Positions 1 through 64,000 of a stretch of 64,000 bases of DNA are shown one piece after another (within the stretch, counting starts at the first letter, position 1; every line of letters starts with the position of its first letter). The stretch covers positions 62,001-126,000 of the forward strand of contig NW_003314361.1 in the NCBI RefSeq assembly GCF_000143415.4, written 5' to 3'. Both the position numbers and the translations under genes were made by a program. The notes under the pieces are model-generated. The model made no database searches, had not been told where the DNA came from, and worked only from the letters and a program-made list of their open reading frames with translations. The DNA is from Selaginella moellendorffii (lineage: Eukaryota; Plantae; Lycopodiophyta).

Positions 1-2
1 TG

Positions 3-1388
3 CACTGTTAGTCCGGCTTGCCGGACTATGTCTGCAGCCACAAAATTATCCGAAGCACCCGTGTCAATAAGGATCTTAACAAAGCTACCTCCGAGCTTCC
101 CTCGGAGGGCTAGTAGATGTCGCGAACGACTCTCTACCAAAGTTGCTCGTGTAATGAGTAACTTTGAGTTAGGGACTGGATCACATACCTCAGTTTGGAC
201 TTCACCCGACTTGATGGCCATATTGGCTCTGGCCTTCTTCGGGTAGGGACATTCCCTCGAGAAGTGTCCCACTTCGCCGCAGTTGTAGCATACGTTGTTG
301 CCCACGCTGCTATATGACTTGACCTTCTTATCCGTGGGTTTGTCTTTTTTCGCTTGACTTCCCCACGTACTCGCTCGCTGGCCACCGGCTTTGCCTTTCC
401 GGAACCCCGAGGACTCATTCTTAGAGAAACTCTTCTTGAATTTCCCCTTGTTATATGTTCCCCTCGGTTTGGCCCCTTTGTGAAATGTGGATCCCGACCC
501 CGTCGTGTTCCCCTTTCGCAGGTTATCGTTGAAATGCACCTTGATGGCCGCATCCAACGCTTCCTTGTAGTTGGTCGGGTTCCAGCGCATCACCTCACCG
601 CGAGCCCAGGTTTGCAAACCTGATATAAAGGCATGGAACGCATCCATATCCCCCATGTCCGTGACAAGTATCCTCTTTGCCATGAACCCATTCACATATT
701 CCTGGATGGTTCCAGTCTGCTTCAGCCTACTCAACTCATCTCTCAGATGCAGAGTGGCATTCGGAGGAACGTATGTCGCGCGGATCCTCGCCTTCATCAT
801 GTCCCAGGTGGCCACCGGTCCTTCGTTGGCCTCCGTTGTTCTCCACCAAGACTTGGCATTATCTGCCAAGTATGGTTTTGCACATGGGACCTTCTCCGAG
901 CTCGGTAACCGCAACGCTCGGAAGTAGTCCTCCATATCGTAAAACCAATCCTCCACAACCTTATAGTCGTTCACTCCCTTGAACACCGGTGGGGGCTTTG
1001 GTTTGTACTTGGGAACTGCCTGAGGGACTGATTCCACTTCGGTCTGTTCGACCTTGTCTGGTTTTGCCTCAGTCCCTGCCGAAGGGTCCGCACCTTCTGC
1101 GCTGCCAGCATCCGCAGTCTTTCGCTTTTTCTTCCGCTTCTCGTCACGCTTTAACTTGCATACGAGAGTCTCCAGCAGGGTATTGGTCTGTGCCAACTGT
1201 CCTTCTAGCACGTCCAATCGAGCCTTGGACGACCGAACCTCGCCACCGGACTCCTGTTTGGAAGTTTCCTCACTGGAGTCCTCCTCATGCAAGGATTCCT
1301 CATCCATAGCCTCTTGTTCAACCGGAGGCTCCAGCTCCGGCGGAGGTTCCGTCTCCGCCTGGGTTCGCTTACGCCCTGCCCTTGCCAT
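3..1388 (-). CDS. gag: Gag-protease of F1a (partial; frame appears open to the window edge)
   Basis: Manual translation from ATG at 1388 (MARAGRKRTQAETEPPPELEPP...) gives capsid-like PPPVFKG...EDWF...AKSWWR, zinc knuckle CYNCGEVGHFSREC and aspartic protease ILIDTGASDNFV. Confidence 0.85.
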   Translation of the reverse strand, partial: MARAGRKRTQAETEPPPELEPPVEQEAMDEESLHEEDSSEETSKQESGGEVRSSKARLDVLEGQLAQTNTLLETLVCKLKRDEKRKKKRKTADAGSAEGADPSAGTEAKPDKVEQTEVESVPQAVPKYKPKPPPVFKGVNDYKVVEDWFYDMEDYFRALRLPSSEKVPCAKPYLADNAKSWWRTTEANEGPVATWDMMKARIRATYVPPNATLHLRDELSRLKQTGTIQEYVNGFMAKRILVTDMGDMDAFHAFISGLQTWARGEVMRWNPTNYKEALDAAIKVHFNDNLRKGNTTGSGSTFHKGAKPRGTYNKGKFKKSFSKNESSGFRKGKAGGQRASTWGSQAKKDKPTDKKVKSYSSVGNNVCYNCGEVGHFSRECPYPKKARANMAIKSGEVQTEVCDPVPNSKLLITRATLVESRSRHLLALRGKLGGSFVKILIDTGASDNFVAADIVRQAGLTV

Positions 1389-1432
1389 CTCCCAGCAATC
1401 CGCCTCTATCCTTCGCTAGAACTGAGATAAAG

Positions 1433-1444
1433 GCTCCGATACCA
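1433..1444 (-). promoter_or_regulatory. Primer-binding site (tRNA-iMet) of F1a
   Basis: Reverse complement TGGTATCGGAGC lies 3 nt inside the LTR end. Confidence 0.9.
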
Positions 1445-1447
1445 AAT

Positions 1448-2595
1448 TGTAAGCCACAAATTTTTCCTTTCCAATTTGCCAGCTTACCTCGTCTATCCGT
1501 CCAACACTGCCTTGGCTTTTGCTAAGTTCCCTTGCCAAGGTTCTCGCCTATGGTACCAGCTCCTACTTGGTTTCAGCTACTCACTGCACGAGCAACAGAG
1601 TGTTAGCCATCCTTCCACGGATTCCCAAATCACTCCCAATCCCCCTCCCCGGGTTAGACTGGACTTAAGGTTCGGCTACACTCCCCGCAGGCACAAGCAG
1701 CCAAGCACACCAAGCTTCCAGGTTCCTAACATCCCTTGGTACCACAAGACTTGATCATGGGACCCTCTAAATCCCAAGTCTTGAGTGCAACACTAGCTTC
1801 GGGACGCCGGGGCGAAACACCGTGGCCTAACGGCCCGGTATGGGTACCTCTCGCCCCCCACTTCCATCCCGAAGGAAGGCCCAAGCCCCTAGGAAGGGCG
1901 AGGACCAATGAGCCGCATGGTACTCAAGTGGGGCACCACTCCACATGAGCCGGGAGCACCGCAATCGGTTTCCCTTTCGGGAGTGGGAGCTGCTCTTGAG
2001 CACTTCCTTGGATGGCCCCTCCGGCACCAGCCAAGTCCATGCTCACTCCCACCCAAGGCCCCTTAGTCCCAGTCCCAACCTCAAGTCGGTTTGGAAGCCC
2101 AACTGGAGAGTCCCTTCAAAACTGGTTCCTGGACCTCACTATCCCTACTATACTTTTGGAACCCCCTGCAGCCCCCCCCCCCTGGGGGACGCACGCTTTG
2201 GGCTTTCACCCCTTGACCCGTATTAGTATTTGGACTTAGTCTCTGGCTCGATCTCGGATCCGATTTCGGATCCGACTTCGGATTCGGTCTCGGACTCGAT
2301 CGCGGACTCGATCTCGGACCCGATCTCGGGCCCGACCTCGGACTCGACTTCGGACTCGGTCTCGTACCCGATTTCGGATCTCGGACTCCGTCTCGAACTC
2401 GGTCTCGAACTCGGACTCGAACTCGGTCCCCGAGTCGGTCTTGGACTCGATTCCGGACTCTATCTCGAACTTGGTCCTAGAGTCGGTCTTGGACTCGATC
2501 TTTGACTTGGTCCCATCCGATGAACTCTTTGTCATTTTGGTCATGCTTTCGGGGTTCCCTTAGCCTACGACACCTCGGCGAGTTGGTTCCTTACA
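1448..2595 (-). repeat. 5' LTR of F1a (~1.15 kb) with internal hexamer-based tandem repeat (~2240-2510)
   Basis: TGTAAG...CTTACA termini; homologous to 44917-45984, 50467-52450 and 57658-58390. Confidence 0.93.
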
Positions 2596-2599
2596 TTGG

Positions 2600-4800
2600 T
2601 CTCCGGATTGTGAGCGGGCGTTCGTAGATTTCAAAGAGCTATTGACAACTCCTCTAGTTTTGGTATATCTTGATTACACTCAACCTTTTATTTTGCATGT
2701 GAATGCTTCTTATGGTCTTGGAGGTGTGTTGATGCAAGAGAGCCCAAGTGTGCTTGGTCAATGCCATCCCATTGCATAAATAAGCCATACATTACAACTA
2801 ACAAAGGTGAACTACTCCACGACAGAGGAGTGTTTAACAGCAGCTTGGGGTTTTGAAAAACTTCATGCATATCTACATGGTTTTTGGACACTATTTGAAG
2901 GTGATCATGCTGCTGTTACTTCATTATTGAAGCAAAAGAACTTGGTTGGTTGTACTGCTTGATGAGCTTTGAAGCTTTAAATATATGATTTTGATGTTGT
3001 TCATTGCATGGGGAGTTTTATGGCTGATGCTGATGCCCTTTCTTGAGCTTTTCTTTATTCTTATGTTTCTGACAAGCCTATTGTTCTAGCATCTATGGAT
3101 TTTTTAAACGAGGATTTTATGCCATTGGTAGTTGCTGTATTTGATGTTCAGTGTCCACAAGGTGCAAAGCAAGATCTACTTTCTCTTGATGAGGTTGGTG
3201 AGGTTCAAAAGATTGAGCTATGAATTCGAAGGCTTCAAGATTAGTTTGAGAATCCTATGACTTGCCATTCTAGCATTTACATTCTCAATATCGCTTTGAA
3301 GAAGGCTTTCTTTATTTTGTAGGGACAGATCCTAATGATCCTTTACGGCTGGTGGTGCCTTCCATCTTTATTCCACGGTTTCTCTATACCTACCATGATT
3401 CTCTTGTTCTAGGCAGGCATATAGGACATTGTTGTTTGATCGAGAAGTTGCACAGGTCTTTCTATTGGCCGGAGATGTGATGTGATGTTATCTAGAATGT
3501 GCATAGCTACATTTGGTGTCAAGCTCATAATACTCCTCCTCGTGCTGCAAAAGGATGGTTAGAGTCAATTGCAATTTCCCTTGTGTTTATGTTGGTGGCA
3601 ATGGGACCTTTTTTATGATCGATTGCTGGCAATGAATATGTTATTATTGCTTTTGACTATTTGACTCATTGGGTGGAACTTGGTGCTCTTGCTAGCGCCT
3701 TTGCAACTACTATTGGATACTTCCTCCTTAATCGAGTGGTGTTCCAACATTGTTGTCTGAAGCAAATTCTTTCGAATAATGGTCCCGCATTTATGGCTGA
3801 GGCATTTCATGTTTTGACGTCTCGATTGGGGATACGCCACACTTTCACGAGTGATTATCATCCACAGTTAGACAGTTTGGTGGAACGGCTCGTTCGGACG
3901 TTCAAAGGAATGATCAAAAAGTATGTGAACTTTCAGCATTCGGATTGGGATGGTTATTTGTCGTCTATTCGATATACATATATCATAGGTGTGCAGAGTT
4001 TTATTAATGCTTCACCATGATCCAATATTACCAACGGAGTTGGGTTTTCTTTGCAATTGCCACGAGCTATCGATGCTAGGTCATCGAATCAGTATTTGAT
4101 GAGCATTCTTCCACTTATCCAAGCGGAGTCTGCCAAACACTTAGGTTGCGTACAAGTGGGACAACAACGGCGCTACATTATCCACCTGTGGAGTATAAAG
4201 TGGATGATTTGGTGTTAGTCTATTTTCCCCATCTTACAGTATGTGGTTTATCTAAGGGGCTTCTTGCTCAATGGAAAGGACCATATCGGGTGTTGCAGCA
4301 AATTGAACCACAAGTTTATAAGGTTTAACATGACGTCTAATTGGATCATTTGGGGTGAAGTTGTTAGTCCACCAAGCTAGATCTTGCTTTTGGGTATTGG
4401 CAAGTATCGATAGCTGAAGAAGATATTCCTAAGACTGCTTTTTATACACTGTTTGGTTTGTACGAGTTCTTAGTGATGCTGTTTAGTTTGAACAATGCTC
4501 AAACAACTTTCCAATGGATGATAAACGAGGTTCTTTGCAATATGCCGGAAGTGACTATTGACTTTATTAATGATGTGTTGATCCATTCGGAGGGGATGTG
4601 GGAGGAGCACGTTCATGATGTTTATAAAGTGTTGGATCAGCTATGGGATGTTAGTTTAAAGTTGAAGCGGTCAAGTGCATGTTTGGGTTTAAGGACATGA
4701 CTTATTTTGGGTACCATATTTCTTGTGAGGGTTTGCAAGTTGATCCTAACAAACTTGTGGCTGTTCTAAAGTTCTCTGAATGATATGCAATGCTTTCCGA
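2600..4800 (+). pseudogene. Degenerate Ty3/gypsy pol fragments (RNase H, integrase, then an RT segment)
   Basis: RNase H-like GLGGVLMQ / NYSTTE; integrase ILSNNGPAF...TSDYHPQLDSLVER; RT LDLAFGYWQV...YEFLVMLFSLNNAQTTFQ...FINDVLIHS; many stops and frameshifts. Confidence 0.8.
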
Positions 4801-4806
4801 GCAAGG

Positions 4807-6334
4807 TGTAGTATCTCGGTTGTTTTGGGGATCATCTTTCGCTAATAGCACCATGCACTTCCTTGAGTAGCACTTTTCAATAGTCCGGCCTTGACGATGG
4901 AGTGAGGATGAGCACATATGGTAGTGGAGCGAGGACAAATGACATGGATTGTGGAGTGAGGACGAGCAGAGCAAATCCGAACAGAACATTCACCCCAACA
5001 TAGTGAGGTTGAATGGATGTGGAGTAAGGCTGGATATAGATGGCAGAGTGAGGACGAGTGCAGCGAGTTCGAATGGAGCCAGTGCTTCAAAACTTGTTTT
5101 CCTCCAAGGATGGGATAAAGAGAATATGGAAGACGAACGGAGTGAGTCTGACCTCCCCGATTCAAAGTTATAGTTGCATGGTTGGTTTGATGTCGCGCAT
5201 GTGACTTCGGGTATCGAAAGTTACCTGTCGACCAGTCCTTACGGACACTCTTACCTTACTGCCACGATGGCAGGAGGTCGGTATTGCTGATTCCTTTTAT
5301 CAGCCCCTCTTGTTCAAGTGTTAGTTTACTGGGCTTAGCACCTGTACTTAGCCAGATGGACATAAGGTAGGAACTCCTATGTGTTTCTAGCTGAGCATAC
5401 TCGGCCTGGCTCTTAGTTCTCTTTTGCTCTGTCTTGCACTGGCTTGACAAGAACCCTCGCGTATTGAGATTGGTCCCTCAATATCGCCGGATGATAGCTT
5501 ACCGTGTCTGCCAAACACCCTCGCTATCATGCCCTTTGTGTTAGTCTCATTTCGGTCCCAAATGCTATTTATGGAAAGTGTCCAGATTTGCTCATTTGGC
5601 ATATCTACGGAATGTAGAGATTGTTCTGAACACAATGGTGTTCGTCCCATGTCCAAATTCGCAATCTAAGGACATTCCATATTTAGTAAGTTTCGAGCTT
5701 GTCCCAGAGACTAACTCCTGATACTAAGGGAGGCTTGGGGTGAAAGCCCAAAGCATGTGTTCCTCAAGGGGGGGGGGCTGTGGGGGGTTCCAAATGTATA
5801 GTATGGATAGTGGGTAGGTCGGGCATGGCCGACCAACCTGAGGCATAGTCTAGCTCCTGCTTGCGTGCCTGTCCTTGTTCTGCGTCCGGCTTGGGTCTAA
5901 GCCCAAGTTCCATTCCATGCTAGCTGGTGGAGTACCCATATCCTCACGTTAGGCCACCGGTATGCTGAAATAGCGCCAGACTCCGTTTGGCTCCGTTTTG
6001 CGTGCTGGTCCTGGCATTGGGATGCTGGTTGCTCCAGGACTGTTCCAAGTTGCTCCGGGCCCCTGTCCCTTCGCTCCTTGGGCTATATGCTCAGGAGTTG
6101 CTCCGTGGTCCGGTTTCATCACTCCTTGGAGTCACGCTTGGGAGTTTGGCACCGTTCCTTCGTTCAGTGGCCCAAGGCCCTGAACCTCGGGTTCCTATGG
6201 ACACGTGGCACGGACACGTGGTATGTGACACGTGGCATCTGTCACGTGGCACAAAGAGGGTTTAGGTTCCGCTTCGTGGTGTTATCCTATGGTAAATCAC
6301 CATAGGATAAAGGGTCAAAACCACGTGCGCTACA
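4807..6334 (+). repeat. LTR of family F3 (probably solo; 5' boundary tentative)
   Basis: TGTAG...CTACA inverted ends; its last ~530 bp recur inverted at 42138-42641; no exact TSD seen. Confidence 0.6.
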
Positions 6335-7149
6335 TTTGAGCATTTGAGAGTTGTATATAGAGTTGCAAGTGGTTCATTGAGGTTCCATAATCGGCTAATG
6401 TTTATCCCATAGATTCAGATTTATTTCAGTCATGGTTCTTGACAACTTTGTTGGTGGTTTTGTGGGAGTTTCAAATTCTTATGGTAGTTTATAATCGCAT
6501 AGCAGAAGCTCTAGGTGTTCCATCTGACTTATTATCATCACCTTTTCATCTTCCAGAGGGAAGGATGGTATAAGGTTTTTAAATACATGTATGTATATAC
6601 ATATATTACCCTAGCTAGGTAATACTTTAATTATATTACTATAGCATATGGATTGTTCATTTGGGACTGAATCTAGTCTATTCATTCTTGTATATAAGTA
6701 GGGTCTAAACCCCATATCCTGAGCACTCACATATTCATTTAAAGTATAATTGTTTTACTTCATAATTTTATATCACCTGTTAAAACTAATTAATTATAGA
6801 ATGAATGTTTTCCAAAATTAAAAAAAATTTACCTCATTTCTAGTTTTAAATTATGTATTACACCTTCAATAGAAAATAGTAAATTATATGTGCATATCGT
6901 TTACAAAACCAACCAAAAACAATACTTTCGAGTGAGATGGTCATTTGAGGATCTTCTAGATTCAATTCCCATTTCTTTTCCCACCACCTTATATATCATT
7001 GATTGTCTAGTTGATTATATGGACCACATGGGATATACTATTGAACTTTGACTTGTGTAATACTATGTATAAGTTTTGGATTTTCCACATATCTTCCCAA
7101 CCATATTCTCCTGGACGAACAAATACATAATATCCTTCAGTAATTTTAG

Positions 7150-9150
7150 AGATGGTAAAACATTTTTGAGGTTGTTGAGTTTTTGAACCAACATAATAAT
7201 TATCTGGTATATCAAGTTTATTATTCTCATTATATGATTCTTTTATTTTGTTAATCTCTCTTCAGGAATATGGCCAAAATCCTCCTAAAAGTCTTGAATT
7301 AACTTTTGGGGTAGTTATTTACTACTTGTTTCCAATAATTAAGTATGGGCTCCATTTTGATAGTATAACCATAGTAATACCTTTTTGTGGAAATCCTTTA
7401 TGCAATTGATCTATTATCTTTTGTAATCCTGGTATAACTAATGGATCAACCTTAGTTAAAGGTAATGGTTTAGGTTCACCAATAGGAAAAAGTGGTTCTT
7501 TATTTGTTGAATTTCATTTAAAAAGCTCAATTCCATCTTGTTGAAGCCATTTTTTATGAAAAGCTCGCATTTTATATCACATAACTGGAAAATTACCTCT
7601 CATAGAAAAGTGAAATTGTAATGGTTTAGAATGCCTTTAAAGCTCATTTGCACTATTATTAATATAACCATTCACAAAACTTTTAAAATCTGGTACTTCT
7701 AAATGTCCTTCAAGCCCGTTAGAGATACAATTTTGCAATTGATGTATATAGGTGGGAATGTAAAACATGTTTGATGCTGAAGTGAATTTGAAACATGACT
7801 GAATAAAGCATCAACATCCTCATGCATATGCCCTACTATTAGAAAACTAGCAGTGATTATATTGAAACATCCACAAACCATAAGGAGGGATAAATGTGCA
7901 AATAACCATCGATCCACATGTTTTCTGATCCACGATTATCAAGTTGTAATAAAATATTTAGTGGTATACTTGGTGCACTAATAGTTGTGACTGTTAAAGG
8001 AGTGCACAAGGTCTCAGGTCAAAGTATTTAGACTATTTTGAGATTTAGTGCACGAGGTCGAGGTCAAAGTATTTAGACTATTTTGAGATTTTGACTCTCC
8101 TTGAAGTTGATGACTAATAAATGCTTTGTTATCAAGAAAAGCATTATGGAACTTTTTGACCTTCTATAATTATTCATTTTTCCCCATGCTTTAATTTTTG
8201 TAAATGTAGTAAAATTTTTTATAATGAACCAATTGTTAAATTTGGATCACCAAGCCATTGTGGAACAGAAAAAATGCCCATATGCACCAAATCTATAACC
8301 ATGTGCTAATAGTCCAAAGAGTGATAAAGGAAAAGGATATACTTGACTACAATCTTTTGGTATATGCTCAAGCCTTGATAAAGATGTTTTTTTATGATCC
8401 ATCTTATCATGTATAATAGATAAGTATTTGTGAGGTTGTTGTGTTGACAATTAGCATAATAAGCTGTTCTACAATTTTTTTGTCAAGCATATGATTATCT
8501 CGTCTAATAGCATAATCTTGTTTCTCATGCTCTGATTTTGCAGCTTGTAAGCTTTTCTTTATAAGTTGACACTCATTGCATTTAGAAAAGCTGGTATGCT
8601 TTGCAATGATCACATCTGGATGTGATTTAAAAATTTTGTTGAAAGTTGAAAGACTTGCAGTCTTTAGCCCTTGTGTAAGAAGTTCTTCATTTAATTGCTT
8701 AAGTATTGAAGTTTGGGTAAGCATGGCTGGAAGAACCTTTTGAGTATCTTGAATCCCTTCAAGTGTTGTCCTTGATTTATAGGGCATTTTATCACTATTA
8801 ACATCCACAGATGTTGAAAATAATTCTTGTAATACTATTGTGTTTTGTTGGGATTTTTTTTTACCTGAGTTGCCATGAAAAGCTCAAGTTACAGAACCAT
8901 TCCACTCCATTTTAACTTGATAAAAAATGGATTTACTAAAATCATGTATAATACACCATGCTTTGGCACATATAATACATGCATTAAAAACCATACCAAA
9001 ATCTTTATCGAAGTTTTCTGAATGTATTATAGCATGGGAAAGAGCTTTGAAAATAAATTCTTGATAGTCTTTCCAACATTAATTCCATATTGAACTCCTT
9101 GCATTAAAATTTTTATCTCTTCTTGCAACTTGACAACACCTGATAATAAA
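7150..9150 (-). pseudogene. Old AT-rich decayed transposase, same family as 27228-29966
   Basis: Fragments KMPYKSRTTLEGIQDTQKVLP, FSKCNEC, YLSIIHDKMDHKKT...LFGLLAHG and FLIVGHMHEDVDALFS align colinearly with the 27-30 kb transposase. Confidence 0.85.
8001..8092. repeat. Tandem duplication of ~46 bp
   Basis: AGTGCACRAGGTC..AGGTCAAAGTATTTAGACTATTTTGAGATTT occurs twice in tandem. Confidence 0.85.
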
Positions 9151-12100
9151 GAATTAAGTCAATAGTTATAAACTGTAATATTATAATATTATATGTGTTT
9201 ATTATATACCTTCAAGAGCAAGAGTAGAGACTTTTCTTATATTAACTAGTGATTGTTGCTTATGTTTATGAGTTGGATTGATGAAGAGGTAAATGTTTTA
9301 TTTTGTATATCTTCCTAGGTGGAGCAGAAGAAGAAATAGAGTTATGCATAAGTTTAAGCATCCAAAGAAGAAAGACCCGATGTAAGTGAAAAACAGTTAG
9401 GAATAGTTATATAATCATGTAGTATATAAATAGCACTTAAACGTGCTAGAAAATAACCCCCACTCATTGTTGTATCTTTTGCATTGAATTAACCATCTTT
9501 TCTCCCGTCTATGACTGTTTGTGCAAAGTAAAGTTAAGAGAGTGATATATGCTTATTCTTGCTCACACCTTTGGGGTTCAAGGCTGAGTTCTATTCTCTT
9601 CTTTTTTTTTCTCTATGATCTTGTCTCTGTTTATTTGTCACTATTTTGTAAGTAGGGGCGAGAATATGAATATAGACAGAAAAAGCCTTACTCACTTTGG
9701 CAACTATAGTGGGATAAACTATCGCTTTTTGGCTTTGAAAATAGCCGGGAGAAAATCACTTGTGAATTCCAAACGTGCTCAACATTATGAATCACAAGTA
9801 GATATCTTCAGTGATTATAGAGGTTTTGAGCCCAGACAACATTGAACAAAGGAGCTCTTTTTGCTATTGCAGTGGCTTAATGTCCAAAAACGCAAGAGAG
9901 ACAGTTCTTCAACCATCACATAAGTCATAGATTTTAAAACAAGTTTGAAATTAGAATTTAGCATACATTGCCAAGAAACTTAAGTTTAAATTGTTTCGCC
10001 AGTAATTTCTTGAGAAAAATCCAAAAGAAGAAGAAATGAAATCTATTTATCCCAAGTTGAAGTCTCCTATGCATATTGCAAAAGCTTACAAGACTCGAAC
10101 AAGACTTACAAATCAAAAATTCAGAAATGGTTATTAGGAACTGATTTAACCATTCAAACTATTCTATGCCTAGTACACATAGGTGAATTAAGCAAGGCTC
10201 ATCTTTTATACATAGAGAGTTTACAAACATTGCTTAGTGTGAAAGGTGTTATTCTTTTATAAATTTTGAGAGCACTCATATCACATCTAGCCCCATAGGG
10301 AGAAATCAAGGGCAATTATATGAAACACACCTTCCCTTGAATGAGGCATAGACAAAGAGAAAATATACAAGTGAATAGGCATGAAAATCTACTTTTTAAA
10401 CCAATTGAGAGACACTTAATTGCTAATTGAAATATTCATCACTTTAGGTGTGAAACACCCTTTTCAAGGTGTGAACCACCCTTCGTGAGATATAATTCAT
10501 AAGTGTATGTACCTTCTCATAGGAAAGAATTCCCACTTAGTGATTATTTTTCACATATGCAAAATTATACAACTACTCTAATAAGAGTTGTAGCTCAATT
10601 TTTATCTACATTTGGAACACATAGATCACCCTTTGTTCTAATTGAACTTTTGCCAGACAAAGCAATTAAGAGGCTTTACGCTATAAACGTGGAACAGAGA
10701 GATATGAAGTTTGTTGTTAGGTGTAGGCATTAGTTTTGGAGACACTTTTATCGTCACTTTGATGTCTAAAGAACTAAAACGTGCTTAGAGATATTAAAAA
10801 AAGGTTTTGTATAAAAAAGTGAAATAGCCTTAGACTGTCCCAGAAATTCTAAAATATATTGCAAAGCTCAAAAATCTATCATATAAGCTTAGAGACTTAT
10901 ATTAACCATAACCACCCATTGATGAAAATGCTAGAGAGAAATTTGTCTTGAAAAGAATTTTTTTTTTAGATCTGAAGTAGAGTTTCCACAAATTAACTAT
11001 CACATGTTTGAAAAGCTACCTAATATCATTCCACAAGCAAATTAATCTATAATAGGCTATTATGCACTAAACAATTTAACTTTTGTGTTGGTTCCACAGG
11101 GCAATTTCATAGAATGGTCTCCATGACCCATTCAAATTAGTCCTTAGTGTTGATCCAATTTGCCCAAGATTTACCAAGAGCAATAGGCCACTTTTTCTAA
11201 TTTCACAGTTGTAAAGGTAAGATTGGCTATAAGTCAGAGGGTAAGACCTACTATGAAGGGGCATGAACCATACTTGAGCTCACGAGTTGAAGAGTTGAGC
11301 TTACGAGTTGAGCTTAATTTTCAGTTGTAATTTAGTACAAACATTATAAACTTTAAAATTTTAAGGTTATGGTGAATCTAATAATTTAATAACTCTCTAT
11401 ATATTATATAGATAAAAATGTTCTAAAGAACACTTCTCGTTCTAATAATTTAAATATTTACTACATGCAATGATAGGGACGTCTTTTAGAATATAAAATA
11501 AAATTTTTGCAAAAAGAGTATTCTTGTCACTTCTTTAAATTTGTACTCTATGCTTTCTGGCTAGTAAATGTCAGGTTTGTCAGAATTAAAAAATTATGAA
11601 ATTTGAAATAAGATTCTATGTAAAGCCATATAACCGTTTGAAAAGAAAAATAAAATAACTGTTGATGTAAGCTTATTGCATATAAAAGAAAGACTTAGTT
11701 CTTTTTAGAATACATTCTTGAGGGGTTTGTCATAGCATACTATCTAGATTTTAGAAATCTTCATTCACACTCTCATTTGAAAAAAGCGAAATACACACAA
11801 ATATCTATAGATTTTAGTGTTGGTAATTTTAACTCTCACAATCTTTCTTCCCAGAGTTCAAGGGCTAGGAGATGCAATAACTATCCCATTGCACAGCATA
11901 ACCAAACCACACAAAAGAATGAAAGAGAGGATAGTGAGGATAGTAATCATGAGTTGGAGATAAATGCAATAACAACAAATTGGGTGAAAAAAAATGACTT
12001 CTTACTTGTTTTAGAAAAGTGCAATTCTGCCACTTTCAAGAAGTGCCCCATATGTTTTCTAGCGTCTGATGGAAACAATGGCAATGATCAATATGATAGT

Positions 12101-12336
12101 ATATATGCTCTTGCAACACACTACAACATTACGCACCCAAAAAACTATTATGAAATCTTTTTTGAGATGGTAAAGACAGAAATGGAGACACACAAGTACT
12201 ATGGGTAGTATTGCGAAAAGAACACTCAGAAGCATATAAAATGAAAAGTGAAATGAAAAAGCACATTTTCATTAATTATATAAAGTATAATAAGTTTTAT
12301 TGATAGAGAATAAACATTGATAGTGTTGGAGAAATC

Positions 12337-13560
12337 TAGTTAGCTCTAAAAGTTTTTTGCAACTCAACAATAGTAAGGCTTGCTTGGTGTATATAAATAT
12401 CCACTTTAGAATCTTGGTGCAAGATGTTGATGAAGATGTAGTACATATGCTTGCAAGGAGCATATGCTTTCCCATGTTCCTCGCGCTTCGTAAAGTCTGG
12501 ACATGTGCAAGAAGGAAAGTCGTGAATGGCAATTGTGTACTCTCCACCTTTTATTTTGACTATGTACTCCTTTGCAAGCGTAGTGATGTACTTCGTGGAG
12601 AGAATCTCACACTCAAATGTTTAAGCCAAGTTTATTTTACCTTGCTTTTGCTTAGAGACGGTACCAATATATTTAACTGCCTTACCTTTTCTTGTTAGCC
12701 TCCTGTGCATCTCTGTAGGAATAGTCCTACTCTTGTCACTCATGTCTCCAACTCTCCTCTCAAGATTAAAACCAAATTTCTCAAGGTTTTCAATCTCATT
12801 TGACGTGAGCGCAACCCCATTAGCAACCAGCCATTCTTTAGGTACTGCATTAGGTTTAGTCACTATAGTGTCTTCAAGCCGCTTTGTATGGTTGGCGTTG
12901 GTGTTGCAACAATATAGCTAGCACCATCTCGAAAATCCTGCTAGCTTTCATTCCCTATAGAAACATGGGGCTGGAACAGAAGCAGATTTGTCACCACGAA
13001 TCCAGGCCTAACACTTGCCCCTTAGAAGCATCCCCACACACCTTACATTCGATTTTTCTGGCACGCGTTGGATTGCCCATTGCTTCAGCTCCACGCTACG
13101 GTAAGCAATTTCAACTTGTTGCGATGCACTCTTTTCATCAGCCACTTGAGGTGGCTCGGTCTGAGAGTGGTGTCTTGGAGCAGAATGGTACTCAACATCA
13201 GGCCTGTGAGAGCTTTTTGCTCCAAGGTCCGTATCAACATCTTCCCTAGTAAAGGAAAAACGATGCTTTGAGCAGACAGTCTTCATATCACCAATAGAAG
13301 CTCGGAGAGTGTACTCCATAAATGTGCCACAGACCACTTCCTCAACTGTAGTTGCCATTGTTCGGGTAGGTGGAGTTAATTTTCTCTTCATTCTATCATG
13401 TAACATTTCAACAGAAGGCCTTGTTCTCATGAATCTTCCTTCCTCGAATGCTAGTGCTTTTGAAAATTGCTCTATAGCACGTATCAAATCTAATAGACAG
13501 ACTTCGTATAGACTCATCTTCCCTTTCCCTGCGTCAGAGGAACGCCAACTCAAGTGCTTA
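12337..13560 (-). pseudogene. SWIM zinc-finger protein pseudogene, 5'-truncated by the F2 LTR
   Basis: Reading through the stop at 12621 gives YTIAIHDFPSCTCPDFTKREEHGKAYAPCKHMYYIF (CxC-xn-CxH SWIM motif); ORFs 13008-13610 and 12621-12863 share this frame and are separated by nonsense codons. Confidence 0.75.
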
Positions 13561-13576
13561 CTTTTGGAGAGATTCA

Positions 13577-14868
13577 AACAAGCATAACATGTTTGGACCA
13601 AAAGCTCCAACTTGAAAGGTCGAGAGCGAGAGTGGAACTCCCAATAAAGTGCTCAAGGAACATGCGCGAGATGGAGTCCGAGATAGAGTCCGAGATGGAC
13701 CCGAGATGAAGACCGAGATAAAGTCCGACATGGACCCAAGATAGACCTGAGATGGAGTCCAAGATGGAACCAAGACCGAGACCGAGTCTGAGTCTAAAAC
13801 TGGGACCAAGACTGAGTCCGAGTCCGAGTCCGAATACTAATACAGGCTGTTGAGTGAAAGCCCAAAGCGATCGTCCCCCAGGGAGGGGCTGTAGGGGATT
13901 CCAAAAGTATAGTAGGGAGAGGGTGGGGGTTGGAGCCCAGTGGAGCTAGTTTGGCCAGGAAAGGCCAATTTTGCCCAAGAAAGGCCAATTTGACCCAGGA
14001 AGGCCATACCCAGTGTTGGATGATGAACTGACCACTGGCAAGTCCAAGACTAGAGTGAATACGGACTAACAAGTGGGGTAGCTTAGTGAAGTGTTCAAGA
14101 GTCGGCTCTAGTTCCCCCGGGAGATCAAATGGTCGATACTCCCAGTGTGGGTGGCACTACCTACTTGGATACCTGGCGTGGCTCAACAGAACCTCACTCT
14201 AAGCCCATGGCTAGAGCACCCAAAGGCAGAAGGCAGGGAGAGTACCCATGAGGCTCGCGTAAGGCCACGATGTTCCGAAATGTTGCCCCAAAGTCCCAGA
14301 CTGTGAAAAGGAAGAGGAGCCATCCTCTAGGGTAGAGACCAAAGATACGGTCATGTGAGGAGGAAGTCCCAGAGGATTGAGGGACTTAGTGGTCAGGCTT
14401 GTGGGCCTCAATCTAGAGGCAGTGTTAGCAAACATAGCCATAGGCAAAAACGGACTTGGTGGGGACCGAAAAAGGGATATTGGGGAAGGCCATTCCCCAT
14501 ACCTGTGGGCATCTTAAGGATGCTAAAGAGTGGATTTGGGATGGTCACTCATCGACAAATGGCCCAATCTTTGAGAGATGGGGCTGTGATGTAGGTGGTG
14601 TCAGACCACCGGTGTGACCAAGGTGAATGGGTATGGCCTTAGCGTAACGGGCTGGTATGTCAGTGGTACCTTGGGGTGTCGGTCATGGGATCGAACACAT
14701 GGAGCACTTGGACCAAGTGCAATGGTTTAATGGCATAGATGCCATTCTTGAGGCTAGTAAGTCCCTAAGTCCAAAACTAGACTTACGGAAGTTATGAGTG
14801 AGACTCCTCCAAGTGGTCGGAAGTGTGGTTAAGTGACTAAAGTAGAATGGAAAATTTAATTGCTTACA
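13577..14868 (+). repeat. 5' LTR of F2 (5'-truncated)
   Basis: Colinear with 32760-34904 and 39195-40643; ends ...GCTTACA before the PBS. Confidence 0.9.
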
Positions 14869-15933
14869 ACTTGGTATTGGAGCTGTTTTTTAGTCCAACT
14901 TTTATTTGTGCTCAAGTATATCACCATTGGTGTTGGCATCAGAAGGTCCTAGGAGTGGGCCTATCCTTGAGGAGTAGCAAGTTAGGAAGACATGACTCTC
15001 CACTACAGTTCATGTGTGAACGAGGTGGTGGATAGAAAAGGGCCAATAAGGGTAAGACTTTGGGATCTTGGGAACAATATAAGGTTTCCTCAGAGAGCTG
15101 AGGATGTGATTCAGATGAGCATTTGACGCAGCAAACGGGCTAATGTAGTTGTAGTAAACAAATAAAGTTGGGATCATGGGAAAGATGCAAACTCCAAAAC
15201 AATAAAAGAGTCACAAGATTACCTTCATATAGTTGAGGTTGATGCTCATAACTTTGAGACCAGAATTGATGACCATAGGAAGTCAAATACAGAAAAGGAC
15301 ACAAGTCCTTGAAATAGTAGCCGGGGCTACCTCTAATAAATGCTGGAATAACCCAAGGAGTTGGGGGTGTACTCAGAGATGAGTTGGTATTCTCATTATA
15401 TGGACAAGTGGTCTTAAGGGGCAAAAGGTTGCCCTAAGAGAACAAATCAAGTGTCGGAGTAACACTTGCAAAAATGGTCCTTGTGAGTAGGACTTGAATA
15501 CAAGAAGTTGTATTTCAGTGAGCTGGCACCTTAAAGGTAAGACCTCATGGGTTGTTGGATGAGAAAGTCCAAAAAGCTGGATGACTCAAATAGAGTCAAG
15601 GAATAATCCTAAAGGATTGATGGAAGCATTTGGACTGAGGTGTGTTGTATCCCATGAAGGATGGGGGGATTATAGGATCCAAGTATGAGAAAAGAAGGTA
15701 TTTCATCGATGGCAGAATGTGTCATGCTAAAGTCGTGGGAAAGGTGTTCCCCAAAAAAAAAGCAACTTTGGTGCAGAGTTGTGTGCGAACATTATGGTGT
15801 AGTGCTAACAGATAGTTGGTATAAGAAACGACTGGGTTGGTCTTAGCAAAAACCAAGACACTAATAAGTAGTGTCATAAGGGTAAGTTCGTGGGGCCGAT
15901 AGTGTAGAGACACCAAATGTGCCAAGGTGTGAT

Positions 15934-16537
15934 TGTAAGCAACCAAAGAGAATGACTTGAGAGACGGTCCATGGGGTTCAAATATAGAGGGAAAGGGCCC
16001 ATGAATAAGAGTGCACCCCCTTTTCCAATCGGTTAAGGGTCTTGGGATATTTGGGGTTAAACGTCCTTGGGGTTGAATAGTACTGGGTTGGGTGACCTCC
16101 CGGGAAGTCCAAACTCAGGAGCTTACATTTGGTATCGGAGCGGTCTCAAGTCCGACTCTGTTGGTTGGCTAAGGGAATCACACCACATGTTGATTGACAT
16201 TTGGCTGGTCCAGTTTGCTCCTGCTGGGCTCGACCCGAGGGGTAGGGTGTCAAGAGAGCGGGGCTCTCGGGAGAGCTGCAGCTCTTAGCTTCCATTCACG
16301 AGGGCGTGAACTTGCAGGGAAGCGTGGTGGATTGTAAGCAACCAAAGAGAACGACTTGAGAGACGGTCTATGGGGTTCAAATATAGAGGGAAAGGGCCCA
16401 TGAATAAGAGTGCACCCCCTTTTCCAATCGGTTAAGGGTCTTATCGGAGCGGTCTCAAGTCCGACTCTGTTGGTTGGCTAAGGGAATCACACCACATGTT
16501 GATTGACATTTGGCTGGTCCAGTTTGCTCCTGCTGGG
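15934..16537 (+). mobile_element. Cassandra-type TRIM in tandem array (LTR-internal-deleted LTR-internal)
   Basis: 194-bp LTR TGTAAG...CTTACA (15934-16127), PBS TGGTATCGGAGC (16130-16141), ~200-bp non-coding internal region, purine tract, second LTR from 16333, second internal copy 16443-16537; LTR contains a 5S rRNA-like segment. Confidence 0.88.
16056..16110 (+). promoter_or_regulatory. 5S rRNA-derived Pol III internal promoter segment (A box-IE-C box) inside the TRIM LTR
   Basis: GTTAAACGTCCTTGGGGTTGAATAGTACTGGGTTGGGTGACCTCCCGGGAAGTCC closely matches plant 5S rRNA GTTAAGCGTGCTTGGGCGAGAGTAGTACTAGGATGGGTGACCTCCTGGGAAGTCC. Confidence 0.88.
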
Positions 16538-16585
16538 TTTAGGGTTTAGGGTTTAGGGATCCCTAAACCCTAAACCGGTTTAGGG
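16535..16585. repeat. Interstitial plant telomere repeats, head-to-head
   Basis: (TTTAGGG)3-AT-(CCCTAAA)2CC-GGTTTAGGG. Confidence 0.9.
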
Positions 16586-18220
16586 ATAAGGAAGTTAGAT
16601 ATACCCTTATAGGGGAGAAGCTGCTTATGTTGTGATATAGTAAGTTAATGTCATAAAGGGAATGTTCATTGCCAAAGAAGACCATCATTAGGACGCCTAA
16701 ACACTCTAAAATATTAAGAAGTGGTGTTTGGTGTCGCAAGGGCATTAGATAAGGCCCAAGGGACTAAGTCCCTAGCGAATGATGGATAAGAGGTGCCATC
16801 TAAATGTTCAAAGTTGTGGAAACAAGAGGAATCTGTTTACCCGATTTGGACAAAGCCAAAAATGGGATTTTGGAAAGGCTAGTGATAGGCATATAAAGGC
16901 CCATAAATAACAACAATAATCCCGGTGTGTGGGATTATAAGGTGAGCATGCCCAGATTGAGGAACCACTCCTTAAACTATTGGGTAGGTTCATCCCTATG
17001 AATATTTGCTAAGGTATGATAGAAGGTGCCAAGCTATCCTCCTAGTCTGGAGGAGAATAACCAAAGGAAACATATGAGGCCAAAAGGCAAGTAGTATTGG
17101 GATGGAACTGAACCATAGAAATTGAAGGGCATAACCAACAGTGGTTATACAAGTTGGGAGTGGAAAATCAAGAGGGTGCTCGAGAATGTTGTTACTAGCA
17201 ACTGCGGTGCCATGGAGAGCCTAAAATGTGGAATTATCTATGTTAGACCATATGGTGAGTAGAGAGCTTGCAAAGGAGAAACCTTAGCAAGCTAAGGAAC
17301 AGAGTTCCTTGAAGGTTCCTGAAGACAATTTTAAGTAGATAAGTACTTAGAAAGCTAAGTGTAAATGGTTCCTAGAGCGCGCGAAATCAGAGTGGCGTAA
17401 CAGGAGTGTGGTCTTGAAACTGGCTATGAGGCGAGGCTATCAAGGTTGGGGAAGTAGTTCCCGAGTGTTCAAAGAGATGGTTTTGAACAAAAGTCGATGG
17501 TTTAGGACTTTCACGCTTATGCATGAACCATGTTATTGTGGCCAGATGACTTGCTAAGCGAAATTGAAAAGTCAGGGGAATAAATCCCCTAGTTGAATGT
17601 GCTAACTTCAAAAGGAGTGGCCCATGGGGCCGAGCATGGAGGAGTCCATGCATGATCACAGACTTGTCAAGCAAAAGGACTTGGTAGTGTGGAGGAACTA
17701 GGTTCCTAAGCTGTGATCTATAGCACGCTTTAAATACATGTTGGTGCACTGGCATGGGGAATCACGCCAGGCATCTAGGGTGATGCCATCCATAGATGCA
17801 TATACGGAGGTTGGGTTCGAGTCCCAACCCCCTAGTGCTTGGGTTTGAGTCCCAAATCATTAAGGCGTGGTGATGGTTTGGAATATGAGGACACTCATAT
17901 TTCGGTGGTCATGGACTCTTAGTGAGGAGACTGCCTTGGGCACACCACCAAGCGGGGGATGCTCTAGAGTCATGATGCACAGTTAGATTGCTTAGTGTGG
18001 CTCAGCATATCTAACTTGAGCACTTTGGTGCAAGTGGCACCAAAGATGTGGTGAAAGAGATGGGGACACTTAGTCTTAGTTGCTATGGACCCTTAGTTGG
18101 AAGGGTTAGCTTGGGTGCACTGCCAAGTGTGGGGGATGCCCCCGGGGTCATGGTGAATAACTTAAAGGTCTAGAAGACCTAGTACTTATTGGCAAACCTG
18201 TTAAGGTGCCGAGGTTAAAT

Positions 18221-18250
18221 CACTAAAAGCTCTATTTCGTTAAAGTGGGA
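18221..18250 (+). repeat. Left terminal inverted repeat
   Basis: CACTAAAAGCTCTATTTCGTTAAAGTGGGA. Confidence 0.85.
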
Positions 18251-18668
18251 ATTGTCATTATCCCACTTGTAAAATAACGTTTCCAAACCTTTATATAGTA
18301 TATAAATATAACAAAATTCAACTGCATTGAGGCACATGCCATTTTATTTTAAACAAGGAAATGTCTACTCAATCACTTCTCCTCCCCCTGCCACTGCTTC
18401 ACCTCTCTCTTCTCCTTGTCATCGTCGTCCAATTTCTTTCCATCCTTTTAATATTGGCTCAGTTGCTCCGAGTTTAAGTGGAGCCCAAGTCCCCATTCAA
18501 TCTTTACTTTCCCCTTATTAATAAAACAACTTCGTAGACTTCCAATAACATGCTGTAACACTTCTAGTATAATGCAAATCCTCTCAAAGAATTGTCTTTT
18601 AATATTAATACAATGGCATGGAACCCCATGCCATAATAAGTTACATTTTTAAATAAATACATGCCATT

Positions 18669-19553
18669 TCAGATTGTTATTTTTTGCCTCCAACGCCTAT
18701 ACAATAATCTTGGAATTTCATCACTCTCCACACTATCAGGATTTAAACCTAATAGTAATGCCATCTCTTCTCTAATACGTCCACACTCATGTTCAGTGGT
18801 CGAAGAACCCATCCGGTTGAGCAGATTATGGAGATGCGGATAGTGCTTGGCTAGACAATATACATGCCATAAATGATGACTGGTGTCTGTCCGATCAAAT
18901 GGCTTCAGATATACCGTTCCATCTACCATTTGGTTGATTTCTGCAGCCACCTCCTGGACTGGCCGGTTCTCTATCACCATCGCTTTAAGCCGTTTTGCAA
19001 GGTCCCCCAGAACATACGGTTTCTTCTCCCTAGTTTCCATAATGCAAGAGATGGGGTGCACTACATATGTGTGCGTGTTTGCTGCAGTTTTAATCGGCGA
19101 GTCATCGATGATGAGGATTTCACTTGACCTAGCAGTCCGGTTCATCACTACAGCCTCTGGCTTGACGAAGATGGGCTTGCTACCCCTCACATGGACCATA
19201 GTCAAGAAATCCTCCTGCGTTAGGAGAAAGTCAAATGGTAATATTACTCGCGTCTGATCGTGCATCATCTATAGCAACGTTAATGCATTGTGGCGCATCA
19301 TGGATGTCCAAACTCCCAATTGCAAATTGAACCCGGCCCTTTGTTTTAAGTGTCGCATGGTCATTATTAGATCCCGCAGTTTCTCCCGTATGATTAATAT
19401 GAATCTGTCTCTTTTGACCAACTTGCGACCGCAGGCTTTGGAGGGTGCAGTGACATTCGAGGACGAGCCACGCTCATGGGAGAAAAGGACACCGTTCAGA
19501 TCAAAAACGATACAGTACCTTCGCTGTGACTCTGAAATGAAATGCATCAGCAT
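18669..19553 (-). pseudogene. FCP1/NIF-family (CTD-phosphatase-like) HAD domain with one in-frame stop
   Basis: CIVFDLNGVL (HAD motif I, DLNG variant), LGVWTS, KPIFVKP, ILIIDDSPIKTAAN; ORFs 19269-19553 and 18669-19268 abut in frame across a TAG. Confidence 0.8.
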
Positions 19554-21403
19554 AAAAAATGGTACAAGTCAATTTTACCATCTACAATATTAGCGAATGG
19601 TGCACCCGATGGTCGTTGAGAGGGTTTTGGTCGAGGAAACGTGAAGGGCGGAAATACTCTCCTCTGCAATGTGGGGTCAATCGCATCCGATGGCGTGTGG
19701 GCACATGCCATTTCAGCTATAGACTCTGGTACAACTGGCTCAACAGTGGCATGGGGTGGTTCCGATGGCGTGTGATCACACGCCATTTCAGCTGGTGCCT
19801 CCGTTGGCAAAGTGGACATGACCGAACAGGCAGCAGGGGCGGTGTAGGGAGGTTCCAATGGCGTGTAGTCAGACGATTGGGCACACGTTGAGTCCGTTGG
19901 AAATGAGGATACGACTGGCTCGGCGGCTGGGGCGGCCTCATGCGGGTCCAATGGCGCCTGGTCACTGTCAGTTGGATACGTGGACAAGATTGACTCAGTG
20001 GTATGGGCAGCATCAAGTGGAGCGTGGTCAACTTGCTTGGCATTGATATGGATAGTAGCCTCCACCAGCTCTGATGACTCTTGCAGGCAAGTAGAGTCCA
20101 CTGGCAGATCCATATGCATGTCCAAATATCTCCCTTCGATTGAGATGGTATCCTCCCTACTGGCTACTAAAAGCAAACTCATTAGCACATTGAATCGACT
20201 ATACTGTATTTACCATCAACTGCTATTGAGGAACTAGGACCGATATCACTTGGGCGCACTGCTGATTCTGAAGGATTGGACATACGTTTCGACCCTTGCT
20301 TGGCACTATCCTTTCTCGACACTAAAGGCTAGAGTTTGTATCTTAATTCAACTGAATAATCTTTACTTACCATTTGCTCTGCGACCTACATGGACAATGT
20401 TAGAAATGGTAAAAGGTTAGGAATGGATGTACTATTATTTACCTGATGGTTTGTCTTGTATGACCCTTCCTCCGCTGCTCTTTGGCCACCTCAGGCTGGC
20501 CATCGTCGTCATCATCGTCATCGTCGTTATTGTGATCGTCACCATTGTGAGGACCATCCAAGTCCTCTTCGTCCTCCTCTTCTTTGTCCTCCTCTTCTTC
20601 CTTTTGCTCTTCCTGCTCTTTATCTTTCTCTGGCTCCTTATCCCCCTCCTGCATTTCTTCCATAGGCTGCTCAGGCTGGATGGCTTGTTCTTCCAGGACC
20701 ATCTTGGGAAAATCATCTGGCCGAGTCTCCATCTCAAAATACAAGACATCCATAGCCTGTTTTAGTGCGTGACCTAGGACCGTATCCTCACCCGACTGTC
20801 TTAACATGGTTTCTGCACGTTCTTGCACCCTTCGAAGACGACGAGATGAGAAAAACGTGGCCCTGACTTGAAAAGCATCCCTCATCTATTGTACCTCTCC
20901 ATTGAGATTGGGGAAGGGGAGTCCACCATAGGAATTTGAGTCAGGAGGTGGTGACTGGCTGCTTTCGCACACACGCCATAACTGCGAAGCATTACCTATC
21001 ATCTTTTCGTTGCCCTTCTTCCTTTTCGATTCAAACGCCTCTGATCCCGACGACTGTCCAATGTGCTTTCACTTTTTATGACCACTGTCAGTTTGAGCTT
21101 GGCTGGTGCTTGCTTGTTTTGCCTTTGAAGAAGTGTCTCCTACAAGGAATGGCATGAGACCACACGCCATTGCAAATATAATTTGTACCTCCTTTTTTCC
21201 TATTGCTTGTCTGTTTGTCCTTCTTCGACGTGCCACCAATGCGCTTTTCAGTCCTCGTGTCTGAATATTCACAACAATCTATAATCAAAATGGCGTGAGG
21301 CCTCACGTGACCTTACCTTGTGCAGGTTGTGAGCTCGGCCCAATATGGGTATCTTCAACAGTAGCTGTTAACGCCGTTTCAGCATCTGGGGGTGGCCACG
21401 CTC
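19547..21403 (-). pseudogene. Low-complexity/acidic linker exons of the cargo gene
   Basis: Short GT-AG introns (21404-21453, 21261-21316, 21140-21188 and others near 20170-20440) join exons in frame into the E/D-rich ORF 20439-20885; frame not resolved at the 20330-20440 micro-exon. Confidence 0.55.
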
Positions 21404-21472
21404 CTGCATACAGAGCTTGTGAGATAACATCTAAACTTAAAGTGCGTACTCACCAAGTTCGCAGAGAAGATA

Positions 21473-24010
21473 CTATTTTTCTTTGGCAATTGTAATTATA
21501 TGCTCCATTGAAGTCACCTCTTCAATGGAGTTTGTCACCGCAACACACGGGACACCCTTGAGTAGTGCGGCTCGAAAGAATAGTCCGCCGTAGTTGTACT
21601 CGATAATGCATTTGCCCTTGGAGTCGGAAGTAGGTGACCCACCCGCTATTGCGTTGAAGACCCAGCTGAGCATTTCCCATGCTGCACCTGGAGCTTTCTT
21701 TGGATTCGAAAGCTCCATAGCCGTCTTCAGTTCCTCAGGCACGGGTAAATTGACCTCCCTCAGATCAATTCGATCGGCCTTGTCGAACGAAGCTGGGAAG
21801 TCACTCCAGTCCCACTCTGTTGCAGGACCAATAACAAGGGCGAGTGTGAAGATGCGGACATTCGTCGGTATCTTCTTCTTAGCCATTATCCCATGGATCT
21901 CCCGCATCTCCTTGTTTTTCAACCGAGCCTTCACCTCGTTCAAGGCCTTCCAGAACTTGTGATAGGATTCGGAGTCGTAGATCATATAGTGGACTGAAGA
22001 TTCCACCTCCGCAAGTCCCACGATTAAGTCAATGATGGAGCTGACTTCATCTGCATGAGTGATCTCCTCGTTTGTGAAGTCCATCACACAAAAGATGTTC
22101 TTGACCTGCTCATCTCCGCGGGAAACGATGCTCCTCCACCTTTGATCCTCATCCGAATTCACGTATACCTGGTAAGGTTCTCGATAGGCCTCTGCTGTGG
22201 GGTCGAGCTGTTTCTGAAGCCGGCGGTCGACATCCCTCTTAATGAAATTTGGATACTGATCCAACTTCTCAGCTTTACTTTTCGTGGCATCCCGCAGCAG
22301 ATCGATGAACTTGGGGGCCCCCTTCACGTACTCGTCGATGTCTTCATTTGATAACTCCAGCTCTTCCATCATCTCTTGCGTGGTGTCGATGCTCACCCTC
22401 TCCACGGCCACTTGCTCGAAGATCCAATCCTTCAATAGCGCACGAGCTCTCAGAGTCGTGCACAAGTCCTCGTATGTCACAATATGGTCGGGAGTCATTT
22501 TGGTCTTGTTGAAGACTACCTCACCACGTAGAAGAGCATTAGCCACTGTCAGAAGGTCGTTGTCGTCTAGAGACCACGAGAAACGCAAGGCGTTGAGCTT
22601 CAAATCATTGGGCTTCCGACCGTCCTCCACACCCATTGAGTTTAGCAACTCCCCGTCATGGTACCTCCTCAGCACATCTACCCATTTGTCAAAAACAACT
22701 TTTGTCGCGAGTAGAATGTTATAGATGCTGAGTGTGTCATTGACCCCCAGTGTTTTCGAGAGAAGACTCGAGAATTCCTGCAATGGAAATGGCGTGAGGC
22801 CACATGCTATGCCACATGCAACGAGGCTTACCTGCCAGGCGCTAGTTGCTAGTGCACGTCCTTGTCCTGATTTTTGTGGCTTCTTCAGTTGAACCCAGAG
22901 CTTTCGTGTTTGTGCCAATGTCTCGTGCAGACCCGATTTGTAGCACGTTTCTTGCTTGACATTCTGCACGTGGGAGATGTATATGATAGATCGGAGGGGC
23001 GAGTTGCCTTTTATCAGGCGGAAAACTCTTGTCTTGAAGACTTTCTTCACCTCCTCACCCACCATAATATTCACAACTATCTCTTGCATCGCCAAGCTAG
23101 AATGCTGCTCGGAGACGGCATAGAACCGGATGTTCTGATCATCCAACACCTTCCTATTGATCAAGTCTGGAAACCTCGTCTCGCCCTTCATTGTTCGGTA
23201 GTAGGGGATCACGTCTACGATGTCGGGTGTTACTGGACTTGCCAGCATCTTCTGCTTCAGTTTCTCCACCCACTCATCAGATACTAGCCTGTGGTTGTAT
23301 TTGCTTTGATTGTCGATACGGCTCACGTCGATTATATATACTTTGTTGGAATAGTAACAAATACTATTATCTGTGACGATTTTTGCTACCTCTTCTTGCT
23401 CTTTCTGCTCTTTGCGGCTCTTTTTTTTGGTGGGTGTAGTGTTCGAACCCGAGGCAATGGCATCACCGAGTAGCTTCTTTTTTGGACCAGTAGAGTCGGA
23501 CGTCGGCTTGAGCTTGACCACCCTTTTCTGCTTTGGGGTAGTTTCCAGATCGACCCCCTTCCCCTTCGCTTCGCGAACTGGAGGCACTCTCAACGGCTCA
23601 ATGTTGGAATATAGTTTTTGAACATCGCCGTAGGTGAGGTCCGTGGATTCCATGTGATCTTCATAGACCCGTAGTGTCTTTGAAATTGTGGGCCTCCTGG
23701 ACAACCTCTCCCTAGCTCCCTCTAGGAATTCCTCATAGCCCCTGCCCCCCTCCGGGAAGCCGCTAGGATGTGCAAGGTGGATCTTGAAGGCGGACGCTGT
23801 CTCTACCACAAGTGCCAATCCATATTCTTGCATGGAATTGCATGGAGTGTCTGTCACTTGGATGAGGATCCCCATGCATTCTTTTCTCCCACCATCTGTG
23901 TTGTACAGCCTCAGATCCTCGCCTTCCATCCCGAAAGTCCAACTGGTGAGCTCCTCCCCCTTCTCTGCATCCACATTGACAGTGGCTGGAAGAAGAACGC
24001 AATTCCTCGC
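21473..24010 (-). CDS. Large cargo protein: ParB/Srx-like domain + helical region + eroded beta-class DNA amino-MTase-like fold
   Basis: 852-aa ORF. IDVSRID..YNHRLVSDEWVEKLKQKM...IVDV...FYAVSEQHSSLA...HVQN resembles ParB-N. C-terminal NPKKAP..EMLSWVF...GKCIIEYNYGGLFFRAALLKGVPCVAV resembles MTase motifs X-I-II. In-frame 54-nt intron at 22778-22831; upstream intron 24011-24091. Confidence 0.6.
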   Translation of the reverse strand, partial: ARNCVLLPATVNVDAEKGEELTSWTFGMEGEDLRLYNTDGGRKECMGILIQVTDTPCNSMQEYGLALVVETASAFKIHLAHPSGFPEGGRGYEEFLEGARERLSRRPTISKTLRVYEDHMESTDLTYGDVQKLYSNIEPLRVPPVREAKGKGVDLETTPKQKRVVKLKPTSDSTGPKKKLLGDAIASGSNTTPTKKKSRKEQKEQEEVAKIVTDNSICYYSNKVYIIDVSRIDNQSKYNHRLVSDEWVEKLKQKMLASPVTPDIVDVIPYYRTMKGETRFPDLINRKVLDDQNIRFYAVSEQHSSLAMQEIVVNIMVGEEVKKVFKTRVFRLIKGNSPLRSIIYISHVQNVKQETCYKSGLHETLAQTRKLWVQLKKPQKSGQGRALATSAWQVSLVACGIACGLTPFPLQEFSSLLSKTLGVNDTLSIYNILLATKVVFDKWVDVLRRYHDGELLNSMGVEDGRKPNDLKLNALRFSWSLDDNDLLTVANALLRGEVVFNKTKMTPDHIVTYEDLCTTLRARALLKDWIFEQVAVERVSIDTTQEMMEELELSNEDIDEYVKGAPKFIDLLRDATKSKAEKLDQYPNFIKRDVDRRLQKQLDPTAEAYREPYQVYVNSDEDQRWRSIVSRGDEQVKNIFCVMDFTNEEITHADEVSSIIDLIVGLAEVESSVHYMIYDSESYHKFWKALNEVKARLKNKEMREIHGIMAKKKIPTNVRIFTLALVIGPATEWDWSDFPASFDKADRIDLREVNLPVPEELKTAMELSNPKKAPGAAWEMLSWVFNAIAGGSPTSDSKGKCIIEYNYGGLFFRAALLKGVPCVAVTNSIEEVTSMEHIITIAKEK

Positions 24011-24439
24011 CTGTTCAGAAATGCACAACAATTAGAGCTGACAGATGAAAAGCTAGCAACTGGAAATAACGTGAGGCCACACGCCATTCACCACTGCATC
24101 AGATGTCTTGAGGCTGCATCCTAAGATGGCGTGAGGCTACACGCCATCTGTAACCGGACTGCACTCGAGAGCCCAATTGGTGCATGCCAATGTTGCTACT
24201 GAATGGCATGTGGCCTCATGCCATTTTCTACTTGGCCTAAAAGACTTACCATTTGAAGCCGAATGGAGGCGTGACAATCGAGGCCGGACTCGCTGGCGAA
24301 TGTGCACTGTGTGTGTAGCGGATCGTAGCAGCAAGGCTACTCTGCCACTTAACAGTTGGAGAGTGGCGCTAAAATCTCCCGGGACGCCAAGTGGGCTGCG
24401 TGTGGGTGGTGGAGTGGGCGGCGGAGTTGGCGGCGAAGT

Positions 24440-24700
24440 TACAAACTAGGTGTGTCTTGAAGTGGACGCCGATGCACACAAGCGCGATGCGAGCGCGAGT
24501 GTGATGCAAGCGCGAGTGGACGCCGATGCACACGAGAAACCTGTAGAGAAGGTAGATGAGCGCGAATGTGAGCGTGATCGCGAGTGGGAGCGCGATGCGA
24601 GCGCGAGTGTGATGCGAGCGCGAGTGCGAGTGTGATGCGAGCGCGAGCGTGAGTGTGATGCGAGCGTGAGCGCGAGTGTGATGCGAGCGCAAGCGCGAGT
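24440..24700. repeat. GC-rich degenerate tandem repeat (GCGCGAGTGTGATGCGA-type units)
   Basis: Visible periodic array near the 5' end of the cargo gene. Confidence 0.85.
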
Positions 24701-25020
24701 ACGAAGCAAAATGCAAAACCTAACCTCACACGCGCGAAATGTCACGACGGTTGGTAATCCCGCCACGTCATCATTCCTCGGACTTGGGCGCCACCATTAA
24801 TTTCTGGATTGCCGCGCGCATGCAAGCACGCAAAATCCAAAAGAAATCCGCAACGTCATCATTCCTCGGACTGCATGCACGCGAAATCCAAAAGAAAGAT
24901 CATGATTGGGATATTATTTAATACCCTTGCTATATTTATACCATGCATGATTGGATATTCCAAAGCATCTTGTATTTCCAAAAATGGCAGATGTTCATCT
25001 AAATAAAGAAATTCTATCTG

Positions 25021-26365
25021 TTTCTATTTTTCTCTCAAATCAATATTATAGCGTGTGGGCTCATGCAATTTTGAACCAAAGAAACCCAGAAAACGTTGGA
25101 CTCAAAATATTTTGAAAAAACCCTAAACATTTTAAACCCAAAAATCCAGGCGTCCTGTGGCGTTATTCCTTGAATGGCGTGTGGGCGCATGCCATTTTCA
25201 GGGCCAAATGCTGAATGGAGAAAAATTCCCTTTCAGTGCAAATGCTGCAAGAGGTAGATGCCGAGCACAAAGGACTATAACTACTTCACATAACACAGAT
25301 AAACTTTTCTCTATTTGGCAAAGATAAACTTTATAGCGTGTGGGCTCATGCAATTTTGAACCTAGAAAATGCATCAAAAAATTCTCGGCGTCATCTGGCG
25401 TTATCTCTTGACTGGCATGGGGCCGCATGCCATTTTCAGGGGCACATAAGAGTATATTCCTAGGATATTCTGACACGCGCGAGATTTTTTTGAGTTTTCC
25501 TGAGATCCAACCGTTAAATCGCAACTAGATTTTACAGAATGGTATACAATGTCTTTCTTGATGACCCTGCAAAGAAGCATCTCGATCGGACACCACATGA
25601 GACCACACGAGCCTTACAATGTTTCAGGGGCATTTGCCATAGATTCGACTGTTATTTTGCTCCAAGATTTTACAGTTTGGTGTGCATTGACCTTTCCATC
25701 GACACTGCAAAGGGACATCACAATCAGATGTGGGATCACAAGAAACTAACTTCACTAACTTTGGTTTCACCAAGATTTACGTAAGGAGTTATGAAATGAA
25801 AGGACCCTCTCTATTGAAATGTGTTTATGGTCCTAGGGGCATTGTGACATATCAAAGGATTTTGCATTAAGTTCTGTATTTGCATGTTTATCAAGCTACT
25901 GAATTGCTAAACCCTAAACCCTAAACCCTAAACATGTGGCAAATGCTGCGTGAAGAAAGATGCCCTTTCTGGGCAAATGCTGTAAGAGGCAGATGCCGAG
26001 CAGATGTATCTCAGGCTAGCGAAGGGGACAAAAAAAAGCTAGCTATAAACATGACGGGATGCAAATAGATTACTAGGCTGGTCCTGCGAAAATCAAAAAC
26101 CATAATTGAAAACATTGAAAATGCAAAAAGAAAGGTTTGTAATATTTTTGAATTTTAAGCAACCAAAGGAATGTAAGTAGGGCATGTGTTTGTAAGTTTA
26201 AAAATGCCTCAACCACTTAAATTCCCAAGTAAATAAAGCTGTTTCTATTTTTGGTATAGGTAAACTTTATAGCGTGTGGGCTCATGCAATTTTGAACCCA
26301 AAAATGCACCAAAAAATGCTCGACTAGCATTATTCTTTGAATGGCGTGTGGCCTTATATTGCCAT
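25021..26365 (+). repeat. Three dispersed copies of a ~130-180-bp unit (25021-25200, 25306-25440, 26242-26365), each with two palindrome copies
   Basis: Shared core TATAGCGTGTGGGCTCATGCAATTTTGAACC...TTGAATGGCGTGTGG. Confidence 0.8.
25907..25933 (-). repeat. Interstitial telomere repeat (CCCTAAA)~4
   Basis: CTAAACCCTAAACCCTAAACCCTAAAC. Confidence 0.85.
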
Positions 26366-26749
26366 AAATGGACGTACACACACAGCATAATTATTCCTTT
26401 ACACGACGAATAATCTTGGCGCGGATCGCTGACATGGCATGGCAAAGTTCGAATCACTGACATGGCACAGCTGGATTGAGGTAAGGACATGATGTGACAA
26501 AGTTCAACCTCCGACAACAAAGTCTAGAAGCTACTCAGTTTGAAATTTGTCAGATGAGTCATAAGATCTGGTTTGTCAGAGGATTTGATGTGACGTTCAA
26601 GCGTGTGTTATTTTTGAATTCTCGAACTCATTCCTAGATCTATCATTTTTGTGCGCCGTGTTCTTGGTTCCGCTGAGCGCAGTGAGCGCTGCTTGTGTAA
26701 GCGGCGTTGTGAGCTGTGGTTTATGCGTTTACGAGTGGTTGCGGCATTG

Positions 26750-26865
26750 CGAGCACCATTGCGAGCGGCAGTTTATGCGAGTGGCAGTTTGTGCGAGCGG
26801 CGCTACGAGCAGTTGCGGTGTTGCGAGCGGCGCTACGAGTAGTTGCAGTGTTGCGAGCGGCACTG
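26750..26865 (+). repeat. Short tandem repeat (~30-bp unit containing TTGCGAGCGGCGCTACGAG)
   Basis: 3-4 consecutive copies upstream of the transposase. Confidence 0.75.
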
Positions 26866-27227
26866 TCTTTGGTGTGGCTACCGCTTCCTCTTGATATTCG
26901 GCACTTGTGCTTCCTGGTATGTTCACCATGGAATGGGTTAGGACCACATTTAGAAATGGCATGAGGCCACATGCCATCTTGGGCCCTTGCAATTTCATGG
27001 CTAGCGTATTGTCATGTATGTTTTTACTTGCCTGCATCTGTGTGTATATCAAGATGGCATGAGGCCTCATGCCAATTTTGTGAATGCGAAATTTCACGTG
27101 GGTGTCAATAGCATGTTTGAATAATGGCATGTGGCCTCATGCTATTGAGGTTGTTTGGTATGTTATGATTTAGGCCATTCTCCAATCATTTTTTGTATGG
27201 TCTTAACTTCTTTTCTGCACTTTCAGA

Positions 27228-29966
27228 ATGGCCTTCAGGGTTGGGGAAAAGGTTTACATTTTGAATGGTGGGAAGAGAGTTGCAAAAGGGACCCTTGTGT
27301 CTATGGATCGGAACTTTGTTATACACTGTCAAAGGCTTGGGGAAGGCAATGCTGCTGTATCAGTAGAGACTGTCTTCGATGGGAATGTGGTCGCTATTGA
27401 ACGAGGAGAGATGGTCGTCGGGGTAAATGTTGTTGTTGCCTTGAAAAATCTTCAGAAGAAAGCAGATGTTGGGGACAGCGCAAGTGCGACGCATGTTCCC
27501 TCCGTGGATCTTAAAAACCGTGCTACATGGATTCAGGCAAAGGTGTTTCTAAACAACCCCGAGGGGGAGGTGGTAGCTGAGGGCTTAGCCACAGTTGTCG
27601 ATCCAAGAGATGCGGTTGCTAATCAAGAATTGGGCTGGGATGATATTGGAGTTGCGATTTTAGAGGTTGTTGACACAGAAGAAAACAGTCTGACTATTGG
27701 AAGCATTGTGCGGTGGAAATTGAGGCACTTAGTGTTTGAGAATGTGAAGGATTCACAATCAAACACCACTACAATTGATGACAGAACATCTCTTCATGGG
27801 AAAAGAAAGTACACCTTCCTAAAGCGCAGCCAAAGGGATCTGAGCAACGAACCGAAAAGGCAGAAAATGGCGATGGAGGTTCGAATGGTCTCGACAGTTG
27901 CTTGTGGCAAGAGGAGGTGCTGTCAACATGCTGATTGGGATGCTATTGAAGAGGAGAGAGCAAGATACAAGACATTGTCCTGAAGGGTAGCTCGCAATTT
28001 TGTGTATGAGGCATTACGGTCATCTGTTGATGCTTCAGAACATCAGGTGGGGGGCATGGTCTTCCAGAGGGGTTTGGTCTACATGAAGGCATGGAGAATC
28101 ATTTATGGAGTCCCTCGAACCACATTCTACAGAATCAAAACTGAGTTCGAGGAACAAAGGGTTCAATAGGCAGTCCATGGGAACAACAGTACGCACAAAA
28201 CCAGGGGTCATGTTGTATATGGAGAGGCAATCTTCAAGAGGTTTGTCGAGACATGTAGCGAGCAGCAACCACATAAAACCCGCCTCTTGGAAGATGGAAC
28301 ACGAGACACCCAACGAGTTCTCCCTTCCATGTATACCAAGGGGGCCATATTGGAAGATGTGAATTGGGAACTCTAGAGTAATGGCTACAGGAAGCTGAGC
28401 CAATCTAGATTTAGTAGATTGTGGAGCAACAGGTTCAGGGATGTGAGTATAGGAAAGTACTCCAGCTTTTCAAAGTGTGACGAGTGCACTGCTATCAAAA
28501 TGGCTTTGTCGAAGAATTCTTGCAGCGCTCAAGAGCGAGAGACGTTGGTTAGAAGGCGGCTCGACCACAACATCGAGCAGAGAAGCTACAGGACTGCATA
28601 TTATCATAACAGGATTCTCTCCATGGAGAGACCTGACTCTTACCTCTGCATCATCCACGACAAAATGGACCTGAAAAAGACGTGCTTACCTCGACTCAAT
28701 CCTGCCCCCAAGGCAATGTCTTCATCCATGCAGCTGCCTGTGTCTCTGTTTGGCATAATCGCTCATGGGCATGGTGCCCAGAACTATGGGAACTTCTTTG
28801 TACCTCTATGGGGTGGCGGGGGTGCAAACATGATGATTGCGTCCCTAGCAAAACACTTAAGGTCTTTGCAAAGTGCGTAGATTGAGCTGAACGGCCAACC
28901 CTTGCATAAGGCCCTTGTCGATCGAACCCCATACAGGGTTCAGCTGGAGGAGGAGCAAAGGCTTGCAGTATTGCGTGGGGCCCCATGCCATCCCAGTGAA
29001 TATGTTGGTCGTCAGATTGTAGGGTTATCACATGAGGCCTCATGCCATTCCGACGAGGCTGGTCGCCCGGTGAATGCACAGCCTCATCCAAAAGAAGTAG
29101 AATCTCAAGGAAGTTCTTGCGGCCGATGTGGCCTTCCACCCCATCTTCTGCTCCAAACAGACAATGCTGGCAGTGAGAACAAAAACATGTACGTCTTCGC
29201 GTACTTAGCGATGCTTGTTGCCAAAGGCATATTTGAAACGGTTACACTTGGCTTTCTCATGGTTGGGCACACTCATGAAGACGTCGATGCCATGTTCAGT
29301 CACCTGGCAGAGTCCCTCCGGCGATCGAATGTCCTCACCCTCCCACAACTCTACGATGAATTCCAAAATTGCATCAAAGGCACTGTTAAAGCTGCACTTG
29401 TGACAGAGGTTCCAGACTTTAAGGGGTTTGTAAGAGGCTACATCAGGGACGGATCCGAAACACTGATTGGCCACTCCAAGCCTCTTCAGTTTCATTTCAG
29501 CATGCGTGACGGTGCTCCAGTGATGAGGTACAAGATGAGAGAATGGGACACAGTGTGGCTGCCAGTGGACGGCATTGAACTCTTCAAGAGAGATCCCATA
29601 ACTGGGGAACCTATGATTCCTCAGGGTTCCCCACGGCCGATGCACCCGGATGGACTCAAAGACCAGCAAAGTATAGTGGCTGGGATTAGACAGCATATTG
29701 CCTTCTGGAAGAGGGGGTTGGTGTTTGGTGGAGAATCCTATTTTCAGAGGTGCAAGCCTTTGTTCGAATACTAGGAGAAGATTATATCTGCTATCCAAAA
29801 TGGGCCGGTTGTATATGAAGAATTGGAAGAGTCTTTTTGGCCAAAACCCAGAGCACCAGATAGTAGCGGAACAATGTCCTTTGGAAATGCAGTGACAGAT
29901 AACGATGTTGAGGATCACTATTGTGGGCCGAGGAACAAGAAGCCGGATTCAGCATTCAATTACTAA
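27228..29966 (+). pseudogene. DDD/E transposase (Sola-like/DUF7869-type motifs) with two N-terminal En/Spm TnpA-like domains; several nonsense codons
   Basis: Repeated VAKG..VSMD....HCQRLG...AVSVETV / VAEG...VVDP..VANQELG..IGVAI...SIVRW; C-x4-CC, FSKCDEC, IIHDKMD, LLQTDNAGSENKN, FLMVGHTHEDVDAMFS; ORFs 27228-27983, 28419-28880 and 28902-29774 are colinear pieces; splice acceptor TTTCAG just upstream. Confidence 0.85.
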
Positions 29967-31559
29967 GTTTCTAATGTATTTTATTTCAAGGTGAACAATC
30001 CGAATCTGAATCAGAGGAGGCGTGATGGCATGTGGCCTTACGCCATTCCTAGGTGAGATGATACAAATAACAAGTATAAATTCTTAGTTGTTCTAGCAAA
30101 TCTTACTTAAAGTTTAAAGTGAACAAGCCGAATATGAATTCATCGGATTGTTATAACAAATTGCGAGGTGATGGCATAAGGCGATACGCCATTTGAGAGT
30201 GGTAGCCATTCCTATATGAGGTGAGTGAAATATTTATTAGAAATACCTCATTCAATTGTGCACTTCTAAGTCTTGGTCCACTCAATACTGTTTGCATGTT
30301 TTTATTTTAATTCTTTCTCTAAAATGTTATTTAGCATGTGGCTTCATGCCATTGCTCTCCACAATCATGCATTGAATTTTTTTATCCTTGCATAATACTT
30401 CTCCATATATATAGCATGTGCGCACATGTGATATGGTTCATTAGGCCTGATATAGTGTGTGAGGTAAAACAAAGATGATGTGACATATGCATTTACCAAT
30501 CACACGTGCATAAATCTAATAATATGGCGTGTGGCCCATATTAATGGCACATAAACCCATATTGTGGGCTTACGTGCTTTATGTACCATCATTCCCTTGC
30601 AGCGTGTGTGTTGGTTTCCTTTTATAACACAACGAACTCCATATTTTAGGGTGAAGAGCGTTCTCATGGCAAGCACAAAATCTGTAAATGAGGCAGAAAA
30701 GGAGACAGAGAAAGAGATAGGTGAAGATGTAGAATATATAAGTCTTCCAAACTCCCCGTACTATACTCCAGGTGATCATTTTTCTGAACAAATGGCAACA
30801 TTAACAACTATCGAGAACGCCTCAGTAACGTCAGAGACAACAATCCAAAGCAAAACAATTGACCCGGAGAAGGATGATAGTACCGCTGAGAGTACCAAAA
30901 AGGAGGTGTCCACTAGCGCTTAGGCTTATAATGGCGTGTGCCCTCATGCTATTTACTTGATCACCAAATACCTTTTTCCCTTTGCACTAGTATATCTTAA
31001 TACCGGTCTGAGAAATAGAATGGCATGTGCCCTCAGGCCTTTTACTAAATCACCTTTGAAAGAAATGCAAGCCTCTATGTCATAAAAAAAAGGTACTAGA
31101 GAAATTCCTTAATAATATGAATGTTATTTAGTTTCATGAAAATACACTAAGGGTCAAATGAGTTAAATGACTTCTCCAGACTAGCAATGCCTCTTGCTAC
31201 ACCTTCACAATTAGATTCGTTAGAAAAAGATAACATTGAATAATATCTAAATGTTCTCACCATTAAGTTATATGTCTGGCTAATAGGAATGACGTTCATC
31301 TTGGAAAGCTCACCACACGCTCAATGAACAAACAAATAGTGTGTGCGCGCATGCCATCGCTCTTCTTTAGCTTCAGATTCGGCTTGTTCACCTTGACAAT
31401 GAGATTTATTATACAACCAGATGGACTCAGTCTGGACATAAAGTCACCGTGCTAGTCACCATGCCCCAGATATGTCTAGCCCCTGGACAAAAAACATATA
31501 ATTTCACGTCATTTTCAAATACTTGAAAATTTGTACCTAGTCCCATTTTACTAAATAAA

Positions 31560-31590
31560 TCCCACTTTAACGAAATAGAGCATCTAAGTG
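31560..31590 (-). repeat. Right terminal inverted repeat
   Basis: Reverse complement CACTTAGATGCTCTATTTCGTTAAAGTGGGA. Confidence 0.85.
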
Positions 31591-32684
31591 ATTTTATGGC
31601 TAAAAATAAGGACAAGATCCTTGTGAGGATAAGGAATAAGGTTCCTAGTTCAAAGTGTTGATTTGAACTATTGATGATAATGTGGCTTGGGCAAGGGGAC
31701 CAAGTGGGAAGAACACCTAAGGGAAATAAGCTATATTAAAGTGATGGCATAGTGAGTCCGAAGAAAATAATCTCTATAACACCCGTGGGAGGGTCACAAA
31801 ATTGGGCCATAGATAAAGCCCACAGTAGAAAATGCTAAAGAGATGTACTAAGGGTGAACACCCTCTGGATTTGGCAAAGCAAAAGCCTTCACTATAGAAC
31901 CGAAATGATGCCTCGAGAATGGAGGTAGCAATTTTATGTTGCTAGGTGCAACAATCAAGGATAGGAGTAAAAGACTAGTGGTTAAGAAAGAGCCATGGGA
32001 ATCATGGGAAAGAATCCAAATGGCAAAGTTAGGCCGAAAACACTAATGTGTTGGGTGCTAATGGATTGTGGGAAAGGCAATGTTTTCCCAAGGATGGATT
32101 TCGAATCACTCTAATTTGGCGAAACTGGAAGCTCTAAGGGGGGAGTAGTAAGGTAGCCAAATAATAGGGCCGTGGGTAGCCTTAGCACAAATTATGATAA
32201 CTGGAACTTAGTGCTAAAGGTGGCATGATATCGAAGAGAGGATGATGGTGCCCTCAAGTAAAGAACTTCCTAGGATGGAGAAGTGGAGTTGCATCATGTG
32301 CAACGAAAGGTGTCGGAGACACTTAGGAAATTGACTCTGAGAGTCAAAATTAAAAGTTCCAAAGTGCAAAGGTTATGTCGATGGAATCTGAGACTACTCA
32401 AGAATGAGTAGTGGAATTGAGTTAGAAAAAGTGTCTTTAACAGGTTTAGATAGAACTGAACCAATAAAAGGGAGAAAACCACCCCAGGTGGCCGAATGAG
32501 TCTCTATGTTAGAGAGACTATGCTCCTTAGAGGATGGACAAGGCATGGTGAGCCTTCGGTGTCAAACCATAGACAAATATTAGCTAGGTGCCAAGGATGG
32601 AAATGGTAATACATGCGGGTGTTACTTTATAAAAGGGTTTATCGTTTGATGAGGATATCAAACATTCTTTATGGGTGGTGGAGC

Positions 32685-34904
32685 TGTGAGACACAAAATC
32701 CCTAGGCCCCAAAGTGGAGCCGGAAGGGTGCCATGTGGTAGTGGCTGAAGCGAAAGCCAAACGAGCATAACACGTTTGGACCAAAAGCTCCAACTTGAAA
32801 GGTTGAGAGTGGGAGTGGAACTCCCAGTGAAGTGCTCAAAAAACAAGTGCGAAGCAAGCGATAAGTGAGTCTCTAGAAAAGGAGTCTGAGATGGACCTGA
32901 GATGGACCTGAGATGGAGTCTGAGATGGACCTGAGATGGAGTCTGAGATGGACCCAAGATGGAGTCCGAGATGGAGTCCGAGATGGACCCGAGATGGAGT
33001 CCAAGATGGACCTGAGATGGACCCAAGATGGAGTCCGAGATGGAGTCCGAGATGGACCCGAGATGGAGTCCAAGATGGACCTGAGATGGACCCGAGATGG
33101 AGTCCGAGATGGACCCGAGATGGAGTCCGAGATGGAGTCCAAGATGGAGTCTGAGATGGAGCCGAGATGGAGCCGAGATGGAGTCCGAGATGGACTTGAG
33201 ATGGAGTCCGAGATGGAGTCTGAGATGGAGTCTAAGATGGAGTCCGAGATGGACCCGAGATGGAGTCTGAGATAGAGTTCGAGATGGAGTCCGAGATAGA
33301 GTCTGAGATGGACCCGAGATGGAGTTCGAAATGGAGTTTGAGATGGACCCGAGATGGAGTCCGAGATGGACCTGAGATGGAGTCTGAGATGGAGTCCGAG
33401 ATGGACCTGAGATGGACCCGAGATGGAGTCTGAGATGGACCCGAGACCAAGACTGAGACCGAGTCCGAGTCCGAAACCGGGACCGGGACCGAGTCCGAGT
33501 CCGAGTTCAAGTCCAAGTCCGAGTTTGAATACTAANNNNNNNNNNNNNNNNNNNNNNNNNNNNNNNNNNNNNNNNNNNNNNNNNNNNNNNNNNNNNNNNN
33601 NNNNNNNNNNNNNNNNNNNNNNNNNNNNNNNNNNNNNNNNNNNNNNNNNNNNNNNNNNNNNNNNNNNNNNNNNNNNNNNNNNNNNNNNNNNNNNNNNNNN
33701 NNNNNNNNNNNNNNNNNNNNNNNNNNNNNNNNNNNNNNNNNNNNNNNNNNNNNNNNNNNNNNNNNNNNNNNNNNNNNNNNNNNNNNNNNNNNNNNNNNNN
33801 NNNNNNNNNNNNNNNNNNNNNNNNNNNNNNNNNNNNNNNNNNNNNNNNNNNNNNNNNNNNNNNNNNNNNNNNNNNNNNNNNNNNNNNNCCGTCCTTCCCC
33901 CCGGGGGGGGGGGGGTGGGGGGGTGTTGCAGGGGGTTCCAAAAGTATAGTAGGGAGAGGGTGGGGGTTGGAACCTAGTGGAGGGCTAGGAAAGGCCAGTT
34001 TGGCCCAGGAAAGGCTAGTTTGGCCCAGGAAGGCCATACCTAGTGTTGGATGATGAACTGACCACTGGGAAGTCCAAGACTAGAGTGAATACAGACTGAC
34101 AAGTGGGGTAACTTAGTGAAGTATTCAAGAGTCGGCTCTAGTTCCCCTGGGAGATCAAATGGTCGATGCTCTTAGTCTAAGTGTGGGTGGCACTACCTAC
34201 TTGGATACCTAGCATGGCTCAATAGAACCTTGCTCTAAGCCCATGGCTAGAGCACCCAAATGCGGAAGGCAGGGAGAGTACTCACAAGGCTCGCGTAAGG
34301 CCATGGTGTTCCAAAATGTTGCCCAAAAGTCCCAAACTGTGAAAAGAAAGAGGAGCCATCCTCTAGGGTAGAGACCAAGGATACGGTCATGTGAGGAGGA
34401 AGTCCTAAAGGACTGAGGGACTTAGTGGTCGGGCTTGTGGGCCTCAATCTAGTGGCAGTGTTGGTGAACACGACCATGGGCAAAAAGGGATTTGGTGGAG
34501 ACCGGAAAAGGGATATTGGGGAAGGCCATTCCCCATGCCTGCGGGCATCTTAAGGATGCTAAGGAGTGGATCTAGGATGGTCACTCATGGACAGATGGCC
34601 CAATCTTTGAGAGATGGGGCTGTGATGTAGGTGGTGTCAAACCACCAGTGTGACCAAGGTGAATGGGCATAGCATTAGCGTAATGGGCTGATATGTTGAT
34701 GGTACCTTGGGGTGTTGGTCATGGGATCGGACATGTGGAGCACTTGGACCAAGTGCAATGGTTTAGTGGCATGGATGCCATTCTTGGGGCTAGTAAGTCC
34801 CTAAGTCCAAAACTGGACTTACGGAGGTTGTGAGTGAGACTCCTCCAAGTGGTCAGAGGTATGGTTAAGTGACTAAAGTAGAATGGAAAATTTAATCCCT
34901 TACA
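32685..34904 (+). repeat. 3' LTR of F2 with expanded 11/12-bp tandem array (32880-33530) and an assembly gap
   Basis: TGTGAG...CTTACA; GAGATGGAGTCC/GAGATGGACCC units. Confidence 0.9.
33536..33888. other. Assembly gap (N run)
   Basis: Run of N. Confidence 1.
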
Positions 34905-34929
34905 CCAAACCAGTCCATCAAAAGATGTA

Positions 34930-36910
34930 GTGTTTCAACCTAGCAGCTCACTTAGAGATGAAGTTGGAGATCGAGTGACTTCTGGCAGTCAGCTTTATTT
35001 ACCCTTTGTAGAGCTTAGAGTGGGTGGCCAATCTTGTCCCTACATACAAGGCAAATGGAAAACTCCACCTTTGTGTTGACTTTCGAGATTTGAACAAGGC
35101 AACTGCAAAAGATCACTTTCCGACTCTATTTATTGATGAGATTCTGGATGAGATGGCTGGACACCATTACTACTCTTTCATGGATGGCTTTTCAAGGTAC
35201 AACTAGATCTTCATTCATCCCAATCATCGAGATCTTACAGCCTTCAGGACATCTTGGGTTGTCTTTGCTTTCAATGTCCTCTTGTTTGGCTTGTGTAATG
35301 CCGGAGCTACTTTTTAGCGCTTTATGATGCATGCCTTTCACGACTTGATTGGAGGCACCTTGAGGGTGTATATGGATGATCTGTGCACGATGTCTGACTC
35401 CTTCGAGGACCACCTTGTGCATTTGGAGTAGATCTTCACTCACTGCTGACAATACAGGTTTACATTGAACCCGGCAAAGTGTAACTTCGGGGTGACTGAA
35501 GGTCGGTTGCTAGGCTTTGATGTCTCACAGGATGGGATCAAGCCCTAGATAGCCAAGGCTCAAGAGATTATGGATTAGAACCCACTAACCAATGTGAAGT
35601 AGCTTCGTAGCTTCCTCAGACAAACAAGTTTCTTTAACCGTTTCCTCCACAACTATGCTGCACGTTCATAGCCTATGATAGCATTGCTACATCACAAAAT
35701 TCCATTTTTCTTTGGTGAGTCCCAGCAACAAGCCTTTGAATCACTGAAGCAGTCACTCTGCACAGCCCCAGTACTCCAACCATCAGAACAACAACTTCCT
35801 TTTGAAATTTACATCACCTTTAAAAGAGGACTTCTCAGGATGTTTTGTTGTGGTGTGTGGATGAACACGAGGTCCTTGAGCTCCTTCATGCTTTCCACTC
35901 TTGTGTGGGGCATTTCTCGGGACAAGTCACAACACAGCTCCTCTTGCACCATGGCTACTTTTGGCCTTGGATTCACCAAGACAGCTTGGCCTATGCAAAG
36001 GCATGTGAGTGGTGCCAACGGTTCAACACCCAGAGCCATGTTCCATGTCTTTCTTTCCAGCTCATCACTTCTCTGGGTCCCTTTTTCTAGTGGGGACTTG
36101 ACTTCGTCGGCTCGATCAAACCACTGAGCTCCAAAGGACAGCAATACATCATTGTGGCAACGGACTATTTCACGAAATGGGTTGAGGCCACCCCTCTACA
36201 ATAGGCAAATTAACAGTCTACAACAAAGTTTGTCTATGAGTACATTATTTGCCAATTCGGAGTTCCTGCCATTTTGATTTCTGATAGTGGCAGCAGCTTT
36301 CTTGGACAGGTGATACAGCATCTTCTCCAATGACTGCAGGTCAAGCACGTGAAGACCAGCAGCTATTATCCTGAGTGCAATGGCCAGGCTGAGTCTAGCA
36401 ACAAGATATTGAAGACAATTATCTCAAAGCTTGTGGAGGATCACCCAAGGCGTTGGCACAAGGATTGTGGGCCTTTCGAACGTCCTTCAAGACATCTATC
36501 TCCACGAGAACTCTTGTCTATGGGACAGAGGCTGTGTTTCCAGTGGAGATCCAAGTGCTGTCATGCTCACTTTTGCTTCAATACGCAGCAGCAATGAGGA
36601 CAAGCTTCATGCCTATGACTTAGAGGTTCTTGCCTTGGAAGAACAGCAATGATCCATGACTAAACTTCTCCTTTGAGGCAAACAAAAGATCAAGTCAGTA
36701 ATTGATCACCAGTGGTTTACCGAACCTTTCGAGGATGGCAATCTTCTTCTACTCAAGGACTTCATGCCACTTTCAAAGTTCTCCCCTTGCTGGACCGGCC
36801 CCTACTTTGTCCAGCGACACATCAGAGGTGGAGCAAATGTGCTAGTTGATGCTAAGGGACGTGAGCTCCCACATGCTCACAACCACTCTCACCTCAAATG
36901 CTTCATCTAG
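34930..36910 (+). pseudogene. Degenerate non-chromovirus (Athila/Tat-like) gypsy pol: RT and integrase, with RNase H largely deleted
   Basis: LCVDFRDLNKATAKDHFP..FIDEILD, YSFMDGFS.YN, VYMDD, IIVATDYFTKWVEA, YYPECNGQAESSNK. Confidence 0.85.
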
Positions 36911-39115
36911 TGAGGTGTTCCTTTTCTTTTATTTCCTTTCTTTTGCTTTACTTTCATAGCTTCTTTCCTTACTTTCTGGGGTGTTTCTCCATTGTACCAT
37001 AGCTTGTGCCTTGGATTTTGTGCTCAAGCTGCATTGCCCTTTGTATGGATATTCCTTGCTTGGCTTGGTCTATGTTCCATGTTCTTTGGCCCTTCCCTTA
37101 CCATTACTATACCCCACACATTCCCCACACCCATTCAATATCATCTACACTCACAGTTCCATCACCAGTCACTTCTAGCAGCATTGCCCACACTTACCTC
37201 TAGATGCCCGTTTTGCATCTTTCATTCTTTCACCATCATTCACATCTCTGTTTGAGGTCACATTTACACCATACCACAGACACATACATGCACCAGCAGT
37301 AGAAGACACCACCTCATTTGGACATGTTGTTTCCAAGATATCATTACGACCATTTGCCGTCAACGTACTAGCTTTTCTGGAGTCACTATCTTCCAACCAG
37401 GTGAACCTATTCACTCAAGGCACCTAGGTGGATCTTTAAGCAAGGCCACAAAAGCCAAAGCCATTTTCTCCTGCTCTAGCACTCAGTGGACACATGCCAC
37501 CTCTCTTTACCGGCAACCCAATGACTATGCCGTCCTTTTCAGCTGCTGACTTCTTCAGTCTAACACATCAGATCATTGGCCTGACACTTTCAGATATGGA
37601 CACCTTCTCAGAATGCCACCACCATTTTAGCACTCCACCATATCACTCCATCTTTCATCATTTCTACACTTACCACCCTTGGGCAATGCATCCCCTCTTC
37701 TACCTCTCTTTCTTTCTCGATTTCAGCCAATCCTTGGAGTATATCGGAAGTCATCAAGAGGCTACATTTGCATATTACACTTTCCTGAGCTGAAATCTAG
37801 GTATAGGTTAAGTTCTTTAGGTACTCACTTTTTTTCCTTTATTTTTTCTCCTCTTTTCACTCTTTTTTTGCACTTTTCTTTAACTTTAGTCCAATTTAAC
37901 TACAAGGTTTCCCACCGGGTTTTCCTCCCTATCTTCAAACTTCACACCTACCTTTTTTCTTTCCTTTTCCACTTTGTTTTCTAGAGTTCTTACTATTTCA
38001 TGTAGTTACCAGCACTTGGCATCAGTAGCAAAGGCACACTCTACACTCTTCAAAGGGTTCTCACGCATCTAGAGTTAGCACAATCCACCATGGTCACATG
38101 TTAGGGCGTGGCCATTGAGAGAGTGAGAGAGAGAGAGAGAGGGAATATTTTGATCCTCAAAATATTCCCCATCTTCCTTGTATAAAACCCTTGCCCGACA
38201 AAGGTAAGGACAAGGGGGGGGGGGGGGGGGGAGGGGGCATTTGTGGAGAGCATTGAAACATTTATCGTGTTTGAGCAAGTGTTGGGGGAGGTGCCCCTCC
38301 TTCCCCCAACATTGCTTATATGGTGTTCTCGGGCTACAGCAACCTCTTTCTTGGACTCCATAAGCTTTTGGAGCAACTTGTCATAGTGTGACTATTGTTG
38401 AAGAATTATCTCCTTCAGGTATCGCATCTTGTTGGCAAAGTTCACAATAGCCAGAGGTGTGTTCAATAGTGATGGGCTTTGGTGGTGATGGGCAAACAAC
38501 TGCATAAGGTAACTCTAATGGGGTGATGGCTTGGTTGAAGTCAACTTTGGCAATCCCTAGGTTAACAAGCAACTCTCTTTTTAGCTTTATGGCAAATGAA
38601 AATGCTGCGTGGCAAGACCTGAATGTCTTTTTAAGAAGTTTCCATTGCAAGTTCCCACGTAGACTTGTTGTGAACGCTATAATCCCTTGTTGCTTGTCTT
38701 GGACCACTTTGCGATCCCAATACTACTTCTAGTAGGTTCAAAACCTAGTGATGTAATCGAGGATAGGCTCATGAGCACCCTGCCAGAACAAAAAGAGATC
38801 GATAAGTAGCGGATTTGCAGGTTTTTCTATCGATGAAACATTCTCTGAAAAAAGCAAGTAGTATCTAGAAGTCCGTCCAATCCTTTAGGAGAAGAGAATC
38901 TACCCAAGTTGCCACTTGCAAGAAGTCTTGGCACATATGATCATTGTTGACAATCATGTTTGTGGTGCAGTAGTAATCAAAGCGACCAATATGAAATGCT
39001 GGAGAGACTGTCCCAACACCTGAGAAGGTTGGTAAATCACTCCCCTTCTATAAAACATGGAGCTGAGGTCGAGCTAAAAGTGGTTGTGCCATAGCTTGTA
39101 GATCTAAGTCACTAA

Positions 39116-40643
39116 TGTGAGACACAAATCCCTAAACCCTAAACCCAAAGTGAAGCCGAAAGGGTGCCACGTAGTGGTGGCTGAAGCGAAAGCCAAACGA
39201 GTGTAACCTATTTGGACTAAAAGCTCTGATGAAGTGCTCAAGAATGAGCATGAAGCAAGCCGTAAGTGAGTCTCTAGAAAAGGGACACAAGAGGACCAAC
39301 ACAAAACCCGAGATAGAGTTTGAGATGGACCCGAGATGGAGTTCAAGATGGACCTGAGATGGAGTCTGAGATGGACCCGAGATGGAGTCCGAGATGGAGT
39401 CTGAGATGAACCTGAAATGGAGTCTGAGATGGACCCGAGATCGAGTTTGAGATGGAGTCCGAGATGGAGTCCAAGATGGAGTCCGAGATGGACCCAAGAT
39501 GGAGTTTGAGATCGAACTGAGACTAAGACCGAGACCGAGACTGAGACCGAGACTGAGACCGAGACTGAGACCGAGACTAAGACCAAGACTGAGACCGAGT
39601 TCGAGTCTGAGTCGAGACCGAGACCAAGTCTGAGTCCAAGTCGGAATCCGAGTCCGAATACTAATACAGGCTGTTGGGTGATAGCAGGGGGGGCTACAAA
39701 GGGTTGCAAAAGTATAGTAGGGAGAGTATGGGGGTTGGACCCTAGTGGAGCCAGTTTGGCCAGGAAAGGCTAGTTTGGCCCAGGAAGGTTGTACCTAGGT
39801 GTTGGGTGATAGGATAACCACTGGGAAGTCCAAGGTGAATACAAATCAACAAATAGGGTAACTTGGTGAAGTGTTTAAGAGCTGGTTTTAGTTCCCCCAG
39901 GAGATCGACTGGTCGATGCTCCTAGTCCAAGTGTGGGTGGCACTACCTACTTGGATACTTGGCATAACTCAACGGAACCTCGCTCTAAGCCCATGGCTAG
40001 AGCACCAAAAGGCGGAAGGTGGGGAGAGTACCCATGAGGCTCACGTAAGGCCTCAGTGTTCCGAAATGTTGTCCCAAAGTCCCAAACTATGGAAAGGAAG
40101 AGGAGTAGTCCTCTGGTGTGGCAACCAAGGATACAGTCACACGGTGAGGAAGTCTTAGAGGACAATAAAACTTGGTAGTTAGGCTAGTGGGCCTTGATCC
40201 AGTGGCAGTGTTGGCAAACACGGCCATGGACAAAAAAGGACTTGGTAGGGACTGAAAAAGGGATATTAGGGAAGGTTATTCTCCATGTCTGTGGGCATCC
40301 TAAGGATGCTAAGGACTGGATATAGGATGATCACTTATGGATGGATGACCCAATCTTTGAGAAACAGGGCTGTGATGTAGGTGGTGTTGGACCATCCATG
40401 AGACCAAAGTGAGTGGGCATGGCCTTAGCGTAATAGGATGATATGTTGGTGGTACCTTGGAGTGTCAGTCATGGGATTGGACACATGGAGCACTTGGACC
40501 AAGTGCAAAGGTTGATGCCATTCTCGGGGCTACTAAGCCCTAAGTCTTGAATTGGACTTGTGGAAGTTGTGAATGAGACTCCTCCAAGTGGTTGGAGGTG
40601 TGGTTAAGTGATTAAAGTAGAATGGAAAAATTGATCACTTACA
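39116..40643 (+). mobile_element. Solo LTR of family F2
   Basis: TGTGAG...CTTACA; no PBS or PPT adjacent; flanks ACTAA/ACTGG (3/5 match, possibly a decayed TSD). Confidence 0.85.
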
Positions 40644-42137
40644 ACTGGAATTTGCTGAGGATGAATAAAATTTGGCTCAAGAAGGTTTTATACCATACCT
40701 AAGCTACCTCTAAATGCTAGAAAGTTTACTTCGTACCTTAGGGCCTTGAGATATGGTAAAAGGGAACCAATTTGCTGGATGCCTAGTTTATACCAACATC
40801 AAATACCCTGAATACTACAAATGCCTAGTCAAAGCAACTGGATTGATAGGAACAATAAAACTGTAAACTTCTCTAAAGCATAGAAAGAAGAGTTCTTGGC
40901 CAAAATCAATGGTCTAGAACCCTTTGTCTTGTCTACAAATTGCTTAAAGGTGGTTAAAATGCCCATAACAAAGATAAACAAGCTTGAAAATGGAAGGAGA
41001 TGTAGGCCGGTTGGTAAACTTACTTTAATATAGCTCCTTCAACATCTTGGGACACACCCTAAAGCACATACTTTTGCTTCTACTCTCACTACTACTCTTA
41101 TGCTTACTCCTACTCTTGTGCCTATTCTTACTCTTGCACTTACTCCAGCTCCTACTCCCCTAAGATTGCTTCTTTCCTAAGAAACCCTTACCAAAGTTTA
41201 GCCCAAAAGAGAAAAATGAGTACCCCAATCTTAATCCTTCATCAATTTGATGGTAATTAAGCTCGTTGGAAAGAGCTTAGCCCCATTTACCCCACTATTC
41301 CAAGAATTTGTGATGAAGACACCTCAATATCCCATGAGATCCCAAAAAATATAGCCTAGAACACCAATATCATGGAAAAAACATTTGCATGTCATAAAGA
41401 AGCACGAATTCTTATTGCAAAGATTCCCTTATTTAGCCAAAGAAGAAAATATTTTTGCATGCCACAAATTTTCCCAAATCTAGCACTAAAAATCATCTCA
41501 ACTTGTAGATTTAGGCCTAATCTACAAACCCAAATGCACCATTTTAAGAAATTAGGCCAAGAATCTAAGCAAAAGTGGAGTGGCAGCGCAGTGGAGCTTT
41601 TGAGATAGCTTAGAGGTGGTTGGGTGGTAAAGAACCTCAAGAGAAGGTATAGCGTAGTCTAGAAAGACTAGATCTCTATCTTTTTTTGCCAGATCATAAC
41701 ATTGGTATTAGAGAAGTTGGTTGCGATGGCCGACCAAGCTGAACGTTGGAATCCTATTATCGATGGTGGTGCCGATGATAGTGCTAATGGAGCTACAGAG
41801 GTTTGGACCATTCAAAATGTTGTTCATAAGTTGCAAGCCCTTAACCAAAATTAGCAAGAAATGCAAGATGAAATGTATGGCATGATGGATACCATACGTG
41901 AGTGTGTTGAGGCATTCGAGGTTGGATGTGGTAGCCCTCCAAATAAGCTTTACTTGGTAGATTGACTCATGATTCCAACCTTTTCTAGTGATGGTGGTGT
42001 GGACGAGTATTTCACTTGGCTAGCCAATATAAAGAAGTTCTTGGCTGCTAGGGGAACTCTGGATGCAGGGGCTTTAGTGGCTATTCCAATGGTTTTGCAT
42101 GGTGTGGGTCTTCGATAGTGGAATTGGCTTGAGGAGT

Positions 42138-42641
42138 TGTAGTGTATGTGGTTTTTACCCTTTATCCTATGGTGATTTACCATAGGATAACACCACGAAG
42201 TGGAACCTAAACCCTTTATGTACCACGTGTCACATGCCACGTGTCCATAGGACAGTGGTGTGGAACCTGAGGTTCAGGGCCTTGGGCCATTGAATGAAGG
42301 AATGATGCCAAACTCCCAAGCATGGAGCCAAAGAGTGATGGAACCAAAGCACGGAGCAACTCCCAAGTATACAGCCCAAGGAGCGAAGGGACATGAGCAC
42401 GGAGCAACTTAGAATAGTCCTAGAGTATCCAACATCTCAAAGCCAAGACCAATACACAAAACGGAGCCAAACGGAATTTGGTGCTATTTCAGCATACCGG
42501 TGGCCTAATGCGAGGATATGGGTACTCCACCAACTAGCATAGTGTGGAAGCCGAACGCAGAACAAGGACAAGCATGCAAGCAGGAGCTAAACTATGCCTT
42601 ATGTTGGTTGGCCATGCTTGACCTGCCCACTATCCCTAACA
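42138..42641 (-). repeat. F3-related LTR (3' LTR on the minus strand; PPT AGAGGGGGC at 42642-42650)
   Basis: Inverted homologue of ~5805-6334 including the TTATCCTATGGT hairpin; TGTTAG...CTACA on the minus strand. Confidence 0.8.
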
Positions 42642-42650
42642 GCCCCCTCT

Positions 42651-44916
42651 GTGGACAATATCAAAGTTATAAATTAGAGACTTAATTATCAGGAAATAAA
42701 TCGTATATTAGAACACAAAAGTATTCTAAGTAAGTTATCATCCAATAAACCAGTATTAGAGTATAGAAACCACCAAGATCACTATCATTGGAAAACATAA
42801 GATTCACCATCCAACAAAATTCAATAGCAAGTATATCATTAAGTAAATTCAATGAGAAAACTTAACTACCGAAAATTGTAGACAGTATGTTAAACAACTT
42901 ACTAAAGATAACTCAAAGAACACAAAGTATCAGTGACTGGCAAGCAAGAGACTCGCAAATGTATCACCCAAAGGAAATAATATTCTAATCTATTAGAATT
43001 AACTCAAGCAATGATCAACAGAACAAAATGAATGTTGCAAGACCAACAAACATAGCATTTATGCCAATCATCGCACTAGCCAATCCAAATAGATCCCGGT
43101 CAATAATACAAAGGAATTCAAGTTGCTTAAGCAAGTGTCAGCAACATCCTACTGATGTCTCAAACCCAATAGACCAATCCAAAGAAAACCACATAGAACA
43201 TGTGGTATTGCGAAAAGCTATAAGTTATCAAAGAGAACAATGAACCATCATGAAAGATCATCAATCATTCTATCAAAAAAGATATGCAGAATCATCGTCT
43301 AAGAAGGAATCTACCATCTCGAAGAACGGCAAATCATTCTATACCAACAATAATCAAGCAAAACTTTTTGACAAGGATAATCAACTATCCTAAATGATAG
43401 TCAATCATCACCAATAATTGCTAGATGCAAATACTAACTTCAACATTGAAGCTATGAGTTAGAATGCCTTCCCTAACAACTTTTAACAAATGAAACAATG
43501 AGCACAAAACTCAAGGAACCAAAAGCTCAAAGAAACCTATAGCTAACTTTTGCCTAATAATAATCACGAGTCTCATAGAAGCTAACTTCAATGCTAAAGA
43601 AGAAATCATGGTGCAGCCCACAATATCTTCTCAACACATCCATAAGCTAAACTTCATAATGCCAAAGTTAATGAAGAATATTTCTGCATTAATCCAAAAG
43701 GTAAGCACAATGGAGTTATGCCCAACAAGTGATCACTAAAAAATCCTTCATGAATCCATTTATAGCAAGATGTAACTCATTTCATAACAAACACAAGAAA
43801 AATCATCAACAATTGATATATTTTGAACTCAAATCCAATAAGGACTCAAATATTTTAATATCAAACACTAATTTTTCCTCTCGTAAAGCTAGTATAGTCC
43901 ATGATTAAATCACTTTTCAAGGAAAAACTAAAGTTCAACCTCAACTAAGCAACCTCGTCTAGAACACAACTAACTCAACTTGCCACTCAGTTCATTTGAA
44001 CATCAACACAGTTGCTAACTAGCAAATGCATAAATGCCAACAACACAAACATAAAGCCAAATCATTGACACTATTTGCATTGAGATTAATGAAACTCAAT
44101 ATCAATCCTAGGGAGAGACATTTCATCCCACTTAAATCTCAACATCAATAATGTCAACAATAAGGCATCATTTGAATGCTATCAACACCAGAACAAAGCT
44201 AAAAGAAAGCAAAAGTGAATCACCACTCAAAACTCTGTATCAAAAAAGCTAACCAAAGTTGAAGATACCTTAGTTAGTATCTGAGACCAATCTTTCAACA
44301 ATACTCAGTTTCAGATAACACATCATTAAAGAGATTCATCACATCCAAAACTCAATGAAATCTAACACCATGAGCTAAACGCAACCAAATGATATCAACA
44401 AAGGTAGAATTGATATGCTAACATGGAAAACCCATGTAAGTCTAACGACACGATCCTCCTCAACACCATCCGGAAAAGTAAACCCATCATTGATAAATCT
44501 TTATCAAATGAAGCAAGTGTCAATAGTCCTCGACTAAGTTTACAAGTAATCACTAGCTGCAAAGCAACTAACAATCACTCCTCAACTTGCCTTCACAAGA
44601 CCCAAACACCAACTCTTGTCATTAAGTTATATACTTGTCAAACATGAACATAATACCTCAAGTATAAGATAAAGGTTCATGGACAAACATAAATTAAATG
44701 ACCACTCGAATCCAACTCAACCGCAACAAGCTCACTAATGCATTTAGCCAATAGCTTTGAGCATGTCTTGAAAGGCTAGCTATGCATGATCAACACTTAG
44801 TCAAAACTAAAGTGAAAACCATGAGATGGGCTCATATTGGTACACAACCTCCTCATAAACACAGTTATAGTACAGGTATTAACATCTCAACCTCAAACAA
44901 TTAAATTGGACATCAC
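42651..44916 (-). pseudogene. Highly decayed retroelement internal region (possibly copia-like)
   Basis: Directly upstream of the PPT/LTR on the minus strand; only faint motifs (e.g. ISIVDD). Confidence 0.35.
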
Positions 44917-46043
44917 TGTAAGGAACTAACTCCCCGAGGTGTCGTAGGCTAAAGGATCCCCGAAAGCATGACCAAAATGATAAAGATTTCATCGGATGGG
45001 ACCGAGTCTGAGATCGAGTCCAAGACCGACTCGGAGACCGAGTTCAAGATAGAGTCTGGAATCGAGTCCGAGGCTGACTCGGAGACCGAGTTCGAGACCG
45101 AGTCTGACATCCGAAATTGGGCCCGAGACCGAGTCTGAGGTCGAGTCCGAGGTCGGGTCCAAGATTGGGTCCGAGATCGAGTCCGAGATCGAGTCCGAGA
45201 TCGAGCTAGAGACTGAGTCCGAGTACTAATACGGGTCAAGGGGTGAAAGCCCAAAGCGTGCGTCTCCCAGGGGGGGGGGGGGATAGTGAGGTTCAGGAGC
45301 CAGTTTTGAAGGAACTCTCCAGTGGGGCTTCCAAACTGACTTGAGGTTGGGACTGGGACCGAGGGGCCTTGGGTGGGAGTGAGCATGGACGTGATTGGTG
45401 CCGGAGGGGCCATCCAAGGAAGTGCTCAAGAGTAGCTCCCACTCCCGAAAGGGAAATCAACTACGGTGCTCCCGGCTCATGTGGAGTGGTGCCCCACTTG
45501 AGTACCATGCGGCTCATTGGTCCTTGCCCTTCCTAGGGGCTTGGACCTTCCCTTCGGGATGGAAGTGGGGGGGTAAAGGTACCCATACCGGGCCGTTAGG
45601 CCACGATGTTTCGCCCCGGCTTCCCGAAGCAAGTGTTGCACCCAAGGCTTGCGATTGAAAGGGTCCCATGATCAAGTCTTGTGGTACCAAGGGATGTTAG
45701 GAACCTGGAAGCTTGGTGTGCTTGGCTGCTTGTGCTTGTGGGGAGTGTAGCCAAATCTTAAGTCTAGTCTAACCCGGGGAGGGGGATTATGAGAGATTTG
45801 GGAATCCATGGATGGATGGCTAACACTCTGTTGCTCAATGAGTAGCTGAAACCAAGTAGGACCAAGTAGGAGCTGGTACCATAGGCGGGAACCTTGGCGA
45901 GGAAACTTAGCAAAAGCCAAGGCAGTGTTGGACGGATAGACGAGGTAAGCTGGCAAATTGGAAAGGAAAAATTTGTGGCGTACAATTTGGTATCGGAGCC
46001 TTTTCCTCAGTTCTAGCGAAGGATAGAGGCAGATTGTTGGGAG

Positions 46044-49000
46044 ATGGCAAAGGCAGGGCGGAAGCGAACCAAGGTGGGGACGAAACCTCCTTGAGAGCTG
46101 GAGCCTCTCGTCGAACAAGAGGCTATGGATGAGGAATCCTTGCATGAGGAGGACTCCAGTGAGGAAACTTCCAAACAGGAGTCCAATGGTGAAGTTTAGG
46201 GCGAAGGGGAACATATAGCAAAGGGAAATTCAAGAAGAGTTTCTCTAAAAATGAGTCCTCGGGGTTCCGGAAAGGCAAATCTGATGGCCAGCGAGCAAGT
46301 ACGTAGGGGAGTCAAGCAAAAAGAGACAAACCCATGAATAAGAAGGTTAAGTCGTTTAGCAGCATGGGAAACAACGTATGCTATAACTGCGGTGAGGCGG
46401 GACACTTTTTGAGGGAATGTCCCTACCCGAAGAAGGCCAAAGCTAATATGGCCATTAAGTCGGGTGAAGTCCAAACTGAGGTATGTGATCCAGTCCCTAG
46501 CTCAAAGTTACTCAAGCAGTATGGCAAAGGGGGCACTCGGACACGAGCAACTTTGGTAGAGAGTCGTTCGCGACATCTACTAACCCTCCGAAGGAAGCTC
46601 GGAGGTAGCTTTGTTAAGATCCTTATTGACATGGGTGCTTCGGATAATTTTGTGGCTGCACATATAGTCCGGCAAGCCGGACTAACGGTGCAGCGGCTGG
46701 GCGAACCAAGGACTATAGAGTTTGTTCAAGGTAGCCAAAGCACCGATGAGGTACTTTGACAAGCAAGAGTCGAAGTAGGGACTTGGAAAGTAGACATGGA
46801 TTTCACTGTGTTGGACATGGCGGGATTTGACATGATCTTTGGGATGGATTGGTTCAATCGATTCGTGGTAGCCCTGCATGGACAAGGTAGGAACCTTGTG
46901 GTATTAGCGAATGCCCAAGGAAGAAGATCCAGGGTGGAGGCCCAGGATCTAAAGGTAGGGCAATGTAAGGCCAAAGATTCGTGCTTAAATTTGGTGTCCA
47001 CGAGAGGACAACTCACTAAAGGGACAAAGGCTGCATTTTTATGCTTTCTCTCGGTGAAGAGTGACAAAAAGATAGGAACAAAATAAGTACCTTTAGTGAT
47101 CCAGCAGGTGTTAGACCAATTCCAGGATACCATACCAGAGGAGCTACCGGCGGGGTTGCCCCCCACGTGACCGATAGAACATAAGATTGAGCTGGTCGAG
47201 GGTGCTGAGGCAGTGGTTCGTCCCCCCTATCGTTTGAACGAAAAAGAATTGGCGGAGCTCAAGCGCCAACTAGAAGAGTTGGTGGACAAAGGGTATGTTA
47301 GGTTGAGCAAGTTGCTGTATAGGGTGCCGGTGCTATTTGTGAAAAAGAAAGATAGATCTATGCGCATGTGTATAGACTACCGGTTGCTCAACAAATATAA
47401 AAAGAAGAATAAGTACCCTTTGCCAAGGATTGAGGACCTGTTCGATAGGTTGGGAAAGGCAAAATACTTCTCGAGGATTGACCTAAGGTTCGGATACTAC
47501 CAGATCAGGGTAGCAGAGGAAGATGTCGAGAAGACAACCTGTCGAACGAGGTATGCGAGCTTCAAGTTTCTGGTGATGCCCTTCGGGCTATGCAATGCGC
47601 CGGCAATGTTTTCGGTGTTGATGAACCATATCTTTGTACCCTATCTGGATCACTTTGTGGTCGTCTATATTGACGACATCCTGATCTATAACTAAACGCT
47701 AGAGGAGCATGCCAAACACTTGACAAAGGTGTTTGAGAAACTAAGGGAACACCAGCTGTATGCTAAAGAGAGCAAATGTGACTTTGCTCAGCAAAAGGTA
47801 AAGTTTCTCGGGCATGTGGGAGGCAAGGACGGGCTCAAGGTGGACCCAAGCAATCCAGGATTGGGAGCGACCATCGAATGTACACGAGTTAAGGGCATTC
47901 CTGGGGCTATGCAACTACTATCAAAAGTTTATCAAACACTATTCGAGAGTAGCCCTGCCCTTAACGAACCAAACGGGAAAAGGGAAGATGGTATGGACAG
48001 CAGAATGCGAGGCGGCATTCATCCACCTCAAGGGGAAGTTGAGGAAGGCTCCCATGTTGGCGTTACCAGACTTTGGTAAGGACTTTGAGGTAGAAACGGA
48101 TGTTTCAGACTTTGTGTTGGGCGCAGTTTTGAAGCAAGACAACCATCCAGTAGCGTTCTTCTCGAAGAAGTTAGACAAGGCTCAATGGAAGTGGCCTGCC
48201 TATGAGAAGGAATTGTTTGCGGTGGTCAAGGCGGTCAAGGAGTGGCGACACTACCTTGGGAGACACTTCAAGGTTTACACGGACAATGTGGCAACGAAAC
48301 ACTTCTTGTCACAGCCCGACCTGAGGGGAAAACAAGGTCGGTGGGCCAATGCTTTGGCCAAGTTTGATTGCAAGATTCTATACAAGCTTGGGAAGAGCAA
48401 CATCGTGGCAGATGCGCTAAGTCGAAAAGCGAGCTTGAAATTGGCAATATCTAGCATGACAACAACCTTTTGGGATGATGTGCGGACCACATACGAGAAC
48501 AATAGTCTAGCACAAGAAGTGTTGCTGAGGAATCTAGAGGCACGGGAAGCTCACCAGAGAGGTGAGCTGCCAACGGAAGAGAAAACGGGCTATGCAGAAC
48601 GCAATGGACTCATATATTACAAGCAAACGAGGGTGTATGTTCCAGAAGGGGAACTAAGGAAGGTAGCCTTAGAAGAGTGTCATGACGGACTTCTTGCGAG
48701 ACACGGCAGAGTGCCCAAGACAATGGGCTTACTCAAGAGGAAGTACCACTGGCTAGATATGGCTAAGGATGTCCAAGACTATGTAAAGACATGTCCAACA
48801 TGTCAGCAGGTCAAAGCCGTGACTAAGGCTAGTGGGGGCTTGTTACAAAGCATCCCAATTCCAAATCGTCCGCGGAAATGTCTTACGATGGACTTCATCA
48901 CGGGACTTCCCCCAAGCGAGGGGTTCGATGCGATATTCGTGGTGGTGGATCGATTTTCGAAGATAGCACATTTCATACCCATCACAATGGAAGTGGATGC

Positions 49001-50063
49001 AGAAGGTGTGGCGAAGCTATTCTTCGAACAAGTGGTACGAGTTCGGGGAAGGCCGGAAGAGATTATCTCAGATCGAGATAACATCTTCACCAATAGGTTC
49101 TGGAGGACACTCCTAGAACAGTATCGCACCAAGTTGAAATTCAGCATAGTCTATCACCCACAGACAGGTAATGGGTACTAAGTCAAGTTTGATGGCACTA
49201 ACACTTCTTGACAGACAGACAAATGGAAAGGGTGAATAGGCAGCTGGAGGATTATTTGCGATGCTATGTCTCGGGAGACCAGACCAATTAGGTAAGTCAT
49301 TTGGGCCTTGCGGAAATGTGTTATAACAACTCACCACATTCGAGCATCGGGGTGAGTCCATGGGAAGTCATCAATGGGCGAGCTATTGAAAGTCCTGTGG
49401 AACTCGGCGTGGCCGAATATCATGGAGAGTTACCCGCAATGGAGGCATTCACGGCGGAAAGACTCAACATTTGGAATCTAGTGAGGGATTCCTTGGAACG
49501 AGCTCAACAAAGGCAAACTAAGTATGCGAACCAGAAGTGCCGGGATGTAGAGTTCCAAGCTGGGGAGGTGTGGCTGAACACCAAGAACCTCAGGCTACCA
49601 GGTGGGATCAGTCGAAAGTTGACCCAAAGGTAAAAATGCATGTATTCCTGTAAATGAATTGATCTTGAGTTCCTTAAGCACATTCGTGGGGCCTTACGAG
49701 ATTGAGGCTCGAATCGGTAAAGTGGCTTACCGTCTCCAACTTCCACGAGAGATGGGGAAGATGCATCATGTGTTCCACGTGAACTTACTCAAGCTATATT
49801 TTGAGGATCCGTTTCACAAGGACCAAGTGAGACCTTTACCTGAGGTTATCCAAGGGGAAGAAAAATACGAAGTCGAGGCCATCCTCAATGCGCGCAAGAG
49901 CAAGCGACAAGGACATGAGGTGAGAGAGTTCCATGTGAAGTGGAAAGGATTTCCACACTGCGAAGTAAAATGGGAACCGGAGGAGAACCTAGCGAACGCA
50001 CGAGATCTAGTGGAGGAATTTCTAAAAGGCAGAACTCTATGTACTTATGCAAAGTTCAATTAA
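46044..50063 (+). pseudogene. pol: gag-pol of F1b with chromodomain; stops, frameshifts and a gag deletion near 46197
   Basis: CYNCGEAGHFLREC; IDMGA; [19 protein letters not shown]; ETDVSDF; HDG..RHG...CPTC, MDFITGLP, SDRD; chromodomain YEVEAIL...FHVKWKGF....WEPEENL. Confidence 0.93.
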
Positions 50064-50897
50064 AAGTATCAATTTGAGAAGTTGAGCAATGGTATATGTT
50101 GGGACTCAAAGGCGCGCCAAAGGTAAGCTAATTAGCATGGGCTAGCTAGGTCGACCAGGCGTAGGGAACTACGCCCGACTCCCTGCGGGGATGTCGAATC
50201 CGTAGACGTATTCTATGGAGATTGGGTTCAAGTTCCAACCCCCTAATAAAGCAAGGCTGGGTTCAAGTCTCGACCCTATACTAGGGCGTGGTGAGGTGAG
50301 GAGTATAGGGACACCTATATTCCGTTATCATGGGCTCTTGGCTGGGGAGGCTAACTTAGGCACACCGCTAAGTGGGGGGATGCCCCCGAAAACATAGTCA
50401 ACAAGTCGTAGGATAAAAAAGAGAAGTTCGATGTGGGCATCGAACTTCTTCTATGGGTGGTGGAGTTGTAAGGAACCTACTCCCCGAGGTGTCGTAGGCT
50501 AAAGGATCCCCGAAAGCATGACCAAAATGATAAAGATTTCATTTGATGGGACTGAGTCTGAGATCAAGTCCAAGACCGACTCGGAGACCGAGTTCAAGAT
50601 AGAGTCCGGAATCAAGTCCGAGGCCGACTCGGAGACCGAGTTCGAGACCGAGTTCGAGATGGAGTCCGACATCCGAAATCGGGTCCGAGACCGAGTCCAA
50701 GGTCGAGTCCGAGGTCGGGTCCGAGATCGGGTCCGAGATTGAGTCCGAGATCGAGTCCGAGATCAAGCCAGAGACTGAGTCCGAGTACTAATACGGGTCA
50801 AAGGGTGATAGTGAGGTCTAGGAACCAGTTTTGAAGGAACTCTCCAGTGGGGCTTCCAAACTGACTTGAGGTTGGGACTGGGACCGAGGGGCCTTGG

Positions 50898-51801
50898 AGA
50901 GGCTACCTAGCTGGCCTGGTATCGGGCTACCGAGATGGAGCCCATTCTCACTGAGGTCGAGATGCCGAAGCTGCTGGACTTGTCCGATGGATTCGGGGAT
51001 GGAGATGGAAAACGAAGGCGACGACGACGTGGTTCTGGTGACTCAGAGGCTTTGCAAGTACCCGAGCTGCGACGCGACGGACAGGAGAATGGACAGTGCC
51101 TGTGGAGTGTCACGGGAGAGTTCAATGCCGGAGACATGATAAGCAGCTGGAAGCGACGACTGGTTTCGGAGCACGCAGGTTACTCCCGGCCAAGTCGAGG
51201 GTGGCGAGCAGGGATCATTGGCAGCGGCCACGGCCCAGGAAATCGCAGGAATGGCTCTCAAAACAGCAACTTCCGATGGATCGGTCGCGAAAAAAGTACC
51301 TGGTAGAGCTGGAGCTGGAGCTACATCGCCATAAATCTGAGGTAGAGTGGATTCACTGCTGCTGCTACTGATAATCGTCGTGAACAAGAGAAGGACAACT
51401 TGGAGAACGGGATGACTGAATCCCAGCGCAAAACCAAACTTGGTCCTCATTTTCTGCGAGCTCACTCACTCACTGGGAAGAGGAAACCCGAGCAAGGAGA
51501 CTCTTTAATGACCGATCAACATCTCCTCGCGCAGCGCGACGAGAGCCATTGAAATCGCAGCAATGCAACAAAGCGACAGTAGTAAGCTTTTTCTACTCAG
51601 CAGAGCTCGGCTTTTTGGAATTAAGACACTGGAAAATCGTCGGCAGATCGTCCGGAATTCGCCATTGCGACTTCGACGCGTGGGTTTCTCTGCCAAATCC
51701 CATAAGCATCGAAAGAGGAGCTCTCTCTCTTCTAGAAAGTGTGGAAACTTTGAGTTTCAGGGGTAGCACAGTGATTCCGAGGTAGCAAGTCAAGCGCGAA
51801 A
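50898..51801 (-). pseudogene. Captured 5' portion (upstream region, signal peptide, LRRNT cap, first LRRs) of an LRR receptor-like kinase/protein gene inside the F1b 3' LTR
   Basis: ORF 51043-51465: hydrophobic signal, TDPSEVAVLRAI...SW......DPC.....WPGVTC; continues past one TGA to IPESIGQVQQLRHLDLSENGL..GSPIPGQLGSL; LTR sequence on both sides. Confidence 0.85.
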
Positions 51802-51987
51802 GATTGGTGCTGCAAGGGCCATCTAAGGAAGTGCTCAAGAGCAACTCCTACTCCCAAAAGGGAAACTGACTGCGGTGCTCCCGGCTCATATGAAGTGGTG
51901 CCCCACTTGAGTATCATGCGGCTCATTGGTCCTCACCCTTCCTAGGGGCTTGGACCTTCCCTTCGGGATGGAAGTGCGGGGGGGGGA

Positions 51988-52142
51988 NNNNNNNNNNNNN
52001 NNNNNNNNNNNNNNNNNNNNNNNNNNNNNNNNNNNNNNNNNNNNNNNNNNNNNNNNNNNNNNNNNNNNNNNNNNNNNNNNNNNNNNNNNNNNNNNNNNNN
52101 NNNNNNNNNNNNNNNNNNNNNNNNNNNNNNNNNNNNNNNNNN
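51988..52142. other. Assembly gap (N run)
   Basis: Run of N. Confidence 1.
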
Positions 52143-52450
52143 ACTAAGGGCTCTCTCATCATACAAGTTGCCCCTTGTCCAGTTGACTTAAGAGGAGAGA
52201 GATAAAGTGTGCTATAGCGGGGTAGAGGTACCCATACCGGGCCATTAGGCCACGGTGTTTCACCCCGGCGTCCCGAAGCAAGTGTTGCACCCAAGACTTG
52301 GGATTTAGAGGGTCCCATGATCAAATCTTGTGGTACCAAGGGATGTTAGGAACCTGGAAGCTTGGTGTGCTTGGCTGGTTGTGCTTGTGGGGAGTGTAGC
52401 CGAACCTTAAGTCCAGTCTAACCCGGGGAGGGGGATTGGGAGAGATTTGA

Positions 52451-55400
52451 GAGATCGGACTCGGTCTTGGACCCGATTTGGATCTCGGACTCTGTCTCGA
52501 ACTCGGTCTCCGATTCGGCCTCGGACTCGATCCCAGACTCTATCTCAAACTCGGTCTCAGAGTCGGTCTTGAACTCGATCTTCGACTCGGTCCCATTCGA
52601 TGAACTCTTTGTCATTTTGGGTCATGCTTTCAGGGATCCTTTAGCCTACGACACCTTGGTGAGTTGGTTCCTTACAACTCACCACCCATAGAAGAAGTTT
52701 GATGCCCACATCGAATGTCTCTCTTTTATCCTACAACTTGTTGACCATGTCTCTGGGGGCATCCCCCCACTTAGCGGTGTGCCTAAGTTAGCCTCCCCAG
52801 CCAAGAGCCCATGACAATGGAATATAGGTGTCCCTATACTCCTCACCTCACCACGCCCTAGTATGGGGTCGGGACTTGAACCCAACTTTGCTTTACTAGG
52901 GGGTTGGGACTCGAACCCAACCTCCGTAGAATACGTCTAAAGATTCGACATCCCCGCAGGGAGTCGGGCGTAGTTCCCTATGCCTGGTCAACCTAGCTAA
53001 CCCATGCTAATTAGCTTACCTTCGGCGCACCTTCGGATCCCAACATATGCCATTGCTCAACTTCACAAATTGATACTTTAATTGAACTTTGCATAAGTAT
53101 ATAGAGTTTTGCCTTGCAGAAATTCGTCCATTAAACCTCGCGCGTTCGCTAGGTTCTCCTCTGGTTCCCATGTTGTTTCGCAGTGTGGAAATCCTTTCCA
53201 GTTCACATAGAACTCTCTCACCTCGCGTCCTTGTCGCCTGCTCTTACGCGCATTGAGGATGGCCTCGACTTCGTATTCTTCTTCCCCTTGGATAACCTAA
53301 GGTAAAGGTTTTATTTGGTCCTTGCAAAGTGGATTCTCAAAATATGGCTTGAATAAGTCCACGTGGAATACAGGGTGCATCTTCCCCATCTCTCGAGGAA
53401 GTCGGAGACGGTAAGCCACTTTACCGATTCGAGCCTCAATCTCATAAGGCCCCGCGAACGTGCTTGAGGAACTCAAGATCAATTCATTTACAGGAATACA
53501 TGCATTTTTACCTTTGGGTCAACTTCTAGCTGATCCCACTTGGTAGTCTGAGGTTCTTGGTGTTTAGCCATACCTTCTCCCCAGCTTGGAACTCTACATC
53601 CCAGCACCTCTAGTTTGCGTACTTGGTTTGCCTTTGTTAAGCCCGTTCCAAGGAATCCCTCACTAGATTCCAAATGTTGAGTCTTTCCGCCGTGAATGCC
53701 TCCACTGCGGGTAACTCTCCATGATACTCGGCCACGCCGAGTTCCACAGAACCTTCCATAGCTCGCCTATTAATGACTTCCCATGGATTCACCCCGATGC
53801 TCGAATGTGGTGAGTTGTTATAACACATTTCCGCAAGGCCCAAATGACTTACCCAATCGGTCTGGTCTCCCGAGACATAGCATCGCAAATAATCCTCCAG
53901 CTACCTATTCACCCTTTCTGTTTGTCCGTCTGTCAAGAAGTGTTAATGCCATCAAACTTGACTTAATACCCATTACCTGTTTGTGGGTGATAGGCTTTGC
54001 TGAATTTCAACTTGGTGCAATATAGTTCCAGGAATGTTCTCCAGAACTTATTGGTGAAGATGTTATCTCGATCTGAGATAATCTCTTTTGGGCTTCCTTG
54101 CACTCAAACCACTTGTTTGAAGAACAACTTCGCCACACCTTCCGCATCCACTTCCGTTGTGGTGGGTATGAAATGTGCCATATTCAAAAATCAGTCCACC
54201 ACTACGAATATCGCATCGAACCCCTCGCTTAGGGGGAGTCCCGTGATGAAGTCCATCGTAAGACATTTTCATGGACGATTTGGAATTAGGATGCTTTGTA
54301 ACAAGCCCCCACTAGCCTTAGTCACGGCTTTGACTTGCTGAGATGTTAGACATGTCTTTACATAGTCTTGGACGTCCTTAGCCATATTTTGCCAGTGGTA
54401 CTTCCTCTTGAGTAAGCCCATCGTCTTGGGCACTCTGCTGTGTCCTGCAAGAGGTCCATCATGACACTCTTCTAAGGCTACCTTCCTTAGTTACCCTTCT
54501 GGAACATACACCCTCATTTGCTTATAAATATGAGTCCATTGCGTTCTGCATAGCCCGTTTTCTCTTCCGTTGGTAACTCACCTCTCTGGTGAGTTTCCCG
54601 TGCCTCGAGATTCCTCAGCAACACTTCTTGTGTTAGACCATCGTTCTCGTATGTGGTCCACACATCATCCCAAAAGGTTGTTGTCGTGCTGGATATTGCC
54701 AACTTCAAGCTCGCTTTTCGACTTAGCACATCTGCCACGATGTTGCTCTTCCCAAGCTTGTACAGAATCTCGCAATCAAACTCGGCCAAAGCATTGGCCC
54801 ACCAACCTTGTTTTCCCCTCAGGTCGGGCTGTGACAAGAGGTGTTTCGTTACCACATTGTCCGTGTAAACCTTGAAGTGTCTTCCAAAGTAGTGTCGCCA
54901 CTCCTTGAGCACTTTAGCCACCGCAAATAATTCCTTCTCGTGGGTAGGCCACTTTCGCTGAGCCTTGTCCAACTTCTAAATGAAGAACACCACTGGATTG
55001 TTGTTTTGCTTCAAAATTGCACCTAACGCAAAGTCCGAAGCATCAGTTTCTACCTCAAAGTCTTTACCAAAGTCGGGTAACGCTAACACGGGGGTCTTCT
55101 TCAACTTCCCTTTGAGGTGGACAAATGCCACCTCGCATTCCGCTGTCCATACCATCTTCCCTTTACCTGTTTGGTCCGTTAAGGGCAGAGCTACTCTCGA
55201 ATAGTGTTTGATAAACTTGTGGTAGTAGTTGCATAGCCCCAAAAATGCCCTCAACACCTGTACATTCGATGGTCGCTCCCATTCCTAGATCTCTTGGACC
55301 TTCTCAGAATCCACCTTGAGCTCATCCCTGCCCACCACATGCCCGAGAAACTTTACCTCTTATTGAGCAAAGTCACATTTGCTCTCTTTAGCATACAGCT

Positions 55401-58390
55401 TATGTTCCTTTAGTTTCTCAAACACCTTCGTCAAGTGTTTGGCATGCTCCTCTAGCGTTTCGCTATAGATCAGGATGTTGTCAATATAGATGACAACAAA
55501 GTGATCCAGATAGGGTACAAAGATATGGTTCATCAACGCCGAAAACATTGCCAGCACATTGCATAGCCCGAAGGGCATCACCAAAAACTCGAAGCTCCCA
55601 TACCTCGTTCGACAGGTTGTCTTCTCGACATCTTCCTCTACTACCCTGATCTGGTAGTATCCTGACCTTAGGTCAATCCTCGAGAAGTATTTTGCCTTTC
55701 CCAACCTATCGAACAAGTCCTCAATCCTTGGCAAAGGGTACTTATTCTTCTTTGTATATTTGTTGAGCAACCGGTAGTCTATACACATGCGCATAGATCT
55801 ATCTTTCTTTTTCACAAATAGCACCGGCACCCCATACGGCAACTTGCTCAACCTAACATACCCTTTGTCCACCAACTCTTCTAGTTGGCGCTTGAGCTCC
55901 GCCAGTTCTTTTTCGTTCAAACGATAGGGGGGACGAACCACCGCCTCAGCACCCTCGACCAGCTCAATCTTATATTCTATCGGTCGTGCGGGGGGCAACC
56001 CCGCCGCTAGCTCCTCTGGTATGGTATCCTGGAATTGGTCCAACACCCGCTGGATCACTAAAGGTACTTATTTTGTTCCTATCTTTTTGTCACTCTTCAC
56101 CGAGAGAAAGCACAAAAATGCAGCCTTGGTCCCTTTAATGAGTTGTCCCCTTGTGGACACTAGGTTTAGGCACGAATTTTTGGCCTTGCATTGCCCTACC
56201 TTTAGATCCTGGGCCTCCACCCTGGATCTTCTTCCTTGGGCATTCGCTAGTACCACAAGATTCCTACCTTGTCCATATAGGGCTACCACGAACCGATTGA
56301 ACCAATCCATCCCGAAAATCACGTCAAATCCTGCCATATCCAACACGGTGAAATCCATGTCTACTTTCCAAGTCCCTACTTCGACTCTCACTTGTCGAAG
56401 TACATCATCAGTGCTTTGGCTACCTTGAAAAAACTCTATAGTCCTTGGTTCGCCCAGCCACTGCACTGTTAGTCCGGCTTGCCGGACTATATATGCAGCC
56501 ACAAAATTATCCAAAGCACTCGTGTCAATAAGGATCTTAACAAAGCTACCCTCGAGCTTCCCTCGGAGGGCTAGTAGATGTCGCGAACAACTCTTTACCA
56601 AAGTTACTCGTGTAGTGAATAACTTTGAGCTAGAGACTAGATCATATACCTCAATTTAGACTTCACTTGATTTAATGGCCATATTGGCTCTAGCCTTCTT
56701 TGGGTAGGGACATTCCTTCAAAAAGTGTCCCGTTTCACCGCAGTTGTAAGATACATTGTTTCCCATGCTGCTAAACGACTTGACCTTCTTATCCATGGGT
56801 TTGTCTCTTTTTTTTTTACTCCCCTACGTACTCGCTCGCTGGCCACCGGATTTGCCTTTCCGGAACCCCGAGGACTCATTGTTAGAGAAACTCTTCTTGA
56901 ATTTCCCTTTGCTATATGTTCCCCTTGGTTTGGCCCCTTTGCTAAATGTGGACCCCAACCTCGTCGTGGTCCCCTTTTCCAGGTTATTGTTGAAATGCAC
57001 TTTGATGGCCGCATCCAATGTTTCCTTGTGGTTGGTTGGGTTCCAGCGCATCACCTCACCGCGAGCCCAAGTTTGCAAACCTAATATGAAGGCATGGAAC
57101 GCATCCATATCCCCTATGTCCGTGACAAGTATCCTCTTTGCCATAAACCCATTCACATACTCCTGAATGGTTCCGGTCTGCTTCAGCCTACTTAGCTTGT
57201 CTCTTAGATGCAGAGTAGCATTCGGAGGAACGTAAGTTGCATGGATCCTCGCCTTCATCATGTCCCAAGTGGCCACTGGTCCTTCGTTGGCCTCCATCGT
57301 TCTCCACCAAGACTCCAGCATCCGCAGTCTTTCGCTTTTTCTTCCACTTCTCGTCACGCTTTAGCTTGTGTATAAGAGTCTCGAGCAGGGCATTGGTCTG
57401 TGCCAACTATCCATTTAGAACGTTCAATCGAGCCTTGGACGACCAAGCCTTGCCACCGGACTCCTGTTTGGAAGTTTCCTCACTGGAGTCCTCCTTATGC
57501 AAGGATTCCTCATCCATAGCCTCTCGTTCGACCGGAGGCTCCAGCTCTGGAGGAGGTTCCGTCTCCGCCTTGGTTCGCTTTTGCCCTGCCTTTGCCATCT
57601 CCCAGCAATCCGCCTCTATCCTTCGCTAGAACTGAGGAAAAGGCTCTAATACCAAATATAGCCACAAATTTTTTCCTTTCTAATTTGCCAGCTTACCTCG
57701 TCTATCTGTCCAACACTGCCTTGGCTTTTGCTAAGTTCCCTCGCCAAGGTTCCCACCTATGGTACTAGCTCCTACCTACCTGGTTTCAGCTACTCACTGC
57801 ACAAGCAATGAAGCGTTAGCCATCCATCCACAGATTCCCAAATCTCTCCCAATCCTCCTCCCCAGGTTAGACTGAACTTAAGGTTCGGCTACACTCCCCC
57901 ACAAGCAGCTAAGCACACCAAGCCCCCAAGTTCCTAACACCCCTTGGTACCACAAGACTTGATCATGGGACCCTCTATATTCCAAGTCTTGGGTGCAACA
58001 CTTGCTTTGGGACGCTGGGGCGAAACACCGTGGCCTAACGACCTGGTATGGGTACCTCTAGCCCCCCACTTCCATCCTGAAGGAAGGCCCAATCTCGAAG
58101 GCTCGATCTCGGACCCGATCTCGGACTCGACTTCGGACTCGACCTCGGACTCGGTCTCGGACCCGATTTGGATCTCGGACTCTGTCTCAAACTCGGTCTC
58201 AAACTTGGTCTCGAACTTGGTCTCCGATTCGGCCTCGGACTCGATCCCAGACTCTATCTCGAACTCAGTCTCAGAGTCGGTCTTGGACTCGATCTTCGAC
58301 TCGGTCCCATCTGATGAACTCTTTGTCATTTTGGGTCATGGTTTCAGGGATCCTTTAGCCTACAACACCTTGGCGAGTTGGTTCCTTACA
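52451..58390 (-). mobile_element. Chromovirus F1 copy c, inverted; truncated 3' LTR 52455-52676, gag-pol pseudogene, internally deleted 5' LTR ~57658-58390
   Basis: PPT at 52677-52690; RT ORF 55360-56058; RNase H/IN fragments; decayed PBS 57643-57654; ~250-bp gag deletion near 57313 relative to F1a. Confidence 0.95.
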
Positions 58391-60620
58391 CTTCATTGAT
58401 GGCCTTCATAGTGAGAGCATGCGACAACAGTTGTATCATTCTCAGCCTACAAAGAGTTTGGAGGAGCTCTTTGATGCAGCTCGTTGACTTAACAATGATA
58501 AACACAAGCCTCGCAAGCATTTGCAGAGTCCTTCTGTCAAGAATTGTTATGATAATCGCCGTGAACACAAGGATGGGAACAAGCACCACAAGTTGAAGTC
58601 TATGGTGACTACTTCAGATGCAAAGGTGTCAAAGAAGCAAAAGTTCTTTGTGAAGAATTATAAACAAGTTTGTCATCATTGTGGCAAGCTTGGACACTAT
58701 AAGGCTGATTATCCACAGCTAAAGTATAAGCAGCAGGGCAAAAGGAATGGCCAATCTTCTACTGATGGTAAGTCAAATGTTAAAAAGTTGGAAAATTTGC
58801 AACATGCAAATGACAGGGATGACCATTCTAGTCGAAGGAAGAGGCTTTTGATGGTTTCTCATCAACGCAACTGTGTGTGGAACAAGATGGAGCTCGAGGA
58901 TACTTGTGACTCAACTTTAATGCTGGAGGGCATGTTCCATGGCGGTCCAATGCGGATTTTATTGGATTGTGAGAGTGATAACAACTTTGTTTCGGCAAAG
59001 TTTATTGCAAAACATGGCTTCGTCACACAAGGAGTTCTTCCATATATGGTGGAAGGTGTAACTACCTCTGCTCAGCATTTCAATGCTTATGTAAAGATGT
59101 TAGACGTGTTGGTTGGCAAAACCACACTTGTGGAGACTTTTTATTTCACAGATATCCATCGTGTGGATCTCATTCTTGGGATGCCATGGTTGGTGAAGGT
59201 GGATCAGAAGATAAAGTGGAGTATTAAGCATGTCTTGCTGGAGTATGATGGCATTAAAGATGTGTGGTTTGGAGAAGGAGTTCAACCTCCAATTGTTATG
59301 CTCTCCACTACATCTTTGAAGCAGGCTTGTCGCAATGGAAAAGCACTTTCAAGTTACTTGTTATTTATTTGTGACTTGGGGGACTAAGGCATGTGTGGGG
59401 AGAAGTAGCAATATGGGATATACTTGACAAGTTTTTTAATGTTTTCCATTTGAACTTCCTTATGGGTTGCCTCCATTACAAAGTGTGGAGCATGGGATTA
59501 TATTATAACCGGGGACACAGCCAATTTACCAGCATCCATTTCAGTTAAGTTATGCAAAGGAGCAAGAAGTTCAACAACAAATCAAGGAGTTACTTGATTT
59601 TAGATTTATTCAGCCAAGTAAGTTTTTGTTTGGTGCTTTGGTTTTGCTTGTGAAAAAGAAAGACGGTTCAATGCGAATGTGTATTGACTAGAACAAGAAA
59701 ATAGTGAAGGATAATATGCCAATGCCACGTGTGGATGATATCTTAGACAAACTTGGTAAAGCACGAGTGTTTACTAAGATTGATCTGAGGAGCGGATATC
59801 ATTAGATTGCAATAGATGATACATCTATCTCCAAGACGGCATTCAACACAAGCTTTGGACATTTTGAGTTTATAGTTATACCGTTTGGTTTGCCGAATAC
59901 ACCAGCCACATTTACTCGGTTGATGATATAGGTATTTTGCCGGGGGACATCATTAGTGATCAAGATACAAAGTTCATAAATGGATTTTGGAAGAGCTTTG
60001 TGAAGGCTATGTTGAAACTCTTGAGTGGAGATCATCCTCAGATGGATGGGAAAACCGAGCATGTGAATCAAGTGGTGGAGGATATGCTCCATTGTAGCAT
60101 TGGTCAATAGCAAGGACAGTGGGATCTATATCTTTCGTTGGTGCAATTTATTTGCAACAATAGCCAACACAGTGGAACCAAGCTAAATCCTTAATTTGCC
60201 ATGTTTGGAAGGTATCCCCGAACAACAGTGGAGTTGGGATTGCATTTGAGTAAGGATGTTCAAGATAAGCTTGATTCTAAGGCGACTAATCTAGCCACAG
60301 AATTTGATGAGATTCTGGTGGTATGCAAACTGAATTTTTAAGCAGCTTAGGATAGAGTGGAGAAGTTTGTTAATAAGTATTGCCAATTCCAGGAATATAA
60401 GGTGGGTGATCTTGTCTTCGTGCAAGTGATCTTTCCGTCAAATGAGTGGTGGAACACTTTGGTGCTTTTACGGACAGTTCATATGAAGTGCTAGAGCACA
60501 TTGGTAAAGCAGCTTATCAGGTGCGGCTGCCAACTGGAGTGAAAATTCATCCAGTATTTTAAGTTATCTAGTTCAAAGGTGTACTATCTCGGAGTGACGG
60601 GCCCAATGCCTCCTTGATGT
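58391..60620 (+). pseudogene. gag (CCHC)-protease-RT-integrase remnants of F4
   Basis: FIDGL; CHHCGKLGH; ILLDCESDNNFV; DGSMRMCID, KIDLRSGY; HPQMDG integrase motif; RNase H missing. Confidence 0.85.
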
Positions 60621-61259
60621 ATACAACTGTGGAAGATGGACAAGGAGCTTGAGCAGGGTTCCCCAAAAAGGGCGATCACAGATATAACTCATCCTTGGGA
60701 CAAAGACTTTGTTGGGGGGGAAGAATTGTTAGGTGCCAGATTTGTTCACATGGTCAACATCAATCAAAGGGAGGCTCAAAGGTATATTAAAGCATGTTAG
60801 GGTAAGGGACTTAACCTACCCTAGGGCTTACAGTGGAGTAGCGGCACAATGGAGCTTTTAAGGTAGCTCAGGGGTGGTTAGGTGGTGAGGAACCTCAAGA
60901 GGAGGTGTAGCATAGTCTAGAAAGATTGGATCTCTGTCTTTTTGTGCCAGATTATAACATTGCAATTTGGAGATTATTCCCTAACAAGGGGAAGATTGTT
61001 AGGCACTAGGTCAGGATAATAGGATAAAGAAAGGGTCTTGCCAGAACATTGAGTCGATATTCCCATTAACCATGGCCACCGGCCCTAGCCATGGCCTGGG
61101 GTGGCCTCCCCTTTCCAAGAACCATGGCTTCCGAGGCTGCCCCGGGCCATGGCTTCCGAGGCTGCCCCAGGCCCGGGATCGGACAGCTGTGGGGGTCTTA
61201 TTATTATAGATTAAAATAATGAACATATTGTATTAAAAACTTATATTGTAAGTGTATAT

Positions 61260-62340
61260 ATATATAAAAAAAAACAGAAGCTTGCATCCTCGTAGTCCAC
61301 TTGAACAACAAACTGGCGCATCTCCCCAAATACTGCATTTCTTTTCCCATAGTCTCCATCTTTATTATTCTTGTATTGCTGCCATCCAGTTCCCGGAAAC
61401 ATCTCTTTTGGAACACACAACCACAACCTGTAGCTTGATCTCTTCAATGCAGCATCCACCATTTCTAAGCCACTCGCTTTAAAGCCATGTTTTCCATCCC
61501 GTCTCTTGAAGACCTGAATGAGAATGTCTTCATCCATACCAGAATCAATGCTCGGAAAGACTTCAGAAGTTGGTTTCACGTACTTGCCCATCCCCATCTT
61601 TCCTCCAAACTCACCAGCAGAACTTGCCTCTAGCATGATATGAGGTCCAATATGATAGGAAGTCTCAGGACCGGAGCTTCCATCATCGTAAACTGGCTTG
61701 ATAACAAAATCACCACCCTTCAACAGCAGCCTATGCACAAGAGGCTCATAAAGCTTCCCCCACAAAGCCCCTACCCAAGAGCAGATGAATGTTTCTTTCA
61801 GAAATTCCACCACACGCACAGCTCCAGCAAGCAGATACTGATGCCCAAGCTCTGTCATCAAAGCCTTGCTTTCAAACTGATGTCTTTTCGCTGTGGTCCT
61901 CAGTTGCGATGATGTGCAGAATGCAGTCACTGACTTTTTTCACGTACCCTCCTGACAAAACCATAGCCGCTTTGATGCACTTGATCCGTGGCCCTGGCCT
62001 TCCCCTCATCCAGCTTTGTTGCACGCAGTACATACCTAGGAACTCCACCCAAATAATCGAAGTTTTCAAGCCCTTCCTTTCCAGGGAGGAGATTAAGAAA
62101 TTCCTTGACGACTTTGAGCCTTACTGAACTACGTCGGGCATGGGCGGCAATCTCCGCCACTGGGCCGTGAGTGGATCAAGCGCAAACCACACCAATTCCT
62201 CCTCCTTGTCCACCACGCCCAGCTCGCGCCTCAGCCGGAAGATCTCGCTCGAGCTCATGACCACACTGACATATAAAGCATGCAATAAAGTCCCCCCTTG
62301 CCAAACTCCTCATAGTTTGTCTTCTTAGATGGCCAACCTT
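61260..62340 (-). pseudogene. Crinkler/RHS-type NTPase + restriction-endonuclease-like (REase) gene fragment, frameshifted
   Basis: NYEEFGK...LYMSVWS, LGGVPRYVL, SDCILHI, GKLYEPLVH..L.KGGDF, YVKPTSEVFPSIDSG..ILIQV...HGFKASGL, spread over three frames. Confidence 0.7.
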
Positions 62341-64000
62341 GTATAACGCCTACTCCAGTTCTAATATGTTAGGGTTCGACTCCAGCAAAATGGAGGAGAA
62401 ATTGGCTAAGGTGCAGGGTAACCCTAAACCCTGTATGGAGACCGCACGATCTTCATCCGATGACCCGGTGTTTTAGACCACTAACTCAATTATAAACACA
62501 GAAAACTTCTATCACGATAGGTGTGGTCATCCCTCCGGACGTCGTGAGTCAAGGGTCTTCTAGTCACCAAAGTGGAGAATGTTGCCAAGGCCATCCTGCC
62601 CACAATTGCCTACCACACTCATCCTCAATCGCCCACGACACTGTTATAACCTGCTTGGTTTTCACTAAATTGTTGAAAGAGTGTAAGCCAGGGCTCTTTC
62701 CACGAGACTGGGCGTTTTTTCAACTGGAGTATCTGACAGTTGAGGACGTGTTCCTGCAACTGGTTAATGAGTTGCTTGGTTTGGTCCGCAAAGTCGATCA
62801 AGTGCTCTCTTTGGTTACAAAATTTAGAACCTGCATTGGAAAGCTGGTCCAAGAGGTGGGTTGGGGGGATGGCACGGTTGTGCTCGACGAAGCTCAGGCA
62901 TTATTACAGTGCATGAAGGGCTGCTTCGTATCAAGCAAACTCCTCAGAAAGGGCAGTCTTTGTTGAATCCCATCGTCCTTGTGCTCAAGTCATATGGTGT
63001 GATGCGAAGTCCCCTGTTTGTTTACAGGAAAGAGCATGTTGACAGTTCTGCAGAATCTTCTTTCTGGAACTATGAAAACGTTTGATGTGGAAGAGATTTA
63101 CAGTCTACCTGTGTTCGATGGCAACACAGGAAGGAGAAGACTTTTATCAACCGCTATTGATGTATGGAGATTGAACCTAAATATCACAATATCACATCAT
63201 TCTGTCTTACCTGAGAGATAGTAAGTAAATATCAGATCTTCCATAAAGCTTGCCATCTCATGATCGTTCCACAGGAAACCTGCTTCATCTCTCAAAGAGT
63301 GATGGACTCCAAGTTCCCGGCCTGTTTTAGTGATCATCCTTCATGCATATTTCATGAACCAATCTGCAGCACTTTATCAGTTTTTCAGGTGCTGGACATG
63401 TGATTCAGAGGAGGGGCATGACCCTTGTAGACTGTGGTATTGCAAGTTTCCTTAAGAGCAGTGATGGAGCCAAACCTTTTGCACCAATAGTCAGAGGGGT
63501 CACCGATAATGAAGCTCAAGCTCCCGGTTTGTTAGTTACAACAAAGATTCACTATATAATCTTGCAAGAGCCCTGGTACATGCCAAAAGGTACATTCCTG
63601 GGATGCTTTATCAACAGATCTACCATACTTGGAATCAACTTACTCCTGAGTACATGGACTCTTTGAATACCGGGTCCATCCAGTCAATCCTTGCATTCTG
63701 GACCAGCAACTTCATACACCAGCTACCTGAGAGCAGCCGTGTGCATGGCTGCTTTGCGTCGTCCGAGGCATTCGAAACTCTCGCGCTGGTGAGAGCGTGT
63801 TTTCCTGTGACTATACGTAACGTGGCTGACGAGATGCACAGTGGCTCCAGAAATCCTTTCACCTGTCTCGTCATCCCACCCTGTGTAACTTCCATATCCA
63901 CGAGAGCAACAGCAGCTTGACGTGCCAGGAAGAGCAGGGTCAAGCTGAGCTCATGCTGCTGCCGGCAGACGAGCTCCTCGGGCAAGTGCTCAAGCCTTTG

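Follow-up and report, generated by a model that had tools for sequence, protein, structure and literature searches.

A 22-bp palindrome recurs along the length of one DNA transposon of Selaginella moellendorffii, with several copies inside short predicted introns, and raises the question of what, if anything, reads it. The window, the entire 64,000-nucleotide stretch that was analyzed, contains the whole element (Table 1). It appears probable, if only just, that the palindromes are docking sites for a dimer of an element-encoded protein, probably the ParB-like one, which mark the element as self and sustain its activity under host methylation.

The transposon and its palindrome

Contigs of the empty site connect the left flank at 18225 directly to the right flank, and read depth is even over the whole element. 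The insertion target is an LTR-retrotransposon-like sequence. Elements of the Sola superfamily have terminal inverted repeats (TIRs) and a 4-bp target-site duplication (TSD), and those of CACTA/EnSpm have CACTA/G termini and a 2–3-bp TSD. The TIRs of about 27 bp and the 4-bp CTAA duplication match Sola-type ends (one insertion, with the terminal two bases uncertain). Membership in CACTA/EnSpm by termini was considered and rejected, since the empty-site contigs retain the CACTA at 18221, which is therefore target sequence. The 4-bp length of the Sola duplication was not found in the accessible parts of PMC4455052 and PMC5751038.

This copy of the transposon has decayed and undergone internal deletion. 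It belongs to a high-copy family of great homogeneity, in which few variants exceed 1%; in the 16 rows of family variation at 23960–24300, sub-consensus variants are at about 1% or less in the deepest run. Comparison with a family contig indicates that the accessory gene of this copy has lost roughly 0.5 kb of sequence at about 20967. The transposase reading frame carries five premature TAG/TGA stops and lacks the C-terminal 130 or so residues of its homologues, the family contig diverging from the window after 29960.

The palindrome has the consensus ATGGCRTG-W-GGCC-W-CAYGCCAT and is present in 27 copies within the 13,357-bp element. A weight matrix, trained on the same sites that it then counts, finds these 27 at a score of at least 10 and none in the remaining 50.6 kb of the window, where 0.1 would be expected. 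Pattern matching with up to two mismatches gives 25 matches (0.07 expected from shuffles). Among the 22 starts listed in the preliminary description, 18 are exact and three were displaced by one base (correctly 24066, 29027 and 30331), but 26341 retains only the left arm and the centre and is a half-site. Six additional full copies are at 18321 (weak), 25048, 25333, 26269, 30411 and 31336. Its one match outside the element, at 17749, is indeed weak, scoring slightly below 10 without the GGCC centre. The proposal that the arms are better conserved than the centre needs correction, as GGCC is retained in 18–25 of the 27 copies, similar to arm positions 3 (17/27) and 20 (19/27). The self-complementary centre is thus no free spacer but part of the site, which is best described as a dyad spanning 22 bp, each half contributing 11 bp.

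Table 1. Features of the transposon and their positions in the window.
Feature	Position	Strand	Evidence or remark
Whole DNA transposon, 13,357 bp	18227–31583		TIRs, empty-site contigs, even depth
Left TSD, CTAA	18223–18226	+	Most parsimonious reading; last two element bases uncertain
Right TSD, CTAA	31584–31587	+	
Left TIR, about 27 bp	18227–18253	+	
Right TIR	31557–31583	-	
Two palindromes by left end (18321 weak, 18613 perfect arms)	18321–18634		
Divergent accessory gene with several exons, perhaps a pair of genes	18672–24249	-	Spliced frames, homologues
NIF/HAD-like C-terminus of accessory gene	18672–19529	-	
Degenerate methyltransferase-like tail	about 21480–22150	-	
ParB-like domain of accessory gene	about 22850–23380	-	
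Two palindromes in 75-bp tandem duplication encoding Pro/Thr/Ala-rich linker	19690–19786		
Remnant of further motif-bearing intron, half-site 20972	20967–20995	-	Missing arm and acceptor present in family contigs
Predicted 49-nt intron, palindrome 21149–21170	21140–21188	-	Frame restored by removal
Predicted 56-nt intron, palindrome 21290–21311 (3 mismatches)	21261–21316	-	Frame restored by removal
Predicted 54-nt in-frame intron, palindrome 22789–22810	22778–22831	-	Conserved intron position
Predicted 81-nt intron, palindrome 24066–24087	24011–24091	-	GT..AG; retention puts stops in coding frame
Predicted first intron, acceptor 24114 or 24159	24114–24249	-	Palindrome 24203; also 24126 if acceptor 24114
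Predicted 50-nt intron without palindrome	21404–21453	-	
Further predicted palindrome-free introns	20386–20442, 20322–20370, 20167–20213, 19532–19578	-	
Five palindromes (25048, 25174, 25333, 25412, 26269) and half-site 26341	25048–26290		Duplicated units between both genes
Predicted transposase 5'-UTR intron, palindromes 26956, 27054, 27124	26917–27226	+	GT..AG, ends right before ATG
DUF7869 (Sola-like) DDE-type transposase, 912 codons	27228–29966	+	Pfam PF25273, E=1.5e-40
Two palindromes in variable linker of transposase (aa 581–588, 600–607)	28970–29048		Identity 0.10 and 0.02, gap fraction 0.44 and 0.81
Seven palindromes (30025, 30171, 30331, 30411, 30931, 31020, 31336) 3' of transposase	30025–31357		

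Placement in introns, linkers and coding DNA

Coding DNA is under-occupied, with four of the 27 palindromes although 58% of the element is coding (P=6e-6), and predicted introns are over-occupied, with five to six of the eight gene-body palindromes (P=6e-5 to 4e-6). The earlier observation that copies recur in short introns thus stands as an enrichment, but five of the ten predicted introns on the minus strand have none. The four introns originally named have GT..AG ends and hold one palindrome each. They are predicted to be spliced, on the basis of homology for 22778–22831 and of frame logic for the other three. None of the sequencing runs is recorded as RNA; contigs from two possible RNA runs cross 24011–24091 without a skip, but these runs extend over intergenic repeats too and could be from DNA, so that they count neither for nor against splicing. 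At 22778–22831, a RefSeq homologue from Selaginella (P0067) reads WQ|EFES where the spliced window reads WQ|EFSS, the intron position is kept in homologues of about 20% identity, and a distant relative (L049) has an acceptor at the matching place with no motif copy there. By this comparison, the intron is older than the palindrome that it holds.

These data bear on whether the palindromes could be tiny insertions (MITEs or introners), or RNA hairpins that make or aid short introns. Predicted introns hold six to ten copies overall, and a hairpin appears in two intron folds. However, only one of the four motif introns folds better than shuffles, Rfam gives no match, and the 22778–22831 position and its motif-free counterpart argue against an introner. 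Duplications of 3–8 bp flank none to two of the 27 copies, the motif's own AT ends being the sole 2-bp repeat; this argues against the independent MITE that had been named as a possible refutation. Arm-to-arm Watson-Crick pairing shows no excess (223 observed, 220.5 shuffled), nor does pairing of R6 with Y17 (14 against 13.2). We thus regard this explanation as largely refuted and very improbable. Arms without covariation, and copies without TSDs of their own, look instead like protein sites on double-stranded DNA, and such an element-confined dyad behaves as the preliminary description expected of a site for a dimeric protein.

The coding copies had been assigned to low-complexity inserts. 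This is correct for 19690 and 19765, in a Pro/Thr/Ala-rich repeat (by eye), but the transposase pair lies in a length-variable linker, which spans 56–127 residues across 23 aligned proteins. The largest gap between palindromes is 1,846 bp, and cluster members are 57–160 bp apart. CpG observed/expected is not raised close to the palindromes (0.58 near, 0.75 far), and a search for the exact palindrome in viral contigs found none.

Coding avoidance and intron enrichment may reflect selection maintaining sites distributed through the genes, as first proposed. In the one comparison of motif with flanking intron, over seven decayed copies of the moss-type relatives described below, the motif showed no overall excess of conservation (0.849 vs 0.848). 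The latter result would fit copies that are neutral relics of old tandem duplications with no present function, as would the clusters and the flanks shared within several groups (25048/25333/26269, 25174/25412 and 19690/19765). Most pairs, however, share the 22 bp alone, with a median flank identity at the random level (12/40), which indicates that the dyad was retained as its surroundings decayed; positions rich in GC and CpG also persist despite a methylated, C-to-T decaying family. Neutral descent is accordingly improbable, and we return to the dyads as protein sites.

Candidate readers and related families

The accessory gene has homologues in Selaginella, Adiantum and Riccia, and also encodes a helical middle domain and acidic and P/T-rich linkers. 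Its predicted protein weakly resembles ParB. Its Atlas neighbours are DUF3723 (0.97), and the Adiantum homologue is near DUF3723 (0.96) and a ParB_N cluster (0.91, the domain being carried by 35% of members). With hhalign, alignment to a YbdM/ParB-like profile scored 22–23 (best of 100 shuffles, 16.5; local probability 6–12%) and paired AVSEQHS with IVDGFHR; in global mode the score was not above shuffles, and Pfam, PHROGs and NCBIfam gave no ParB match for the window or its homologues. ParB CTPases have a GxxR CTP-binding motif. The arginine is here replaced by Ser, and the family reads S(G/E)(Q/L)HS with invariant S, H, S and A; the absence of GxxR lowers the case for a CTP clamp, not that for DNA binding.

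At the position of methyltransferase motif I, homologues read DIFSGG or DINTGG and the window EYNYGG (by eye). Pfam has no methyltransferase match in the accessory gene, and DPPY was not seen by eye. Because the tail lacks a visibly intact catalytic motif, a reader or scaffold role is likelier than methylation. The NIF domain (PF03031) is just below the cut-off in the window (E=2e-4, 21.5 bits against 21.8) and is fused in the Adiantum homologue (6e-17). Models of the accessory protein reached a pLDDT of 35 from the single sequence and 50 from an alignment, with the ParB-like part below 50. Foldseek returned no match at E<=0.001, VIA none at Z>=5, and the PDB sequence search and word-seeded protein searches with the accessory gene nothing; tblastn of two homologues against phages had no match.

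In distant relatives of moss type, a different palindrome of 18 bp, ATYTRGTGGCCACYARAT, is distributed along the whole element, and some of its copies are intronic. It has 333 matches in 80 loci (6.3 expected), and 24 of the 62 non-redundant loci hold three copies or more. One locus (L006) has 39 of these dyads, all between its TIRs, and a divergent NIF gene. L049 has the same accessory gene as the window, flanked on both sides by arrays alignable to L006 in inverted orientation; the gene's middle domain is significant (E=5.9e-9), a GGQH motif is seen by eye, and its ParB-like part is non-significant by HMM (0.8 bits). This is the only one of the 62 loci with a significant accessory-gene match, and a Pfam scan of 145 ORFs (at least 108 residues), drawn from 41 of the 80 loci, gave a single NIF match and no ParB. 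Family-specific dyads adjoin the transposase in L001 (10 copies), L020 (10–11), L021 (6–7) and L060 (8); in L020 and L060 the arrays flank transposases, and the accessory gene is absent from their short contigs. The 22-bp motif of the window reaches at most two copies per locus at three mismatches, in nine of the 80 loci; as a whole it is not conserved in related loci.

Such loci raise the possibility that the transposase itself, through TnpA-like or HTH domains, binds the dyads as extended subterminal repeats for synapsis or self-activation. The transposase has a DN..NKN..GHT..D..F signature, which we take to resemble Sola, and weak matches to TNP1/EN/SPM (E=0.012) and HTH_psq (E=0.032); no relatives were found in viral contigs, and "DUF7869" was not found in the literature search. 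The dyads adjoining transposases with no accessory gene seen support such a reader, and L006, which keeps 39 sites with no ParB-like gene detected, fits it equally well. Transposases and TnpA are also described as sequence-specific activators at motif clusters in the available part of bioRxiv 10.64898/2026.08.24.746577. In that account, however, TnpA binds termini, whereas only three of the 27 palindromes lie within 400 bp of an element end and the sites traverse both genes; an accessory gene may also lie beyond the arrays on the relatives' short contigs. We therefore rate a transposase reader as rather unlikely.

The window and moss-type families share a central G-W-GGCC-W-C octamer, which one host transcription or chromatin factor exploited by the element could read. 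The outer arms are family-specific, however, the dyads of four other related families are unrelated, and a core shared among five families would arise by chance at about 4% (a rough estimate). The lack of sites in the 50.6 kb of the window outside the element likewise makes a host factor quite improbable.

The dyads are confined to the element, spaced along it and depleted in coding DNA, with neither covariation nor TSDs, and a second, distant family has the same accessory gene and a dyad of its own. In the mechanism that we favour, a dimer of the ParB-like accessory protein would dock on the double-stranded dyads as candidate binding sites, and might load there and then spread as bacterial ParB does. 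Short tandem duplications would create new dyads, of which only those in introns, UTRs and linkers would persist. The dyads would label the entire element as self, so that activity is retained despite host methylation, an anti-silencing outcome proposed by analogy with VANC and TnpA. A wider scenario is conceivable but doubtful: that in Sola-like transposons of seed-free plants a ParB-fold protein of bacterial or phage derivation loads at parS-like dyads (every 0.1–1.8 kb, in introns and linkers), spreads and shields the element from silencing, dyad and protein diverging per family. If true, this would give plants a third system of sequence-specific anti-silencing, derived from partition, in addition to VANC and TnpA, and targeted epigenome editing might gain a tool from it. 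The element offers a precise 22-bp candidate target for ParB-like accessory proteins of eukaryotic transposons, whose binding to and modification of the elements encoding them has so far only been proposed, in a very young high-copy family where methylation escape matters; the 18-bp dyad of the second plant family is material for swap experiments.

Comparison with known systems

In bacterial ParB-parS and RK2 KorB-OB, dyads dispersed over a replicon are read by a ParB-fold dimer. The present case differs in being a eukaryotic transposon, with no ParA, without the CTP-pocket arginine and with no HTH found in the ParB-like protein. A literature search found neither DUF3723 and ParB together nor any description of a ParB-like gene accompanied by intronic dyads spread over a whole element; the Ectocarpus and Bostrychia supplements and Iyer 2011, outside its scope, may bear on this.

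The general ideas are already in print, as far as the accessible portions of the following sources describe them: VANC motifs in introns, and a red-algal ParB (PAG3) beside inverted repeats. VANC21 binds motifs in intronic, intergenic and terminal regions of Arabidopsis VANDAL (Mutator-like) elements (PMC5735166). Shared features are a family-specific motif in non-coding DNA including introns, spread by tandem duplication, as proposed here, and an element-borne accessory gene. VANC motifs, however, are 8–9-bp non-palindromic words in tandem arrays, whereas the 22-bp dyads are mostly single, with unrelated flanks and four in coding linkers; VANC belongs to a Mutator-like element, and the putative system here has a DUF7869 transposase and accessory homologues unrelated by Pfam.

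PAG3 of the Bostrychia Plavaka (EnSpm) element is ParB-like and adjoins inverted repeats proposed as its sites (bioRxiv 10.1101/2025.02.11.637652). PAG3 fuses its ParB-like domain to a modification-type domain, an arrangement that the window's accessory protein would share if its weak ParB likeness is real. The PAG3 repeats are tandem arrays beside the gene, and the fused domain is a 2OG oxygenase. In the window, the dyads run end to end and into introns, the transposase is of DUF7869 type, and the accessory gene has methyltransferase-like and NIF segments.

In Spm/CACTA, TnpA motifs of 8–10 bp cluster at the termini (bioRxiv 10.64898/2026.08.24.746577). An element-encoded protein reading family-specific motifs, as proposed here, and the weak TNP1/EN/SPM domain of the transposase are points of likeness, but the window element has no CACTA ends once the TSD is correctly placed.

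The Ectocarpus element Sola1-1_Ec32 carries a divergent gene for ParB and an N4/N6 methyltransferase (PMC12477816), and the main text of that source, as far as available, makes no mention of palindromes. The window element resembles it in being large and Sola-like, with a ParB-like and methyltransferase-like gene that runs antiparallel to the transposase; the Ectocarpus methyltransferase is termed putatively active, whereas the methyltransferase-like tail in the window looks degenerate.

Form of the palindrome

The 22-bp palindrome of the preliminary description is real, well defined and testable. A pattern search returned 25 matches with at most two mismatches (0.07 expected), and a weight matrix trained on 24 of the element's own sites found 27 sites scoring at least 10, all between 18321 and 31357 (0.1 expected from Markov simulations). 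The remaining 50.6 kb of the window contains no site at this score. Of the 22 copies first listed by position, 18 were placed exactly and three were off by one, while at 26341 no more than a half site is present. The copies share the consensus ATGGCRTG-W-GGCC-W-CAYGCCAT. Its centre had been regarded as loosely kept between better-conserved arms, but its GGCC positions are retained in 18–25 of the 27 copies. Because the centre is also palindromic in itself, the motif is a 22-bp dyad, not a pair of arms flanking a free spacer.

Pairing between the motif arms (223) equals that of shuffled arms (220.5), only one of the four motif introns outperforms shuffled sequences in folding, and the motif has no match in Rfam. 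A tiny MITE with its own TSDs, offered earlier as an alternative, was not borne out, as none of the copy sets is flanked by TSDs. Most site pairs have unrelated flanks; a small number clearly arose by local duplication. This pattern fits a putative double-stranded protein site that was spread by duplication and outlasted its own flanks.

The transposon, its genes and the placement of sites

All 27 sites lie inside a 13,357-bp transposon with TIRs of approximately 27 bp. Empty-site contigs connect its left flank directly to its right flank, and a 4-bp duplication of CTAA is the most parsimonious reading of the end sequences. An apparent CACTA end is false, being imitated by the nearly palindromic target site. 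Read depth is uniform across the element, most contigs are 95–99% or more identical, and variants are scarce in a 341-bp test stretch; the family is therefore young and of high copy number. Most differences between the window copy and the family are compatible with C-to-T decay, and family sequence is missing from the window copy at ~20967 and after 29960.

The transposase gene (plus strand, 912 codons, five premature stops) matches Pfam DUF7869 at E=1.5e-40 and, weakly, TNP1/EN/SPM and HTH profiles; its product presumably resembles Sola transposases. The accessory gene is on the minus strand and multi-exon; with five predicted introns excised, its frame spans 942 codons and contains two stops (TAG/TGA), and its 3' part is continuous if one takes account of the 1-nt difference that family contigs show at 20464. 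Homologues of the element proteins occur in Selaginella, Adiantum, Riccia and Ceratodon, and a full-library HMMER search with the accessory gene gave eight at E≤0.001. Together with TTTAGGG repeats and introns of 47–57 nt, the homologues point to a host among the seed-free land plants. Its N-terminal domain is weakly identified as ParB-like. Local hhalign to a YbdM-family profile aligns both ParB motifs and scores 22–23, where 100 shuffles reach no more than 16.5 (probability 6–12%); in global mode the alignment to this profile was no better than shuffles, and neither HMM libraries nor fold searches returned a ParB match. Atlas neighbours of the domain are DUF3723, and those of the Adiantum homologue DUF3723 and a ParB_N cluster at 0.91. 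Fungal DUF3723 proteins are Starship cargo; a DUF3723–ParB connection was not found in the published literature. A degenerate methyltransferase-like tail was recognised by eye, and the NIF domain, fused in the fern (Adiantum) homologue, scores slightly below the cut-off.

Coding DNA holds four of the 27 sites (five if 24126 is exonic) though it makes up 58% of the element (P=6e-6). In the minus-strand gene, five or six of eight sites fall in predicted introns, which make up ~7% of the available positions (P=6e-5 or 4e-6). The proposed distribution through introns held in part, five of the ten predicted introns of this gene having a copy and five having none. A sixth motif-bearing predicted intron is truncated by a deletion at 20967. 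In the transposase gene, three further copies lie inside an intron predicted for the 5'-UTR, and the two coding copies sit in a 56–127-aa linker with near-zero conservation. Adjacent sites are at most 1,846 bp apart.

At the predicted intron 22778–22831, the 18 residues that the intron would encode are precisely those missing from a Selaginella RefSeq homologue (WQ|EFES vs WQ|EFSS), two metagenomic ORFs begin with LQ at the junction, and L049, a metagenome locus with a related transposase, has an acceptor at this position and no motif copy in the region. Because of these homologue junctions and the motif-free acceptor, the intron is older than the motif; as judged from sequence, the motif entered a pre-existing predicted intron.

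Coordinates of the element and of further features in the window and in related metagenome loci
Feature	Position	Remarks
Transposon	18227-31583	
Nearly palindromic target site	18217-18226; 31584-31594	Mimics a longer TIR
Telomere-type TTTAGGG runs	16535-16576	Inverted head-to-head junction, left of element
CCCTAAA run	25907-25933	Inside element, between its two genes
GC-rich tandem repeats	24472-24711; ~26730-26870	Directly upstream of each divergent gene; GCGAGC-rich 23-bp units and similar; CpG-rich; possibly promoter or 5'-UTR
Atlas hits	21476-24031	Fungal DUF3723 proteins, nearest feature neighbours of the ParB-like domain
62-bp inverted repeat (79%)	29972-30032; 31350-31411	Includes motif copies 30025 and 31336; adjoins point where family contigs diverge from window; may mark internal rearrangement
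122-codon acidic ORF	30555-30923	3' of transposase; no Pfam match; perhaps of a third gene
12-bp tandem arrays (GAGATGGAGTCC-like)	32876-33535; 39306-39684; 45000-45240	In neighbouring nested LTR-retrotransposon-like copies
22-bp dyads, unrelated sequence	L020:49-353 and 2834-2977; L060:2-566	47-bp and 77-bp tandem units; two other DUF7869 families
Two tandem NIF-like segments	L006:2496-2916 and 4653-5199; L077:13572-15290	Inside or beside moss-type elements

Dyads in related families

Related transposases were found in 80 metagenome loci (26–39% in the best segment), termed moss-type because the nearest named homologues in that range are Ceratodon proteins. The window motif is not a family feature of these loci, which have other dyads instead. 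One of these, 18 bp long and sharing the central GTGGCCAC with the window motif, has 333 matches (6.3 expected); of the 62 non-redundant loci, 24 have at least three copies. L006 contains 39 copies, all enclosed by its TIRs and surrounding a divergent NIF gene. The accessory gene of the window element recurs in L049, where its middle domain matches at E=5.9e-9 and its ParB-like part is recognisable only by eye. It lies between arrays whose inverted sequence aligns to the arrays of L006, an arrangement which suggests that L006 lost the accessory gene. NIF genes appear to be recurrent cargo of the moss-type lineage. Four loci (L001, L020, L021, L060) have four other dyads of 18–30 bp, those of L020 partly in predicted introns.

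In seven loci, two copies of the 18-bp dyad lie within a predicted transposase-gene intron. The check proposed earlier, whether motif positions are better conserved than the surrounding intron, showed no excess overall (0.849 vs 0.848), in a test that is weak because the loci are decayed copies of one family; at G/C columns, the dyad and the rest of the intron gave 0.849 and 0.765.

Candidate reader of the dyads

The dyads could form a self-recognition lattice along the element, which the ParB-like accessory protein would read, with anti-silencing as the likely outcome; we give this reading a slightly better than even chance. In the main rival, which we consider rather unlikely, the transposase reads the dyads; TnpA and transposases are reported to activate cognate copies via motif clusters (bioRxiv 10.64898/2026.08.24.746577). 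That the element itself encodes the reader, as one protein or the other, is quite probable. The CpG o/e ratio close to sites is 0.58, compared with 0.75 in the rest of the element and ~0.36 in the flanks; these values give no support for methylation protection at sites, and the higher ratio in the element than in the flanks is explicable by its youth alone.

An element-wide, intron-lodged dyad together with a ParB-like accessory gene was not found in the literature searched. VANC21, an anti-silencing protein, is described as binding family-specific motifs of VANDAL21 that lie in introns, between genes and at the termini (PMC5735166). The ParB-like accessory gene of red algae adjoins inverted-repeat arrays and is proposed to encode a binder of its own element (bioRxiv 10.1101/2025.02.11.637652). 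Ectocarpus Sola1-1 is reported to carry a divergent ParB+MTase gene (PMC12477816), and phage-derived ParB-linked MTases in eukaryotes are the subject of a review (PMC4738411).
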